A stretch of DNA of 64,000 bases from the NCBI GenBank assembly GCA_017499595.2, contig CM039007.1, forward strand, positions 2,852,001-2,916,000. The letters are read 5' to 3'. The position numbers and the translations under genes were made by a program. Positions 1 through 64,000 of this stretch are shown piece by piece (within the stretch, counting starts at the first letter, position 1; every line of letters begins with the position of its first letter). This DNA comes from Psilocybe cubensis. Lineage: Eukaryota. A model generated the notes under the pieces. The model did not search any database. It worked only from the letters and a program-made list of their open reading frames with translations, and was not told the DNA's origin.

Positions 1-1330
1 GGCATGCTGACAGTCATAAGCAGATCCTCGCCGTCGTTGACACTGTTCATCATCCGCAAGAATTAGTCATGTGTTAAACTTGATGCAAAGAGAAGACACA
101 TACGCTTCCATGAGAGTCATGCACATAGAGGATTCGACATTCTGCGCGGGATCCTGTCCAGTGGCCAAGAATATGGCAGTGAGAATGTTGGCTGCGTGAG
201 CATTGAAACCTCCAATGGAACCGGCCATAGCACTTCCGATGAGGTTTTTCTTGGTGTTAAGGTTGACCAATGCCGAGACGGTGGTCTTCAAAACCGAGGT
301 AACGACCTTGCCTGGAATGACAGCCTCAGCGACGACGCTCTTCCCTCGTCCTTCAATCCAGTTGATAGCGGCGGGCTTCTTATCCGTGCAATAGTTTCCG
401 GAAAGTGCGAGGACGACCATGGTGGGGTAACGCTCTTGCATAACTTCCAAAGCCTTCTCGGTGCCCTTGGAGATCATGTTCATCCCCATCGCATCTCCGG
501 TGGAAGTGGCGAACCGAACATAAAGTGTCCTTCCAGCCATTGCGGTCTTTAAGCTCTTCAATTTGGCGAAGCGGGATGTGCTCTCGAAGGCCTTCTTGAG
601 TGTCGCATGACCCTCTTGAGAATCTATCCAGATTTTGGCGTCTGCCGCGTCGACGATGCTCGGGAAATCAATAGCGGGTCCACGGGTCATGCCGTCTTGA
701 GTGAGAACAGTAGTAACCCCTCCTCCGGCATTGAGGGCTTTGCAGCCCCGCGAGGCAGATGCAACGAGGGTACCCTCGGCAGTGGCCATTGGAATAGGAT
801 ACAGAGTACCGTCGATGTACAGAGGTCCTGCGATACCGAGTGGCAGAGGAATATATCCGACAACATTCTCGCAGCATGCACCGAGAACCTTGGAATAGTC
901 GTAGTTCGACAACGGGATATCAGATGCCTCCAGGGTCTGCGTCGAAGAAGCACGAGCTATTGCAGCAATCACATCACAGAGTGAGATCACAAATCTAGCG
1001 AAATTAAAAGGAACAGAACTCACAGATCAACGCTCGCCTAATCCTGACTGCCCTCTCCAATTCATTCATACCCAGGACCTTCTCCAACGAGTAGGCAGCA
1101 ATCTTGCCACATTGTGCCAACATGATGACTTCTTCATCGTTCAATAGCGCCAATGATTCACTGACAGGGCGAGGTCCATTCTCGAAGATGTCAATGCACT
1201 GAGAAAGTGAGCGAACTTCATCAGTGACCGACTTGAGGTTTTCATTGCTATCCGCCGAGTACGATGTATCTGAGGAGTTGGAAGAGAAAGGAGGAGTAGA
1301 GAGGCGGAGAGTTCTAAGGCTGGAAAGCAT
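1..1330 (-). CDS. HMG1: HMG-CoA reductase, catalytic domain only; 3' end lies outside the window
   Basis: Class I HMGR motifs [53 protein letters not shown]. ORFs 1004-1330 and 67-1023 are joined by a GT-AG intron at ~959-1024; another intron starts at ~103. Confidence 0.95.
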
Positions 1331-3246
1331 ATTAACGATGGATATATATGGAGTTGGTGTTACTCTGAAATGTAGGCTGAGGCGGAAGTACGAATGGACG
1401 ACGATAGAAAGGTGGCTCGAAAGTTGGATTTATGAAATGCGCTGAAGAAAGATGTGTGTGGGTACTCTAGGAAGATACCAGGCTTGAATGGAAGGGGGGA
1501 GCGGTGTCGACATTTCAATCTAATGTTCTCGTTTTATTCAAACCAGAAACCCACTGTAAACCTCAAAACATATCGAGAGGACCCCAGAACCGATTTCCAA
1601 ACGGGGAGTTCAACGCCGGGACCCGGACAACACTCCTCCCATTTCTGTACCAGGGGCTCGGTTAGGCGTTCGGGGGAGGGGAGAAAGCCTCACAGAGGGC
1701 TTGTGTGGGCCATTCTTCAGTCTCTCACCGCAGTCTTCTATCAATATCTATATGTGCCCGAATTTTGCATTGCCCATCTTTAATTCCATCTGGTGGAGCA
1801 CCTGTTTGTCGTCTCAACAACATGGAAAGGTTTTCGTTTTAAATTCATCGTGGACTCGGAGTCCTTCAAATAGTGATAGAGTTATAGATAAAGCCGGATA
1901 TAAACATGAGTTCTGGAAAATATATTCAGATATTTCAACTGAGGCATAAAATACAACTAGAGAAAGTGTCGCCGTCGATCTCAGGTTGATACAATCACCG
2001 CTTTCGGATTCGAGTGACATTGAAGAGGAAGTCGAACTCTGGTTCTTTACTTCGGTTAGGGCAAGGTCGTCCTTCGGAACCGCAGAAGACCTCCATAGAG
2101 TGCTTATACAGATATTCAATGGTTAATGAGTCTTTCCATTATCTGTGACTATTATGGTACTATCACGCCAGTGAGTGCAAAGTTGAGGACGTTGGATTAT
2201 TAAAAAATTGATCTGGCTCTACCATGCAAGTCCCATACATATTTAAAAGTATCCTTACATGCGCACTGGGTAGCTGAACTCAAGTCAAGATTCAATTCGG
2301 GTAATGGCCGAGCGACGATCGTATAAACGCCCTCTGATGATTCGAATGTTCGCAACTGCTGTGAAGCAATTTACTGATATATCACTTTCGATAAGATTAT
2401 TAACATAAAGTATACAAAGGCCAATGTGCGATTATGCCCGCATTGTGAAAGATAGTGAGAAGCACAATCGAAGCTACAATAGATAGGTGGTGACCACAAG
2501 CGTATCCAAGGCCGAAGGGCACACCGAACTCAAAAACAAGCTTCAAAGGTTCAAAGTTCGAAAGAAAATCTATAAATGAGACTGATAAGATCCTCTGATA
2601 GGCGACTATATGGCCATATACTCTCCCCGAGCCTCATAATTTGCACGGTGGCAGTGACTGGGCAACGAGAGGATACTTTAAAACTCGGATCCCCGCGTCA
2701 GTAATCCCGCACCCGGTCGGACATACGGCCCGTGCATTCCCGCATTGAATGAGATTGCCAATGGGAAGGTTACATAGTCATTTCCTGTATACACAATGCA
2801 GAATATAAGGATCATTAACCAAACTATGTATATGGGCGCTTGAGGTCGAGGTTTGCGTTCCTACAAGTCAGTGCGTTGATGGCCGTACAGATGCCGTAGG
2901 TCTGTTCGCGCGTGCTGTGACATCAAGATCACGTGGATACATGCGCGACGCGACACGCGCGACAGAGTCCAGGCGCGCTGTTCGCACTATAATCATATAA
3001 AGTCAACATTAAAGAAATGGTAAGAATACAAGAGGGTCCGTGATACGCCTAGATACTCTATGGGTATTATTATGTATACTTTCACAAAATCTACATATTG
3101 AAAGTCCGACTATGAAAGCCCAGCCTAACCCACTAAAACAATTTGAATGCTGGTGTACAGTACAACAAAAGTGGAGAGCGAGGATAATAGTTCAGAAAGT
3201 ATCCGCTTAGAAAGAGGGCGCGTGGAGCTACATACGTAGAGCGAAA

Positions 3247-4479
3247 TTAATTGAGCAAAAGTAAAGGAAGTAGGAGGCCTGCCATGGACATGATGGCCGG
3301 GACAGCTATCGCACCAGCATTACTGGTTTGACTAGGAGCAGAGCTGCCGCTGTTAGTCTTAGACCCAGTGGTTGCTCCAGATGTAGGTGATTGGGATGAC
3401 TTCGTACTAGGAAGAGATGGCGTGGGCGTTGAACTGAACGAAATAGTGGAGGCGCCGGGGACGGGGACCTGAGTGCCTTTCAGATAGATATCTGTACTTT
3501 GGTATTGACTGCAAGAGAAGCTGGACGGCACTACTGGTGGACCGACACCAGGGAATGCCTGAGAGTCACCAGCACAGGATTCAAAGACTTTGTCTTTTGC
3601 ATTTGAAGGCGCGTTAAACCCGCATCCCTGTGTGTCGTAAATATGTTGGCAGAACTTCGCATCGTCCTTGCCTCGCGGATCGCATGCCTTAAAGCAGAAG
3701 TAATTACCACCATTAAAACTAGATAAAGAGTGAATATAAGGTGTATTTAACTAATATTGTCCAAATACACTCACTTGTGCCATTCGATGACCTGAGTATA
3801 TGTTCCGGTGAAAGCATTGGTGTAAACCAACCCTCCCATAGGATTTCCCCTCTGATTGAAAAATGTAAGCTTCCGACCACTTTCGATCATATATAAAAAG
3901 TACCTGATCCGCTCCGTGAGGATCCATCTCTCCACCTTCATCACCAGCCACCATGTTTATCTTCGTCTGATCCATGAATCCAACAACTTGAATATAATCC
4001 GGTGTCTTCGTAAGCTGGACACCGGTCAGTGTCCCTTCAGGCATGACACGCGTTCCATGGCCAGGTTTTGTACACCACGCGATCATCTCGCCCTCGATCT
4101 CTCCGACGGTCTTTCCGGGGTTCGGAGGGGCCCATATGCAGAAATCTAAAAAGGTTAAGGTTCGCTCAGAATTTGACAAGATGACAAGGCTCACCATCTA
4201 GAGAGTTGATATACGCGGTCTGACAGAGAGACGTAGGTCCTTCCGTCGTGGAGTTACAAATGTTATATCCCAGCTGGTCTCCTCTGATAAGCCCAACGTC
4301 TGTGTCGACCTTGTAAGGCTACAAAAAATAATGCTTCAATATCTCCTAGACTTTAGAAATGATTTGGGGGTGCATACTATTTGGTCCCATGGTACGCGTT
4401 TGGAAACCAGAGGAGTAAAGCCTCTAGCGAGAGCAATTGACAACAAGGGAACCAAGGCAGTAAGGAAAGCCGAAGGCAT
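3247..4479 (-). CDS. Secreted, probably GPI-anchored glycoprotein (MP88 / macrophage-activating glycoprotein-like), multi-exon
   Basis: Signal peptide MPSAFLTALVPLLSIALA; Cys-containing core (DFCIWAPP, AWCTKPGHGTR, GGEMDPHGAD, FCFKACDP, CQHIYD.QGC); S/T-rich stalk; hydrophobic C-terminus. Confidence 0.8.
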
Positions 4480-5293
4480 TATTAGGCACAACAGTGACTG
4501 CTGAAGAATTAAGGATGACTTCGACGCCGGAGAGAGGGAACTAATGGGAAAGGGTACTATGGCGTAGGGATCCCGTTTAAATATCTGTCCGACGCGTTGC
4601 GTCTCTCGGTTTTGACGGCCAGTAGAAGCCTTGCTGTAAAACTTGAAGATGTTGACCGCTCACCACCGAAAATGTCTAGGCATGGCTTGGCACATGCTTG
4701 GCGAATGCCGGATGTGATGGGGCGGCCGAGTCAAGATTCAACTCACAAGTTTTGGTTGTGCCAAAGGCGCATTGAATAGTAGATCTGACCATGGAGGGAA
4801 TACAGAGATATAGGTAAGATGAATGTCTCGAAATACGGAACACACGACTCTCGTTACTTTTCAGCCACCCGTAAACGCGTAAATTTCTGAATCATTCGTC
4901 CGACCGCTTGCCAAGCCTCTGTCAATCTAAAAATACACCGTGTTTAATAATAGCGCCGCACGATGATTGACTGAAATACAAAATGAATTTGTTCAAGTCA
5001 TTTTCCTTTGTGTATCATTTATTGTATCTGGCCTGCTGTATGCATGCAATAAATGTATGGGATAACTTTGTCCTTGAGTTCGAACAAGATTTTGCATCGT
5101 CTTCAACGATCGCGTCCGTTATAAATTTTTCCCAAACTAATTTTGATAGTGTGCGAAGATATAAAACATATTCGAAGTTAACATTGTTGTATTGCAGCAA
5201 GTAATACAGAAGAGGAATTTGTATATATCGTAGATTTTTCAGGCGAAATCGTGAGTCGAAGTTTGCTTCCGAGTGGACTTTGAATTTGAGTAA

Positions 5294-6301
5294 CTATTGA
5301 AGAGGGTAGACGAGGTCAACTTGACCATTGACTGCCCCATCAGCCACTACTTCTACTTTAAATCCGTCGTTACCATCGTCACTGGAGTCCCAGAAAAGCA
5401 GAGGAGTCTGACCATCTTGTGTAAATAAATTAATTGAACCCATAGCTGTTCGTCCACGAGGAAGATCAGTTGCTCCAGACGCGGTATAGATTTCCAAAGC
5501 TTCCCATGCATAGGTCAACTCCTGTAAGGACGAGATTGAAATTTCAGAGTCGGGTATTCCTGTAAAGGCCGAACTGTAGTTATAACTGTTGCTTCCATCC
5601 GACGGCGTAATCAGGGTCATGACTCCCTGGAGTGATTGTCCAGGCGTTACAGGTGTAAGCGAGCTATGGTATACTTCCGATCCCACAATCCACCATGAGG
5701 CTACTGACCAGTAATCTCCACCTCCCGCTGGAGAGACACCATACTGCAGTACAGGTTGTAAAATGGCGTTGAAAGAGTCTGGCTCCATTGAATTGAACAA
5801 ATACAGAAGTTGACCGTCAATGTTTTGCGGCGAGTCGGGTACTGTCCACGTAGTTGTAAAATGTGCGATAGGACTGGAACTGGGATTGTTCCACCATGTA
5901 TAGGCAACATATCCTGAGCCAAACGATCTTCGTACATGCGGACTGACACTTCCATGTCTAGCAGTACTTGAGTTTCCTGACACTGAAGCGGTGTGAAGCT
6001 TGGTCCCGTTCTGTGCGATAATATGAATGAAGCCGTCGGCTTGGTGTACGCAAGCACCATTTGGTACCAAATGTATTCTTTCTGGAGGAACCTGACCGCC
6101 AGGAGTATTGACAAGAGTCGTCCCGTGAACCTCATCACGTCGATAACCCTGTTAAAATTATTCATAAAAAGGACCAGGCCGTTCATTCGATTTACATACA
6201 ATTTGCTCACTAGCCAGGATGGGCGAGGACATTACTTGCATCACTGTCTGCAGGACGAAGCAAATAGAAGCCAGGGAGATCTTGGACAGAAAGGAATTCA
6301 T
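5294..6301 (-). CDS. Secreted protein, paralogue 1 of 3; possible peptidase-G1/ConA-like beta-sandwich with propeptide
   Basis: Signal peptide MNSFLSKISLASICFVLQ, one intron, TP/PGG propeptide, VRR site, then TTWTVP...LFN...ILQPVLQYG.S.AGGG.YW.VASW...WEALE.Y, shared with the two paralogues. Confidence 0.8.
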
Positions 6302-7128
6302 GACTTCTGTACCAACCGATCTTGCTGAGGCGTTACAAAAGTAGTAATAGGGGTATAATGTGTCTTTGGGCGGTGTCTTTCAACATGAGCCAGAGGATCT
6401 TCTTTATAAAGACGACAACTGTATATCATAAAGGTATAAATAGGCGATACACGGGGTGTTGAACAAGGTAGAGTTTTCGAAGGTAAAAATATCATGGCCG
6501 ACTTGACTACCTACCTTGTGGGCGAAGGCTATGTATAGGTATCAGAACGTGAAGCGCTCAAGTATCGCGTGTAATTCAACATGTTTCATGTATTCGACGC
6601 CATGCTTCAATCAAACTGTGCTGGTCTTTAAGTTTAAGGTCAGGAACTGAGAATCTGTAATCTGGATTTTGTTCATCGAGTAAATGATGTATGTGTGACA
6701 CTTTCTTGTTGGCAGGTGTATATGGACGCTTTCTGCCTTCTAAATGATAAATGGACAGAATCATAACAGCCTGATATTCGAATTTCTGATACACTTCAAG
6801 GTTCGTCACGGCTTCTTCGATTCTTAGCACATGTAGATTCCGGACTCTGCTACATGGCGAATTACAACAATTGCCATGGGGATGTATCCAAGTAAGTAAC
6901 TGTACTTTATAGCACTACACCCCTCGTCACGGCTCAGCGACTGAGTGTCATTCTCACTTATCAAACAGCATCATCTCTCATCCAGTGAAGATCCTGGACA
7001 ACATAACCTGTCATTTGCACAGAACTTCATTCATAATTAATATATGTTACACTTGAAATTTTATCCGCCCATCATGAATCATGGAAATTCCATCTTTGTT
7101 GATGAGATCGTTTTGCCGTATGTTGGCC

Positions 7129-8523
7129 TCAGTTGAGGCATTGAGAATAGTATGCTGGTTTTCGAGAAAAAACATGTCAGAACACATGAAATTGCTGATG
7201 AATAAACCATTTACGTACGGTTCATGACTTTGCATGTTCCCTGAGCACAACTAGTACCACCACTGGATGGATCAGACTCGTTTAAATAGAATTGTCAATT
7301 GATATAGTGACTACGACTCACCTCCATCCAATCTATTGCAACAAATGTAATTAGAAAAGGTGCGTTGAATAGTCAAGTGTGTAACTCACTCCTCCGCATT
7401 GCCCGTAAAGGGACACGGCCCCTACAGAGGTCGGAGAGGACGTTGGTGTGTTGGAAGTTGAAGAGGGTGCGCTGACAGTCGTCGAGGGTGCGACAGTGGT
7501 CGTACGCACAGTTGTAGATGATGCCGGGACGGAAGTAGCACCACCTCCCACTGAGCCTGAAGACGGATACACCAGGTCGATCTCACCATTGTTTCCCCCA
7601 TTTGTTACCACAGTTATTCCAAACCCTTCCGCTGTGTTACTGACAGGTGTCCAGTTTACTGTTGGGTGCTGCCCGTTCTGGTCGACGATGTTGATAGATT
7701 TCAAAGTTGTCTTGCCTGTAGGAAGATCTGTCGCCCCTGAGGTCGTATAAATTTCGAGCGCCTCATATGTATAAGTCAGCAACTCATTGGAGTTGATGGT
7801 CATCGACGTGCTAGATATCCCCGAAAAGACCGAGTTATAAGAGTATTGCACTTTCCCCGTTGATGATGTTTTGTTGCCCTGAAGCGTCATAACGCCAGAT
7901 ACCGTTTGGCCCACCGACACGGGGTATAGGGACGAGTAATACACTTCCGGTCCGTTGACATACCACGACGCGACAGCCCAGTAGTTCCCACCACCCGCAG
8001 ACGATACACCGAACTGAAGCACAGGTTGGAGGATCGTGTCTAGGGATGTTGGCACCAGCGCGTTAAACACGTATAAGAGCTGGCCGTCGGCTCTTGCAGG
8101 CACCTCTGGTACTACCCACGACGTGGAGAAGTTGGCTATGGCGCTGGTGTTGGGGTTGGGGCCCCAGTACGAGTACGCTGCGTATCCGTCTGTGTAGGCA
8201 CGAGAGAAAATTTCTGCTGAATCCCTTCGGCTCCGCTTTGAGCTTGGGGCGCTATGGATGATTGTGCCATTTGATGAGATGATGTGGATAGCATCTTCGG
8301 CGTGCTCAACTCTGGCGCCCGCGGGAACAAAATGAGCGCGGGATTTTGACACAAGCCCTGCGGGGGTCATCACCAGTTCTGAACTCTCCTGTATAAGTAT
8401 TTTGTCTAGTAAGTCATGTTTTCAGACAATAATTGTTAGAATACTGACATCTGTTGCCGTAACCAGTCCACACACTAGGTGCGGCACGACAAATATCGAC
8501 GCAAGCAAAAGTTTGTATAGCAT
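7129..8523 (-). CDS. Secreted protein, paralogue 2, with S/T linker and C-terminal CBM1
   Basis: ATG 8523 (MLYKLLLASIFVVP); same core as paralogue 1; S/T/P linker; three small 3' exons splice to [32 protein letters not shown]-stop at 7129, a canonical CBM1. Confidence 0.88.
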
Positions 8524-9781
8524 TTGTCTCCTGCGCTGGAAAACGATGTTCTATGGTTGCAAGTAAAGTCGTAATGTGGGGTGTAGCTGGATTGTACAGG
8601 ATTCCAACGCGTTTGGGACACAATCCGCCTAACTAGTTTGGCCTTTTAAATACCCATACAAGCCAATTACTCCGAGGATGACTTACGAAAATAACCGCAT
8701 GAGATAGAGCAAAGCCATAGCACAACGCGTCTCCGAGAATGAGACGAGCCTCATTGCAGAGAAGACATCTACATAATCTGTACTCGGAACTTATAATTAC
8801 GAGTCTTTACGTAAGTAAAGATGAGTTCTTTTATCCCCACAACCCAGCGAGCAAAAATGTCCTCGCCAATTGTCCCCATCAAAATATTATTGATGCGATC
8901 AATGTCGTTACCGCTATCGGTATTTTCCTTAAGCGGTCACCGGACCCCCTAAGCAACCCCTTTCCAATTCATTCTATGACTTCTTTTTACCATTGGTTAC
9001 TTTAAAGGTTGTTTTTGATTTGTTTTGATCGCAATGTGAATGTGCGTTTCCATGAAATTAATTATACCCAACAACAATAGTCCTACTCAATTCACTTTTT
9101 TGCGTTGTTGTTTAATTTTTAAAACCATGTGGAACCGTCTAGCCAACGTGCTTATATATTGTACTAATACTTAGAGATGGAACCAAATGCACTCTTTGAA
9201 CTATGGGTCTGAAAGGTTGGAAATAGAACTGTGCAGGCACACACGTTCCTTGATATCGGTAGCTTCATCAATCAGAGTTCAAATAGAAATAATTACGCGT
9301 TCTTGGGTTCTGGGCGTTCTGTACTATTTGAATTTGATTTTCTGATTCATGATCGTTTCTCACGCATACCAATTTGTTCTTCCCCTACGTCGGGCGTCTA
9401 TCAGCTTACGGTTAATATATTTATTGACGTAGTATAGACAATGCACTTTTCTCCGCACTGTTTTATCCATGGCTTCCGCGTTATCCCCCCGTTTCCAACA
9501 GTATGTTCACTGTTTTATCTCATTTGGTTATTACTTATTTTTTAGAGTCTTTCCGCCTCCTATGGACGATGTGTACATGGATCAGATGGATCTGAAAACC
9601 CTCTACCGTTTCTCTTGGACTTGCAAGGAGCTAAACGACCGCGTTTTGGGCTATATGCGCCGCGCCTTCCGTCCCAAAAATTTATTTGCTCCTATCTTCA
9701 AACCCAATGAACATTTGCTGTTTTGTCTTCTCCAGTTCAAGACTGGCCTGGTTATTTCAGGTTCCACCGTTTTGCATTTTA

Positions 9782-11345
9782 CTTGTTTTAGTGGTCCAAC
9801 GCAAAGCGTGGCATGACAAGACTTTACATCTCACAATTGTATAAAATATTTTTTAATCTAGATTTATATAACATAGTTAATATATATTAATATGTTCTGA
9901 ATGCACAGCCAGATACTGGGCAAGGTTATGATTAATTACTATGACTTAGGTCTACTACAAGCTTAGTTGTGTCAGACACAAAAAATAGCTGCACAGGTTA
10001 TAAGGCCTAATTGTAAGGAAGAACTTGTCTATTATAATTTTCATACCTGCTAAATATTGAAGAATTCCAGATCTGCTGGGAGAATCCTGTATGGAAAACT
10101 GATGGAAGAATGCTCATGTGTATGGCTGCCCAAGTGGGGACATATTTCCCATAAATATAATTTTCTTATTTTTGAAAAGTGCATCAAGAGTGAAACAATA
10201 TTGTGTGCAAAAACATTTGTTTGGTGCGCATATTTCTTTTTGGCATAGTTTGATGTTGCTGTGAACACAATTGGCTGTGTGGAAACATATTTCAAGCATA
10301 ATTTGCAAGTGTTAGTGCATTATTTCTTCCCCAAAATACATTCAATGCATGGAAAACATTATTCAAAATGACCATCTCTTGACCAAAGTGGCCAGTGCTC
10401 AATGCAAATTGAGTGTAGTGACCGTGGGAATATCCTGCGTACAGTGTGCGCAGGATATTCCCACGACCTGCTTATTAATTCACGGCCAGTACAAACACCA
10501 CAGCAAGTAAAATATAATAAGATCATCTAAACTAGGACTGAAAATAATTATTATTGCCAAAAATACTTGTATTTTACCTAAAGTATATGCAATGCATCTC
10601 AGTAATATATCAGGAATTACCAGAGAAGTTCAAGTTGCTCAATGCAAAGTGCGGCAACCGTGAGAATAACTTGCATACACTATATGCAAGTTATTCCCAC
10701 AGTCTGCTTATTAATTCATGGCCAGTATGAACAGCACAACAAGTTTAATATGACAAGTTATTTGAAGTGGCATTAAAGATAATAGCTAGATACATAATGT
10801 TTATTATTCTTTATTCTATGCCACCACAGTCTGCTAGTCATTCATGCTAAATTTTTTTTGATAACAATAAAGCATTCTATTTACCTCTACTTGACGTTAG
10901 AGGTGTATAAAGCATGCAAAACAGTTGGTATGTAATTGATTGTGACTAATTAATGGCCTTAAATCAGTTGAATGAGGTCATTATTATAAAATTTTTGGTT
11001 ATGAGCGATGATTATCTGCATCAAAATGTTTAACTTGCAATTAAAAAGTCATAATGTAATGGTATCTAATTTTGTTTTCTACCATATGGCAGCTAACCTA
11101 TCTACCTAGCTAATATCTAGTATTTTAATTTCCATATCCCCTTGGTAGGAACAAAAACTAACAGAAATTCTATGATAGTAACCAATTATTAAGTCAAGCA
11201 TACCGGTTAAGTAAAAAACCGGTATTAATCACGCAATTTTGATGGCATCAATGATTTACTGATGGGGACAATTGGCAAGGACATATTTTTGTACAGTGGG
11301 TTGTGGAGATAAAAGAACTCGCTTTACTTACATAAAGTTTCGTAA
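9782..11345 (-). mobile_element. Nested non-autonomous Helitron-like element of the same family, opposite orientation
   Basis: On the minus strand it starts TTACGAAACTTTATGTAAGTAAAG (~110 bp like 8797-8900) and ends gtcatgccacgctttgcgttggaccactaaaaCAAG. It sits at A|T of codon ATC with no TSD. Confidence 0.85.
10121..10395 (+). mobile_element. Orphan TIR fragment of the TATGGCTGCCCAAGTGGGG family inside the nested Helitron-like element
   Basis: Collinear with 37265-37595, from tatggctgcccaagtgggg to ttgaccaaagtggccag; no partner TIR. Confidence 0.8.
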
Positions 11346-12520
11346 TCAATCGTGCTAATATATGGATTCCGGGTGACATGGACATGTATGTCGAGCACAG
11401 ATATGCTCTTCCCGTTCTTTCCTGGATGATGTCCATTGGATTTACTATCATGCCGCATCCCAAATATCCGGACAACACCACAGCGGAAAAAATTTTGAAA
11501 ATGGAAAAAATTGTCCTTCAGAAACATCCTCTTCATCGACATTACAATACCACTGGAGTGGTCGTTAACCTATGGTGCCAAGGTTCTTTTGTCCAACTGA
11601 TTACGACTTGTCAATCGGTGGTAGAGTGCATTTTGGGGTATCATAGCAGTATGTCCCCAATGTCATGTGTCAAAACAATGTTAACTTCAATTTTGTTCTA
11701 CTGCAGCCGGCGTCATGAATTTTGTTACCTTTGAGAAGGTGTACAGCTTGTATCCAAATGCTACCTTTGGACATCAAGTCTCTCTGTTGCAACCTTCTGC
11801 CGACCTCAAGCGCGCGCAAAAATTTCTTGCAAAATATCATTCCCGTGGCTTGAAATTTGTTCTTTCCATTCCATCGCAAACTTTGAAAATGGACCGCCAT
11901 ATCCAAAGCAGGATACAGTCTATCAGGGACAACGTAAATGTTGGGTATAGTTCATCTCGTGGTCATGTTCTTGTTGTGCTGGATTACAATCCTTATCCAG
12001 AGTTGTTCTCTCCTGGGATTAGACGGGTTGGCGACAGGCATTGTTGGGTTTATTCTTTGCCTCTTTTACCCAAAGCAAATCAGACTTCCTTTGTTGAAGC
12101 CAATTCGTGGGCATTGTTGCTCAATGAATTTGATTGTTTGCATTTTGGTGTCCGTCGCATCAGCGGTATCACATTAGATTTTCACTACACAGTGGCAAAT
12201 GTTTACCAATTACACAAGCGTGTCAAAAAAGCTATCAAATCCTGGGAAAGGGGTATAAGGTGTGTGCTCTTTAGTTTTAGTATTTGTCAATTTAATTCCT
12301 GTAATGTAGGCAAAAAGATGACCGTGTACATGCAACTGTTTTGTATTTGCTATCCAGAAAGGCAGATATTTTTTGGTTGCATTGCCCTCAACCACAAAGC
12401 CTCTTGTGGAATGGATATTTGTAATTTCTTCCATCCTTAGTCAAATTTTTGTTCGAAATAAACTTGTGTTCTTGTCCTCATTCTTTTTGTCTTAATTTGT
12501 AAGTTTGACTTGCGGATGAG

Positions 12521-12702
12521 CGTGGGAATATCCTGCGTACAGTGTACGCAGAATATTCCCACGGTCAACCTCTCCCGATATTCAGCCGAGTGTGGGAATA
12601 TTCTGCGTATAGTGTACGCAGAATTCTCCCACGGACTTCCTCGCCGATATTCAGCCAAGTATGGGAATATTCTGCGTACAGTGTACGCAGGATTCTCCCA
12701 TG
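12521..12702. repeat. Three ~42-bp palindromic (hairpin) units between the convergent cargo genes
   Basis: Unit gtgggaatatcctgcgtacagtgtacgcagaatattcccac with ~25-bp related spacers. Two units at 63762-63875; related units at ~10423-10464 and ~10659-10700. Confidence 0.9.
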
Positions 12703-12846
12703 GGGTGCCAACTAACACCTTCAGATAATTTCTGTCATGAAAATGACTTGACAAATTATTCCTTGTTATTTACAATGTTCACGCAAATGGATTGATTGTT
12801 TGTTCAGCACATTTATGATATCCTTGTCTTTTTATGTACATATGTA

Positions 12847-13821
12847 TTAATCTTGGGACATAGTATTGCTATTGTGGACTGTGTCCTCATTTAAGCGCAT
12901 ACGTGCCATCCTCTGTTGCGTGTCTTCAATGTCAATCTGACCTTTGTACAGCTGCCTCTTTGTCCTACACAAAACAGCAACCTGTCTTTTCACTGGAGTA
13001 TAGCGCGACCGCATTCTGAGAATATCAGCTTTCTGTTGGAAGTTATGAATGGCTATGAGACTGTTCAATGTAACATTGCTTACCTCTCTTGCCTCCTGGT
13101 CCAAGACAAGTATTCCGCGAAGAGCGACAACAAATTTGTACTTGTTTCCTTGGGCAGGAAATGCAACAAAGGCAACACTGATCTTGACAATGTCTCCAAT
13201 TTGTATGGAGGCAGGATTATAAGAATAATATCTGTTGCAACATGATATTAGTTTGGTTGTGATGTGTTGTTGGTATTTTCTAAACATACCTGGCTGTTCC
13301 GTCAGGAAGTATCTCCCGACGAAGAAACTGTACCTTGTTATCGATTGCGTGGATGAAACTGTCCCCTACCATGGACGCCAACACGTTATCAGGGTCGACC
13401 AGGGGATGAAAACCTATGTTGTCAGATTTGTCTTGATATGCGGATACCTTCGTGAAATATTGGCTATGCGCATGGAAAACATTAAAACCCGTGTCTTTGT
13501 GAAGAACTGGGTCATAGCCGCTGACGCTGTCCGCGGGAAAATTGTTTGCAAAATGGAGGAAAACTTCTTCTAGCTTTTCCATCACCTTATTGAACACAAT
13601 GTCTCCGAGTCCCATGATAGCAATGGCGGTACGTAAATATGGTTGTTGCTTGACCGTTCTGTCGCAGCTGTAACAGTCCTCATTTGTAATTAATTCACCT
13701 CAATGGAGTGGACGTACGAAGCAGGCTTTGCCATTGGTGGTAGCATCTTGTCGCTAACTATGCCTTGGAGTCTGAATATCACTTCGTCCATTGCACCGAT
13801 ATCCACATCAAAGTTGGACAT
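12847..13821 (-). CDS. Cargo gene of unknown function (possible OB-fold ssDNA-binding-like protein), multi-exon
   Basis: Spliced MSNFDVDIGAMDEVIFRLQG...DNKVQF...YNPASIQIGDIVKISVAFVAFP...FVVALRGILVLD. Near-identical copy at 62644-63618. The fold call is only an inference. Confidence 0.7.
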
Positions 13822-14409
13822 ATTTATATTATATTATATATATATTATATTATTACAAAGCGTGACGCTGAATCGTAAAGACACGTCATGCCACGCTCCG
13901 CGGTGGCCCACTAAAACAAGTCTTGTTTCTTCTTTGGCTGGGCGCCTCTTTAAATTGCATCTGAATCTCACTCACTTTCTTGAGGGTCTGATACCTTTCT
14001 GATGTCATATAGGTGTATATACCTGGTACAATTGAGAGGGCAGTAAGGTTGCACTCAGCCCAGCTGAATATCCTCGGATGAATATCCAACCAACATGACA
14101 ACTGAAAGTATTTAAAGCTGATCGAAAGAAGTGCACAGTCTATTTTCGACCTTCTTTCAACCATGCTTATGGGTACATATGATTTCCGGTTCGTGTGGCT
14201 GTGGAACGTTGATCGGTGCGAAGCTCTTGTGTATCTCTCAGTGTAACGCTGGCACGTATCAGCTAGCGCGATGTTTGCAGGGAAGGACTTAAGGTGTTTT
14301 GCCCACAAGACAAGTCGATCCGCCCAGGCCGCGATACTACCGAATAGTCAGGTGGTTGTGGAGAGTATGCTTATCTCTGCGTTCAATATTGTAAAAGATA
14401 TTCGGGTCA

Positions 14410-15442
14410 TTACTGGAGGGGATAAACAATATCGACCTCCCCATTGCTTGCACCATCTACAACCACCTGGGCCCCAAATCCACCCTCGCCAACATTCGCC
14501 ACCCAGTGCAAATCCGGCCGCCGACCGTTGTTATCTATAACCTGGATCCCATGCATCTGTGTTCGTCCTTGCGGGAGTTCTACCGCCCGTGTGACGTTAT
14601 ATATCTCGAGCACCTCCCAGGCAGATGAGAGTGGGTCAGGCGACGAGATACTCAGGGCAGACGACGGGATGCCTGCGAATAGGGAGGTGTAGCTGTAGAC
14701 CTTGTCGCCCGCTGAAGATGGAGAATTGACTCTATCCAGCGTAAGAATTCCCTCCAGCACTTGCCCCGACTCGACGCGCACCAGTGGCGTGAAGAAGGAC
14801 GTGCCATTGGCGACGTACCACGACGCGACGGACCAGAACGCGCCTCCACCCGCCGCGCTCGTGCCGTACTGCAGCACCGGCTGAAGGATGCGCGAAACGC
14901 CTGCCACTGCAGGCTGAAGCGCGTTGAACAGAAAAATAGTTTGAAGGTGCGACGTATTGGTCATCGCAGGTGATGGAGGGACTGTCCATGTGGTAGTGAA
15001 GAGAGCGAGAGGTGTGGCGTCGGGCATGGTGTTGCTCCAGAAAAAATAGGCTGCGTAGCCATCGGAGATACCCTCATTATCGTCTGTAAGTAATCGGTTT
15101 AAGAGACCGTTCCGGTTCGAGGTTGCTTGATTAAATGGGACCAAATGATTTACTGTAATACCATCCGCTGATACGACGGTTATGGTGGAATTGAGATGTT
15201 CTATATGTGCGCCTGGAGTGACCTGGTGTGTCTTCGACTTTGATAAAGGTCCAGAAGGCGTGTAGACGACAGTGTCATTGTCATCTGCGCGTTGGAATGC
15301 CTAGCATCACGTTTATCAGAGTAATCCATGTCAAATTTGGTTTTGAGAGCCTTACAGATTTGCTAGTGAGAGATGCGAGTGCGCGAGTCACTTGTAAAGT
15401 ACAGACACACAAGGTGACAATCTGGTTTGTCGAGGATAGCAT
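14410..15442 (-). CDS. Secreted protein, paralogue 3 (no CBM1)
   Basis: ATG 15442 MLSSTNQIVTLCVCTLQVTRALA; intron ~15301-15355; YTPSG propeptide; core TTWTVP, ILQPVLQYG, AGGG.FWSVASW, WEVLE.Y; C-terminus VDIVYPLQ like paralogue 1. Confidence 0.82.
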
Positions 15443-15908
15443 ATGTTTCCGTACCGCATCACAAGGCCCCTCTATATATGCTGGGGTCAACCTGTATGAT
15501 GAATACTAGCCCATGCAGAATATCAATCATCAGATATGACCAAGAAGATAGTGTAGGCCAGTATCAGCCGTCTTGAGAAAGTTAAACCCTCTGTCAGCCT
15601 ATTAGTTTGATTCCTATCTCGGGAGTCTACTGCCTACAGCCTGCACTGGAGGGGATGGAAGTCCGAAAATAAGCTGAACATTGACTAATCATGGATAAAA
15701 ATCAAGCGAAACTATAGTTACTGAGATGTGAAGTAAACGATTCTTGTGTGTACCGACACCGTAAAAGGAACCCTTTTGTCCTTTCAAAACCACTTGTCAC
15801 TTGTCATTTAACACTTGATTATAACTATGACCGGCAATGTTTTATGCAGTTGTAGGAAGTAATGGGTTGGGATGTCATTCAGTTTCGTTATTAAATATTC
15901 ACGGGCGC

Positions 15909-17345
15909 TCACAGTGAAGAGCCGTGTTCCAACAATCTGTAAAAATCTGCGACGAGGTACAAACTGCCAGCGAGCACCACCAATCCCTCTCCACCGCGCT
16001 TTGCTTGTTTCTCAGCTGCCCATTCTAGCGCGCGCTTCAACCCTTCATTTTCCGATGACAACCACACATCACCCTCGCCCAGCTCTGGAACAAGCGCCTG
16101 CACAGTCTCACGCATCGTCGAGAGGGCTACAGGTTTGACCCATGGCATGCCTTCCGGCGGGGAGAACGGGAGCAGCGCAACAGATATATGTGGCACTAAA
16201 CTTGATGTCCCAGGAAACGGTGGCAAGATGGGCGAGAGCGTTTGCAGAGGTGTTTTGGGAGGCGAATGAGAGAGACTGAGGATGTATGTTATGTGGATTG
16301 GAGTTGTAGTGGTATTTTCGAGGAGAGAGGTAATGTATTCACCCAGAGTTTTGGCTGATGCGGGGTTGTGTGCGCCGTCTGCGAGCACGAGGAGGTCGAG
16401 AGGTGAAGGCCCTGGGACAGAGATAGAGTGGAACGAGAGTCGACCGCGCCATTTGACTTTTGCGATACCTGCAGATATGGACGCTGGTGTGATGCGTTCT
16501 CGGAGCCTAAGCACATCTGTATCGGGGTAGTTAAATGTGAGGAGAGCATCGATGACACCAAGCGCAGTGCCTAGGTTGTCGAGCTGGTGCGCGCCTTGAA
16601 GTGGGAACTGGGCTTCGATTGCCTCAGGGAAAGCTTGTAATTGAAATTTGACAATGCGTGGTGGCGGCCCTGTCTTTGAGGCATCGTTAAACGGCGACCA
16701 TGTACCTGAATCGACGGTTGACACGTCAACGCTTCTCAGCAACGTCCCCCCAGCCTCACGCACGACCTCTTCCACAACGCCTTGGACCTCTCCATGCTGC
16801 TGCCGTCCCAAGATAAATGGTCTCCCATTACGTGCAATTCCAGCCTTCTCCCGAGCAATGAGTGCAACTGTATCGCCCAAAAATGCCTGGTGGTCAAGAT
16901 CGACCGCGGCGAGGGCCGACGCACGAATACACGCAGTAGGCACGATGTTTGTCGCATCACGGAGCCCGCCCATGCCGACTTCCAGAACGACCACATCGAC
17001 GTGGGCAGTTTCAAAAATGCGCAGCGCTGTCATCGCAAGGAGCTCGAAGGAAGTCAGTCGGGTGCCCTGTTCGCGGTCGTGCGCCTCGACGTCCGTCCGT
17101 GTCTCTGTGTAGACCTTGATATCGATAGCAACATCATCTATGGTGATACTGTCGAGTACAGAGACGAGATGGGGGCTGTTGAATCGCCCGATACGGAGCG
17201 GGGAGGAAGATGTGAGGAGAATAGATGTGAGCAGGGCGGAGACACTGCCTTTGCCATTGGTGCCAGCGATGTGCAGCGTTGGGCGGGTGTATGGGAGGAA
17301 TGGTAAGAGAGATTTGAGGCGGTCGAGCGATAAATCGATGGACAT
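15909..17345 (-). CDS. Dihydrofolate synthase / folylpolyglutamate synthase (FolC family, FOL3-like), intronless
   Basis: HIAGTNGKGS P-loop, FNSPHL, LTSFE, LEVGMGG.RDATN, DLDHQAFLG, WRGRL, DGAHNP, AGSLYLV. First ATG gives MSIDLSLDRL. Confidence 0.93.
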   Translation of the reverse strand: MSIDLSLDRLKSLLPFLPYTRPTLHIAGTNGKGSVSALLTSILLTSSSPLRIGRFNSPHLVSVLDSITIDDVAIDIKVYTETRTDVEAHDREQGTRLTSFELLAMTALRIFETAHVDVVVLEVGMGGLRDATNIVPTACIRASALAAVDLDHQAFLGDTVALIAREKAGIARNGRPFILGRQQHGEVQGVVEEVVREAGGTLLRSVDVSTVDSGTWSPFNDASKTGPPPRIVKFQLQAFPEAIEAQFPLQGAHQLDNLGTALGVIDALLTFNYPDTDVLRLRERITPASISAGIAKVKWRGRLSFHSISVPGPSPLDLLVLADGAHNPASAKTLGEYITSLLENTTTTPIHITYILSLSHSPPKTPLQTLSPILPPFPGTSSLVPHISVALLPFSPPEGMPWVKPVALSTMRETVQALVPELGEGDVWLSSENEGLKRALEWAAEKQAKRGGEGLVVLAGSLYLVADFYRLLEHGSSL

Positions 17346-18412
17346 TGCTTGGGAATTGGAGTTGGAGTTGGACGAATTAGACGAGCTTAAATGGTTATCG
17401 ATGAGTGTGGGGATCAAAGTTTATACTATGCCATATCGGAAAGAACTTTGGCTAAATGACATCAGTTAACATCCCGTCGAGAATTGGAAGTCACTTTATG
17501 TCCCAAGTAAAGGTGGTTTAACGCTGACCACTGGAATTGTTGGTCGCACCATTGACGCACAAGTTCATGTTATCATCGGCAAAAGTGACAAGATCCCCAA
17601 ATGCCTTTTGTGCCTTTTTAAGCAGGTCAATGTTTTGCGTGACATGCTAAGTCACACAAAAACATTTTACTAAAATTTGGAGGTGCATAAAACATTTGGA
17701 GAGCATTTGAATGCTCCACAAACATTTATGCACCTCAAAGTTCAGTACAAAATATTCCATGTATTTACATTTATCTCTTAATGATTTGTTGGCCATAAAA
17801 CTTGCAGGGAACAATTGATTAAAAATAAAAACAAAGAATAAAACATTGAGTTTAACTTCTTATTGACACAGATGATTAAAGGGCTTCAAATATGTTCAAA
17901 ATGATTTAGGTAGGAGAAATTTTACTGACCACACGTAATACCTATGACGCTGGCAGGTTGTTTCCAATACGACACCATTGTCATAAGAATTACATGTACG
18001 TGAGAAATTTGACTTCAAGAAATACACATTAGAGAGGCCGTCTCCCCTGACAAATTAAATCGGAGACTGAATATCCGTTTTGAGCATAATAATCTGAGAC
18101 ACGCCCAAGTCGCTTTCTTTCTACCCTCTCATTTCCACCACTCTGACGACGGCGCTCTCTGGCTTCACTCAACACTGCAATGCCTCTTTCTTGGTACTTT
18201 GAGACTGGTATAGAGCTGAAAAGGTAAAAGACATGCTCTTTTTTCATCACACAAACCTAACTGACTGTTTTATACCTATTTATGGCTTGTTCTGTTGATA
18301 ACCAACGATCTACCCCGATGACGTCACACCACCTTTATCATTTTTCCCCTCATTCCTAAACAACCACCTTTATACTCGTCTACGTAGAATAACTCTTTGT
18401 ACAATGGGGAGG

Positions 18413-18449
18413 TATATAGTACCGACCCACTTCGATGCAGAACCTCAGT
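18413..18449 (+). promoter_or_regulatory. Putative LTR promoter: TATATA box plus initiator-like TCAGT
   Basis: TATATA at 18413-18418 and TCAGT at 18445-18449, ~30 bp apart; the initiator coincides with the start of the LTR internal repeat. Confidence 0.55.
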
Positions 18450-18808
18450 CTCTATCATATAGAACTGAGGTATGCATGTCTTCACTTTCACATCTTATTC
18501 ACTACCTAATGTACCGTACAGTTTATTTCCCCTCTCTAGGTACATTGTCATGTAATTGAGTCTCTATCATATAGAACTGAGTTTATTTCCCCTCTCTAGG
18601 GTCTTGATTTCCTACAGGTTATGGGCCTTTCTTGTCACAATTAAAGTGGCACGAATCTTGACCCTATTACGATCTAATCTTATCAGCGCGCCCTTATCAG
18701 CGCGCCTTTTGATCCCTTTCATTGGAATACTCCCCGCATATTACTGGCTGCGGACTCCCATTCCTCTTCATAAGGCTACTCTAACTATCCTATACACTTC
18801 CTACTACC

Positions 18809-21800
18809 ATGGGTGACGGCACAACTCCCACTATTGACCCCAACGATGCTACCAGGCCTTCTGTGTCTGAAAAACACATCACGGCCACATACAAAGGCGA
18901 CCCACTTGACAAGAACGTTGGGAACTGGAAAACGTGGAGTCGCACCATAAAGGACGACTTAACCATCCACGGCTTTGGTGCCCATATCAATCGCAAGCTT
19001 TGCAAGTCCCCCGATCCCTCTGTGTACCCCATCGCCCATCGTAACTGGGTATACAATGACCAAGTTGCCAAGAGTTATATTTGCCGCTACTGCGTCGACT
19101 TCGAACGCGAGAAAATCGATCACTTGGAGACCGCACTCGAGTGCTGGGAGACCCTGGAGAAGTACCATCTAGACGAGGGCCCCATCAAACAAGTGTCTTT
19201 GATTCAGAAGGCGCTCACCTCACGGATTCCACGAGATAGCACGATGGTGGAGAAGGCGCGCGAGATCCGTGAGCAGATCAAACGCGCGTTCCAGATTCCT
19301 GGGGGTGTTACCGAAGATGTACTCACCGTCATCGCGATTCTCCACGCTCTCGACGACGGCCATGACCACACGCGTCTCCTTATACAAACTCAGATGCAGT
19401 CCGCCACAAAGGAACGTCCTTACCGATACGAGGATATTGTCCTGGTTCTTGAACGCGAGGTCCAATTGATACTCGGCGCAGAACAGCGAAACACCCTAGC
19501 GGATAGCCCCCTCGCACTCGCTGCCCAGACGAAGGGAAAAGGGAAATCCGCCATTACTTGCTCGAACTGTGCGCGTTCGGGGCATACAATTGAATGGTGT
19601 ATCAAGGGACCGAATGGCGGGATGAAAGGAAAGACCATAGCTGAGGTTCGCGCTGCACGTGCCGAGAAAAATGGTCAGACCTCGTCTCGTACAAACGCTT
19701 CTTCAAAACCGCCTACATATTCGTTTAAGGATGCATCTGGCAAGGCTCTCTTTACCATCCAGGTCGATCCCTCTCCACCCGATGCAACACCCAATACAAC
19801 TGAATTTGCAGGGCTCGCATCCATCACTCCTGAACAATTTGTCCAACTCGAGCAACGTGCGACAGATCGCCTGGCTGAGGAGGAGTCTATTGAGTATGAA
19901 GGGTGGATGGCAAAGGTCGAGGAGCTTACCGAAATAGACACACCAACGACAAGCCTCGATTGGAATGCTCACTCACGCGTCTTCGATACGGCAAAAATCG
20001 CCACTTCCCCACTTAATACACCAGATTCTACTCCAATAAAGAACATAGAGGAACTCCCCTTTTACCTCGATTCGGGTGCCAGTACCCACATATCCCCAGA
20101 GGCTACTGACTTCAAAACTCTACGTCCCATTTCTTTGAGATCCGTCAAAGGTGTTGGCGGCTCATCCATCAATGCCCACGGCGTAGGCGATATCTCGTTA
20201 CGGCTCCCAAATGACATATCCATTCAGCTGAAGGATGTACTTTACATTCCGCAGTCAGCCGCTCGTCTCATATCCGTGAGCAAGCTGGCCCGCCATTCTA
20301 AAACCCGCTCTGCCTTTGACGATGAAGGATGTATAATCCAATCAAAGTTAACAGGCGCCACCATTGCTACCGGAACACTTCTTAACTCCAATTTATATTC
20401 CCTCGATCTCTACAAACCCGAAGCCGACCATATATTCGTTGCATCACATGAACCAGATTTGGAAACATGGCATCGCCGTCTCGGCCATCCCAATTACCAA
20501 ACTCTCGTTGACATGGCACGAAAGGGTCTGGTAGAAGGTATGTCCCTACCCGATGCACTTCCTAAGAAATGCAACTCATGCATACTTGGCAAACAGACGA
20601 AAACACCTGTTCCAAAGAAGCGTGAGGAAGGGGAAGGACATAGAGCTACGGAAATATTGGATAAAGTTCTGGCAGACTTAAGTGGTAAACACGATGTAAA
20701 ATCTAAGAGTGGCAATGAATATGTAATGGACATTATGGATGACTGTGCGAGTTTTACATGGGGTATCCCTCTACCCGATAAGGGGGCTGCAGACGATAAC
20801 CTAATCGCATGGGAGATTGCCCGAGAACGTGAATTTGGGAAACGCGTTGGGACCTACTACATCGACAATGGCGAGCTGAAAACTAAGAAGTTCTTAGCGT
20901 GGACACGATCGCGTGGAACTCGAGTTGTATTCACTGCCCCATATACTTCTGCCCACAACGGACGTGTGGAACGGCTCCATCGTACAATCATGAACAAAGC
21001 CCGCACAATGCGCATCTACGCGGGCTGTCCACCGTCACTCTGGGACGAATTCTATCTCACAGGGATCCACCTACAAAATAGGACAATCACCCGATCTATT
21101 GATTCTGTTACGCCATACCAAATATTATACAAACGGGCGCCAGACTACTCTTACATGCGGGAAATTGGATGTCGGGCCTTTGTCCTTATCCAACCAGTAA
21201 AGTCCAATCCAAAAATTTATGCTCGCTCAATTGAATGTGTACTGATTGGATACGAGCCTAACGCTAAAGCATATCGGTGCTATCATTCTACAACTAAAAG
21301 AGTTGTTCGCTTCCTCGAAAGTCACGAGGGCCACTCGCGATCCATCACTGATAACCCATCTCCAACCTCACCCACAACCCTTCCTGAAATCCTTGCTTCG
21401 TCGACACCGGAATCCAATAACCTCAACGAAGACATAGAGGAATTTCTAACAGGCGCTCCACCAGAGGAAGATGTGCTGACTCCACCAAAACAACAACACA
21501 ACATTCAACCTGTCCCTGATGCACCAGCGCCTATCTATCGCAACCCTGACATCAAACCAGCGGATCAGAGGCGTACGTCATCCCGGATCGCTCATGCGAA
21601 TGGCGATGACGCCAAGAAACGATCAAGATTGGAAAGAGCATTAGAAGAGGTTCGAGAGTCTGCGGAAAGGCGGAGGGAATACCTGGATGAGTTGAAGAGG
21701 AGGAGAGAGGAGAAGAAGAGGACGCTGGTGGATGTTGTTGAGGAGGAGAAGCGAAATGATCCCCAGGTGGTTAAGAAAGAGGCGGTGGCGGAGATTAAGG

Positions 21801-23500
21801 AAACGTTGGCCCAGGCGTCGAACGATATTGCCGCAGTCGGTATTACAGACCATCTTGTCGAACGGGTTCTATCCGCAATCGCGGAAACAAGCAGCATTGA
21901 CCCGCGAACTCTTGGTGATGAAGACGAGCCCAAGAACTATGCCGAGGCAAAACAGTCACCAGACGCCGACAAGTGGGAAGCCGCTTTTCGCGATGAAGTC
22001 AGATCGCTGAAGGACATGAAAGTTTTCCGCCTGATTCCACGCTCTCAAGTCCCGATAGGATCCAGAATCCGAAAGGGACGTCCAATATTCACTCGAAAGC
22101 GAAACGAACATGGGGTTACAGTCCGCTTCAAAGTGCGCATCGTCTTCAAGGGCTATGAACAAATTTACGGACAAGACTACACTAAAACAACGTCACCAAC
22201 TGCTAGAACCTCTACCTGGCGACTCCTTTTCCATATCGCCGCTGTCAAGGGATGGGATGCACAACAAATTGACATAAAAACCGCTTTCCTTCACGGAATA
22301 CTGCCTGAAGACGAGGTGCAATACATGGAGCAACCGGAGGGATGTGTGGAAGAGGGAAAAGAGGATTATGTGTGGGTAATTGAGCGAGGGCTGTATGGTA
22401 TGAAGCAGGCAGGGCGGATATGGAACAAGACGCTAAACGAGGCGATGAAATCTTGGGGATTCGTACAACTAAAAAGTGAGTCGTGTATATATTTTCGACA
22501 CGATCAACACGGTACTGTCATCACCGGTGTACATGTCGACGACTTCCTCTCGATTGCGGATCCTCCCAGTGCCAATGATCACTTCAAAGCACAAATGAGG
22601 ACGAAATGGACTATCTCAGATTTGGGCGAACCAAAACACTGCATTGGAATTGCAGTATCTCGAAATCGTACCGAACATACCATTTCTCTCTCTCAAACCG
22701 CCCTCATCGACCGTATCATCCAGCAATTCGGACAAAGTGATTCATATCCCCTCAGCATACCATTTGATCCCGGTCTAAAACTTAGACGTCCTGACCCCAA
22801 AGACATTAATGCAGAGGAGAAGACACAGATTTCAAAACTGCCTTATCGTTCACTAGTCGGCTGCCTACTCTACCTCGCAGTAGGAACGCGCCCCGACATT
22901 TCATATGCGGTCCAACAGCTATCCCAATACCTAGACTCGTACTCTTATGCCCACTGGAACGCCGCTATTCGAGTTGTACGCTACCTCAAAGGCACCAGAG
23001 ACCTCAAACTCACACTGGGTGGCAAATACGATATCAAACTAATGGGTTTTACTGACTCTGACTGGGCTAACTGCTTGGACACGAGGAGGAGTGTTGGCGG
23101 CTACGCGTTTTCACTCGGATCAGGTCTCATTTCGTGGAGTTCGAAGAAACAGAAGACATTGGCTACGTCATCCACAGAGGCTGAATATACAGCAGCGTTT
23201 GAGGCTTCGAAGGAAGCAGTCTGGCTTCGAACACTACTCACAGAAATTTCATTATCACCAAAAGACGAAACTACCATCATGTGCGACAACAACGGAGCCA
23301 TCAGCCTATCCGAGGACCCCTCAAATCATTCAAAGGCAAAACACATCGACATACACTACCACTATCTCCGCGAAAAGGTCGAAGAAAAAGCAGTCACCCT
23401 GGCTTATGTGCACACATCAAACAACATAGCCGACTTATTCACAAAAGGCCTCGACAGGACAAAATTCACCCGTTTCAGAACTCTCATAGGCGTAGTATAA
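18809..23500 (+). CDS. Copia gag-pol polyprotein (Gag zinc knuckle, PR, IN, RT, RNase H)
   Basis: Single 1563-aa ORF: CSNCARSGHTIEWC, YLDSGAS, WHRRLGH...C..C, NGRVER, DIKTAFLHG, LYGMKQAG, HVDD, FTDSDWA, NIADLFTK; copia order with IN before RT. Confidence 0.97.
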   Translation: MGDGTTPTIDPNDATRPSVSEKHITATYKGDPLDKNVGNWKTWSRTIKDDLTIHGFGAHINRKLCKSPDPSVYPIAHRNWVYNDQVAKSYICRYCVDFEREKIDHLETALECWETLEKYHLDEGPIKQVSLIQKALTSRIPRDSTMVEKAREIREQIKRAFQIPGGVTEDVLTVIAILHALDDGHDHTRLLIQTQMQSATKERPYRYEDIVLVLEREVQLILGAEQRNTLADSPLALAAQTKGKGKSAITCSNCARSGHTIEWCIKGPNGGMKGKTIAEVRAARAEKNGQTSSRTNASSKPPTYSFKDASGKALFTIQVDPSPPDATPNTTEFAGLASITPEQFVQLEQRATDRLAEEESIEYEGWMAKVEELTEIDTPTTSLDWNAHSRVFDTAKIATSPLNTPDSTPIKNIEELPFYLDSGASTHISPEATDFKTLRPISLRSVKGVGGSSINAHGVGDISLRLPNDISIQLKDVLYIPQSAARLISVSKLARHSKTRSAFDDEGCIIQSKLTGATIATGTLLNSNLYSLDLYKPEADHIFVASHEPDLETWHRRLGHPNYQTLVDMARKGLVEGMSLPDALPKKCNSCILGKQTKTPVPKKREEGEGHRATEILDKVLADLSGKHDVKSKSGNEYVMDIMDDCASFTWGIPLPDKGAADDNLIAWEIAREREFGKRVGTYYIDNGELKTKKFLAWTRSRGTRVVFTAPYTSAHNGRVERLHRTIMNKARTMRIYAGCPPSLWDEFYLTGIHLQNRTITRSIDSVTPYQILYKRAPDYSYMREIGCRAFVLIQPVKSNPKIYARSIECVLIGYEPNAKAYRCYHSTTKRVVRFLESHEGHSRSITDNPSPTSPTTLPEILASSTPESNNLNEDIEEFLTGAPPEEDVLTPPKQQHNIQPVPDAPAPIYRNPDIKPADQRRTSSRIAHANGDDAKKRSRLERALEEVRESAERRREYLDELKRRREEKKRTLVDVVEEEKRNDPQVVKKEAVAEIKETLAQASNDIAAVGITDHLVERVLSAIAETSSIDPRTLGDEDEPKNYAEAKQSPDADKWEAAFRDEVRSLKDMKVFRLIPRSQVPIGSRIRKGRPIFTRKRNEHGVTVRFKVRIVFKGYEQIYGQDYTKTTSPTARTSTWRLLFHIAAVKGWDAQQIDIKTAFLHGILPEDEVQYMEQPEGCVEEGKEDYVWVIERGLYGMKQAGRIWNKTLNEAMKSWGFVQLKSESCIYFRHDQHGTVITGVHVDDFLSIADPPSANDHFKAQMRTKWTISDLGEPKHCIGIAVSRNRTEHTISLSQTALIDRIIQQFGQSDSYPLSIPFDPGLKLRRPDPKDINAEEKTQISKLPYRSLVGCLLYLAVGTRPDISYAVQQLSQYLDSYSYAHWNAAIRVVRYLKGTRDLKLTLGGKYDIKLMGFTDSDWANCLDTRRSVGGYAFSLGSGLISWSSKKQKTLATSSTEAEYTAAFEASKEAVWLRTLLTEISLSPKDETTIMCDNNGAISLSEDPSNHSKAKHIDIHYHYLREKVEEKAVTLAYVHTSNNIADLFTKGLDRTKFTRFRTLIGVV

Positions 23501-25680
23501 ATTTTTCACTCCTATATTTTCTCCATTATACACTTATATCTATTTCCTTCATAACATCGCGCTACCTCGTTGAGGAGGAGTGTTGATAACCAACGATCTA
23601 CCCCGATGACGTCACACCACCTTTATCATTTTTCCCCTCATTCCTAAACAACCACCTTTATACTCGTCTACGTAGAATAACTCTTTGTACAATGGGGAGG
23701 TATATAGTACCGACCCACTTCGATGCAGAACCTCAGTCTCTATCATATAGAACTGAGGTATGCATGTCTTCACTTTCACATCTTATTCACTACCTAATGT
23801 ACCGTACAGTTTATTTCCCCTCTCTAGGTACATTGTCATGTAATCGAGTCTCTATCATATAGAACTGAGTTTATTTCCCCTCTCTAGGGTCTTGATTTCC
23901 TACATGTTCTTCCTCTGCCTTGATTACTTCCTTCTCAAGAGTGTAGCTAATAACCAGACACCCATTCTGGTCAACTTATTGGTACGTATATGCGCATATA
24001 TTTCACATATACTTGACCGTGACTCATCACCAGTGTAGAACTTGTTGCGCATCAATTCGATCACGTGACTCCGTATTTTCCCAGCGCCCAGATTGTAACT
24101 AGAATCTGCTTTCTCTCAGTCATTTCTATGTAGCCTCTTTTGTTTTGAATAGATTTCAATAATATTTTTCATTTAATTGCTATATCCTATTGTGTGAATA
24201 CCTGAAGTGGCTGCCATGAGTAGAAATATTCAAAATATATCATTGTGTCAACATTGGGTGAACTAAAAATGTTTTTGGGGCTCTCAAAGGCAACTTAAAT
24301 GTTATCCAAATGTTTTTGGGTCTCCCAAATTTTACCGAAATGATTTGATTAAATTTAAATCTAGCTAAAACATTGGGTTTTGTAAATGATTTATAGCCTT
24401 TCAAAATTCCGAGTCTCTCGTTAGTCAATCTAAAAGGCCATTTGGGCCTTGGGGCATTTGGACGCCTCCAAATGCCTTGGCAAGGCATTTGGGGACTTGG
24501 TCACTTTTGCCGATGTCACTTTCAAGTGATATTGGATGGCGTCGTAATTGAATTGTAGAGGGTTTATGGTACGCCGAGCCACCACAGTGTCCTGAAGGAA
24601 AAGCGGAAATTTTCATACTGTCTCTTGGAAAAGATATTTCTGTTAAAGAATGTGATCAGAGACCTCTGTTCTGAGTATGCGCGTCTAAAACAGAACAGAA
24701 AACAACGAAGGCCATTAATAGCCGGCAGTTGCCGCGTATTGTCACATACAACATGTCACATACATAATAGCACAGCGTGTGTCACGGTTGACGCGTTTGA
24801 TACGCGCCCGTGGAAAGCTCGCGTTGAGCACTGAGCCCTGAGCTAAAAACATGCTGAAACGAATGTACCCAACGTCCTTCCTATTTTATTCAATGCATGT
24901 CTGGCGGGCCCAGATCCAATTCAAATTTGATTATTGGTGAGGCAAAACAGCGAGGTCATTCTGACAGACATATGTAGAATACGTTTCAGCGCAGCTCGGG
25001 CATCAGAAGGTCCATGAAACAGACTGGTAAATGGATTTCACAGATGGAAGGTGACCATGTCACTATTTGGCAAACCTTTTGACCCTTGGAAAGCCGGAAG
25101 AGCGACTCGCCAATTCCCAGACAACAAGCAAATATTGTCCGACAGGTATGCCGAATGATGGCCAGGAAACTCAACATGGGTGATGCGTTTCAACCCAAGG
25201 CTGAAGTACAGCTGCCGACAATACCAGGGCGGTGGACAGATCAAATAACGCCGTCCTGCCGAGACTTGGAACTGATAGATTGTGTGTGGCAAGTCGGTAG
25301 AATGTTACTTTTCAAGCCCGAAAGGTACTTTCCAGCTTTCAAGTTTTGTACTGATTTTCTAAACATACGCCAATAAATTAAAATTAAAACAATGACGGTC
25401 CGCAAGTTCAGTACCCTTCCCACGTCAAGGCCAGGATACAACGTTATGTGGTTAAGTTTAACTTGGCTCATCATTGGTTTCTGAATTTGAAAGCATGATG
25501 GCCTGTTGCGATGTCGGTGTTGCAACCCACTTCTGTAAGGTCTGGCCAGGCCCTTTCAATCTCTTGAGGACCAGAAGTTAAACTTAAAGCGCGCAGAATT
25601 GATTAATGGTATTTATCCTTCAGAAACTTGCTTTTAGTGCATCATCGAATACTAATGTTAAGTCGAAACACGGTAGTACC

Positions 25681-26325
25681 ATGGATAAGCTGGTAGCACC
25701 TACTCCGAACCACCGTCAAGCATTCCCACCGCAAGGCCTGGATGAATATACAGTTCAAGGTTCCGCTATGCTCACCGACCACCCAGTTAACCTGTTCCCG
25801 CTATATCAAAACTCAGATATATCGTCATATACTGAGGATGTCGCATCCGGATTCATACTACCCCCTGATTACACCAGAGAGCACACGATTACTTCCTACC
25901 TCAATTCGGTCTGTGATATGGACATTGCAACAAAGGCGCCCTGCGAACCCCCAAACCGTCACACTCCCATAGATCCAGACAGCTATTCGTTAATAATGAC
26001 CCTCGCAGATACCTACATGGTGCACTCTGCCCGAACAGGCTCACTCGATGATATCGACGCCGCCATAGCACACTACCAACGCGTGCTGGGCATGCTCACG
26101 CCAGAACACGAGAGTAAGGACGTGGTACTTGATAGCCTCAGCATCGCGTTTCAGAAGAGATATGATCTGTCCGGCGAATATCGCGATGTCCATAGGGCGG
26201 TGATGTGTTTACGGGAGGCGATGCGGCTGTGTCCGAATGGGCACCCTGAGCGTGGACGCCGGGAGCGTCGGCTTAAGAACGCACTTCCTGTTCGGTACGA
26301 GAAGATGCATACGATGCTTCGCTAA
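25681..26325 (+). CDS. Small stand-alone TPR protein (CHAT-associated repeat type), no protease domain
   Basis: GSLDDIDAAIAHYQRVL..TPEH..K..VLDSLSIAFQKRY..SGEYRDVHRAV..LREAMRLCPNGHPER matches the repeats of the CHAT genes in this window. Confidence 0.7.
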   Translation: MDKLVAPTPNHRQAFPPQGLDEYTVQGSAMLTDHPVNLFPLYQNSDISSYTEDVASGFILPPDYTREHTITSYLNSVCDMDIATKAPCEPPNRHTPIDPDSYSLIMTLADTYMVHSARTGSLDDIDAAIAHYQRVLGMLTPEHESKDVVLDSLSIAFQKRYDLSGEYRDVHRAVMCLREAMRLCPNGHPERGRRERRLKNALPVRYEKMHTMLR

Positions 26326-29060
26326 TGGTAGGACCAGTTTATACACCGCATAGGATTAAAAGATTCTTGAAGAGAGCTAAATTAGAGGCCACCAGCCAAG
26401 CCTGACCCAAAGTCAACGTTGGAAGTTCTCAAAAATGCAACCACAAGTACACAACCCTTCTCAGTTTCTTGTCAGTTGCTCTCAGATTTCTTTCATAACC
26501 TCGCGAGAAAATAGAACGTAGAGATATGGATGGAGTTATATATTAAATCTGCTCGACGTACACATTGGAGTCCTCAGATCAACAAACAAAAAGCGACGAT
26601 TTTGGGTTTCAAGTTTGCACAAATCTTGATACATTCTAAGCCTCCTGGGGTCTTCTGTCAATGGTATTAATATCATGTCTTCCACTCCAACATTGCGATC
26701 CTTTCAACACATTGGGCAGGTAAATCATATCTTGCTACGCTCGTCACACTATTTTGCATTCCTATGGCCTGGGGGTGAAGCAACCCACGCTTGGTATATT
26801 TGACTACCTCAACGACCAAGTAAAGGATCTACCCAAGCTTAACTTCTCACATCAGTAATCTGCTGTTGAGCTGTTACTTTGGACAAAGGAGGGAATGGGA
26901 CAACGCGGATCTTTGCAGCTATTCGGCTAAGTACCAGGCTCGTGAAAGTACTCATTTATACTTATATTTACATGATAACTGGATCTAGTCATGTCTGAGT
27001 CTGACCTCCACACACTGTTTTATCTCTGCATGGCCACGAGTCAACTTTCTTTACCCAAACCCTCTCTGTAATTTGCGATTAATGGGTTTCAGTACATATG
27101 TATAGAATAAACTGGGATAAGGGAAGTCGAGTTCCTCGGTCCTCTGTTATTGTTCCATGACCGGACATCAAGCTTATACTCTTCAGTGCAGGGTTGGGTT
27201 TGCCTCAAACCAAGGATTTTGACCTTCTTTTCAAATCAAGGTTAGATTTTTACAAAGGCTGGATGAACGTCTGGATTCCTTCAGAAAGTGATCAGCGTCA
27301 GGTAAACGCCGCAATAATTTAACTCGAAGGCATCCAATATTGTTTGACTATGAACTTGTTGAGCGGACTCTGCTTTGAGGGTACGCACCTATCTCTGACA
27401 AGAGAAAACTCTCGAAAACGACTAAGGCCAAACGTGCCGGCAGTTGTCGCGTCTTGTCGCATCACTCACATGCATGTCACAGACCAAATGTGTGCCATGT
27501 CTTTGACTTTATACCTCTCAAGCACCGCCTGATCTATGTTGTTGTCATACACGTCTTATGTACAGTTATCTATATTTTGAACATATAATAAGACATGAAT
27601 AACAATTGCTGTTTGTTCAACATACAGGGATCTGCGCCCGCAGTAGCATTGCTCAAGCACTACTGAGCAATTGCTAAGTATGTTCGTCTTCAGTCACCAA
27701 TAATATCCGTATTTTCATGGGTCTACCCAGTGTCTCCCACAACCACCCAACAAGCCTTTACTGAAGCCATCACATTTCTTCCAGCTTTTCTGAATAGCAA
27801 TCTTATCTTGATTAGATAACCAGAATTAGATAAGATCTGGCTCTCGGGCCACGTCAACATTTGAAAGTTTTCAACCAGTTACTACCCAGACCACCCAGAC
27901 CACCCACGATCCATGCATAAAAACAACCCTTGTATATCACAAATATACAGTTACCATATTCTCACTGAGAGGTCGTGCGTTAAGTTTGCTGCCATCCACT
28001 ACCTTTGCTTGATCATCCGTCGTCGTGAGTCCTCAGTGTCCATGATTGGCATAATTAACTACCTCAATGATCAAGCAAAGGATCGACCCAAGATTAACCT
28101 CTCAAATCAGTCATCTGCCATTGAAAATTGACGTTGTCCACGGAGGAAGGGACTGAATAACGCGGATCTTTGCGACCGACATACTTGGATTGATTGTCTG
28201 GACCTTTGGTTCATTCGTGCCCTTGGGCATCACATGCATATTCGAGCTTCGATTGCTTCGAAATTGTGGTATTGATAGCAATCCTAGACCAGAATTGTGC
28301 TTTCCCCCCTCAACCTGCAATTCTGTAGTTGATGGAGTCATTGGCCTGTCATTACATTGGTGTCAGTTACGCGGGTACGGGCCAGGCAGGTTTCAGTCAT
28401 CATATGCAGGTATCCAGAAGCTCCAATCCACGGCGGTTACGGGAACGATTGGCAGATGAAATATCAAAACGTAAGTACGTATCATTGTCAAAGATATCAC
28501 ACGCAAAGGTAAACTAATGTCCCCTACCACTGACTGGGTGTGTGCCAAATTTCTGGTTCACTAGGTCGATTGTGGATTCCAATATCCTCATTGTTGATTT
28601 CCTGAGAAACCGTGAGCGATATCGACATATTCGGGGCTTTTGTTTACTCTACGCTAGTGTATGTGCAGGCACAGAGCCTAAAGGCACCACGTTGCCTACT
28701 AACCTTGTCTATTCGGCTAGGTGATAAGTTCATGTAAGCACTCACTTATACTTATACTCGCATGTTGACTGGAGCTCTCTTTGTCCGTCTGCCGTTCACA
28801 CACTATTTTATCTCTGCATGGCCACGCGACAACTCTCTTTACCCAAATCTGTTCTGTAGGTAATCCATTTGCGCCCAGAATCAATGGGTGTCAGCTTATA
28901 TGTATAGGATGGACGGGGAGAAGGTGAGTAGAGTTTCCTTGGCCTTCTTCTTATCGCTTGACTTCCTGGACATCAAGGCTTATATAGTCTTCACTTCGAG
29001 GCTGAGTTTGCATTTGCGTACACGCCCGCTTTTTGTAGAAGATTCCTAATCTGAGTTGGC

Positions 29061-30736
29061 ATGGCGAAAGACATCTCCGCCGACGTGGCCTACATTGCCG
29101 GAGTGTGGACTGAGGGAGTGTTATATGGTGAGTACTTGAGAGTTGTTGTCGACTTTCTCAGAACATATTTCAAAATATCCTCAGGAATACAGTACGTCTT
29201 TTCCAAAGTTACCTAACAATGTGCTACTCTTAGTTTCTCTTTATTTCCCTGCAGCATCATCGTTTACTTGACGTTATGCTACATTTTTACGTCAAGGGCA
29301 TATACTCGAGGTCGAGAAACATCCTCTAGGCATGTTATTCGCAATAACTCAGCGCCACATGGTAATCATCTATGGCTAGGGCTTTCCTCCTCCTGAGTAC
29401 CGTCATGTTTGCCTTATCCACAACACACGTCGGCCTCGGTGTGCGCGAGCTCCTAGATGGTTTTGTATATCAAAGCCAATCGACCCCCGGAGGGCCGCCC
29501 GCCTTCTTCCGCGAAAACGTGTTCCCTAAACGAAAATCGATCTATATATTCAATGTACGTACCAATAGTGACATTGGGGCGATTGGCAGAAATTGTGGGA
29601 TACTGATTTCTGAGTCTGCCGCAGACGCTCTTGGGTGATGCTCTTTTGGTATATTCTCTTACGCTGGTTGATTTGAATTGCTGGTGACTTGCGGGTCTTA
29701 GGTATGGCGAGTGTACACTATTTATGGCCAGAACTGGCTTGTCGCGTTTCCTTCCGTGCGTAATACTTCTAGTTCACTTTTCCGACGGAGCTCAACCTTC
29801 TATCTGGTTATGTGCAGGCTATCACACTCCTCGGAACAACCAGTACGTATGAGAGCCCCACAGAGCCCCACAGTGTCTGTATTGTTTATTCAGCATGACT
29901 CACTATTTTATTATCCATTATCAGTAACGGGTCTAAAAACCGTTGCAGCAGACGTAATGTCGGAGCACTCCTCTGTTTTTGACCCGTCTATCCTGAACTG
30001 GGTAACAGCCACATTTGCACTCACCATATCCACACAAGTAATATCCACAGCACTGATTGCTGGGAGGATATACACCGCCTCCAGACCATATACATTCACA
30101 CATAGCCTCCCAGCCCATCCGCCCCAGAGGGCTTCATCTGAGCGAACGGCTGCTGCAAAGACACTGGCAGTGGGTAACAGTCGCTCTCCTGTCCCCCCTG
30201 GTGATGGGTTGCCATTCAGTTACACTGCTGCAGGAGAACAGGACAACCAACGCGCCAAGTATCTTTCTTTGGTGTTTATAGTCGCAGAGTCGGGCGCGGT
30301 GTACACCAGTGCGGCCCTGATCCAGTTGATCACTTATCTGCTTAACATGAATGCGGGGGTGATACTAGAACTTATGCTTGCTCAGCTCAGCGTGAGCTGT
30401 TTTCCATTAATATTTTTTGACATACACGTCTCAAATTTACTTTAACAGGCGGTGGTGCCTATGGTCATCGTCGTTCGCGTGGGTCTGGGCCTCGCGTATG
30501 AAGGGCCGTACAACGGGAATGGTATGCATCGAGGGCGCAGCGGCTACGCCAAGCGCTGGTCGGATAAAGAGGATGTTCACCACCTCTCGACGTTTCATGC
30601 TGCAGAGGGCAACGCATCGCAGACCAGGAATGATGACGACGTTGGAGAGATGGCAACTGAGAAAAGTGGTGACTATACTAGTATTGGGAGTAAGACTCAG
30701 GTAGGGACAGTTAAGGGAGAGAATAGTGAAGCTTGA
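29061..30736 (+). CDS. Agaricomycete-type multi-pass (about 7 TM) membrane protein, multi-exon
   Basis: EGVLYG, STTHVG, GDALL.WR, TALIAGRI, AESGAVY, VPMVIVVRVGLG across many short introns. Confidence 0.8.
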
Positions 30737-30876
30737 GTATATACCTTTTCTTTTTTGAGGCTTGTATGCGATGAAACGTTTTTTTAGCATATGTATATGA
30801 TTCTTTGAGACCATGTATACACCACAATGTGACGATGCAAACTTCAACTTCTACGCTAATCTCATTGCTACTCCCC

Positions 30877-33800
30877 TTAATACCCGAGGTGAATATAAGG
30901 AACCCACGTCACCAACGCTCGTTCAGTATCTTTCAGACTATCTCTAACCATTTTCGTTGCATAATCCAAGGCAAAGGCTGCCCGTGTGCTGTCCAGACCT
31001 CCGTTGTTCGACTCTCTCATCAAGTACTGATAAAACTCGGTAGCAAATTTTGGGCCATATGAGTCTGTGATGTTCCACATTGTACCGATTACACCTCGAT
31101 ATCCAACGGCAAGCATACCTGCTGCGAGATGGACGACTTCATCGGATAATAGTGAGTCTCCTTGACTTGTTTGGCATGCAGAGAGAAATGCTAGCTCTGG
31201 ATCTATAATTCTATGTTTCATAATTTCCAAGAGGGTAAGGCGCCCGTTTTGAAGGCAAATTCCACTTTCGAGAGGGTTTGCGCGATCCTGGACACCATAA
31301 CATGCGAAGTGTGCCCAGCTATGAGACAGCATTTCCTTCTGGACTTTTTCCACCGTTGCATCTGCATCGTCTAACAGCAAAGTATGGATATGTTTTGTAA
31401 TTGATTGTACAGAGCTAATTTCCGTTCTCGTCGAAGGTAAGGAACTTAGACCTGGAGTGCTGGCCTGGCCAACAAGTAGAAGGTTACGAGACTTGGAAGG
31501 TGACGATTCCAATGCGACGGCACTTTTTTCCACGACGGATCTGACTGTAGGCGTGTATGATGATACCACGAAATCAGAAATACATAATCCGTACCGGTAG
31601 TTCTCCCCATAAATTCCAGCAGCGTGAAGAGGAAGGAATGAAAGAGAACCCGTTGGACACCACCACAAACGGCTACGTTCAGCCCCAATAACAAGCTCCT
31701 TCTAAAAGAAAACAAGTGTCAGAAATTGTAGTCAATTGGGGTATCTTAAGGTGACTCACGGGATATGCCAGAGCGTCAAGGATGGGTAACACAAGCTTAT
31801 GCCAAATTTCACGAAGAATGAACGACATAGGTTCCGGATTGTTTTTTCGGCGTCGGCTCGCCCGCTCTTCACCGTTACTACGTTGGCCCAAAATATCTGT
31901 CTGAAGGATTTTTCGCAGACTTTCCGCATCTGAAGCACTGAAATTTTGAAGCGGGATGTGCAAAGGGTGCTCCATCCCTGCGCTAAGAGCTAATGCATCG
32001 CATCGAGTCTTGTGAACATTGAATATAATAACAGACCCTTCATGTGGTAAAGAAGAGAGTATGATGTTGCATTTTTGTGGTCGGAGAAAATCTTGAAAAT
32101 TTGGCAGAGACCTGATTTCGTCAAGAAGTCTCTTGTACTCTGAAGCGAGTCGTGTATGCGCCAGAGTTTGGTCTTGAGCGTGTAAATCTTTTGGCAAAGT
32201 CTCGTAAGATGTAGGCGCCGAAGAGTCTACTCTTGTGCTATATGATTCCAATTGCAAGGCAAGATTCGTGAATCGAGTAGCATGAGATGGGAATTTATCT
32301 TTGAGGCGAATGAGTGGATTTCTTAGGTCAGTTATTTGATTCCACACCAAACAGCGCCCTTGTTCAAGCCATTCAAGCGCGATATCTACCTCCCCAAAGC
32401 TGAGGGCAGTTGAGATTGCTGTGTTGATAAAAGCAGAATGTGGCTGGATGTAGTCGTGGCGGCGGTGAATGGTTTGTTCTAGACCGGCCACCTCTGAAAG
32501 AAGACCAATCGCCAAAGAAAAGTCATCAAGACAATGGGAGTGATCATGAGAGTCCGCCAGGAGGGCAGCTTCCTTGGCACACGCGAGGCGAATAGACGGG
32601 AACCCATTTGAGGCAGCACCTCGACGATATGCACCAATACAGGATTGGATATCCGCGTCCTGCTCGCTCCTCTCAAACTTGCTCAGATATGCGTTTCCGA
32701 GGCTAAATAGTAAGCTGGGGAGCTCAGCGTGTCCGACATCAATGTGCTTTATGGCTGCCTCGTAAAGAGAAATTGCGTTGTCGAGATGATTCATTATTGC
32801 TGCTCTATGAAAGAGGCTAATGTAACAGACAGCCAAATTGGCAAGCCTGCCTGGGAGATGGGAATGCCCAATAGATGTTCTACGTAGTGCTTCCTGATGG
32901 TATAGTATGGCTTGAAAGGCATCCTGTGCATTTCCATTGAGTTCAAAGCGGCGTTCATGAGCGTTACCTGCATTGCTGAGCCGCCTAGGCAGATCGGCAT
33001 GATTATTCTCAGTGTGATTGATCGATTGCTGGTGGTTTTCAATGGCCGAATCAAGGTCTTGTACATCTCTAGTTTAATCAAACCTCGCTAAGTATGAGCA
33101 CCCAAGATTGCAGGCCCACCTAGGAAGGTCGATGTGTCCAGGAGAAGTACAATCCAGTGCTTTCCTATGGTATAACACGGCGGAATCGATATCTTGGATG
33201 CTTTTTGTTCGTTGGAAACGATATGCATATGAGATCCCGAGGTTGGTAAAACGTCTTGAAAGGTCTGCATGATCAGCTGGCGTAGAGATCAAAGCATTTT
33301 GGTGGTGGGATATGGCAGAATCGATGTCTTGAAGGTCCCCTGTAGATTGAAAACGTGATGAATACGAGCATCCCTATGGCTGTCCGTTTGCACATTTAAT
33401 ACCAATCATTAAACTTTTTGTCCCATATTTAGAAGTCTTGGACTAAGTCTTCCAATAACTATATCTTATGGTGTCCGAAGATAGAGAAAAGGCTTCCAAT
33501 CATAAAGATCTCATATCCACACATTTGTATATTGCAACCTTAGGTACAACTTTGAGTACCATACATATAGTTTTGGAGCCCACATATATATATTAGAATC
33601 CCTTACATAGGAAACCCATGCCGTTTCATACATTTTTTGCTCCCCCACATATATCTACTGGTTCCGGCAATCTTAGATTTTACCTGTCGTCGTCCCGAAG
33701 AAATACAGGTGATTTTCGGCATTCGTTCCTGCCGTGGCAAGCTTGCCTTCGTGCGAATTCGGCATATCTCGGCAATCAGCCAGACGAATCACAGCACATT

Positions 33801-35550
33801 GCTGTTTTTTCACCTTGACACAGGCAGAGTAAGCACTGACACAGTTTCAAATACTAACCGATTGTGAATGCTATAATGTAAGCTAAATACAGCATTATTG
33901 AGTGTTTTTTCTGAGCCAAGCGCTGTGATAACAGCCAGTAGCAGATATGTTAAGTTTGGTTAAGGTTAAATACACCTGAAGTTGAGGTTATAGGTGGTCA
34001 ATCTACTCAGGGTCAGCTATACGCACAGGTTTTGTGTTTCATCATCAAACTCGAAATTTTTAATGCATATCTGAACTTAAAGTATTCCCCTAGCTGCTTC
34101 AGGAGTAGCTATCCACCCCAAAGCGGGGTACAAATATAATTCCCACACGGATTCGGCAGTGCCGGCACGCAGGGTAGTCATCTCGACAACTCTATGTCTT
34201 TGGAAAAAATGTTAGATATATGGGGAGGGGATTACAAAGTATGGTACGGGATGTCATATATAGGGGTGAGATGTATATATGTATGTACCATTCATTAAAG
34301 TTGAAGATTCTGTAAATACAATTATCGGGATGATTTCCTCTATGCTCGGAAACTAGCTCTCTATGAGTGGGACATTAATATATATAGTGGGGATTGTATA
34401 AAACTGTTCTCTATATGTATGGGACAAAAAGTTTAATGATTGGTATTAAATGTGCAAACGGACAGCCATACATCCCAGGTTATTTAACACCATTGGTAAT
34501 TGTGCATGTCGGCGAGGAATCAAATCGAGTGCCTTCTGGTGATTGTCTATTGTGCGATTAATGTCAACAACTTTTCCTGATCGAGCCCCACGACGTGAGT
34601 ACGATTTGCCCAGATTACCGAACCAGGTGAAAAGATCGGCATGACCAGCAGGAGTGAGCGCTATTGATTTCTCATGGTTCAAGATGGAAACGTCCAAATC
34701 ATCGAGGTCGGCGGTGTGCTCATATCTACAAAAATACGAGTACCCGATGTTGTTGTAAAATCCTGGCAAATCCTCACTACTTCCCGAGGTGCTTATAATT
34801 GACCTTCGGTGGCATGATATAGCCTGATTGACATCCGTAAGGTCCCCTGAACGCAAAAATCGATACAAATATGCTGTCCCAAGGTTAGTGAGCCATGTAG
34901 CAAGCGGAGGGGGGGTGCAATTGACTGCTTGTAGATGATTCAATATGGACCTATCAAGATCCTCGAGTACAGCAGTTCGTTTATAACGAAGGCCGTACGA
35001 ATTTCCAAGGTTACTGAGTAGATGAGGAAACTCTGGTTGTTTCTCAGGAGTAATGGAGATAGCCTCAGTAAGACTAGCAATCGATCTGTGAATGTCGTCT
35101 AATTCTCCCAAACGCTCGAAGCGTGAATTTAGTGCACTAGCGAGATTACTCAGTCGGGTGGCTTTCCGTGGATTTCCATGTGGGGTGTGCTCCAGTGCCT
35201 GCTCAAAGTCGAAAATGGCCTCTTCAATATCCTTTAGAGATGAGGTATGATAGAACCGTTTTAATGCGAACACTCCGTGGTTTGTGAAATCTTCCGCCTT
35301 CATATGGAATCAACCAACATGCTCAGTGCTGATGCAAAAATATTTACCTGCATGGTACCAAACCCCGTTGACATATAGTTTCCCATACTCGAATAAACTG
35401 CTGGCAGGAAGTTGGCGTTGTGAGAATTCACGGTAAGGCCGTCTATGACTATTGATGAATGTGTTGAGGAGGTCAAAGGGTTGATTTTCTCTTTCGTTGC
35501 AGAGAAGCATACATAAGTCTTGAGCTCTATAAACAGATGCACCCTAGAAC
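30877..35550 (-). pseudogene. TPR-CHAT caspase-like protease pseudogene (5' end not resolved)
   Basis: TPR array, EWLEQGR.LVW, WWCPTG.L.FLPLHAAG, LSACQT. Lesions: TE insertion at 33375-34470, in-frame TAA at 33074-33076, catalytic HFACHG changed to HFACYG (31297-31299). Confidence 0.9.
33375..34470. mobile_element. Non-autonomous TIR element, IS3EU-like ends
   Basis: ~52-bp TIR TATGGCTGTCCGTTTGCAC...; 6-bp TSD CATCCC on both sides; interrupts the TPR reading frame. Confidence 0.9.
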
Positions 35551-35562
35551 GTGTTCAACACG

Positions 35563-36876
35563 TATGGCTGCCCAAGTGGGGAAATATTCCCCGTAAACTT
35601 ATTTAGGTATTTTTCTTACTGCGTGAATTTGTAAAAAATATGTTGGAGCGCGGAAACATTTTTTGAGTGCGCAGATTGTTTTCTAGCTTAGCCGTAAATA
35701 TATTTGATTGCGCGGAAACATATTTGACTGCGTGGAAACATATTTTGGACATATTTTGCTAGCGCACGTAAATTTTTACTGCCCTCAATTATATTTAATG
35801 CATAAATCCTATGCGCGTAGAAACATTTTGAGCCCCAAACAAATCTTTCGATGCGCGGAAAACATTGTTCAGTTGCACTATTTCTAGCCTAAATTGACCA
35901 AAACAAGTTCAAGCTCCAACAGTTGTATACACAATGCATGGTTATTCTATCTATTACTGCCTTATAGGACAAAATAACAATTTCTGCAGTGCTTTACATG
36001 AAGCATTAGCAAATCCCTAGTGGTTATGGGGTCTCCCCATTAGTGGTGCAGCTAGTGCGCCATTTCAGACATCTCTAGCACTGTGTGAAATAACCTCATC
36101 AATCGTGGGAAAGACATCAATCAGTGCATTCTTGAGCGCATTTGTGCATTTGGAGTGTCGGGAATAGGAGAATAAGATTGAAAATCATGGTAAGATATGT
36201 ATTACATAGGTATCTACGAGAATATGTCAAAATATTACCGCAACTACTGTGTACGAAGTAAAGTATTAGCAGCGGCCATCACAATTGCGCATTAGTGGCT
36301 GTGCAAGAAAGCGACACTTCACGTTCAAGCAACATTCACGGCGATTTCAAGACGATTATCCCACATTACTTGATTAAAACAACATTAATATATTTCAAAA
36401 GAGCATAGATTAGATATACTAAGAAATTTGTAATTAAATGAATGTGGGTTAGCCTTGCAATACACAATCCTCAATATCACTGTCAGGTGGAGCTTGAACT
36501 CGTTTAGGTGTGCCGAAGTGCCATTTTAGATCATTTTACATAATCTCGGCATACCGGCTGGTCACTTTGGGCTAGAAATAGTACAACTGAACAATGTTTT
36601 CCGCGCATCGAAAAATTTGTTTGCGGCACAAAATGTATCTACGCGCACAGGGTTTATGCATTGAATATAATTGAGGGCAGTAGAAATTTATGTGCGCTGG
36701 AAAAATATGCCCAAAATATGTTTCCGCGCAGTCAAATATTTTTATGGCTAACCTAAAAAACAATCTGCGCACTCAAAAAATGTTTCCGCGCTCCAACATA
36801 GTTTTTACAGATTCACGCAATAAGAAAAAAACCTAAACAAGTTTACGGGGAATATTTCCCCACTTGGGCAGCCATA
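35563..36876. mobile_element. Non-autonomous long-TIR element, IS3EU-like ends
   Basis: TATGGCTGCCCAAGTGGGG...CCCCACTTGGGCAGCCATA; imperfect TIR of ~320 bp; 6-bp TSD AACACG. Confidence 0.9.
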
Positions 36877-37264
36877 AACACGAGGGGTTGATAAACGCAT
36901 TCTCTCCTATAGCAAGACCCCAGGACCAGGTTATGTAGCCTATACTACTGTTATAAGCTACATATACCGCAACTAAAATAATTGCACGGTCCCCCCCAAA
37001 AAAATAAAAAAGAAAGAATAAAATGAAATGAAATGAAATGCAGATGAGATAGAAGAATGCAGATTTTATTTAAAGTAGAACATCTCAGTAATAAAATAAT
37101 AGCCACGACACTGAGTGGGATTGAAAATAAGCTTACGAAATGAACGAAGTAGGTTACCCGGCACGTCAAGTGCGTGCAGCTCACCCAAGTCTCTCATAAT
37201 CAGATCCCATTTTTAACAGGCGCCAATCGGCTTCATTTTGATTGAGGTATTTTCGCTGCTTATG

Positions 37265-38447
37265 TATGGCTGCCCAAGTGGGGAAATATTCCCCGTAAAC
37301 ATAATTTGCTTATTTTTGAGAAGTGTGTCAAGAATAGAAAATGATTTATGCGCGGAAACATTTATTTGGTGCACAGATTGCTTTCTGAGGCAGTTTGATG
37401 AATCCGTAAACACAATTGTCTGCGCGGAAACATATTTCAGACATAATTTGCAAGTGAGAGTGCAATATTTCTGCCCCAAATTAAATTCAACGTGTAAATT
37501 ACATGCGCGTAAATAAAATTTGTGCGCTGAACAAACCTTTCAATGCGCGGAAAACATCATTCGAAATGACATTTTCTTGACCAAAGTGGCCAGCCGCGAT
37601 TGCCTTGATTATGTAAATTGATCCATTATGGCACTTCGGCAGAAGTTCTACGAGTTAAAGCTCCGACTGTCCTGTGCAACAGGTATCTTGCCATTACCAT
37701 TTTGTAGGGTAAGGTATCAACAACTTTTTGGGCTCCATATATATAGTAACACCTATCTGGTGCTTTTAAAAAGCTCCACATTGGTGGTGCAGATTGTGCA
37801 CTATCTCAGACAGCCCTGGGACTGTTTAAAAACTGTATATATTGTGGGAATAACATCAATCAGTACGTCTCTGCCTGTATGTTGCACGTCTGTGAAGTTG
37901 AGCATGTCTAGATAAGATTAGAAAGTCATATTAAGACAATATTTAATGAGTAAAAATGTAATTAATGGCCAATAGTACTTCATAAATGGCAGTACAAGAA
38001 ATCGACACTTTGTATTGAATTGCAATTCTAGGTTATGCATTCAGTTGGAGCTCTTAACTCCATGAGAATGTGCCGAAGTGCCAGAGTGGATCAATTTACA
38101 TAATCACGGCAATCGCGGCTGGCCACTTTGGTCAAGAAATGGTCATTTCAAATAATGTTTTCCGCTCATTGAAAGGTTTTTTCAGCGCACAAAATGTACT
38201 TACGCGCATGTAATTTACACGTTAAATATAATTTGGAGCAGAAATAATGCACTCGAGCTTGCAAATTATGCAAAAAATATATTTCCGCGCAGTCAATTTT
38301 GTTTATGGACTCGTCAAATTTACCTCAAAATCAATCCGGGCACCAAACAAATGTTTCCGCGCACAAGTTTTGTTCTATTATTGACGCACTTCTTAAAAAT
38401 AAGGAAATTATATTTACGGGGAATATTTCCCCACTTGGGCAGTCATA
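37265..38447. mobile_element. Non-autonomous long-TIR element, IS3EU-like ends
   Basis: Same termini as 35563-36876; imperfect TIR of ~380 bp; 6-bp TSD CTTATG. Confidence 0.9.
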
Positions 38448-39069
38448 CTTATGCCGCTAGCCGCCTCATATTTGAACTCCGAGCGCTCACTCATAGTTTC
38501 TAGACATTGCTTTACATTCAACAAGGCATGATGGTCTTCCCAATGAGCTGTGTGTATGTACAAAATGTCGAACTAAATTCGCATCCTGAGATCCATGAAA
38601 CATCGGAAGTGTGAGGTACATTAGTCTCGTTCCCATCCGTTATAGGGCACGATCTCCCCTTCTGCAAGAGGGCCGGGACTAAAAAGCGGAGATCAAAGTC
38701 GGAGTCAAAAATTCTGCAATATGTATTTGATTGGGGAGATGTGCCGGGCAACCAGACACTCTGAATCTCCGACAGATATGCCGAGTGATTGCCGGGTTTC
38801 CCGGCACCAGTAACAGGCCTAAGACCCCAGCCATACGCAAGTTGTTTACATTATATGTGTCCAACTATCTGGAAGTCAACTGTTGGGAGTGCAATGAAGC
38901 CATTTGATTAGTTTTCTTGACATTAACCTGCTATAACAATCTTCAAGTAGAATACGCACGATTATCCTCACACGGCCATTTTATTCATCACACAGAGCGA
39001 ATTTAAGCGTGTTAAACAAGGTACGTTTGAAATTTGAATGTCATGTTCAACAGTTATATCATAATTCGG

Positions 39070-39897
39070 CTACGCCGAAGATTCCTCTCGGGCTGGAACT
39101 GGGGTGCCATCTTTTTTTTCATCCTCTAATCCACTCCTACGTAATAGCTTCCTCTTTTTTATTTCCCTGTACCCTAACCAAGCTCCAATTACCGATGTAA
39201 ACACACCAAGAGTTGATCCTACAATTGTTGCTATATCACTTGGACCAAGTCCCGAGTGTGAAGAAGTCGGAGATGACGCAGCCGGCGAAGAATTCATTGG
39301 AGATGAAGGTGGTGGGATTTGTGGATTTGACCCAGAGGTAGAAGCTCCACCAGCACCAGCGGTAGATGCTGAAGAGAAGTTTCCAGAGCAGATCGCAAGG
39401 TCTGCTGGATTGATGCATTCAGTACCAATTCCGTCTCCAATGCAAATCTGCAAAGACCGTGATGATGCACAGGAATAATCGTTTCCAAGAACGCATGACG
39501 ACGAGTCGCAGCAAGCGAATTGAGAACCCATCGGCTGGACTTTCATATAGTCCACAAGCTGCGGGGGACATGGTTTGCTGATTACTGCCGACCTGCTGAT
39601 TGCTTGACATCCATCCGCTGCACAAGCATGCTGCTCAAAAGTTCCTCCAATGCACAATGTCAGAGTGGGATAATTGCCAAGGTTATGTGAGTCAACCACG
39701 ATATTTTCTCCACAAGCATGAAAGGGGGACCCCGATTGGTCGATACATCCAAAACCATCCAGGCAGCAACGAAACGTATATGTTGAATTAATGATGTTGG
39801 AGAAGGTGTCGGTCATGAGTTGGGTATCGCTGCCAGAATTGCACTCAGAGTTAAACCCAAATGGGTCAGGCTGATTGGAGCTGGAGGTGCTGGACAT
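39070..39897 (-). CDS. Cys-rich single-pass membrane protein of unknown function
   Basis: 275-aa ORF: two Cys-rich units (F.CC....C...C...L.(L/I)CIG...C), S/P/G stalk, TM segment IATIVGSTLGVFTSVIGAWLGY, basic tail. Intron ~39899-39955 directly upstream of the ATG. Confidence 0.75.
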   Translation of the reverse strand: MSSTSSSNQPDPFGFNSECNSGSDTQLMTDTFSNIINSTYTFRCCLDGFGCIDQSGSPFHACGENIVVDSHNLGNYPTLTLCIGGTFEQHACAADGCQAISRSAVISKPCPPQLVDYMKVQPMGSQFACCDSSSCVLGNDYSCASSRSLQICIGDGIGTECINPADLAICSGNFSSASTAGAGGASTSGSNPQIPPPSSPMNSSPAASSPTSSHSGLGPSDIATIVGSTLGVFTSVIGAWLGYREIKKRKLLRRSGLEDEKKDGTPVPAREESSA

Positions 39898-40640
39898 CCT
39901 ATGCGCAGACGATTGAATATCATGAAGAACTTGTGGGAGATAGACATCGACTCACCTAGATGCTGGAGAACTACTCGTGACGGTATGAGGTAAAGCGACG
40001 ATCGTGGACCAGTTTCACAATGGTTTCCCAGGTAAAGCCAGCATCCCTGATGCTAACACGCTACTATCCCACACCTGCGTAGACAGGTTCTCAAGAAAAT
40101 TTGGAAGTTAGATGATAGGGGCTTGGTATTTTGATACTCATATACACACAAATTTTAGTCATCTTTCCCAATTTGTGTCCAAATGAATCACCCTACATTC
40201 TCCAACTTCTCATTAATATCTTAGCCTTACAATTAGTGTGTGCATACGGAGAGTTCAGTAGGAAAAATATCTGCTACCTCCGCTACCAACGCACACATAT
40301 AGATTAGGACCATGCGCAGCGGGCGCCTAATATAGCACATTGACGAATCAATGCTGAAATCAAACATGATGACTGTATTCATCAGTCGAATGACGGATTG
40401 GAGGGGAATCCTGGGAATTTTCGCATTATCAAGGCGGTCAGTTCTTGTATTACATTATTACATTGATATATAACATTTGTTGGTGTATAATGATAACCTT
40501 AACGTCCGATAAAATGGATTGTCGATCGTCAGAATCATATCCTTCGTGCACTCCTTCAATGATGTATAATAGATAACAAAAATTCCATTGTACTTCTAAT
40601 AAATTTTGACATAAATCTACGGCGAATGTGCTCATGATTG

Positions 40641-43600
40641 CTAGTAACCAAAATGTACATAAGGGACCCATTGGGAAAATGAGCTATCACAGTCCACCAG
40701 ACATTGTTGAACTTGTTTTGTCGCATAGTCTAACGCAAATGCTGCATCCCCACAGTCCAGGTTCCCGTTGGATTGCTTGTTGTTAACTATGTATTCGTAG
40801 AATTTGATAGCAAACCTCGGTCCATAAGCGTCAGAAATATTCCACATCGTACTCACAACTCCACGATATCCTGCTGACAGCATACCTGCAGCAGTATGGA
40901 CGGCCTCTTCTGAAAGCCTATCGTCCCCTTTTGAGGTCTGACAGGCCGAGAGGAATGCCAAATCTTTGTTTGGGATATTCTGCTGCATAATGTCAAGAAG
41001 TCCCAGGCGACCATCATAAAGGCACAGGCCGCTAGAAAGCGCATCTCCATGATCTTGAACACCATGACATGCAAAGTGAACCCAATTGTGAGAAACCATC
41101 TCTTTCATGACATTCTCCTTTGTTGCGCTCGTGTCCTCCAGCAATCGTGTTTCTATCCCAGTTCCAAGGAATAGGGTTTGAATATCATGCGTCTCTTTAC
41201 GAACCGAAGGTATAGGGTTCAGTCCTGGTGTGTCAGGCTGGCTGATTAGAAGGATATCAGTAGATGTGGATTGTACAGGTTTTGACGCCATCTTCTCCAG
41301 GAGGAAGCGCACGGATGGCGTGTATGACGACACCACATAGTCACGAACATTAGAGCCAGTACAATACTCTGATCCGTATATTCCTGCTGCATGGAGAGGG
41401 AGAAAAGCAAGAGGACCAACGGGGCACCACCATATGCGTCGCCGGTTTAGTGGTTCATTGGAGGCCTGTAATTTAACATGAGAATCCTTGATGTCGTTTA
41501 TGAGCTCGATTCAACAGCTACGTACCGTATAACCTAATGCCTTGATAATTGGCCAAACAATCTTCTGCCAGAGTTCCTTTAATATATACCTCATAGGCTC
41601 TGGACGTTCATGACGACGGCGAGTTCCACGTTCCTGATTGTCGACATCACGTTTGTCCAGAACATCAACTTGAAGAATTTTCTGCAGCGCCTCGGCCTGT
41701 TTGATGTCAAATTCTGTAAGGGGTACGTGCAATGGAGCACTGCTATCCTTTACAAGCGCTAAGGCATCACAGCTAGTCCTGGAAATATTAAATATTATGA
41801 CAGGCCCTTCAGCAGGTAGAGACGCTAGGATATGGGCGGCCTTTGCGGGCAAAAGAAAGCGTTCGAAGTTTTTCTGACTTCGAATTTCCGACAAAAGGCT
41901 TTTGTATTGAGCTGCAAATAGCGTATGATCCAGTGCTTGACTTTGAAGGCTGATATCGTCTGCAAGATTTATACCAGACTCCACTGTAGCCGGAACCTTT
42001 CGAGTTCCATGATGCTCCAACGCTTTAGCTAAGTTCAAGAACCTATCAGCTAGGTTCGGATGTTTCTCTTTAAGATCGTCAATCGGTGTTCGGAGCTGAT
42101 TTATCTGACTCCAAACCAAACATCTTCCCTGTTCCAGCCATTCCAGAGCAAGATCAAGTCTACCAAAATCTAATGCTGCGCCAGCTGCTGCCCTTATGAG
42201 ATTAGAATGACCTTGGAGGTTGTAATGACGGCGAGAGATTGTCTGCGATAAAGCCGCTACCTCTGACAGTAAATCTATAGCGAGTGAAAAGTCACTTAGA
42301 CATCCCTCGCGATCATAGTCGAATGAGATAAACGCAGCCTTTGTTGCAGCATCAAGGCGAGCAGATGGAGTCCCTGGTGCATTGGCGCCTTTGCGATATG
42401 CCTGAATTGCAGCCTGTATATCAGGTTGCGAATCGCAAAGCTCAAACCGACATGCATACGAGATACCCAAGCTGTACAACATCGTGGTGAGAATGGAATA
42501 CGTGGCAGGCGTGAGATCAATAGCTTGTTGGAAATATGATATAGAGAGGTCAATGTTGTCAATGAAACAAGTTTTCTTGAAACGAAGGCCGTGAGCATTT
42601 CCAAGATTACCGAGCCACGCTCCTCGAGCCGTATGATCCTTAGGTGCGCAGTCCAAGGCTTTTCTTATGAATGCGATGCTGTTGTCGATATCGCAGAGGT
42701 CCTGCGTATGGTCGAACTTCAACTCATATGACGTTCCCAGATTGTTTAACCAGTTTGGAAGAACCGCGTGGCCAGCTGGAGCCAGGTCAATTACTTTGTG
42801 GTGAAGGATCAATGCAGTGTCAATGTCCTCCACGTTATGGGAATGCCTGAAGCGAGTATCATAGGCGTTGGCCAACAAGTTAAGATATCTTAGATACTCT
42901 GCATGATCGGGGGGAGTGAAATCAACCGCTTTATGATGATAGGAAATGGAATGGTTAATGTCTTGATCGATTTTGGAGTGTTCAAAGCGCACTCTATACG
43001 AATATCCTAGGCCACAAAGCAGAATCGACAAGTCAGGGTGATCCGAAGGCATTGAGTCCACCCCCTTTTGGTGGTACGATATTGCATAATCAATATCTTG
43101 AAGATCTCCGGTCACCATGAATCGAGACAGGTGAGCATCTCCCAGGTTGTGGATTCGCCGGGTAAGCTCAGAATGTCCGGGGGGAGTGCTTTGCACCGCC
43201 TTCTGATTGTACATGAGGGCGCGGTTATTGTCTTCAAGGTCACCAGTCCGCTCAAAACGCGACAAGTAAGATCGGCCAAGGTTGCTTAGGTAGACGGCAA
43301 GGTTTTGAGCGTTGGATGGTGTAAGCTTTACAGCCTTTTCATGATAGGAAATCGCCGAATTGATATTTTCAAAGTCACCAGTGCGATTAAAACGAAGAAG
43401 ATAGGACGTTCCCAGATTTGCGCAGAGGCTTGCGTTGTTAGTCGAGCTATCACATTCCAAGGCCATTTTGTGATACGAAATTGCCGAATCTATGTCCAGA
43501 AGGTCTCCCGTGCGTTCGAAGCGACGTCCATAAGAATGTCCTAGACCATTATAAAATCCTGAAAGATCTTCATGCCCAGGATGTGTGGAGTCTGCTGCCT

Positions 43601-45428
43601 TCTTATTACACGCTATAGCCAAATCTAAATCGAGAAGATTTCCCGACCGTTCGAACCGGCGTGTATATGAAAACCCAAGCCCATGATTCCAACTCGGAAG
43701 ATCTGGATGTCCAGATGGTGCGAAATCGATTGTTTTCTGGTGGTATGATATAGCAGCCTCAATGTCTTCCAGACTTCCAGTGAGCTCAAACCTACTGACG
43801 TATGCATTTCCCAGCTTATGGAGTCGACTGGGATAAGAAGGATCATCTGCAGAAGTCAAATCTAGAACCTGCTTCCAATAGTCGATGGAGACATCGGCGT
43901 CTTGAAGTTGCTCACTATTCTTGAAACGGGAATGATACGAAGATGCCAATTTTTCCAGAGACATGAGACGCGTCGGACCTTCATGAGGAGAGCAGTCCAA
44001 CGCTTGGTGACCAAAAGAAATAGCAAGATTGATATCGTGTACATCATGGAATTGTTCTGAGCGCGTCCTGTATGCGATTGCAAGATTTATGAACGACCTC
44101 CAAAGGATGTCTTTGTTTGAATTAGCATTATCAACAGCTTTGCGATGATATGATACAACCAGGTCAATATCGTTTATGTCTTGAGTACAGTTGAAACGAT
44201 CCGCATAAAGGTTTCCGAGTTTGGTGAGGATATTGGGGAGATTGCTCGGGGGGCAGGATTCCTCCATCTTCCGGAAGTGAGATATGACAAAATCGAGATC
44301 ATCGAGGTTATGGCTAAGATTGAAACGAATTTCGTAAGAAATCACAAGGTTATTAAGCCACCTTGGATGGTCGTCGGAAGTGGAATTAAGCGCCTTCGTG
44401 TGGTACTCTACTGCGTGGTCAATGTCGCCTAGATCTTTTGTTTGCTTGAACCTGCATCGATGCAAAATCCCCAGGTTGCTGAAAATATTAGGTAGATTCG
44501 GATCGCCTTCATGAGCTAGCCTTACAGCATCTTCGAGTGTCGAGATAGCCTTAGTAATGTCTGCAAGGTCTCCAGTAAGATCAAAGAGCGATTGTAAGGC
44601 ACACGCTAGGCCGTTCAAGCGGTCGGCCATCTCCTCGTGCTCGTCTGGGGTGCGCTTCACCGATTCTTCGAAGTTTAAAATAGATTGTTTGAGGTCCTGT
44701 ATATCGCCAAATCGTTCAAATTTGCGCAGAAAGAATATTCCGCATTGTTCAAGATACTCCGGCTGTGTTTGATCAGTTATAACAATAAGTAATTGAGGTT
44801 CGTGACTGACATTCATAAAACTCTGCAAATTAATTGTAGTAGTATAGCTGTCTTGGTGATTTCCCACCTGCACCTCCTCGTAGTTTGTCCAGGGGGTGGG
44901 ATCCTGTTTTACAAAAGGTGGGATTTCCTCGTCGTTTTGTAATCGTGGCCAGTCCCGTGAACTCTTATCAACCTTCTTCAGGGTGATCACAAGACATTTC
45001 CTCGGAAGATCCTGCCTCACAACCATAGCCTTTAATTGTCAGTTAGAAGATCCACGCTGTGAATAGAAATCGATTCACCTCCGAGTCAACTTTTGAATAT
45101 AGAACTAGGTCAAATGCATATTTGGCTTCGTTCAGACTTCTGGATGAATAGGACAATTCTGATGAGTATCTAAAACCACTTCCATGGAAAAGAATAACGT
45201 ACTCTCTGGGATAAGCCCGAAATGAAAGAGTTTTATCCAAGACGGCAGTTGTGCACTTCAAACATGATGTTGCAATGTCGGGAATGTTGACGGACAGACG
45301 AATCAAATTCTGTAAAAAAAATGTTGAGTAAGATGTATCATTGGAATATGATGGTAACATACCTCTTGGTCAGTGGTTTCTGAACTTTTCTGGGCCCAAA
45401 AAACTGATGGAATTATGTGTGACGTCAT
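40641..45428 (-). CDS. p23/Sba1(CS)-TPR-CHAT caspase-like protease, apparently intact
   Basis: Exons 45428-45363, 45309-45203, 45139-45079, 45029-~41526 and ~41465-40641. N-terminus MTSHIIPSVFWAQKSS...NLIRLSVNIPDI...YAFDLVLY...LKK...DWPRL; long TPR array; CHAT dyad HFACHG and LSACQT intact. Confidence 0.88.
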
Positions 45429-46723
45429 CAAAACGAACGGTCAAGCCTGAGGCGTGAAAAGTGCGAAGTTGGAGTGATTTATGACCTTTATAATAAACAT
45501 GGTTTATATCGTTCTGGACTCCCCTTTCGAGATACGAATGTGCACAGCTTTCATTCACATGCGCAATTAAGCGGGACACTGCACATGCACAGCTTTTTGT
45601 CCCGTGCAGTAACCATTTCCACAGCTTGTCAAGGATACTAGGATGCCAAATACGCCAAACGCTTATTGATCGATTTTTCTTTGTATAATTTGAAGCTGTG
45701 CAAACATATGTGTGGCATGAATACTTGACACCACTTTACGTGTTCAAGAAACATGCAGGACTGAAAATTATATCAATAAATGGGTAATGTCGTTGCAACT
45801 AACTCACTAGCGCAAGAGGCCCATCGACTTGGCGATACAGGAAAATGGAGCGGGAAAAGGGGGGGAAAAGATAGTTAGGGGTTGCCCTGCAAGATCAAGA
45901 TTGGACCAAAAGCGAAGTGTTGTAGAACAAGTGATTATGTATAGACATGTTCCGCGTTCCTCGTGGATTGGAGTTCAGACTCAGAGAGGATGAAGATGAT
46001 ATTCCAAAATGAAGTACATCAAAATTATACGACCGCTGTTGTCCTACCACATCTAGAAATCAAAGATCATCAATGAACGCACGAAGAAACATCTTCAACA
46101 CAAGCTTACCATCACCCCGAACCTAGACCTAATCTCCATTGCATCAACTGAGATACCATTTCCCAAAGCATTGATGTTTGGTTCTATGCCCTTCTAGCAG
46201 CATTCTACATTCCTCCATCCCAGCAGCATAAGCCTTCGACACCGAATGTCATGATAGCCAAGGAATTTGCTCCAGAAGGGTAATCTTCGAACCTCAGAGT
46301 TCAGTCTGGGAGTCAAGTGGCAGTATTTTGTCAGAGAGTGTCGCAAACGGCATGAAAAAGAGCAAGAGAGGGTTTGAGGGTTGAAATTTGAAACGTTGAC
46401 ATTCTGGGCGTCTTACAGAGGTTATGGCGGGAGTTTTCGGAGTAATCATTCGAAATCATTTAAGCGGAGTTATAAAAAATCTAGAGATGCCGAGATATCG
46501 TTAGACTCGTGACCAGCCATTTCTGACAAATCGCCTTTAAACATCGCCTTGCTGTATGAAGTATTGCCAGTGGCAATTGGGCCTTGCTGTGGAGGATTAT
46601 CATTGAATATTGATTCTTAGTAACTATTAGTATAAGTAAAATTTAATGTGCCAGTTTGGTGCCAGTCATGCCGCCTGCCAGCCTAACAGCTATTGTTATG
46701 CTATGTCTAATCTAATCTATAGA

Positions 46724-47889
46724 CACGATGGGCACCTAACTGTCATGTGGCTATCTAACATGTTAGCTAGGTTGTTGCCATAATATTGTACTATGTTAAT
46801 TGTCATGTAATTGTCATGTTAACTGTCATGTTTTTTGGGTCACACTTTACCTTGTCACTCAAGACCCAGTAAGTCTCTGTGAACCGTGAATAGTCTTCAA
46901 GTCCCATAGCTAGCAATCAAAAATGGAGTCTGGCAGTTGCATAACCGGTTGACTTGGGGGCAATAATGCTACTCAATTCTCTTTTTTACGATGCTGTTTA
47001 ATTTTTAAAACCACGTGGAACAGTTTAGCCGACGGGTGTATACTGTTGGTGTGCCTTTCTGAGTTTGAATGAGCTTGAAAGCGGCCAACATGCCGACCGC
47101 AGCAACGGTGTAGTCAAGGAGCTTTGACGCGTCGAAACGCGTCTTTATTTCGCGGCGCGTCTCCTCTTTGCGCCCGTTTTTAGCTATGTTTCCCAATGCC
47201 TGGCAAGGTGCACATTCTGTCAACGATCACACCCATCTAGAGCAAGCCTCTCAGCCCGTAATTGACGTGATTTCCGATCTTAGTGTGCGAGATGTGAGAA
47301 CATGATTGCGACTGTTTGCTCGTCGACCGGTTTTGCATTGTTAATGAAGAAAATTGCCATTCTTTCCCAGGAAATGAGATTCTTGTCCTTATTTGCTGAT
47401 ATCTAGGTGCATGCTGTCTCTCTAACGCGCGAGTACGCACCATATTAGAAGAAATTGATACGAATAGGGGGATTCTAGCGAGCATGATTACCGATCGGCT
47501 GTTCGGCATGGGTATTGATGGATTCAAATACCGCCATGATGTGCACCACATGAATTTTATTGTCATTAAATCTTGAAATTTAATTGCAATTTGATCAATC
47601 AAAAAAATTCAGACAAATTACTGTTTTCTTAAGCCAATGCCCCTAGTGTTTAATATTGGCCAGGTGGTGTAGTGTTAATGTATACACTCTACATTTCCTT
47701 TCATTTTTCCCCCAAGTCAACCGGATATGTATCTGCTGGACCCCATGGTCTTGAGTGACAAGGCAGAGTGTGACTCAAAAAACATGACAGTTAACATGAC
47801 AATTACATGACAATTAACATAGTACAATATTATGGCAACAACCTAGCTGACATGTTAGATAGCCACATGACAGTTAGGTGCCCATCGTG
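46724..47889. mobile_element. Non-autonomous CACTA/EnSpm-like element
   Basis: CACGATGGGCACC...GGTGCCCATCGTG; ~140-bp TIR with tgtcatgt subrepeats; 3-bp TSD AGA; inner inverted pair ccggttgacttggggg at 46945 and 47709-47724. Confidence 0.85.
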
Positions 47890-47929
47890 AGAGGCATCTT
47901 CGGACGCCTTCAAGCATCAAAGAGGTGCA

Positions 47930-47964
<35 letters not shown>

Positions 47965-49162
47965 AAGGGGATCAGAAGTGACAAAAAGTGTTTGGCATTG
48001 TGGTGAAACAGCGACAAAAAAAAAACAATAAACAAGTTGTTCAGTAACGAAAAGCCCGCACAAAGGGTAGCAAAACATGTATGGTCATGTATGGCTAGAG
48101 GGTAAAGAAACAAACAAAGAAGTTGATCAAGAAGATAGACTTACTTACTATATATGGGAACCAAGGCCAAGTAATTGGGTACTTCAATTCGATATCGTGC
48201 CCTTATTGACAATCGACAGTGTAGTTACGAGTCCTCCCTTGGAGGAATCGTTTTTATATCGAACTCGACGTATATCCGAAATCGTGAAACGCATAATGAG
48301 CCGGCGATCAATCGGCAGGGTTTGATCGGCGATTGAATGAGCGATTTTGGCCGTTCACATGCCCGAGAATCGCTGTTTTGATTGGCCGGCGATCGATCAG
48401 CTCAATGTCGGTGTTTAAATTTCAGTTGCTGTCAAAAAGCCTGTCAATCCAGGCTTTTGGCAGGGAATGAAACGCTTTTTGAGCCGGTAATGGCTCGGCA
48501 AAGAAGTCGGAACTTTAAATATCTTGCCACTCGACATCAATCAAAATCTGTTTGAATTTTCAAAGGTTTCTTGTTGCTCCAGCATTGTATGGCCTACTTA
48601 GTTACCTACAACAACTAAATGGTTATTCATAACCATATCATTAAAGGCCTACTTATTTATGTAGACCTAAGAAATTCACCAGTTGTTCATTACCCTTGCA
48701 TTCATGGCTTACTTACTTATGTAGCTTATCTACAATAGGACAACTTGAACATTAGTGATTTCATTCTTTTCAGTCCAGTCTTTGTCTTCAAGTCAGATGA
48801 AACTATTACAATATTATAGTTTACTGGATGAAGCCCCTCCTAAAATACATTTCTTATAAATTCCAAAGGAATTGATCACAAGGACTCGTATCTGCCGTGC
48901 GTAGCAACGGCCCACCTTACAAGTAGGACAGCAAGTCTGTCGGCCACTGGTTGTCAAAACATTGTAAAAACAAAAGGAAAATATGTGGAACCAGCAATTG
49001 ACAAAATCAGTCAAGATTTCTACAGCATGGACAGCGAGTTCATAAACAGAGCCGGAGTTGTTTGTCTCCGGTCTAGATGTGCCTGGTCAGGCCCACTCTG
49101 ACACAAGTTGACTCGGGGACAAAGCTATAAAACTACAAGGTATATTTGTCCGAGGTCAAGCA

Positions 49163-50368
49163 ATGTCACTCAATATAGGAATCCCAGCTCCCTCACCCAC
49201 GGAAATTTTGTTTGGCAAAGGCTTGCTGGACGCATTTTTACGCACTATCACAAAGACTATTGAAGCTGCACCGGTACCTCTTGCCACAGCTCCCAAATGG
49301 AAGGTGTGTTTGTATCGTAACAACCATAAGCACCGTTATTGATATCATATGCGCAGGCGACAGCTGCGATTCTCAAGTCCGGTATGTAGCCTCCTTCATT
49401 CTGTGTGCAACGGTGACTGACATGTTAAAACGTAGCCATTAGGGATGACATATCCAAGCTTATTTTGATTAGGCCACATATGAAAGTAAGAGGACATCAG
49501 GTTAGTTCAATCCATTGGATGAGGAGTCACAGACTTAGAAATTGTGTGAGCAGATCGACCATGTTTTTGAATTGCAGGTTCGTAGTGAATATTTATCAGC
49601 CAAAAGTGTTGACTTATTGTTGCTGCTCCAGTATTTTGTTTCTGCTTTCCTCTTCACTGTCGGCCTGTATATTATGACAACTGGAGACGTCACGTTCAAG
49701 CCCGATGTAACCGATATTTCGCTGGCGGTAACAATCATCAATTCAGAGAGCAATGTGTGCGCTTTGGTCAACAGGAAGCACAAGTTTAAAAGGGAGTTTT
49801 TCAGAGCGTCTGAAACCAAAGGTGGGGCTTGGGTTCACCGCTTGTACTGCGTTTCTAATTCAATGTAGAGTTCTACGGAGATGAAGACACGATCACAGCC
49901 AACCTTGACACGCTCCTGGAATACATGTGTACATACAGCTCTCGCTTCTCAGCGTACCTGACAGAGTTATCAAAGACAATCTTAGCAAAGCCCGATATCC
50001 ATACACCGTTCAAGACAATGTTCATCGCAAATCTCCTCTTGACGCCGTGGTGTCAGGGTATGATGTGGAAGCCCATTTTCGACAACGCACGCCTTCATCA
50101 GGTACCCTTTTCCAAAACTGTCACCATGAAAAATTATATGTCGCAGCCCTGGATGAACGACAATCTGGTTTATGAGAAGATCTCGGTAGCGATTGGCGGC
50201 GAACCCACGGAAGATGAATATATCAAGAAAGGCGCGATGGTCTATACTTATGACAAAGAACAACAAGAAATCGGTATAATCGAGACCGAGCCGTTCACGG
50301 AAGAGGAGTTGAGGAAGCGGGGGTTGTGGGATGATGACTCGTGGCTGGAGGAACCTTTACCGATTTAA
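49163..50368 (+). CDS. HNH-like motif protein, tandem paralogue 1
   Basis: Six exons in the same layout as the paralogues; GHQ-IDHVFELQ...INSESNVCALVNRKHKFK; C-terminus MKNY..QPW..DN...W. Confidence 0.8.
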
Positions 50369-51187
50369 CGAAGACGACACGGGTGGCCTGTGCGCAGCCA
50401 CTAGCTCGTAAACATATGCACACGATAATATGAATAGTATCTGCAATTTTGGCTGCCGTGCAGTCTGAGCTTGATGAACCCTCAAACTACTTGTCACAAG
50501 TTTATTGAAAGCAATGTGGGGTTACTTGTGCGATTCATGTTCGCAAATCAGGCCCCGCCATTTACATTAAGCGCCGGTAAACTATGTATATGGGGCTTAA
50601 TAAGTTAATTTATTACGGGTCTGACGATGGTAGGACAGAATCCCCACTAGATGGTTAGGACATTGACAAAACAAGGTGTATATTGGACTGGCACAATATG
50701 TGCCCCTATGGACCATCGTCAATCCAGCTCCTGCCTCCGAATTTTTGGTCTATTGTTCCTATATTCCCCTTACGACGTCTCGGAGATTTTTGCATCCGAT
50801 TATTGACATGGCGTAATGATGAAACTGGAACCGTCTAACAGAGACAGGATTCCCATATAGGAAATGTAGCGATTAACGTTTCAGGGATAACACTGACAGA
50901 GGTAACGTAAGTGCAGGCGAAGTACTAAGAAGGATCGTGTATCTCCGAAGAACGTCAAAGGTTCAGGCACCGAGATGAAGAGATAGCCTTATACGCTCCA
51001 TCACGTCGAATTGAGACCCATCATTGTATTGGGTTAAACCGGTGCTTGATAGTGCCGGATCATTGCTGAATGACCTTTCGTTCCTCGTTTGTTACGGAGA
51101 GTGTTCCTGATGTTTGAACACCACGGGAAGGCGTTATAAGGTCGTAAAAACCATCCTGGATGTGTAGTCTGAATCATTCCACATAAA

Positions 51188-52386
51188 ATGGCAGATCAAT
51201 ACATACCTCCTCAAGTCACCGATAGCATCCGCTTTGAAGGTGTACTTGAGAAGTTTTTGAGCCATACAACCGTATCATTGAAGAAAGTAGGCGTCATTCC
51301 CGTAGCTTGGAGAGTGAGCCTTGTCTACGTATCATTGCATGATAATGTTCTAACTGTTCTGCAGACGATGGCTGGTTACCTTAAAGCCGGTGTGTACCCG
51401 ATGCCCTTTCTCATCCTCGTCTGTTGAAGTAGCCTTATAAATGGATTAACAGTTATTAGAGACGATTGTTTCAAGCTCAAGTTGTTGAGGCAAGAGTTCA
51501 AGCAGAAAGATCACCAGGTATGATTTCGTCTTTTCTTGGAATAACCCCGTAGTGATGCTTGAGTTTTACAGCTCGACCATTTATTCGAAGTCCAGGTAGG
51601 TCATGCTAGGCATTGATCGTGATCTACGTGATTAATTGGTTCATTACTAGTACTTCGTTGCTACATTTTTGCATACCGTTGCGCAGTTTATTTGCACAGA
51701 AAATATCTCCTTCAAACCTGATATCACGGACATCTCATTTGCAGTTATGCTCATAAACTCGAAGGCCAATCTTTATCCCATGAAAATATTTGAGCACAAG
51801 GTCAAAACGGCGTTCTTTAGAGCGGCTCAAATTAAAAGTAAGTTTGTTGTAACATATCTATCTCTATTTTCATTGAAAACATTCATATGTGATAGAACTC
51901 AATGGAGAGCCACAGTACCTCGACGCGAACCTTAGCGCCCTTTACAACTACCTAATGGAAAAAGGAATCATATATTGTGACTACTTGACGAAGCAAGTAA
52001 AGATCTCTGTCAATGATCAGAGTCACACGAACCCCATGTTCAAGAAGATGTTCGTCGACAATCTTGCAGCAAGTCCGTTCTGTCAGGTTTCCGAATGGCA
52101 GGATATCTTCAAAAAATTACGGGATTTCAGTACACCATTTTCGACAACGATAAGCAGCAAGAACTATATTCCGCAGCCATGGATAGACGACAACGTCGTC
52201 TATGACAGCATTGGCGATCACCTTGCATCTCAGCCTCTCGCTCACTCGGAGAAAGATTTTCACGAGGCGATACAACCGTATAATCCTGACTACGTATACG
52301 TTTCCATAGGTATAGAGTTGGCTCCAATGTCTCCTGAGAAATTGAAGTCGATGGGGCTGGTGAAGGAAGATGGGTGGCTGGATTGA
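51188..52386 (+). CDS. HNH-like motif protein, tandem paralogue 2
   Basis: DHQ-LDHLFEVQ...INSKANLYPMKIFEHKVKT; same intron positions. Confidence 0.8.
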
Positions 52387-53179
52387 ATTGTGCCGATAGC
52401 GGGTAAATATTGGAGGTGGCAGGTATGCAGCCACCAGTTGAAAAAATAATAGCATACCAATTATCACTGTTCCAACGTACCTAAAAATAAGAATCATTCG
52501 TCGGATTTAAAAAGTTAACTGAAGATAGGGTGAAAGTTCAGCTTTGCCATTGGATTTTCCTTTCAAATCACGACATCACGACATTTCCTCTACCTAGTTT
52601 CCCTATTCTCTCTCTTCACCAGTGGCCTTCACTTGTCACTGCTTATGAAAGATAATTCAATTTTGCGTTGTGACTAAACTCCCCTAATACGTGCAGCACT
52701 AATCCGCATCTCCGTCGAGTATACACTTGTTTAAAACCCACTCCCTTTCAGTCCTGTAAGTATCAATACCTCATTTCATCCTCTTCATACCGTTCATCTG
52801 ACACCACGCCCTCATAGCACCTCTATTAACGCTTTCTATAACAACTCTACTCGCGCGTCAAACACGCAGCAATGACATAACAAGGCACTTGATTTCCTTC
52901 AATTAATTCGGTTACACCAGTCATCCTCGGTGTCGTATGTAACACCACAGGGGACATACCCACTCGGCACCTCCGGTGTTCAGTATCTCCGACATCTTGC
53001 CCCATCCCCATCAACCACCGAGGTAACACACCTTGACGCATGTCAGGAACGCACACACGCTCATTCTACAGTGTTCCGTTCCCCGAAGGTATGAGTTGTG
53101 TGAGGTGGTGGAATGGAATGAAGTATAAAATGGAGATAGGGTTTAGGTCTATGAAGCCATTTTGCGCGCACAGACTACA

Positions 53180-54407
53180 ATGGCTGACTACGTTGCTCCA
53201 TCAATTGCTCAGAGCTTACGCAGTGAAAGTGACCTCGAAGGATTCTTGCGCCATGCAAACAAGGTATTATTGGATAATGCACAAGTGGCGCTCGCATTCA
53301 GGGTGAGTTTTCATGTATGAATGAAGGTCATTGCTCTGGGGTGGCTAATGGCGCGTTTACTCATGAACCGTAGGCGACTGCTGGCGTCCTCAAAGCAGGT
53401 CTGCATTCGTGTAAATTATTCAAGCAGAGGGTGTCCTAACTTACTTGTTCTAGCAATCAGAGACGATTGTTCCAAGCACATGGTGTTGCGGAAGGAGTTG
53501 AAGAAAAAGGGAAGCCAGGTTAGCATGCAACGTCAATAGCGCAAATGCTAGTCATGATGATGACGCCCGCGTTTGATAGCTCGACCATGTATTTGAAGTC
53601 CAAGTGAGTCACGCTAAGCCTAAGTTCATTTCGTATCAGTTCGATTAAACCGTTTGCTGAAACTTTTCCAGTACTTTGCGGCTACGTTCCTACACACCCT
53701 CGCCGAGCATATCTGTGCAAATCCAAACTTTAAACCCGACGTAACGGACATATCATTTGCGGTATTGCTCGTCAACTCGCAAGCCAATCTTTGTCCCTTG
53801 GGAATCTTTGAGCACAAGTTCAAAACGGCGTTTTTTAGAGCCGCTCAGACCAAGAGTAAGCCGTTTTTACGCATTACACCGTCATATTTCGACAGATTCT
53901 GACTTATGTGATCTTGCTTCTTGTGTAGAATTCAAAGACCCGGAAAATTTGGAGGATAACTTGTCGAACCTCCTGGGCTATTTGAAATCTTATGGCGCCA
54001 TCTTTCAGAAATTCTTGGAAGATATAAAGCAGGATATTGTCAATTATCCTCACTATTCATTCAAAAAACTCTTCATCGACAACCTCTTGGAGACCCCGTG
54101 GTGCCGCCCTGACGACTGGGACGCGATACTGACAGATGCAAGGCTACATCAGACACCGTTCTCAAAGAATATGACGATGAAGAACTACATCCCTCAGTCC
54201 TGGTGGGACGACAACACGTATTTCAAAGGAGTTGCGAAGCAGATTGTCGGTGGAGAAACGGAAGATGAATATATAACGTCTGCGCAGCAGGTCGAGTGTT
54301 ACAACCCTAACGGGTTGAACGAGAATGTCACCATTTACAAGGACGTCATTCCGGAACAATATTTGGCTTTGTTGGGATTAGTTAAGGAGAATACGTGGTT
54401 AGAATGA
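53180..54407 (+). CDS. HNH-like motif protein, tandem paralogue 3
   Basis: ATG 53180 MADYVAPS; GSQ-LDHVFEVQ...VNSQANLCPLGIFEHKFKT. Confidence 0.8.
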
Positions 54408-55035
54408 GGGGTCGTTCGTGGGTTCGTGATTTGGGGTGGTCCGTGCGCAGCTACTAGGTTAATTGAAAACAATTGCGCATAGCATGAAATATACATGTCA
54501 TTGAACCGTTGGTCACAGATTTGCGACAAATATTTGAAGTCCTCGTCGTGAATGAGGACCCTATAGAGTCTGTCATCCATTGATAGGGTATCGTCAGGTT
54601 CTGTCTCCTTACGTTTTGAATATCTTTGTGGGTCTTGCGTGTGTAAATAGTATAACGTTAACTTTGGTAATTGATTGCGGTATCAAATTGATTCCTGATC
54701 GAAACTAATTGTTGACATTAGCTTGGATAACCTCGTTCCGGTGAGGTATAATCCCGAGTTTACGTTTGTGTTGGAGTATGGAGGTCGGGAACTGTTACAG
54801 AGGTATGAGAATGGGCCTGACTGTCATTAATTGTTTCGTCAGGAAGATCAAGTCTCCTTCTCCCCGGAGACGTTTAATCCCGGAGCATCTCGTATGGAAA
54901 AGGCACATAGCGCTGTCACAGTAGCGCCCCTGAAGGGTGAAATGATTTCTCCCACGGGTGTTTGCTTGTTGGTCCCCATGCCCTGAAGAAAGACGTATAA
55001 AGCCATGACGTGTCTTTGGAGCACAGCGCTCGAAA

Positions 55036-56275
55036 ATGGAAAACATCTATATCCCACCAACCATTATTGAGAGCATTCGTAAAGAAACCGACCTTCGGGA
55101 TTACCTAAACCGTGCAGTAGAGCATGCGAAAACTAACGGAGCCACACCGCCTGCTTTCCGAGTGAGCCCTGTTTTCCAGCTACATATACACCCTCTTCCA
55201 TGGGAGCTAACGGATTCATTCGTAACCACCTCTTAGACGATTGGTGGCATATTGAAATCCGGTATGTTCTTGACTACTTCATTTCACATGTGGTGTGTAA
55301 CGTTGTATCTTAGCTATCAGGGATGATTGTTCCAGGCACATGTTAACCAAACAAGATTTAAAGAAGGTAGATCATCAGGTAAGTTCCGCTCTATAGATTC
55401 ACAAGCGCCTGTACTGAATCTGACGCTGACCACGGTAAGCTCGATCACGTTTTCGAGGTCCAGGTACGTTCATCGACTTAAACGTTACACGCGTACAGGG
55501 TTAACAGTGATTTAATTGTCAGTATTTTGTGGCTACATTCCTGTATGCAACTGCAAAGTACATACTGGAGTCGGACCACACGTTCCAGCCAGACGTATCG
55601 GACATCTTGTTTGCGGTACTGCTTATCAACTCCCGTCCCAATCTACAACCATTGCACATCACTAAACACAAGTTCAAAACTGCCTTTTTCAGAGGCGCCC
55701 AGACGAAAAGTAAGCAAACTATCCTGGAGTTCTGGCTTATATCTTAAGATTATTGTTAATGTTATAAAATCTTCTACGCAGAATTTGTAGGCTCCCATTC
55801 CACAGTAAAAGCAAACCTTGACACCCTCAAAGAGTACTTGATCATACACGGGGCCAAGTACAACGAGTTCCTTTGCTCCATATTGGGCACCGTTGTCACT
55901 CCAAAGAAGTATACCAACGCCAACTTCAAAAATCTGTTTATCGTTCAACTTTTAGTGTCTCCATTCTGTCAGAAGTGGTTATGGGATGACATTTTCGAGC
56001 AGGCATTAACGGCGAAGAAACCTTTTTCGAGGAACATGACTATTATGGATTACGTTCCCCACCCATGGCTGGACGACAATGTGTTCTACGATAGCATCCA
56101 GAAGCACGTCCTTGCACAGCCCACCGAAAAGGAAAGTATCCAGGCCGCTGAGGAGGTGGAGACGTACAACGCAAAATATATATATGAAGATATTGGTGGC
56201 GAGGAGCTTGGGCAGATGACAAAGGAGCAGTTAGCTGCGACAGGGATGACGGCGGAAGATGATTGGATGTATTGA
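55036..56275 (+). CDS. HNH-like motif protein, tandem paralogue 4
   Basis: MENIYIPP; DHQ-LDHVFEVQ...INSRPNLQPLHITKHKFKT. Confidence 0.8.
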
Positions 56276-56426
56276 GGATCAATTTTAGCAGAGAGCGATG
56301 GTCAGGAGCGCAACCACTGCATCATGGGAGATGTGTATAGGACATCTTGGTTTCTAACCATTTTTGTATACTATACACCCCAGTAGTTCGGCTTTCTGTA
56401 TCCATTCATACAAGCGATAAAGTTAA

Positions 56427-57059
56427 GGCCCTGTTCAGTACAGATCAGTTTCGGTTGCAGTGCGCATTTCAGTTGCAGTTGTGACCTTTATGTAATACTT
56501 ACCCATGGTCATCCCGTGACTATCCCGATCATTCCGATGGCTTTGATGCGCGATTGAAACTCAGCGCTTCATGCCACGATATTGAAAACTAGTTGTATTC
56601 TTGAGCTCTTATCATCCTAAATGTTGTCGCATAAATGTTACTGCCATAGTATAAGTAAGATTTAGAAGTGCAGATACAGCTTATTCTGACTTTTTGTGAT
56701 GTAAAAAGTCTATTCGGCATCAGCGGCCGAATTGGAAGTCCAGTCATCTTGAACGAAAGAGTTGGTTAATAGAAGGTATGTATCTCAAAAGCGTACAGTA
56801 TCTCCTTAATAAATATTTTAAAGAGCATTTATAGGGAACTTCTACAGGTACAAAGTGATAAATTAAATATGTTTTGACTTGTCATTTTACTTCCGAACGT
56901 TCAAATGGTTATCGGCAACTCAGCCGGTTCAAGCGGCAACTAAATGGTCTCGCGCCGCGCGGAATGTTACACCAATGACAAATATGTCACGCTAAGTCAC
57001 ACGGCAACTGCAACTGAAATGCGCACTGCAACCGAAACTGATCTGTACTGAACAGGGCC
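56427..57059. mobile_element. PIF/Harbinger (Tourist-like) MITE
   Basis: ~55-bp TIR GGCCCTGTTCAGTACAGATCAG...; TAA TSD on both sides; non-coding. Confidence 0.88.
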
Positions 57060-57835
57060 TAAAGAAAGTCGTCAGACGCAGGCAAGATGGTTGTTGATCT
57101 TAATTTCGGATTGTACCCTAAGATCATCACAATCGCATATCGACTGCTGTTTGCTTTGTCGATAAACAATACATATTCAACATGTTCCTACAACGAACAT
57201 CAAAGCGACGGAAATGTAAGTTATCGTCCAAGAAAACATCGCTTCTCAATCTTTACTGGATGACCTGGTATCCATGGAACTGTGTTGATCAGGCACATAG
57301 CATCTATATTATCATAGTTGCTGATGGTGGCTAACTGACGTTCGGCGGATTGGCACCGTATTTAAACTCCGAATCGGTAATCCCCAATTTCACTGCAGAT
57401 ATATGTAACGTCTAATGATGGCGGACTTTGATTCTGACTTGGTATAAGTATAACTCGTCACCACTGCCAGACAGCGACCATCAGGATCAACCATTGTGTC
57501 AACGGGAACAAAGTTAATAAAAGGCTTTAACAGCCCTCAGAAGAAAATCACGGAGATGCACCTTCAAAATATTTATCTTCTCCCCAAGGAATCTGATTAG
57601 AAGATCACGGTAGAGCAGGGTGATGATTTCAGCTGCCATGGCTGGTGGTGTTAACTTCTCTTTTCAGCATGTTTCTATGCCTTGATCATGTTTTCTTAAT
57701 GTAACAATGACAACTGTATGGTAGATTGTAGTATTAGTATCCGATGGACTCTGTGGGATTTTGATTTTTAGAGACATATAAAGCGAAAGATGAATGCATG
57801 ACAATACCACATTGATTCAAGACCGCCAGAACAAC

Positions 57836-59108
57836 ATGCCTGCCCATTCTGATATAATTGTTACTCTCCCACACGACGTCGCAAAAGAGCTTTTATCTGT
57901 TCAATTCAACGCAACAATGGTTTTCAACTTTCTCATGGGTATGAATATCATATTTTTCAAATGTATTAATTTCATTTTCACTCGAATTATTGTTGCAGGC
58001 GTATACACTTTGGTCTACGGGAGCACGGTGTTTCTCTATAGTGCGTCAATGAGTTGATACTTTCATAATTCCTACCAACTTTGCATTGAAAGTGTCTAAG
58101 AAACCAACAGGGAAAAATAAACTCTTTGTGCTACCTCTGACAACCATCCTCTACATATCGCCCTGGTGTATATTTCTCCTCGATTGGATAGTTGCGCTGC
58201 ACAATGCTTGGGTCTCTGTAAATGTCCCCATCATCACGGGAGTGGTAAGTGACATTATTAATTTTACAAGAACTTTGATTGCAGACACATTGTTGGTATG
58301 TGTCCAATACATGATAATTGATAATGCTTTGACCATCTAATTGACTGAAATATACAAACAGATCTGGAGATGCTATAACGTCTGGGGACGTTCAATACAA
58401 GCGATTATCATCCCGTCAATTCTCCTCGTTGTTGAATTTGGTGCGTTGGATGGTTAGTTTACCATCACTTCTATATTAACAATGCGCTTGTGTCACTTAG
58501 CCCTATACCTACTGCACGCAGTGTCATTGGTCAAGATCAATGATCAACGTTTCGCTACAACGAGCCAAGCAGTCACCGCCAATGATAGCATTGGAGCCCT
58601 GCTATTTATTTCCATCGCAACGACTGCTTCAACCTCGTTTCTCATAGGATACAGAATACACATGGTATCAAAGGAACATAGTCTGTCTCCCTCTTCCTCA
58701 AAGTCATTCCGACACATTATTTTCATAATCATCGAGTCAGCTGCCATATACTCCATATTTCTCTTGGCAGATGCTATTATAAATGTGCTCCCATCAACTG
58801 CGTCCCAGCAAAGTGTTTCGGGTAACGTGGGGCAAGTGGTTCAGCAATTTAAGGACTTTGCTACGGTAAAAATCATATATTTCTTTAAAGAAGATGATAT
58901 TTAATGTATGGTGTGACTTCAGGGAATAGCCCCGACGATATTGGTTGCAAGAGTTGCCATGGCACAGATGAAAACCGAGGAGACTCGCGGCGGCTCAGAC
59001 TTCGGTCATCATGCAACATCATCAAACAGACCACCCAATTCTCTCTTCAACAGAGCGGAACCCGAAGCCAATGACAAGCCAAAATCCACAAATATGGAAT
59101 CTGATTAG
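57836..59108 (+). CDS. Agaricomycete-type multi-pass membrane protein, multi-exon
   Basis: FLMG-VYTLVY, ADTLL-IWRCY.VWG, TSFLIGYRI, IIESAAIYS, GIAPTILVARVA; stop 59106-59108. Confidence 0.8.
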
Positions 59109-61382
59109 GCAGTTGCAGAGAGTCGGGGCGAGAATTATACAGACTTGGTGGTGAAACAATTTGTACCTTTCGATTGGTTGATAGACATTCTGTATTTATT
59201 CTTTGTTTACTTTGATAATGCGTACTGGTACGCTAAAACCTGGTTCGCACTCTCCAAACCTGACATTGCAGTAAACCCGGTGACACAATGGCGCTTGTGG
59301 GGTACACTATAGCTGGAATGTACACTAGGGGACTTAGTCATTGGCTAACAACGATATAGAACATTGGGCACATCATCAGTCCTACAATTTACGTTTCTTA
59401 GCTTGTGCAACAACTAAAGTGGTATAAAAGGGAAAAGTGGCAAGTACGAAAACCTAGGCCACCTTTTCAAAAAGCGGGGTTTCCAAAGGGTACGTAAAAA
59501 GGAAACAAATACTGAGCTACTCAACTTCTACTACTAGTGCATTTCTTTCTTGTTTGGCATACAACTTCATCCAAACATAGATTTAATTCCGACATATGTA
59601 CTTTTTCATGCTTTTCTGAATCCACTGATACGCAGTGCAGCTCGCTAACCACGGAAATCGCGCGCACCCCCAAGTCCAATTTCCCACGCTTCACATGACA
59701 CCGGAATATCAATACACCACCGACATCCCCCACCAACACCGATATTCCTCGCTCCCGGTTCGATTAATCATCGGTTTCTAATCTCCATTTCATTCAATAT
59801 ACGTCTCCATATTATTTTAACAATTTTTCTTCATTTTAGAATCGGACTTTCGTGTACAGCGCAGCTTTTCATTTTACCCACATATTCCGAGTAGACACAA
59901 TAGGCGCCCGGTTTCGCACCCTCGCCGTTTCCTCCCCATCCAAGAAAATTTTACATTTAATTAATCTCCTTCTTCTGTAGACTTACTCATATTGTCTTGG
60001 CTTTCTTATTTCATGTTCACTTCGCTTATTTCTTTACAAAGTTTGTTTTACACACACACCCTAGCTTAGTAGTATAAAAGCTAGTTAGACAATTATCTAC
60101 ACAAAAACAGATCGTTCGAATTTCGGTTCAATCGCGCTCTCATCGTTTTTAATTGGTTAGAAGACCAAGGAAACCCTCTCGCACCCTCAGACGCCTCTCA
60201 TAGCGGTATTCCAGGCGTTTTCACTTATTTTATTCATTTTGTTTGCTCGACGCACCTAGGACGCCGCTGGCACATCAACATGAATGCCACCAATTCCGTG
60301 CATATATAAAGTGAGCAAATTAAGTCACTGATATAAAGCCAGAGGTCCGGGGGATGGAAATTAGATTCTAGTAATGCTATTATCATTTTATACATATTAT
60401 TTTGAATATCCCTTTCATTGAAAGTCGTGTCTTCAATATTGAGTGTTGGGGCATCTACTTGTAGGATGGATGATACATACAATTCAAAAGATAATATAAA
60501 TGTGCTGGCGCAAAATGATATAGTTTGCTCTTGCCACAGGCTATTATGTGTAGAAAAATTTGTCATAGAGTAATATATTCCTTGTAGTAAAGTGAAGTCC
60601 GTACTTATATACAATAAAACAATTTTCAGTGCAGGATTACTTAGACGGATTTTGATTGTATTATACTCGAGTAAGTGTCTAAAAAGCAATTTAGCCACAT
60701 AAATTATCTTTATACTGACTGCCAAAAATTGACCCTATAAACCCCAGGTTTGGAGCCCTTGGACACCGAACTATGCATCCGGGACCATTTCTTCGTATTT
60801 GGTATCTACAGAATGTTCAAAGAGATACATTTGGGAATGGGACTTATGACTTTATAGCGGACTCGCGACTCGCCTTTTATACTTGGAATAAATCTGCAAT
60901 CCTGCAATCCTGCAACGCTAAATGGATACCGTAGAAAAACGAAGTCATCCGGCTAACAGCAATATAGAAAGTTTGGGTCGCCATACTCAACAGGAATGAA
61001 TGCTATAAAAACAAAACAAGCACTATACCAACCAATACCATCACAAACTGTAAAGTCAAAACGCCGAGGTGCAAGTTCCAAAAGAAAATGGAATAAAGAA
61101 ATAAAGATATCGATAATTCGAACGAACAAACAAGTCGACGTAGTATAGAGACAGAGACAGAGGGAGAGAGAAAACTGAGGACGATAGCAGATAAAAAAGA
61201 AAGAAAGAAGAACAAGTGGAAATAGGAAATAGAGTTATAAACCACAGAAAAATGTAGAGAGAAACAGAGAGAAAAGGTAGGGAAAAAAGAGAAAAAGAGA
61301 AAAGAAAAAGAAAAACAAAGAAAAGTACTCCAAAAAACGATAAAAAACACACAAATATCACATATCACATATCATCACCGTA

Positions 61383-62102
61383 TCACCGTGGACGCCACCG
61401 ATCTCCACCAGCAGGCGGCCCACCGCCCCTTCTCCCACCACCGCCGCCACCGCCTCTACCAGCGTACCCCCTGTCCCTGTCCCTGTCCTTCTCCCTATCC
61501 CTCTCTCGCTCCCTCTCCCTGTCCCTATCTCTATCTCTCTCCCTATCCCTATCCCTGTCCCTGTCCCTGTCCCGAACACCAACACCGCTACCAGCAAGAC
61601 TACTACTACCACCAACACCCCAATACCTCAGCCCACGCTCGACCTCATCACGCTCCGCACCCGCACCCGCACCCGCACCCGCACCGCCAAACACCACCTG
61701 CTTCGTCCGCGCTTTCTCCCGCATGGCTTGGATGCGCTTTGTCATGTCCGAATCGATAGTGTCCGCGGCGTTCAGAGATGACGACGTAGATGCAGAAGTA
61801 GAGCCTGCATGAGCGCAGTGTCCACGTGTTGCAGGAAGAACGACGGTGCTGGCCTTGGGTGGGGTTTTCAACAAAGAAAGCGGCGCCGGTGGAGGACTCA
61901 CAGGGGGCGTTGACGACAAACTCATCAATGTAGGCAAAAACGGTCGAGGGCGTGAGCTGCTCGGCGGAGTCGGTGCGCGCTTGACTGGCGATGATGTCAC
62001 ACCTGGAGGGAGCGGCGGGGGCCTGTGCGCGCCATTTACAATGGCAGCCGCGGCAGCGGTGAACGCGTCATAACTGGATCCAGTGAGGGCGGGCTTGGGC
62101 AT
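61383..62102 (-). CDS. Low-complexity Pro-rich / RD-RE repeat protein, possibly a truncated 3' gene fragment
   Basis: 239-aa ORF ending (RD/RE)n-RGG-rich...GGDRWRPR; in-frame stops lie shortly upstream of the ATG. Confidence 0.45.
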   Translation of the reverse strand: MPKPALTGSSYDAFTAAAAAIVNGAHRPPPLPPGVTSSPVKRAPTPPSSSRPRPFLPTLMSLSSTPPVSPPPAPLSLLKTPPKASTVVLPATRGHCAHAGSTSASTSSSLNAADTIDSDMTKRIQAMREKARTKQVVFGGAGAGAGAGAERDEVERGLRYWGVGGSSSLAGSGVGVRDRDRDRDRDRERDRDRDRERERERDREKDRDRDRGYAGRGGGGGGGRRGGGPPAGGDRWRPR

Positions 62103-62544
62103 ATTGATACTGGGGAACCCATGTCGATATCGTGGCTTCTACCCGCTTCAGAATGCGTCTTCGTTTGGGCGTGGTGAAAAGGATGATCCCAAAGCATTGT
62201 CAAATGAGCATGTTCGATTATTTATACAAAAGGATACTCTGAAGCGGCTATCTAATGATTCCAACACAATTCATTCATTTTCCCAACATCTATGCTTGAT
62301 TTAGTACACCGGACCGTTACTTGAAAATGTAGAGAATATATGTCGACCCATAAATTCCGAGACTGTATGCTTTAATCCTCCCCCAAGTTAACTTTCTCAC
62401 GGCCCACAACTTTCAATTAACAAGTACAAATTTTGCCACCACACGATGAGCTAAACAATGCACTAACATAACCCTGAACGCACTGACACACCCTGACCAA
62501 TTTATAGATCATTGGAAACATGCACTGATATTGCACTGACATTA

Positions 62545-64000
62545 CTTGTTTTAGTGGGCCACCGCGGAGCGTGGCATGACGAGTCTTTACGATTCAGCGT
62601 CATGCTTTGTAATAATATAATATATATATAATATAATATAAATATGTCCAACTTTGACGTGGATATCGGTGCAATGGACGAAGTGATATTCAGACTCCAA
62701 GGCATAGTTAGCGACAAGATGCTACCACCAATGGCAAAGCCTGCTTCGTACGTCCACTCCATTGAGGTGAATTAATTACAAATGAGGACTGTTACAGCCG
62801 CAACAGAACGGTCAAGCAACAACCATATTTACGTACCGCCATTGCTATCACGGGACTTGGAGACATTGTGTTCAATAAGGTGATGGAAAAGCTAGAAGAA
62901 GTTTTCCTCCGTTTTGCAAACAATTTTCCCACGGACAGCGTCAGCGGCTATGACCCAGTTCTTCACAAAGACACGGGTTTCAATGTTTTCCATGCGCATA
63001 GCCAATATTTCACGAAGGTATCCGCATAACAAGACAAATCTGACAACATAGGTTTTCATCCCCTGGTCGACCCTGATAACGTGTTGGCATCCATGGTAGG
63101 GGACAGTTTCATCCACGCAATCGATAACAAGGTACAGTTTCTTCGTCGGGAGATACTTCCTGACGGAACAGCCAGGTATGTTTAGAAAATACCAACAACA
63201 CATCACAACCAAACTAATATCATGTTGCAACAGATATTATTCTTATAATCCTGCCTCCATACGAATTGGAGACATTGTCGAGATCAGTGTTGCCTTTGTT
63301 GCATTTCCTGCCCAAGGAAACAAGTACAAATTTGTTGTCGCTCTTCGCGGAATACTTGTCTTGGACCAGGAGGGAAGAGAGGTAAGCAATGTGACATTGA
63401 ACAGTCTCATAGCCATTCATAACTTCCAACAGAAAGCTGATATTCTCAGAATGCGGTCGCGCTATACTCCAGCGAAAAGACAGGTTGCTGTTTTGTGTAG
63501 GACAAAGAGGCAGCTGTACAAAGGTCAGATTGACATTGAAGACACGCAACAGAGGATGGCACGTATGCGCTTAAATGAGGACACAGTCCACAATAGCAAT
63601 ACTATATCCCAAGATTAATACATATGTACATAGAAAGACAAGGATATCATAAATGTGCTGAACAAACAATCAATCCATTTGCGTGAACATTGTAAATAAC
63701 AAGGAATAATTTGTCAAGTCATTTTCATGACAGAAATTATCTGAAGGTGTTAGTTGGCACCCCATGGGAGAATTCTGCGTACACTGTACACAGAATATTC
63801 CCACACTCGGCTGAATATCGGGAGAGGTTGACCGTGGGAATATTCTGCGTACACTGTACGCAGGATATTCCCACGCTCATCCGCAAGTCAAACTTACAAA
63901 TTAAGACAAAAAGAATGAGGACGAGAACACAAGTTTATTTCGAACAAAAATTTGACTAAGGATGGAAGAAATTACAAATATCCATTCCACAAGAGGCTTT
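62545..64000 (-). mobile_element. Second copy of the Helitron-like element (3' portion; runs off the window)
   Basis: Near-identical reverse complement of ~12400-13920; similarity stops exactly at ...ctaaaaCAAG|T. Confidence 0.9.
62644..63618 (+). CDS. Second copy of the cargo gene at 12847-13821
   Basis: Same exons with only a few substitutions. Confidence 0.7.

What the first reader, a model, noticed from the sequence alone, without database searches (positions are those of the whole stretch)
18447..18599. Copia LTR holds both an intron-containing and a precisely spliced copy of its own 5' leader: possible self-regenerating LTR introns
Seen in both LTRs (3' copy 23735-23887): A (agtctctatcatatagaactgag, 18447-18469), then a 52-nt GTATGC...CTAAT...ACAG intron (18470-18521), then B (tttatttcccctctctag, 18522-18539), a short spacer, and A+B fused exactly at the splice junction (18559-18599). 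The stretch 18540-18599 is itself GT...AG. Splicing out both introns from a transcript starting at 18447 (TCAGT ~30 bp after TATATA) gives a 5' end identical to the second copy. Inference: the spliced 5' end acts as R; strong-stop DNA anneals to the pre-spliced copy at the RNA 3' end and copies the unspliced upstream part as U3, rebuilding the intron-bearing LTR each cycle. Retroelements normally lose introns, while several basidiomycetes need introns for mRNA accumulation, so this would be a neat solution. The intron-2 donor (GTACAT) and branch site are weaker than those of intron 1.
Basis: partly seen in the sequence, partly recalled or inferred. Interest (0 to 1): 0.9.

Follow-up and report, generated by a model that had tools for sequence, protein, structure and literature searches.

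The report
Copia LTR carrying spliced leader copy
A mushroom jumping gene, and a dozen distant relatives, carry in each terminal repeat both an intron-containing and an exactly spliced copy of the start of their own RNA, which suggests that a spliced RNA can still rebuild the full repeat when it is copied back into DNA.

Summary
The window holds an intact Ty1/copia element (18293-23904). Each of its 324-bp LTRs reads A1, a 52-nt GT..AG segment, B1, a 19-nt spacer, then A and B fused.

It is not a one-off. A diverged sister copy in DNA runs keeps the layout without indels. Twelve further elements in metagenome contigs show the same architecture; their Pol is 32-38% identical in the nine loci where the LTR lies beside the matched pol gene.

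In all of them:
- the fused copy starts at the A of a TCAGT initiator;
- intron 1 has a consensus donor;
- B ends in AG;
- B1 is followed by GT;
- spacer+A2+B2 is itself intron-sized (47-64 nt).

A and B differ between elements but match within each one, which is concerted evolution.

In seven elements the second acceptor is completed only by the first G of the primer-binding site.

No RNA data could be obtained, so the start site, the splicing and the use of spliced RNA as template are inferred. I found no description in print.

The parts
18288..18292 (+). Target-site duplication TGTTC (second copy at 23905-23909)
   Evidence: Reads and contigs that run from the left flank straight into the right flank (empty sites) appear at 18293.
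18293..18616 (+). 5' LTR, 324 bp, TG..CA
   Evidence: It is 323/324 identical to the 3' LTR.
18413..18418 (+). TATATA box, 34 nt upstream of the inferred start site
   Evidence: The same spacing, -31 to -35, is seen in 9 of 13 related elements, with strict TATAWA in 5 of them.
18442..18471 (+). Palindrome ACCTCAGT...ACTGAGGT. It encloses the inferred start site (A at 18447) and donor 1 (GT at 18470).
   Evidence: A alone folds at -2.6 kcal/mol. With 5 upstream nt and the donor GU it folds at -14.0 kcal/mol.
18447..18469 (+). A1: exon 1 of the leader. It starts at the A of initiator-like TCAGT and forms a hairpin.
18470..18521 (+). Intron 1, 52 nt: donor GTATGC, branch-like CTAAT at 18506-18510, acceptor CAG
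   Evidence: The seven differences in the sister copy spare the donor, the branch motif and the AG.
18522..18539 (+). B1: an 18-nt pyrimidine-rich micro-exon ending in AG
18540..18599 (+). Putative intron 2, 60 nt: spacer S (18540-18558, donor GTACAT, AT-rich and poly(A)-signal-like), then A2 (18559-18581), then B2 (18582-18599, ends in AG)
   Evidence: The same unit measures 47-64 nt in all 13 elements.
18559..18599 (+). A2+B2: a contiguous copy of exon 1 + exon 2. Proposed to be the R that the spliced 5' end matches.
   Evidence: 41/41 identical to A1+B1.
18600..18616 (+). Remaining U5, 17 nt, ending in CA
18617..18627 (+). Primer-binding site GGTTATGGGCC
   Evidence: The same motif directly follows the LTR in 22 further LTR-adjacent places in the loci (26 hits counting the window, 3 of them not next to an LTR). 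That it pairs with the anticodon stem-loop of initiator tRNA-Met, as in copia and Ty5, rests on PMC5371799 (passages) and on recall. It was not tested here: no tRNA gene was found.
18809..23500 (+). A single gag-pol ORF, 1563 aa, with domains in the order gag, protease-like barrel, integrase, RT
23572..23580 (+). Polypurine tract GAGGAGGAG, directly before the 3' LTR
23581..23904 (+). 3' LTR with the same layout: A1 23735-23757, intron 1 23758-23809, B1 23810-23827, S 23828-23846, A2B2 23847-23887

Best explanation
The element is an intact Ty1/copia retrotransposon of an Agaricales mushroom. Its LTR is built so that a spliced genomic RNA can still regenerate the complete LTR.

Proposed cycle:
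1. Transcription starts at the A of TCAGT (18447), 34 nt after the TATA box (inferred).
2. At the 5' end two short introns are removed (inferred): intron 1 (18470-18521), and intron 2 (18540-18599), which consists of the spacer plus A2B2.
3. This leaves cap-A-B-U5-PBS. That sequence is letter for letter the same as the sequence that starts at A2 (shown from the sequence).
4. Minus-strand strong-stop DNA made on this leader is 58 nt. It anneals to the unspliced, contiguous A2B2 near the RNA's 3' end (inferred).
5. Extension recopies the spacer, B1, intron 1, A1 and U3. Both new LTRs therefore carry the introns again.

In each cycle A2B2 is overwritten by A1+B1. This explains why the two copies are identical within every element while they differ between elements (shown).

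Two asymmetries may keep the 3' copy unspliced. Both are my inference and less certain:
- The start site lies inside the 5' arm of an 8-bp palindrome. That palindrome can pair across donor 1 only when U3 is transcribed.
- In seven relatives the acceptor AG of intron 2 exists only at the junction of the 5' LTR and the PBS.

The spacer looks like a fungal poly(A) signal. Removing intron 2 would then also delete that signal from the 5' end.
For: 1. Exact anatomy, seen in both LTRs.

2. Recurrence.
- A sister copy in DNA runs X1 and X6 covers 18450-18617 with 18 substitutions and 0 gaps.
- The same layout occurs in 13 independent elements, 16 LTRs: the window, L001, L008 (two elements), L012, L013, L014, L015, L043, L059, L064, L065 and L069.
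- These came from the 80 kept of 306 Pol-related metagenome loci.

3. Boundaries.
- In 13/13 elements copy 2 starts at AGT of CTCAGT. In 8/13 the homology stops exactly there; in 5/13 it runs 1-3 nt further (read from the spacer ends).
- The intron 1 donor has G at +5 in 13/13.
- Intron 1 measures 46-59 nt.
- B ends in AG, and B1 is followed by GT, in 13/13. Without presupposing GT, the homology ends -2 to +1 nt from an AG|GT in 9/13.
- Spacer+A2+B2 is 47-64 nt, although A ranges 22-36 nt, B 9-22 nt and S 10-20 nt.

4. Concerted evolution.
- A1 equals A2 in 8/13 elements, and B1 equals B2 in 6/13. In L001 the only B mismatch is the terminal G at the 3' LTR/flank junction, which is absent at its 5' LTR, giving 7/13; L065 shows the same pattern at its 3' LTR, but no 5' LTR was seen.
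- 18 of the 20 remaining mismatches are transitions.
- B is unalignable between the sister elements L008, L013 and L015, yet identical within each.

5. Short-U5 class. In L001, L008, L013, L014, L059 and L069, B2 runs to the LTR end, and the AG is completed by the first G of the PBS. That G is absent at the 3' LTR/flank junctions of L001 and L008. L065 is placed in this class from its 3' LTR/flank junction alone.

6. Hairpin.
- A alone folds at -1.2 to -4.1 kcal/mol. With 5 upstream nt plus GU it folds at -10.5 to -17.7 kcal/mol in 11/11 elements.
- The donor is less accessible in the U3-containing context in 10/11.
- The inner stem is better than shuffled sequence, Fisher p = 2.5e-5 over 17 elements that are not fully independent.
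Against: - No RNA evidence exists. No listed run holds the element as RNA, and the one 'RNA?' run that I laid gave nothing.
- The intron 2 donor is weak. It has GTA in 11/13 but G at +5 in only 1/13. Its best branch candidate, CTGAG at the end of A2, departs from the recalled CTRAY consensus.
- The sister copy shows 4 changes in B1 but only 1 listed change in B2 (4 of its 18 differences were not listed). In that copy B2 was therefore probably not a fresh copy of the neighbouring B1. The model then needs a parent with diverged LTRs, or a mixed pair of RNAs.
- L014 carries a B1/B2 difference in both of its LTRs. In both LTRs of L064, A1 ends GAA, while A2, readable only in its 5' LTR, ends GAG.
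- L009 (both LTRs), and probably L068, L074, L073 and L045, keep an LTR intron without any fused copy.
- In the window element the acceptor of intron 2 lies inside the LTR. Nothing in the sequence prevents its use at the 3' end.
- The tree does not show the layout as one clade: 9 changes, and 113 of 500 shuffles as low.
Confidence: 0.55

Rival explanations
1. Intron 1 is real, but 'intron 2' is not spliced. On RNA spliced only at intron 1, reverse transcriptase itself skips from A2B2 to the upstream A-B copy. This is homology-driven deletion of a direct repeat during minus-strand synthesis. It gives the same 58-nt strong-stop DNA and the same regeneration. The spacer would be only the poly(A) signal.
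For: - The spacer resembles the recalled yeast-type signal. A TAYATA-like motif occurs in 8/13 and an A-rich motif in 12/13, by a loose pattern.
- The donor lacks G at +5 in 12/13.
- B differs between the copies more often than A does: A differs in 5/13 elements, against 7/13 for B as tabulated, or 5/13 once the two terminal-G cases are set aside. The sister copy shows the same tendency.
- Direct-repeat deletion by retroviral RT is established knowledge (recalled).
Against: - It does not explain why B always ends in AG.
- It does not explain why B1 is always followed by GT.
- It does not explain why the homology includes exactly the first G of the PBS in five short-U5 elements.
- It does not explain why spacer+A2+B2 keeps an intron-like length of 47-64 nt while its parts vary.
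Confidence: 0.2
2. The replication cycle is the ordinary one, from unspliced RNA. R runs from 18447 to a poly(A) site near 18599. The fused copy is a fossil of an old recombination with spliced cDNA and is carried along passively. Splicing only makes mRNA.
For: - Relatives with an intron but no fused copy (L009 and others) must replicate this way.
- B1 differs from B2 in some copies.
- No intron-less LTR variants were seen in DNA reads: there were no joints.
Against: A passive fossil would drift apart from A1 and B1. Instead the two copies are identical or nearly identical within each of 13 elements, whose A and B sequences have otherwise diverged beyond alignment.
Confidence: 0.15
3. Transcription starts at the second copy (18559). 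That copy is a normal short R, and the upstream intron-bearing copy is just part of U3.
For: The RNA product would be indistinguishable from the doubly spliced RNA. R-U5 of 58 nt is within the range known for copia-type elements (recalled).
Against: - No TATA box or CCTC initiator context lies upstream of A2 in any of the 13 elements.
- The conserved TATA at -31 to -35, and CTCAGT, precede A1.
- The left end of A2 coincides with the +1 A of the initiator of A1. That is expected only if A2 descends from an RNA 5' end.
Confidence: 0.05

Closest known systems
Ty1/copia (Pseudoviridae) LTR retrotransposons with half-tRNA priming (Drosophila copia, yeast Ty5)
   Same: - Domain order gag-protease-integrase-RT.
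- TG..CA LTRs, a 5-bp target duplication and a polypurine tract.
- A PBS of the GGTTATG type directly after the LTR.
- Internal-tRNA priming in copia and Ty5 is described in PMC5371799 (passages read).
   Different: As far as I recall, no described copia or Ty element has an intron inside its LTR together with a spliced duplicate. R here would be assembled by splicing.
Retroviruses with the major splice donor in R (HTLV-1/BLV, foamy viruses), and suppression of the HIV-1 5' poly(A) site by the nearby donor (recalled knowledge)
   Same: - A 5' splice site lies inside the repeated region.
- Signals present in both LTRs must be used at one end only.
- Hairpins in R influence processing.
   Different: - There the acceptor lies far downstream, and spliced RNAs are not replication templates.
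- Here both introns lie wholly upstream of the PBS, and the spliced RNA keeps everything needed for reverse transcription.
DIRS1-type elements with an internal complementary region (recalled)
   Same: An extra internal copy of terminal sequence is used during reverse transcription to rebuild the ends.
   Different: - DIRS elements use a tyrosine recombinase and split inverted or direct repeats, with no splicing.
- Here the element is a classical integrase-type LTR element.
Engineered split-intron and double-copy retroviral vectors (recalled; a related vector idea appears in the search listing for PMC5542766)
   Same: They exploit the copying of the 3' LTR's U3 into both LTRs, so that the provirus carries an intron which the packaged RNA lacks at its 5' end.
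   Different: Those are man-made. This would be a natural and conserved counterpart.
Spliced transcripts contained within maize LTRs (bioRxiv 10.64898/2026.05.08.723830; passages read)
   Same: That work reports introns inside LTRs. [quoted passage not shown]
   Different: - The maize introns average 1303 bp and occur in non-coding LTR-contained RNAs.
- No spliced duplicate and no role in regenerating the LTR is described in the passages I read.

Membership tests
Ty1/copia LTR retrotransposon | Integrase upstream of reverse transcriptase in one gag-pol frame | tested here: met
   Pfam hits on P0001: Retrotran_gag_2 76-198, Pol_BBD 418-495, gag_pre-integrs 528-596, rve 632-713, RVT_2 1082-1319. 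They lie in a single 1563-aa ORF.
Ty1/copia LTR retrotransposon | Direct LTRs ending TG..CA, a target-site duplication, and a PBS and polypurine tract next to the LTRs | tested here: met
   LTRs are 323/324 identical and the TSD is TGTTC. The PBS starts at 18617 and the PPT lies at 23572-23580. Empty-site reads are seen.
Half-tRNA (initiator tRNA-Met anticodon stem-loop) primed elements such as copia and Ty5 | PBS complementary to an internal part of initiator tRNA-Met | not testable with these tools
   No tRNA gene was found in the window or in 22 loci. The resemblance of GGTTATGGGCC to that region is recalled. The priming mode itself is described in PMC5371799.
Spliceosomal (U2-type) intron, for intron 1 | GT..AG ends, a donor with G at +5, a branch motif 10-17 nt before YAG, and fungal length of about 45-60 nt | tested here: met
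   The window has GTATGC, CTAAT 12 nt before CAG, and a length of 52 nt. Across the 13 elements: donor G at +5 in 13/13; length 46-59 nt; a YTRAY motif within 10-17 nt of the acceptor in 8/13, with CTTAC-like motifs in the rest; AG acceptor in 11/13, the exceptions being the decayed copies L065 and L064.
Spliceosomal intron, for introns 1 and 2 | Removal from RNA | not testable with these tools
   No RNA holder was listed, and nothing was laid from run X13.
Spliceosomal intron, for intron 2 | A consensus donor and branch site | tested here: inconclusive
   GT in 13/13 and GTA in 11/13, but G at +5 in only 1/13. The AG acceptor follows a pyrimidine-rich B2 in 13/13. Length is 47-64 nt. The branch candidate CTGAG is off consensus.

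The most novel reading that the evidence does not exclude
A widespread lineage of fungal copia elements makes its R-U5 by splicing. Two mini-introns between the cap site and the PBS hold promoter-proximal sequence and the element's own poly(A) signal.

They would be removed only at the RNA's 5' end, for two reasons:
- The start site cuts a hairpin that masks donor 1 wherever U3 is transcribed.
- The second acceptor is completed by the first base of the PBS.

The pre-spliced copy in the 3' LTR then receives the strong-stop DNA. One device would thus solve intron retention by a retroelement, discrimination of the 5' and 3' poly(A) sites, and intron-dependent expression.
Probability: 0.3. Interest if true: 0.92.

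Novelty: new variant of a known kind. Interest (0 to 1): 0.82.

Why it matters
Retroelements are expected to lose introns, because they pass through RNA. Those that keep introns are thought to package unspliced RNA.

Here the repeat structure itself would let a fully spliced RNA rebuild its introns. The functional R would be an exon-exon product. That is a new solution in the LTR-retroelement life cycle. It would also be a natural counterpart of engineered split-intron vectors.

The finding gives a directly testable case of how signals present in both LTRs (a splice donor and a poly(A) signal) can be used at one end only. It also bears on why basidiomycete transposons carry introns at all.

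Practically, the conserved signature can be used to find start sites and R boundaries in fungal copia LTRs. The signature is: TATA, then 34 nt to CTCAGT, a hairpin ending ACTGAG|GT, an intron of about 50 nt, a micro-exon, a spacer beginning GTA, the fused copy, and then the PBS.

Tried and rejected
Closed or unavailable resources:
- No whole genome is held for this window.
I therefore could not fetch the DNA of the closest Pol relatives, P0002-P0012 (47-56% identical, on contigs of about 4.9-5.4 kb for most), which might be transcripts.

RNA evidence:
- No RNA holder was listed.
- Run X13 ('RNA?', a guess) laid nothing.
- Neither result is evidence for or against expression.

Other searches that gave nothing:
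- The viral-contig scan with Pol found nothing.
- There was no Rfam match in 18200-18900.
- No tRNA genes were found in the window or in 22 loci, so the PBS-tRNA pairing could not be tested.
- The window has no second LTR pair.

Limits of my own scans:
- My strict GT-AG split-repeat scan of 19 other LTR pairs gave 0 hits.
- By eye, one of those 19 (L064) is a decayed example that the scan missed, and one (L009) has the intron only. I read only 9 of the 19 by eye.

Ideas rejected:
- A single long intron from donor 1 to the AG at the end of A2 gives the same product. I rejected it as the sole route because it leaves B1, its AG|GT boundary and the co-variation of B unexplained.
- I considered an 'extra A' at the end of B2 in L001 and L065 as evidence against the model. 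For L001 I withdrew it: that base is flank after a 3' LTR, and the 5' LTR of L001 shows B2 directly followed by the PBS. For L065 the same reading rests on analogy, because no 5' LTR was seen.
- The similarity of the spacer to the leader after the PBS (TTGTCA..AATT in the window) was judged to be chance.

Literature: searches found no description of this architecture. One search was a syntax error, which I corrected.

Full report
**The element**

The finding lies in the 5' LTR of a complete Ty1/copia retrotransposon, window 18293-23904 (5612 bp).
- The LTRs are 324 bp (18293-18616 and 23581-23904). They start TG and end CA, and differ at one base: 18557 T against 23845 C.
- The element is flanked by the 5-bp duplication TGTTC.
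- In DNA runs, reads and contigs cross from the left flank directly into the right flank at 18293. Other copies of the surrounding repeat therefore lack the insertion.
- GGTTATGGGCC follows the 5' LTR, and GAGGAGGAG precedes the 3' LTR.
- One ORF (18809-23500, 1563 aa) carries gag, a protease-like barrel, integrase and RVT_2, in the copia order.
- The neighbouring host ORF (15909-17345, minus strand) is 100% identical to a protein that a source names Dihydrofolate synthetase [Psilocybe cubensis]. Its next-best named hits are other Agaricales. The host is therefore an Agaricales basidiomycete.

**The observation**

- A1 is 18447-18469.
- A 52-nt GTATGC...CTAAT...CAG segment is 18470-18521.
- B1 is 18522-18539.
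- A 19-nt spacer S is 18540-18558.
- A and B fused are 18559-18599, 41/41 identical to A1+B1.
- The 3' LTR holds the same at 23735-23887.
- S+A2+B2 (18540-18599) is 60 nt and runs GT..AG.
- TATATA is at 18413-18418, 34 nt before the A of TCAGT.

My scan for 'X, 35-200 nt, Y, and XY fused nearby' found nothing comparable elsewhere in the 64-kb window on either strand.

**Sister copy**

No whole genome is held, so I laid public DNA runs on 17993-19192.
- Runs X1 and X6 each contain a second version of the LTR: a contig piece over 18450-18617 with 18 substitutions and no gaps. They also contain matching diverged versions of U3 and of the internal region at single-copy depth. This is a sister element about 8-10% diverged that keeps the whole layout.
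- Its seven listed changes in intron 1 spare the donor hexamer, the CTAAT motif and the AG.
- No read or contig skipped the 52-nt or the 60-nt segment (no joints). Intron-less LTR variants were therefore not detected.
- One point runs against the model. Four changes are listed in B1 (18523, 18530, 18532, 18533) but only one in B2 (18583, the same position in B as 18523). Four of the 18 differences were not listed, so this is probable rather than certain.

**Distant relatives**

A Pol search of metagenome contigs returned 306 related stretches, of which 80 were kept as loci. For the nine loci where the LTR adjoins the matched pol, Pol identity to the window's protein is 32-38%.

My scans and direct reading found the same architecture in 12 further elements:
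- L001, L008 (two different elements, one on each strand), L012, L013, L014, L015, L043, L059, L064 (a second element in that locus), L065 and L069.
- In L008 and L014 it is seen in both LTRs.
- For L012, L043 and L064 the LTR may not belong to the pol gene that brought the locus in.

The shared plan is as follows:
- A TATA-like box lies at -31 to -35: strict TATAWA in 5/13, looser forms in 4 more.
- The pentamer (A/C/T)CCTC comes next, then A1, which starts AGT and ends ACTGAG (22-36 nt).
- Intron 1 is 46-59 nt and has G at donor position +5 in 13/13.
- B1 is 9-22 nt, pyrimidine-rich, and ends in AG.
- The spacer S starts GT (GTA in 11/13) and is 10-20 nt and AT-rich.
- A2 and then B2 follow.
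- The PBS comes directly after, or after 8-70 nt.

Without presupposing GT, the homology between the copies ends -2 to +1 nt from an AG|GT in 9/13. In the other four my mismatch-tolerant walk overran or stopped early.

S+A2+B2 measures 47-64 nt in all 13, although its three parts vary about two-fold.

**What the boundaries say**

- The left end of the fused copy is the A of an initiator-like TCAGT placed one TATA-spacing downstream. In 8/13 the match stops exactly there. In 5/13 it runs 1-3 nt further, which is about what chance gives (read). This is what a copy of an RNA 5' end looks like.
- The internal junction is an exact exon-exon junction of a consensus intron.
- The right end is an AG that is followed by GT in copy 1.
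- If both segments are spliced out, the RNA from 18447 therefore becomes co-linear with the DNA from 18559. This holds in every element.
- In six elements (L001, L008, L013, L014, L059, L069) B2 runs to the very end of the LTR, and the G of that AG is the first base of the PBS. L065 is placed with them from its 3' LTR/flank junction alone.
- At the 3' LTR/flank junctions of L008, L001 and L065 the next base is T or A. The 5' LTR fragment at the start of L001 shows B2 followed directly by GGTTATGAGCC.
- In that class the second acceptor therefore exists only at the 5' end.

**Concerted evolution**

- A and B differ freely between elements. For example, B is unalignable among the sister elements L008, L013 and L015, which form one well-supported clade.
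- Within each element the two copies agree. A1 equals A2 in 8/13.
- B1 equals B2 in 6/13 as tabulated. That becomes 7/13 once the terminal G at the 3' LTR/flank junction of L001 is set aside; its 5' LTR confirms the match. L065 shows the same pattern without a 5' LTR to check.
- 18 of the 20 other mismatches are transitions, in copies whose LTR pairs are 87-95% identical where a pair was measured.
- A passive duplicate would have drifted apart, so something rewrites one copy from the other.
- The only process I can name that rewrites both A and B, and respects these boundaries, is reverse transcription of a leader from which both segments are gone, followed by transfer to the contiguous copy at the RNA's 3' end.
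- Exceptions exist. L014 has one B1/B2 difference in both of its LTRs. In both LTRs of L064, A1 ends GAA, while A2 (readable only in the 5' LTR) ends GAG. The sister copy described above is a third case.
- The model can absorb these only by assuming a parent with diverged LTRs or two different co-packaged RNAs. Alternatively, the ordinary unspliced cycle is also used.

**The hairpin (my addition)**

- The 8-nt arms ACCTCAGT and ACTGAGGT are reverse complements. They enclose the start site and donor 1 (18442-18449 and 18464-18471). The motif recurs in all examples.
- A alone folds weakly, at -1.2 to -4.1 kcal/mol. With the five upstream bases and the donor GU the stem reaches -10.5 to -17.7 kcal/mol in 11/11. 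The donor region is less accessible in the U3-containing context in 10/11.
- The variable inner part of A extends the stem more than shuffled sequence does. Fisher combined p = 2.5e-5 over 17 elements, some of them related.
- An RNA that starts at +1 lacks the 5' arm. Donor 1 would therefore be free at the 5' end and paired in the 3' LTR copy.
- This is inference. The two arms could instead be conserved separately, as initiator and as donor/branch sequence.

**The spacer**

- It begins GTAYAT-like and ends A-rich, in the manner of the recalled yeast-type efficiency and positioning elements. A loose pattern matches 8/13 and 12/13 respectively.
- If it is the poly(A) signal, cleavage would fall in A2B2. 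Removal of intron 2 would then delete the signal from the 5' end.
- The weak donor (G at +5 in only 1/13) fits either a regulated intron or a rival reading. In that rival the reverse transcriptase skips the direct repeat and the spacer is never spliced.

**Relatives without the fused copy**

- L009 has the hairpin, an intron and a B segment that runs into the PBS, but no S-A2-B2. This is seen in both of its LTRs.
- L068, L074, L073 and L045 look the same, though their LTR ends are not defined.
- L073 is a close sister of L065, which has the fused copy.
- Seventeen other LTR pairs show neither feature in my strict scan; I read 7 of these by eye.
- Several families (the L021/L024 type, L046, L050) carry consensus donors in R-U5 with no acceptor before the PBS.
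- An LTR intron can therefore persist without the duplicate. On the RT tree the duplicate is not one clade: 9 changes, not better than shuffles. Most rows have unknown state and three labels are uncertain.

**Known or new**

- Five full-text searches found no description of an LTR that holds both an intron-bearing and a spliced copy of its leader.
- A 2026 maize preprint reports spliced RNAs contained in LTRs and calls this the first evidence for introns in LTRs (10.64898/2026.05.08.723830; passages read).
- Half-tRNA priming of copia and Ty5 is described in PMC5371799 (passages read).
- Comparisons with donors in retroviral R, with DIRS1 and with split-intron vectors are recalled.
- Supplementary files of papers were not consulted.

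**Verdict**

- The regenerating-LTR mechanism is the best explanation (about 0.55). It rests on comparative sequence evidence only.
- It is a new variant within a known kind of element, and of high interest.

Noticed in passing
window 18027-18290 and 23905 onward: The copia element sits inside another repeat. Depth in three DNA runs is several-fold higher over 18033-18290 than further left, and reads show the uninterrupted (empty-site) form of that repeat.
   Followed up: partly
window 18678-18705: The leader holds a tandem 14-nt duplication (TTATCAGCGCGCC-type). One unit is missing in 53 of 174 reads of run X11, so copies differ in this repeat.
   Followed up: no
window 12588-13921 and 62544-63878: A 1.3-kb inverted repeat, 97.5% identical, with its two copies about 50 kb apart. 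Shorter inverted pairs lie at 37255-37669/38042-38457 and 35563-35900/36559-36876. They are probably other transposons.
   Followed up: no
window 41511-45026 (-) and 34446-35303 (-): Long ORFs with tetratricopeptide repeats (TPR_10, TPR_12, TPR_8), of the kind common in fungal NLR-like genes.
   Followed up: no
L036 about 396-460: An element of the L021/L024 family, whose LTR starts TGTTGAAG, is inserted inside intron 1 of another LTR that carries the hairpin-donor motif.
   Followed up: partly
L013 1839, L015 2679: The LTR downstream of pol is followed directly by a PBS and leader. The elements are either tandem and share an LTR, or the assembler joined the 3' LTR to the 5' internal region.
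   Followed up: no
L021 558, L024 7498, L046 2275, L050 221 (PBS positions): Other fungal copia families carry consensus 5' splice sites (GTGAGT, GTAAGG, GTAAGT) 20-60 nt upstream of the PBS, with no acceptor before it. This suggests leader introns that span the PBS.
   Followed up: no
L065 4183 versus L073 11078: These are close sister elements. L065 has the fused copy. In L073 the sequence after B differs and no second copy follows within 300 nt. This may be a loss by recombination between B1 and B2.
   Followed up: partly
L016 1495-1657: A sister of L013 has a 163-bp LTR with only about 15-20 nt between the expected start site and the PBS. It has no hairpin and no intron, so it is a minimal LTR.
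   Followed up: no

Follow-up and report, generated by a model that had tools for sequence, protein, structure and literature searches.

In plants and animals, Hsp90 and the CS-domain co-chaperone SGT1 are required for NLRs to function and contribute to their stability, and plant NLRs such as RGA5, with its HMA domain, and RRS1, with its WRKY domain, carry integrated decoys. In fungi, evidence is growing that TPR-CHAT proteases carry out regulated cell death in the manner of caspases. The TPR-CHAT protein Q2L-6 of Podospora anserina, in which TPR repeats precede a C-terminal CHAT domain, was assumed by its authors to be repressed in its full-length form, and the isolated CHAT domain cleaves the gasdermin encoded next to it (Clave et al., 2022, PMC8851545). 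In the Hsp90 co-chaperone p23 (Sba1 in Saccharomyces cerevisiae, Wos2 in Schizosaccharomyces pombe), the Sba1 residues F121 and W124 contact the Hsp90 middle domain, and binding of an F121A mutant was undetectable (PMC7864943). Conflict systems with threshold-setting chaperone-cochaperone pairs have been described as well (PMC8195603).

The window (the whole 64,000-nt stretch of Psilocybe cubensis DNA that was analyzed) contains a gene that joins these themes, with a p23 domain placed in front of a TPR-CHAT protease. It shares with Q2L-6 the order of TPR repeats and C-terminal CHAT domain and, presumably, a repressed full-length form; in contrast, Q2L-6 has no p23 domain and adjoins its gasdermin substrate (Clave et al., 2022, PMC8851545), whereas no gasdermin was recognized in this window. 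The arrangement resembles the SGT1-HSP90 system in that a CS-domain co-chaperone type is tied to a repeat-containing protein resembling an immune receptor, but SGT1 is a separate protein that uses another Hsp90 surface, whereas here a p23-type CS domain is fused in cis. With plant NLR integrated decoys it has in common that a receptor-like protein has incorporated the copy of a host protein. The comparison with these decoys made in the initial annotation is an analogy only, because the Pfam search of the whole protein found no NOD domain (NACHT or NB-ARC). No published description of a p23-TPR-CHAT architecture was found in literature searches.

The gene is a single intact six-exon gene on the minus strand, which extends from 45428 to 40641 and has a product of 1504 amino acids. 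The predicted product is identical to UniRef entry A0A8H8CF43 (A0A8H8CF43_PSICU, hereafter P0001), all 1504 residues of which could be placed on the minus strand with five GT-AG introns of 53, 63, 49, 48, and 60 nt. The initial annotation had recognized only three introns and had confined the feature to 44870-45428; its spliced N-terminus agrees letter for letter with the present model, but there are five introns in all and the gene reaches well beyond that interval. The start codon lies at 45428-45426 and is preceded by an in-frame stop 12 nt upstream of the ATG. According to the exact mapping of P0001, exon 1 (45363-45428) codes for residues 1-22, including W11-A12-Q13-K14-S15, which corresponds to the p23 motif WAQRS with an R to K exchange (alignment A1). 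Intron 1 (45310-45362; 53 nt, GTATGT..ACAG, phase 0) abuts the codon of the invariant Asn (N23), with which exon 2 begins (45203-45309; residues 23-58, ending after the first two bases of codon 58, and encoding beta strands 2-4 of the p23 fold). Intron 2 (45140-45202; 63 nt, GTACGT..CCAG, phase 2) is in frame and free of stops, and exons 2 and 3 therefore read as one ORF of 108 codons. Exon 3 (45079-45139) maps to residues 58-78 of P0001 and is followed by intron 3 (45030-45078; 49 nt, GTGAAT..AAAG, phase 0). Exon 4 (44811-45029; residues 79-151) encodes the final third of the p23 domain and then a linker; its landmarks are K97, W105-P-R-L108 (44951-44940), and D121-P122-T123-P124-W125 (44903-44889, with P122 at 44900-44898). 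In the P0001 model, the linker is interrupted by intron 4 (44763-44810; 48 nt, in frame, stop-free), whereas an alternative public model (P0193) keeps 44763-44810 and removes 44823-44867 instead (45 nt, GT..AG); the frame is preserved with both models. Exon 5 (41526-44762; residues 152-1230) contains the TPR-like array, followed by a linker of helices and by the first part of the CHAT domain. Intron 5 (41466-41525; 60 nt) is in frame and carries the stop codon at which the long ORF terminates, and exon 6 (40641-41465; coding 41465-40644, TAG at 40643-40641) encodes the CHAT caspase-like protease domain. One open frame of 1175 codons (41514-45038) takes in the TPR array as well as the final third of the p23 domain, so that the in-frame continuation from one to the other, as annotated initially, is borne out.

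Contigs from two runs of the kind "RNA?", an assignment that is a guess, matched the gene only at 41173-41421, 41425-41650 (spliced), 42905-43070, and 44373-44567, and none was found for the p23 exons. One contig of run X5 (again "RNA?", a guess) connects 41464 to 41525 and omits the 60 nt of intron 5, with CT..AC ends on the plus strand; the whole-stretch contigs of runs X2 and X3 are without this join.

The first 130 residues form a genuine p23/Sba1/Wos2 domain. A phmmer search of PDB sequences matched yeast Sba1 (2cg9_X) over residues 5-130 against 5-128 with an E-value of 1.1e-7 and the Arabidopsis p23-like protein 2kmw with 2.4e-5. Among 1.84 billion cluster representatives, phmmer yielded 72 matches at E<=1e-3, 69 of them proteins of 92-370 amino acids; the short representatives that were looked up by name are p23, Wos2, or HSP20-like chaperones. 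A custom p23 profile made from the 69 short matches recognized the window protein with an E-value of 6e-29. The AlphaFold2 model of the domain has a pLDDT of 84.3, and its five top Foldseek matches in the PDB are all p23 or Sba1 chains (TM-score normalized to the target 0.65-0.79 for ranks 1-5); the SGT1 CS-Hsp90 complexes 2xcm and 2jki also were among the fold matches. Together, these results uphold the initial assignment of the N-terminus to the p23/Sba1 type. The HMM search of the spliced N-terminus that had been proposed as a check of this assignment turned out differently: no match to Pfam CS (PF04969) was obtained with single exons, with the unspliced exon 2-3 frame, or, at E<=10, with the spliced 151 amino acids. 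This profile is weak for the clade, its gathering score (21.3 bits) being attained by no more than 4 of 12 short p23-like matches. NCBIfam did not match the window domain either, but it was equally silent on the canonical p23 proteins P0121 and P0128 and therefore holds no p23 model, which makes this result uninformative. Matches to the S. pombe Mediator subunit Med11 (E 0.04 with an unspliced piece, 6e-4 with residues 14-65) were judged to be chance or local similarities, because the full-domain matches and the fold indicate p23. The public name of the window protein is "CS domain-containing protein" in UniProt, and NCBI lists a paralog as "Protein wos2".

The domain has the CS beta-sandwich, WAQ(R/K)S, the invariant Asn and Lys, WPRL, and the Trp of the F..W motif in common with p23/Sba1/Wos2, and 11 of 12 near-invariant p23 columns are retained, R14K being the exception. 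Of the WPRL(L/T)KE sequence, which has been named as a p23 signature (PMC10098053), W105-P-R-L108 is present and is followed by QND in place of TKE. It differs from p23/Sba1/Wos2 in having Pro at the position of the Hsp90-anchoring Phe, in the missing Pfam CS match, and in its surroundings: the acidic, Gly/Met-rich C-terminal tail of canonical p23 is absent, and approximately 1370 residues of linker, TPR, and CHAT stand in its place.

The introns are informative on the origin of the module. Those of the p23 domain lie at alignment columns 22 (phase 0), 57 (phase 2), and 85 (phase 0). For comparison, canonical basidiomycete p23 loci were taken from an alignment-based metagenome scan, in which four of eight were resolved (L008, L009, L025, L045); the other four (L011, L036, L037, L044) were not cleanly resolved and stand outside the comparison of columns and phases. 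Columns and phases of all three introns are identical in L009, L025, and L045, and L008 has identical introns 1 and 3, its intron 2 being shifted by four columns within a variable loop. At the level of tblastn, genomic-looking p23 loci break at the same three places in eight of nine cases examined and at two places in L037. Because intron columns and phases match those of canonical basidiomycete p23 genes, the p23 module was copied at the genomic level from the p23/Wos2 gene of the fungus itself and is not a retrocopy, in agreement with the genomic capture proposed initially. A separate canonical p23 of P. cubensis was not among the 120 listed of 1228 matches to a Mucidula p23 query, which include p23 of Hypholoma and Pholiota, and a word-based search with the N-terminus of the window protein at near lengths found nothing.

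The domain is diverged. Its identity to 119 canonical p23 proteins is 25-38% (mean 32%), compared to 56-82% among the canonical proteins themselves. With 2.66 changes per column, its end branch far exceeds the median of 0.56, and it evolves approximately 4-5 times faster than canonical p23. The F-x-x-W motif is incomplete: in D121-P122-T123-P124-W125 the Trp is retained, but Pro replaces the Phe corresponding to Sba1 F121. Phe occupies this position in 44/49 cases (A1), in 113/120 canonical proteins, and in 30/30 cases (A2). Both DNA runs with coverage of this site agree with the window in having Pro, no difference being among those listed. The description of the module as diverged is thus justified by the long branch as well as by the loss of the very Phe that Sba1 needs for binding, and the exchange, judged from sequence, argues against canonical Hsp90 docking by the window copy. 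The long end branch fits relaxed constraint, and the kept invariant residues (W11, W105, P106, L108, and others) may serve fold maintenance alone. The differences in run X3, 16 synonymous and 13 non-synonymous without any stop among 35 listed, suggest that the p23-TPR-CHAT gene as a whole is under constraint; two non-synonymous and two synonymous of the listed differences fall within the p23 domain.

Pfam found only TPR families (TPR_10, TPR_12, TPR_8) and CHAT in the whole protein. Approximately 17 TPR-like repeats with a period of 45 amino acids extend from about residue 160 to 960, and fifteen matches to a TPR regular expression are spaced mostly 43-46 amino acids apart. The CHAT domain (PF12770) covers residues 1212-1461 with an E-value of 3.3e-31 and 109.2 bits against a cut-off of 24. 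As annotated initially, its His and Cys are intact: of 106 aligned homologs, 104 share H1364 (41066-41064) and 103 share C1405 (40943-40941), and from the caspase/CHAT motif pattern we take these two residues to be the catalytic pair. A sequence search of the PDB with the CHAT exon gave no match. No gasdermin was detected among 53 ORFs of the window with Pfam or among 20 ORFs with PADLOC, in searches for which intron-split genes and weak models of fungal gasdermins have to be considered, and none of the matches of neighboring ORFs in Pfam, PDB, the ESM Atlas, or PADLOC named a protease substrate. N-terminal extensions of at least 99 amino acids occur in 28 of 120 TPR-CHAT homologs, those in fungi being mostly unrelated to one another; one homolog (P0052) has an Hsp70 nucleotide-binding domain N-terminal to TPR-CHAT (E 9e-41). 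Only one of the 120 carries a p23 domain, which is therefore dispensable for the basic function of the family.

The window gene is a member of a very small p23-TPR-CHAT subfamily of Agaricomycetes. Besides the window protein, only two of the 72 matches from the 1.84 billion representatives carry TPR and CHAT as well, namely the P. cubensis paralog "Protein wos2" (P0148; XP_047753485, 1207 amino acids) and a TPR-like protein of Rickenella mellea (P0157; TDL21763, 1462 amino acids). Both have the same p23-TPR-CHAT order and an overall identity of 28-31% to the window protein, and residues 7-1503 of P0001 are colinear with residues 15-1461 of P0157. A single origin of the p23-TPR-CHAT proteins was not rejected (AU p = 0.151). 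The paralog differs from the window protein, which has Pro, by retaining a D-F-x-x-W motif (D-F-S-R-W) together with an acidic stretch. The Rickenella protein lacks the whole F..W segment after WPFL and carries R107F.

Taken together, these observations are best explained, though still tentatively, by a p23-derived input module on an autoinhibited TPR-CHAT protease that ancestrally docked onto Hsp90 and is diverged in the window copy. The protein would be a HET-Q2-like protease that resembles NLRs but has no NOD. Its CHAT domain would be kept inactive by the TPR array, with the p23-derived domain as input or regulatory module. Since the paralog keeps D-F-S-R-W and the acidic stretch, and F121 and W124 of Sba1 bind Hsp90, the ancestral module would have docked onto Hsp90 in its ATP-closed state. 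The chaperone would thereby hold or stabilize the protease in cis, loss of this contact would license it, and the active CHAT domain would cleave a downstream substrate. In the window copy, the fold persists along with the remaining family-invariant residues, but canonical docking is probably weakened because Pro replaces the Hsp90-binding Phe, and the diverged domain, which still resembles p23, may serve as a sensor or bait.

A pure integrated decoy would go further: the domain would no longer handle Hsp90 at all but only mimic p23, and a p23-targeting factor of viral or microbial origin would bind it and thereby free the protease. The fast divergence, the loss of the Hsp90-anchoring Phe from a domain that retains the overall fold and look of p23, and the variability of TPR-CHAT N-terminal extensions are all in line with such a role. 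We know of no effector that binds fungal p23, however, and this, the lack of a NOD domain, the modest polymorphism of the domain in run X3, and the complete Hsp90-binding motif in the paralog make a pure decoy unlikely, even though a fungal p23, CpCop23 of Cryphonectria, is regulated by mycovirus and affects the response to it (PMC10098053).

The p23 domain could also be an inert relic of an exon-shuffling accident that placed p23 exons before a TPR-CHAT gene, and decay neutrally without any role. Its long branch, the loss of the F121 equivalent in the window copy and of the last strand in Rickenella, and the rarity of the architecture (3/72 representative matches) would be expected from such decay. 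However, neither the frame nor any of the three splice-site pairs is disrupted, nearly all of the near-invariant columns persist, the fold is predicted confidently, and the architecture has been maintained in a paralog and, in colinear full-length alignment, in another order of Agaricomycetes, all of which renders a relic quite improbable. Alternatively, the domain might be a targeting module that takes the protease to Hsp90 complexes in order to cleave Hsp90, co-chaperones, or clients. p23 binds client-loaded, closed Hsp90 (PMC7864943), and the paralog keeps the binding motif, but the window copy is without the Phe and the fungal TPR-CHAT proteases studied in the source at hand cut a dedicated partner encoded next door (PMC8851545), so that this function appears very doubtful. 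A wrong merger of a separate small p23-like gene with the TPR-CHAT gene during annotation is barely conceivable despite the p23 exons lacking a contig from the "RNA?" runs and the different linkers of the two public gene models, since exon 4 with its WPRL and D..W motifs runs stop-free into the TPR array with either linker intron, neither a stop nor the canonical acidic tail follows W125, and two proteins of other loci and genomes have the same architecture.

As public entries already carry the name of the domain, the novelty lies not in its detection but in the reading of architecture, origin, and state. For the preferred reading of the p23 domain as an input module, the copy of an Hsp90 co-chaperone in a protease of this kind provides a concrete candidate input, either the state of Hsp90 or a factor that binds p23. 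The subfamily offers a natural comparison, with the motif intact in the paralog, the key Phe replaced in the window copy, and the segment entirely lost in Rickenella. A CS-domain co-chaperone fused in cis would mean that fungi have solved the problem of NLR chaperoning independently. More specifically, and with considerable reservation, the p23-TPR-CHAT proteins could be guards of the Hsp90-p23 axis, in which the fused p23 copy would respond to one of two events and release a caspase-like protease that triggers regulated cell death. Either Hsp90 would no longer reach its ATP-closed state, for example when competing microbes produce natural inhibitors of it, or a viral or microbial p23-targeting factor would capture the copy. 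If this rather unlikely proposal were true, chaperone status would be wired directly to a death protease, and no sensor of the integrated-decoy or guard type would have been described before in an NLR-like protein of fungi.

The N-terminal domain belongs to a gene on the minus strand (45428-40641) whose stop-to-stop ORF of 1175 codons (41514-45038, minus strand) encodes TPR repeats and starts within the interval assigned to a p23 domain in the initial annotation (44870-45428). It is followed in the same frame by an ORF with the CHAT domain (40644-41510, minus strand). The long ORF matched P0001 of Psilocybe cubensis (A0A8H8CF43_PSICU, "CS domain-containing protein", 1504 aa) with 98% identity. 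All 1504 of the 1504 residues were accounted for in the window by six exons on the minus strand, which are separated by five GT-AG introns of 53, 63, 49, 48, and 60 nt. No other ATG lies between the start codon at 45428 and an in-frame stop 12 nt upstream, and the spliced N-terminal peptide proposed initially is identical to residues 1-151. The gene also has another public model (P0193; NCBI KAH9477231, "hypothetical protein"), which departs from P0001 solely in the choice between two in-frame linker introns. Under either choice exon 4, with the final third of the p23 domain (K97, WPRL, D..W), runs stop-free into the linker and the repeats; the p23 domain is thus in frame with the TPR array, as had been read from the sequence. 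RNA support for the gene is thin: none of the runs matching this stretch is recorded as RNA. A contig of one run guessed to be RNA connects 41464 to 41525, corresponding to spliced intron 5, and further small contigs of such runs map to the TPR and CHAT parts, with none over the p23 exons.

The Pfam CS model matched neither the single exons nor the frame spanning exons 2 and 3, and at E<=10 it did not match the spliced 151 aa either. This is not decisive, because the model is insensitive here: of 12 short p23-like proteins, just 4 reached its cut-off. In phmmer searches of PDB sequences the domain matched yeast Sba1 (2cg9_X; E 1.1e-7, residues 5-130) and Arabidopsis p23-like 2kmw (E 2.4e-5), and among 1.84 billion cluster representatives it had 72 matches at E<=1e-3, 69 of which were short proteins (92-370 aa). 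The named ones among those looked up ("HSP20-like chaperone", "Protein wos2", "p23/wos2 family") were Agaricomycete proteins, from genera including Mucidula, Piloderma, Sparassis, Leucocoprinus, Mycena, Tephrocybe, Tulasnella, and Amylostereum. A custom p23 profile built from the 69 short matches, with the query left out, scored the window protein at 6e-29 and matched none of 119 other TPR-CHAT homologs of the long ORF. Read literally, the missing Pfam CS match would go against the initial annotation, which had named the absence of a CS/p23 profile match as refuting its assignment; the remaining tests are unambiguous. An AlphaFold2 model (input alignment A1; mean pLDDT 84.3) was an all-beta sandwich, for which Foldseek ranked human p23 or Sba1 at positions 1-5 of its PDB matches, with further CS domains, among them Shq1 and Sgt1, ranking behind. 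A1 has twelve columns with little or no variation across the p23 family; eleven of them are retained (W11, A12, Q13, S15, N23, K97, W105, P106, R107, L108, D121), the lone exception being K instead of R at position 14. The N-terminus is accordingly of p23 type; detection of the domain is itself not new, as public databases already flag it by name.

The architecture belongs to the fungal TPR-CHAT proteases. Its p23-TPR-CHAT form is rare, with three clusters among the 1.84 billion representatives: the 72 matches include two further long proteins with this domain order. These are the P. cubensis protein P0148 (NCBI name "Protein wos2", 1207 aa) and the Rickenella mellea "TPR-like protein" P0157 (1462 aa), both with TPR and CHAT in Pfam; P0157 is colinear with the window protein (15-1461 against 7-1503, 31% identity). 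A tree built from 72 p23 domains placed the three fusions in a single clade of 25 rows (support 86/88), together with p23 proteins of Agaricomycetes, without resolving them as one group. Since their grouping was not rejected by the AU test (p = 0.151), one ancient fusion behind all three is possible. A literature search, outside of which lay the supplementary tables of PMC8851545, found no paper joining p23/Hsp90 or a CS domain with a CHAT domain, a CHAT domain with Psilocybe, or wos2 with caspase-like and tetratricopeptide.

The origin of the module was addressed by an alignment-based scan that recovered 80 p23 loci from metagenome contigs. Among the nine loci inspected, namely those whose match covered more DNA than the protein requires, the tblastn alignment was interrupted at the same three places in eight, and at two in the remaining one (L037). 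Of eight loci in which exact splice sites were sought, four (L008, L009, L025, L045) yielded them. Introns 1-3 of the window gene lie at alignment columns 22 (phase 0), 57 (phase 2), and 85 (phase 0). All three agreed in column and phase with L009, L025, and L045, and in L008 only the second was off, by four columns within a variable loop. These shared positions show that the module was copied at the genomic level from a basidiomycete p23 gene, introns included, in line with the capture first proposed, and is not a retrocopy. The fusion breakpoint is in the last p23 exon, past the Trp that starts the tail.

The fused domains have diverged strongly: their end branches measure 2.66, 2.15, and 1.98 changes per column, where the median is 0.56. 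Identity of the window domain to 119 canonical p23 proteins was 25-38% (mean 32%), compared with 56-82% for 30 canonical Agaricomycete p23 proteins against Hypholoma p23. Yeast Sba1 uses F121 and W124 of an F-D-K-W motif to bind the middle domain of Hsp90 at a hydrophobic pocket; F121A made binding undetectable by ITC, and W124A kept binding with weaker ATPase inhibition (PMC7864943). In the Sba1 phmmer alignment, with numbering adjusted for a PDB chain without the first Met, P122 of the window protein aligns with F121 and W125 with W124. Phe occupies the F121 position in 44 of 49 canonical A1 rows and in all 30 rows of a second alignment (A2), and D-F-x-x-W follows WPRL in 113 of 120 canonical proteins among the matches listed. 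P0148 retains D-F-S-R-W and an acidic stretch; the p23 domain of P0157 stops after W-P-F-L. With P122 at this position, the window copy has lost the Phe on which canonical Hsp90 binding depends, the fold and other signature residues being kept.

Residues 160-960 are taken up by about 17 repeats with a period of 45 aa (fifteen regex matches, mostly 43-46 aa apart; TPR_10, TPR_12, and TPR_8 in Pfam). In the CHAT domain (109 bits over residues 1212-1461), the catalytic-type pair initially read as intact is present; of 106 aligned homologs, 104 share H1364 and 103 share C1405. Between the window and a second strain (run X3), 16 of 35 listed differences were synonymous, 13 non-synonymous, and 6 non-coding, with no stop and eight more outside this tally, which fits a gene under moderate constraint. 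At 45276-45402 (exon 1 and intron 1), two X3 contigs with differing letters suggest two alleles or copies in that strain.

The same strand carries a second TPR-CHAT gene some 5 kb further downstream (30880-35459, minus strand; CHAT E 1.6e-32), which shares 45-55% identity with the C-terminal part of the main gene and shows no similarity across a gap of about 1 kb (33394-34473); tblastn found no p23-like part near it. An isolated TPR-like fragment (25906-26319, plus strand) has 20-30% identity to the main-gene repeats. A Copia-type LTR retrotransposon with an uninterrupted ORF of 1571 codons (18785-23497, plus strand; gag, pre-integrase, integrase, RVT_2) looks intact. A non-autonomous element (46724-47889), whose terminal inverted repeats are 143 nt long and 97% complementary, sits 1.3 kb upstream of the main gene's start and is followed by a long A run near 47940-47965. 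Two tandem paralogous genes of unnamed function (~49100-50400 and ~51600-52400, plus strand), divergent from the protease gene, matched nothing in Pfam, PDB, ESM Atlas, or PADLOC; a stretch of them resembles a membrane helix, and a gasdermin identity was not recognisable. An HMG-CoA reductase exon lies at 70-1026 (minus strand; Pfam E 2.4e-109). Loose tblastn found the same translated stretches in opposite orientation at ~12510-13360 and 63105-63886, and thus a repeated element at both window ends. Elsewhere, P0052 of Crassisporium funariophilum (1725 aa) carries an Hsp70 nucleotide-binding domain (109-378, E 9e-41) before TPR-S repeats and CHAT, and is a second case of a chaperone-type module fused to this protease family. 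Eukaryote-type "p23/wos2 family" proteins also occur in Streptomyces anulatus (P0128, P0205) and Embleya scabrispora (P0272), on Streptomyces contigs of 8.7-8.8 Mb; P0128 clusters with fungal p23 proteins in the p23 tree, and a transfer from fungi to actinomycetes may have occurred.

For the TPR-CHAT protein Q2L-6 of Podospora anserina, the full-length form is assumed to be repressed and the isolated CHAT domain cleaves a gasdermin encoded next door (PMC8851545). By analogy, the window protein would be an autoinhibited protease with the repeats and the N-terminal domain as input; no substrate gene was recognised within the window. We tentatively favour a two-step course, in which the p23 module would have coupled the protease to the Hsp90 cycle, P0148 showing the intact binding motif, and the window copy would since have drifted towards a sensor or bait resembling p23, its docking weakened. 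That the domain is purely a decoy for a factor binding p23 appears unlikely. Somewhat less likely still is an inert relic. A targeting module directed at Hsp90 complexes is improbable, and a merged annotation very improbable. The architecture puts forward a link from the Hsp90 machinery to a caspase-like protease that can be tested.

Follow-up and report, generated by a model that had tools for sequence, protein, structure and literature searches.

Four tandem genes in a 64,000-nt stretch of Psilocybe cubensis contig CM039007.1 (hereafter the window) encode proteins whose shared core is, with a probability that we put at roughly 0.55, a strongly diverged DUF1524/GmrD-type nuclease domain of the His-Me finger (HNH, ββα-metal) superfamily. 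This reading rests on invariant residues, a predicted topology, a residue register in common with BrxU and GmrD, protein-language-model neighbours, selection and recurring tandem duplication. Judged from sequences and models, the quartet is probably a His-Me nuclease variant, and no statistical test proves the kinship. The data show the gene models, their conservation, selection on them, the rarity of the family and the predicted order of secondary-structure elements; membership of the fold, metal binding, nuclease activity and a role in defence, in conflict or as a toxin are what we infer.

The four-gene array and its relatives

The genes (A to D) lie on the forward strand at window positions 49163-56275, about 2 kb apart, and each has six exons in the spliced models (Table 1). 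Exons 2, 3 and 4 measure 25, 65 and 24 nt in every gene, intron positions and phases are identical, all 20 introns (47-75 nt) run from GT to AG, and each of the four spliced proteins matches its database counterpart letter for letter. These models bear out the first-pass annotation, made from the sequence alone, which had described a tandem array of four genes for proteins of ~300 aa with identical intron positions. Intron 5 of gene A has a weak donor, GTGGGG. A tblastn search of the window found no fifth copy.

Genes A to D are old tandem duplicates maintained by selection. Pairwise protein identity between the paralogs is 37.9-45.8% and dN is 0.48-0.58, while synonymous sites are saturated (NG86 dS 2.3-4.2 in three of the six pairs, the remaining three allowing no estimate). 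Despite this saturation, all four frames are open and the splice sites of all 20 introns are intact, in agreement with the earlier suggestion of strong divergence after old duplications kept by selection.

Among 1.84 billion representative proteins we found 17 real family matches, with named members from Psilocybe, Galerina and Tulasnella; the family is so far known only from Agaricomycetes (mushroom-forming fungi and relatives). Across the genomes of 185,579 species of bacteria and archaea, 69 matches to [DE]H[VL]FE[VI]QY turned up, none of them confirmed. Tandem arrangement recurs: a second P. cubensis pair with consecutive locus tags (JR316_0012740 and JR316_0012741) lies on another scaffold, and in Tulasnella FRC03_002718 and FRC03_002719 share one 4977-bp contig.

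A conserved 23-nt 3'-UTR element occurs three times in the window, where 0.01 matches are expected, and gene D carries a degenerate version. Genes B, C and D have TATAA(A/G) boxes, consensus matches only, at -53, -56 and -40, equivalent to that of gene A.

Table 1. Features of the quartet (window coordinates; residue numbers are those of gene C)
Feature	Position	Strand	Remarks
Gene A (JR316_0011151)	49163-50368	+	314 aa; spliced model = P0004
Gene A exons	49163-49303, 49357-49381, 49436-49500, 49554-49577, 49632-49821, 49869-50368	+	
Gene B (JR316_0011152)	51188-52386	+	305 aa; spliced model = P0002
Gene B exons	51188-51313, 51365-51389, 51453-51517, 51572-51595, 51651-51837, 51896-52386	+	
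Gene C (JR316_0011153)	53180-54407	+	299 aa; spliced model = P0001; modelled with AlphaFold2
Gene C exons	53180-53302, 53374-53398, 53454-53518, 53580-53603, 53672-53855, 53929-54407	+	
Gene D (JR316_0011154)	55036-56275	+	306 aa; spliced model = P0003
Gene D exons	55036-55161, 55237-55261, 55314-55378, 55440-55463, 55523-55709, 55782-56275	+	
Gene A micro-exon 4	49554-49577	+	IDHVFELQ; putative general-base His and preceding Asp
Gene B micro-exon 4	51572-51595	+	LDHLFEVQ
Gene C micro-exon 4	53580-53603	+	LDHVFEVQ (D73-H74)
Gene D micro-exon 4	55440-55463	+	LDHVFEVQ
Second motif, exon 5, genes A to D		+	Putative structural Asn, β2, putative metal-binding His helix
Gene A exon 5	49632-49821	+	Two inter-strand-loop helices, then N-S-x2-N-V-x7-H-K-x-K
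Gene B exon 5	51651-51837	+	Content as gene A exon 5
Gene C exon 5	53672-53855	+	N114, N118, β2 (119-123), helix 124-134 with H127 and K130
Gene D exon 5	55523-55709	+	Content as gene A exon 5
Gene A TATAAA	49126-49131	+	37 nt upstream of ATG; consensus match only
Gene A 3'-UTR element	50382-50404	+	23 nt, GGTGGYNNGKRYGCAGCYACYAG; 14 nt past stop codon
Gene B 3'-UTR element	52415-52437	+	Same element as in gene A; 29 nt past stop codon
Gene C 3'-UTR element	54435-54457	+	Same element as in gene A; 28 nt past stop codon
Gene D 3'-UTR element	56297-56320	+	Degenerate, from alignment; shares core CGCA(G/A)CCAC

Conserved motifs and the modelled core

All four paralogs contain Q[LI]DH[VL]FE[VL]Q. 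The first-pass annotation had placed this entire motif on the 24-nt micro-exon; the exon encodes only the eight residues from (L/I)DH onwards, and exon 3 ends with the codon for the leading Gln. A second motif, N-S-x2-N-[LV]-x7-H-K-x-K, starts 40-42 residues past the micro-exon His, at the distance of ~40 residues originally noted, with seven residues before its His where six had been counted. In gene C numbering, N114, N118, H127, K130, P101, F134 and W204 are identical in all 16 aligned family members, and Q71, [DE]73, H74, E77 and Q79 are kept in the 13 members that cover that segment. No shuffled version of any paralog (200,000 for each) contained a generic form of the motif pair, an outcome that is not a formal P value because the pattern was written post hoc.

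Beyond the core, the family has a conserved C-terminal module (TPWC...W...PFSKN..NY.P.W.DDN), and the last 70 residues of the paralogs are acidic (net charge -8 to -12, pI 4.05-4.35). Neither a hydrophobic N-terminal nor a transmembrane segment was seen in the four paralogs (maximum Kyte-Doolittle 19-residue window 1.0-1.6), and the quartet proteins showed neither a signal peptide nor a delivery domain at the N terminus; the acidic tail and missing signal peptide were both correctly anticipated.

AlphaFold2 models were obtained for the gene C protein (pLDDT 78, pTM 0.73, its C-terminal tail at low confidence) and for the family member P0014 (pLDDT 83, pTM 0.81); both were built on one shallow alignment of 16-17 sequences and are thus not independent. 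The predicted elements of the gene C protein are helices 40-61, 78-95, 103-113 and 124-134 and strands 70-74 and 119-123. In both models the order is helix, β1 ending in His, two helices, N-x3-N, β2 and helix. The DH pair sits at the C-terminal end of a β-strand (H74 ends strand 70-74; its P0014 equivalent, H8, ends strand 4-8), N-x3-N stands just before the sole other substantial strand, with N118 directly preceding it, and the second conserved His occupies the first turn of the following helix (H127; H63 in helix 60-70 of P0014). In PMC5714182 the His-Me finger superfamily is defined by a β-β-α layout, with a nearly invariant catalytic His ending the first β-strand and an Asn in the loop joining the two strands; the predicted layout of both models fits this definition.

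The residue register points in the same direction. In BrxU (plasmid pEFER) the DHIYP motif is part of a DUF1524 HNH nuclease domain (PMC8565348), and the series D474-H475...N505-x3-N509-L-x2-L-x4-N518-x2-K521 corresponds to D73-H74...N114-x3-N118-L-x2-L-x4-H127-x2-K130 in the quartet family, with identical spacing from N114 on. The nine-residue step from N118 to H127 recurs in BrxU (N509-N518) and in GmrD (N169-N178), which belongs to the type IV restriction enzyme GmrSD and for which PMC4619093 describes an α-β-α-α-β-α pattern with a long insertion between the strands, the same order of elements as in the quartet family as modelled.

A protein language model, given residues 60-215, listed DUF1524 (0.85), GmrSD_C (0.83), AHH (0.82), GH-E (0.80) and Tox-GHH2 (0.79) among its neighbours, Atlas scores that are all below 0.9 and hence 'lead only' by Atlas's own grading. 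These neighbours may key on the same short motif and are therefore not independent of the motif argument; that the ten best named Atlas neighbours all belong to one clan was also seen for one shuffled protein in three. Among the structural neighbours in Atlas are two GmrSD_C clusters (TM 0.42-0.57, with unrelated families scoring similarly at 0.39-0.44).

Searches for kinship and rival readings

Pfam returned no family for the gene C protein at E≤10 and, among 17 members at that threshold, neither a His-Me family nor PF07510; for scale, the structurally characterised BrxU itself reaches only 17 bits against PF07510, whose cut-off is 23. The bacterial polymorphic-toxin HNH/EndoVII domains (AHH, GH-E, Tox-GHH2) likewise had no Pfam match among the 17 members. 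PADLOC and NCBIfam gave one unrelated weak match each and no His-Me family at E≤10, and sequence searches of the PDB yielded noise only (E 0.8-2.3). HHalign against the BrxU DUF1524 domain gave probabilities of 0.3-0.6% overall (P 0.10-0.20): the full-length comparison with the C-terminal domain of BrxU picked out another stretch of 16 residues (probability 0.6%), and the best local core-to-core alignment reproduced exactly the shared BrxU register, though at P=0.11 (probability 0.5%). Foldseek reached best E values of 0.35 (gene C protein) and 0.40 (P0014) against the PDB and 0.11 against BFVD, with no match at E≤0.001 in either and no His-Me nuclease among the matches listed; since the His-Me motif is small, this test is low in power. 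The HNH/His-Me reading first put forward, for which structure prediction and Foldseek had been suggested as a check, thus stands as regards the β-β-α layout, present in both models, and falls short of significance in the profile and Foldseek tests.

The failure of every statistical comparison with His-Me families speaks for a lineage-specific helical protein that is no nuclease, in which the invariant His, Asn, His and Lys form a site of another kind, be it for a ligand, a metal or catalysis, or else a structural core, and the likeness to HNH enzymes is convergent or coincidental. A make-up of ~85% helical scaffold with no PDB neighbour fits such a protein, as does the C-terminal TPWC...PFSKN...DDN module, which is the best-conserved stretch in distant members and has no counterpart in HNH enzymes. 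We consider this reading the less likely one, in that coincidence would have to span residue identities, the BrxU/GmrD spacing, the modelled placement and the language-model neighbours.

Selfish or mobile endonuclease genes, either homing-endonuclease-like or part of a transposable element and multiplied locally, would be a very improbable source of the array. HNH domains are common in homing endonucleases (PMC5714182), and the window also contains a copia-type retrotransposon (18785-23500). Against this, the genes are free-standing and nuclear, each with five spliceosomal introns and with a TATA box and 3' UTR of its own; they lie ~2 kb apart, only four copies occur in 64 kb, there are few relatives anywhere, and the saturated synonymous divergence argues against a recent spread.

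Still more remote is derivation of the core from a TPR_10-type repeat as a protein-interaction module, as in the two CHAT-TPR genes 4-18 kb upstream. Residues 83-148 of the gene C protein do match a TPR_10 protein, P0018 (BLASTP E=9e-07 for the pair, phmmer E=5.7e-05), yet it is matched at E<0.01 by just one of 13 members tested, paralog C, the family HMM gives E=0.25 against it, the TPR genes of the window itself are not matched (best E 0.2), no TPR family appears in Pfam for 17 members at E≤10, and opposite the invariant N114 and N118 the P0018 repeat has Arg and Asp that are not conserved. Annotation artefacts or decaying pseudogenes, to which the weak donor of gene A intron 5 might point, are barely credible given four open frames after saturating synonymous change, 20 canonical introns, invariant residues and homologues conserved in Galerina and Tulasnella.

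Possible role and comparison with known systems

If the His-Me reading holds, H74, at the end of β1, would act as the general base that activates water, and one divalent metal ion would be held by D/E73 together with H127, which in the first turn of the post-β2 helix would take the position of the DUF1524 Asn. N118 would brace the β-hairpin and K130 would contact the phosphate. Two inter-strand helices, three N-terminal helices and the conserved C-terminal module would make up an all-helical scaffold, apparently one not seen in solved structures. The quartet proteins, which have no signal peptide, would work intracellularly with DNA or RNA as the target, and their disordered acidic tail could shield the catalytic half, which is basic. 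The first-pass proposals of intracellular toxins or effectors, and of autoinhibition by the tail, are speculative extensions of this scheme.

Bolder still, and in our estimate improbable, is the idea that a DUF1524-like His-Me branch confined to eukaryotes and so far unrecognised acts within mushroom cells as an executioner or restriction factor of non-self defence, directed at mycoviruses, invading DNA or incompatible hyphae. A DNA-mimicking acidic tail would keep the enzyme off, tandem copies would diversify beside the CHAT-TPR (NLR-like) sensor genes, and the system would be the fungal counterpart of type IV restriction or abortive-infection nucleases in bacteria. No immunity-like partner gene was recognisable among window ORFs of ≥110 aa or flanking ORFs of ≥60-70 aa.

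Bacterial anti-phage restriction (GmrSD, BrxU) and toxins are the best-known settings of the His-Me/DUF1524 superfamily. Should the reading be correct, the superfamily would gain a cytosolic, mushroom-specific branch missed by current family models, and with it a compact test of how an HNH active site can drift while its geometry is kept (an Asn-to-His ligand change, a 44-residue helical loop). It would also provide a candidate effector of fungal intracellular immunity or incompatibility in Basidiomycota, where few executioner enzymes are known, and its four old paralogs would form a clean natural series for structure-function work. Were the reading wrong, a conserved orphan family of unclassified fold would still be in hand.

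Colicin DNases are classical HNH nucleases. With enzymes of this class (PF01844 type) the quartet family shares the H...N...H triad, an Asp before the first His and an Asn that stands nine positions ahead of the final His or Asn; in PDB 4H9D, the Geobacter metallireducens HNH protein, the residues are D53, H54, N68 and N77 (PMC4619093). The classical His-to-Asn loop spans ~14 residues, against 44 with two helices in the quartet family, which lacks zinc-knuckle cysteines and matched no classical HNH protein by sequence or by Foldseek.

The C-terminal domain of TseN, a type VI effector of Acidovorax citrulli, is described in PMC12574953 as a mostly helical DNase without close homologues, with seven helices, a small β-sheet and one essential His. 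Chain 9j9w_B of the TseN entry 9J9W, which is either the DNase or its immunity protein, was the top PDB row in Foldseek for P0014 and ranked eighth for the gene C protein, a match short of significance (E 0.40 and 0.85, probability 0.28 and 0.41, TM 0.23-0.40). TseN and the quartet family have no sequence similarity, and the likeness is a lead only.

Agaricomycetes also encode DUF1524 proteins that, according to PMC5714182, are close homologues of bacterial group 3 (DUF1524), putative extracellular nucleases and possibly acquired from bacteria by horizontal transfer. They and the quartet family belong to one fungal class and presumably to one superfamily, but the quartet family differs in having no family-model match, no signal peptide and no prokaryotic relatives.

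The closest comparison is with DUF1524/GmrSD_C (PF07510), the nearest named neighbour both by language model and by Atlas structure, which shares with the quartet family the [DE]-H pair ending β1 and a long insertion of helices ahead of β2. The presumed metal ligand is Asn in DUF1524/GmrSD_C and His in the quartet family, and DHI.P of DUF1524 proteins is replaced by DHVFE.Q. Unlike GmrSD, the quartet family has no DUF262/GmrS (ParB-like) partner domain, which was absent from the quartet proteins and from the window and flanking ORFs at the lengths given above; stand-alone DUF1524 proteins exist, so the missing partner does not exclude kinship. Compared with GmrD and BrxU, the quartet proteins are eukaryotic and stand-alone, are encoded by intron-bearing genes, and add helical modules at both the N and C termini together with an acidic tail.

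Gene models and age of the tandem array

Gene models were obtained by reading the three forward frames and then splicing explicitly by coordinate. Each of the four genes, A to D, resolved into six exons, and the lengths of exons 2, 3 and 4 (25, 65 and 24 nt) do not vary between copies. All 20 introns are bounded by GT...AG (lengths of 47–75 nt) and their phases are alike, bearing out the four-gene array with identical intron positions described in the first-pass annotation. The spliced products of A, B, C and D exactly match database proteins P0004, P0002, P0001 and P0003, that is, JR316_0011151 to JR316_0011154, and a search with the translation of gene C's final exon retrieved JR316_0011153 (299 aa, NCBI) at 100% identity. 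Using tBLASTn with the four proteins as queries, we found that only these four loci were matched in the window.

Pairwise protein identity among the four ranges from 37.9% to 45.8%. NG86 gave dN values of 0.48–0.58 and dS values of 2.3–4.2 in three of the six pairs, with dS not computable in the remaining three, while third-position identity is 0.38–0.43. A numerical ω is unreliable for these genes, and YN00 provided no estimate in any of the six pairs. As first proposed, the duplications are old: synonymous sites are saturated, yet open frames and splice sites have been kept in all four copies, which points to purifying selection.

A 23-nt element, GGTGGYNNGKRYGCAGCYACYAG, lies past the stop codons of A, B and C, with a degenerate copy past that of D. 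It was matched three times in the window, against 0.01 expected from shuffles, and contains the only 9-mer common to all four flanks (≤1 mismatch), despite the saturated synonymous sites. Although the element is able to form a small hairpin, its fold energy did not surpass that of shuffled sequences in three of four copies and Rfam returned no match, so a role as an RNA structure was rejected; it may serve as a conserved signal acting post-transcriptionally or at the 3′ end.

Pfam assigned no family to any of 21 flanking ORFs that might have encoded a partner or immunity protein. Larger ORFs of the window include two paralogous genes of NLR-like architecture, in which a CHAT protease domain is joined to long arrays of TPR_10/TPR_12 repeats; the nearer of the two ends upstream of gene A, at a distance of ~4 kb. 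Such CHAT-TPR combinations typify the NLR-like genes by which fungi recognise non-self, and no other feature hints at a role in conflict or defence. Further away are an apparently intact Ty1/copia-type polyprotein (gag, pre-integrase, integrase, SH3-like and RVT_2 domains) and an ORF that is possibly a folylpolyglutamate-synthase-like gene. Two stretches are AT-rich (GC of 0.366 at 10001–12000 and 0.388 at 36001–38000, versus 0.42–0.49 elsewhere in the window).

Coordinates of genes, 3′ elements and neighbouring features in the window
Feature	Position (nt)	Strand	Details
HMG-CoA reductase catalytic-domain exon	67-1026	-	Fragment at left edge of window; Pfam E=2.4e-109
503-aa ORF, weak Mur-ligase middle-domain match	15909-17420	-	Pfam E=3e-4, below cut-off
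Ty1/copia-type retrotransposon polyprotein	18785-23500	+	1571-aa single open frame; Pfam
CHAT plus TPR gene	30877-35309	-	Pfam, larger ORFs
CHAT plus TPR gene	40641-45038	-	Pfam, larger ORFs
Gene A	49163-50368	+	Six exons, 314 aa; splicing
23-nt element, copies past A, B and C	50382-50404, 52415-52437, 54435-54457		14-29 nt past stop
Gene B	51188-52386	+	Six exons, 305 aa; splicing
Gene C	53180-54407	+	Six exons, 299 aa; splicing
Gene D	55036-56275	+	Six exons, 306 aa; splicing
Degenerate copy of 23-nt element	56297-56320		22 nt past stop of D

Conserved residues and extent of the family

Both motifs noted at first reading are present in all four paralogues. Of the first, Q[LI]DH[VL]FE[VL]Q, the 24-nt micro-exon codes for eight residues from (L/I)DH through Q, the leading Q being the last codon of exon 3. 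The second, starting 40–42 residues past the His, reads N-S-x2-N-[LV]-x7-H-K-x-K, which corrects the spacer from six residues to seven. Using the numbering of the gene C protein (P0001), N114, N118, H127, K130, P101, F134 and W204 are invariant in all 16 aligned members, while Q71, [DE]73, H74, E77 and Q79 are kept in all 13 whose sequences cover this part, the remaining three being models that are short at the N terminus or annotated differently. Among distant members, the best conserved part is a C-terminal module, TPW[CY]...W...PFS.N.T..NY.P..W.DDN.

The acidic tail was confirmed, with a net charge of -8 to -12 over the last 70 residues compared with +2 to +5 over the first 140. In paralogues A–D, no segment, whether N-terminal or internal, is hydrophobic enough for a signal peptide or a membrane span; because they lack a signal peptide, as had been noted, the proteins are probably cytosolic.

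When 1.84 billion representative proteins were searched in full with phmmer (E≤0.001), 19 matches were returned, comprising the four window proteins, 13 apparent family members, many of which are short fragments, and two spurious matches. The relatives include the products of another two adjacent P. cubensis genes (JR316_0012740 and JR316_0012741), one protein in Galerina marginata (GALMADRAFT_138744) and three in Tulasnella sp. 419 (P0019–P0021), two of which share a 4977-bp contig. By eye, the Tulasnella proteins end in a hydrophobic stretch resembling a C-terminal membrane anchor, not in an acidic tail. The annotated JR316_0012740 protein (P0007) is without the DH micro-exon residues, and its 24-nt exon may have been either missed in annotation or truly lost. 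The family may be somewhat larger than these matches suggest, because its nearest structural neighbour in the ESM Atlas, a Basidiomycota cluster of 139-aa proteins (TM 0.53–0.67), has 57 members.

Across bacterial and archaeal genomes representing 185,579 species, none of 69 matches to [DE]H[VL]FE[VI]QY, a pattern derived from the 11 full-motif family members, was confirmed as a relative. A 6111-aa Shewanella VCBS-repeat protein (P0012), with 15 weak repeat matches, was also rejected. Among the papers listed on His-Me finger proteins in Agaricomycetes and on DUF1524 in fungi, we found no account of the family, nor did we find any on the P. cubensis JR316 genes.

Profile searches and predicted structure

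Pfam searches with eight large-exon translations produced only sub-threshold noise (Calx-beta, ISOA1-3_C and DUF4261). With P0001 as the query, Pfam gave no family at E≤10, and none of 17 members matched a His-Me family. PADLOC and NCBIfam gave no relevant match for the whole family, and PDB sequence searches, whether run with a single protein or the family profile, returned noise only.

For direct comparison, we used BrxU (plasmid pEFER), a known DUF1524/GmrSD_C (PF07510) His-Me finger nuclease. A DUF1524 profile was built from BrxU and 120 relatives, all 57–99% identical and hence of low diversity, from which a 64-sequence C-domain profile was used. Full-length HHalign of the family against the latter aligned an irrelevant 16 residues (probability 0.6%), and DUF262 and linker controls scored about the same. 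When core was aligned to core, the best alignment was exactly the catalytic register, at P=0.11 and a probability of 0.5% with this low-diversity profile. Even BrxU scores only 17 bits with PF07510, whose cut-off is 23, which shows that the domain diverges fast and that the comparator profile was weak.

We used AlphaFold2 without templates to model P0001 (pLDDT 78, pTM 0.73) and P0014, a shorter natural homologue (pLDDT 83, pTM 0.81), both models resting on one shallow alignment. The predicted P0001 structure runs from helix 40–61 to strand 70–74, which ends in D73-H74, then through helices 78–95 and 103–113 to N114-x3-N118, strand 119–123 and helix 124–134, with H127 in its first turn. These are the sole strands in the model and must pair with each other, and the order of elements is common to both models. 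Confidence drops past residue 220, leaving the acidic tail largely unmodelled (pLDDT <50 at 226–235, 258–278 and 294–299).

Foldseek found nothing at E≤0.1 for the full P0001 model in the PDB (best E 0.35) and BFVD (0.11), or for the P0014 model in the PDB (0.40), and no His-Me nuclease, BrxU included, was among the matches listed. Chain B of 9J9W, a DNase or immunity protein, was the first PDB match for P0014 and ranked eighth for P0001, non-significantly in both cases (E 0.40 and 0.85; TM 0.23–0.40). This entry is a complex between an immunity protein and the C-terminal DNase of its cognate type VI effector, TseN of Acidovorax citrulli. The DNase is described as having seven helices and a three-stranded sheet, with a single His that is essential, and as lacking close homologues (PMC12574953). 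On the basis of the models, the entry may offer a weak structural lead.

Among the named language-model matches listed for residues 60–215, the nearest were DUF1524 (0.85), GmrSD_C (0.83) and AHH (0.82), followed by GH-E (0.80) and Tox-GHH2 (0.79), all below the 0.9 required for more than a lead, and for a third of shuffled proteins the ten best named matches all fall in one clan. Structural neighbours in the Atlas included two GmrSD_C clusters (TM 0.42–0.57), in a comparison where unrelated families also reach 0.39–0.44.

A candidate DUF1524-like active site

The HNH/His-Me assignment of the first-pass annotation is supported by residue register and predicted order of elements, while Pfam, HHalign and Foldseek yielded no significant match. 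We favour, with a probability of roughly 0.55, a diverged DUF1524-like His-Me nuclease. The main rival, a non-nuclease orphan family whose motif arose by convergence, sits comfortably with the null searches and would leave the shared register to coincidence; we consider it less likely. Derivation from TPR proteins is a minor rival, prompted by residues 83–148 of paralogue C (window 53426-53620 region), which resemble one repeat unit of the TPR_10 protein P0018 (BLASTP pair E 9e-07). P0018 was rejected as a relative, being matched by paralogue C alone and by neither the other 12 members tested nor the family HMM, and we judge the likeness to be a paralogue-specific chance resemblance. Together with this result, the splice models and the tBLASTn, Pfam, dN/dS and flank analyses also counter the minor proposals of mobile endonuclease genes and annotation artefacts.

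In a DUF1524-like nuclease, H74 would be the general base, D/E73 and H127 the metal ligands, N118 the brace of the hairpin and K130 a phosphate contact, setting the putative active site in a helical scaffold without a solved counterpart. Roles as toxins or effectors, with an autoinhibitory tail, might be envisaged for such proteins.

The order of elements in both predicted models agrees with the His-Me finger definition, in which the loop is at times elaborate (PMC5714182). For GmrD/DUF1524, whose key residues are D113, H114, N169 and N178, an α-β-α-α-β-α order has been predicted in which a long insertion separates the strands (PMC4619093), and the models match this as well. The DHIYP motif of BrxU is described as part of its DUF1524 HNH nuclease domain (PMC8565348), and the BrxU sequence, D474-H475...N505-x3-N509-L-x2-L-x4-N518-x2-K521, parallels D73-H74...N114-x3-N118-L-x2-L-x4-H127-x2-K130 in the mushroom family. 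At the presumed metal ligand the two differ solely in having Asn in BrxU and His in the family, the classical alternation between HNN and HNH (PMC5714182).
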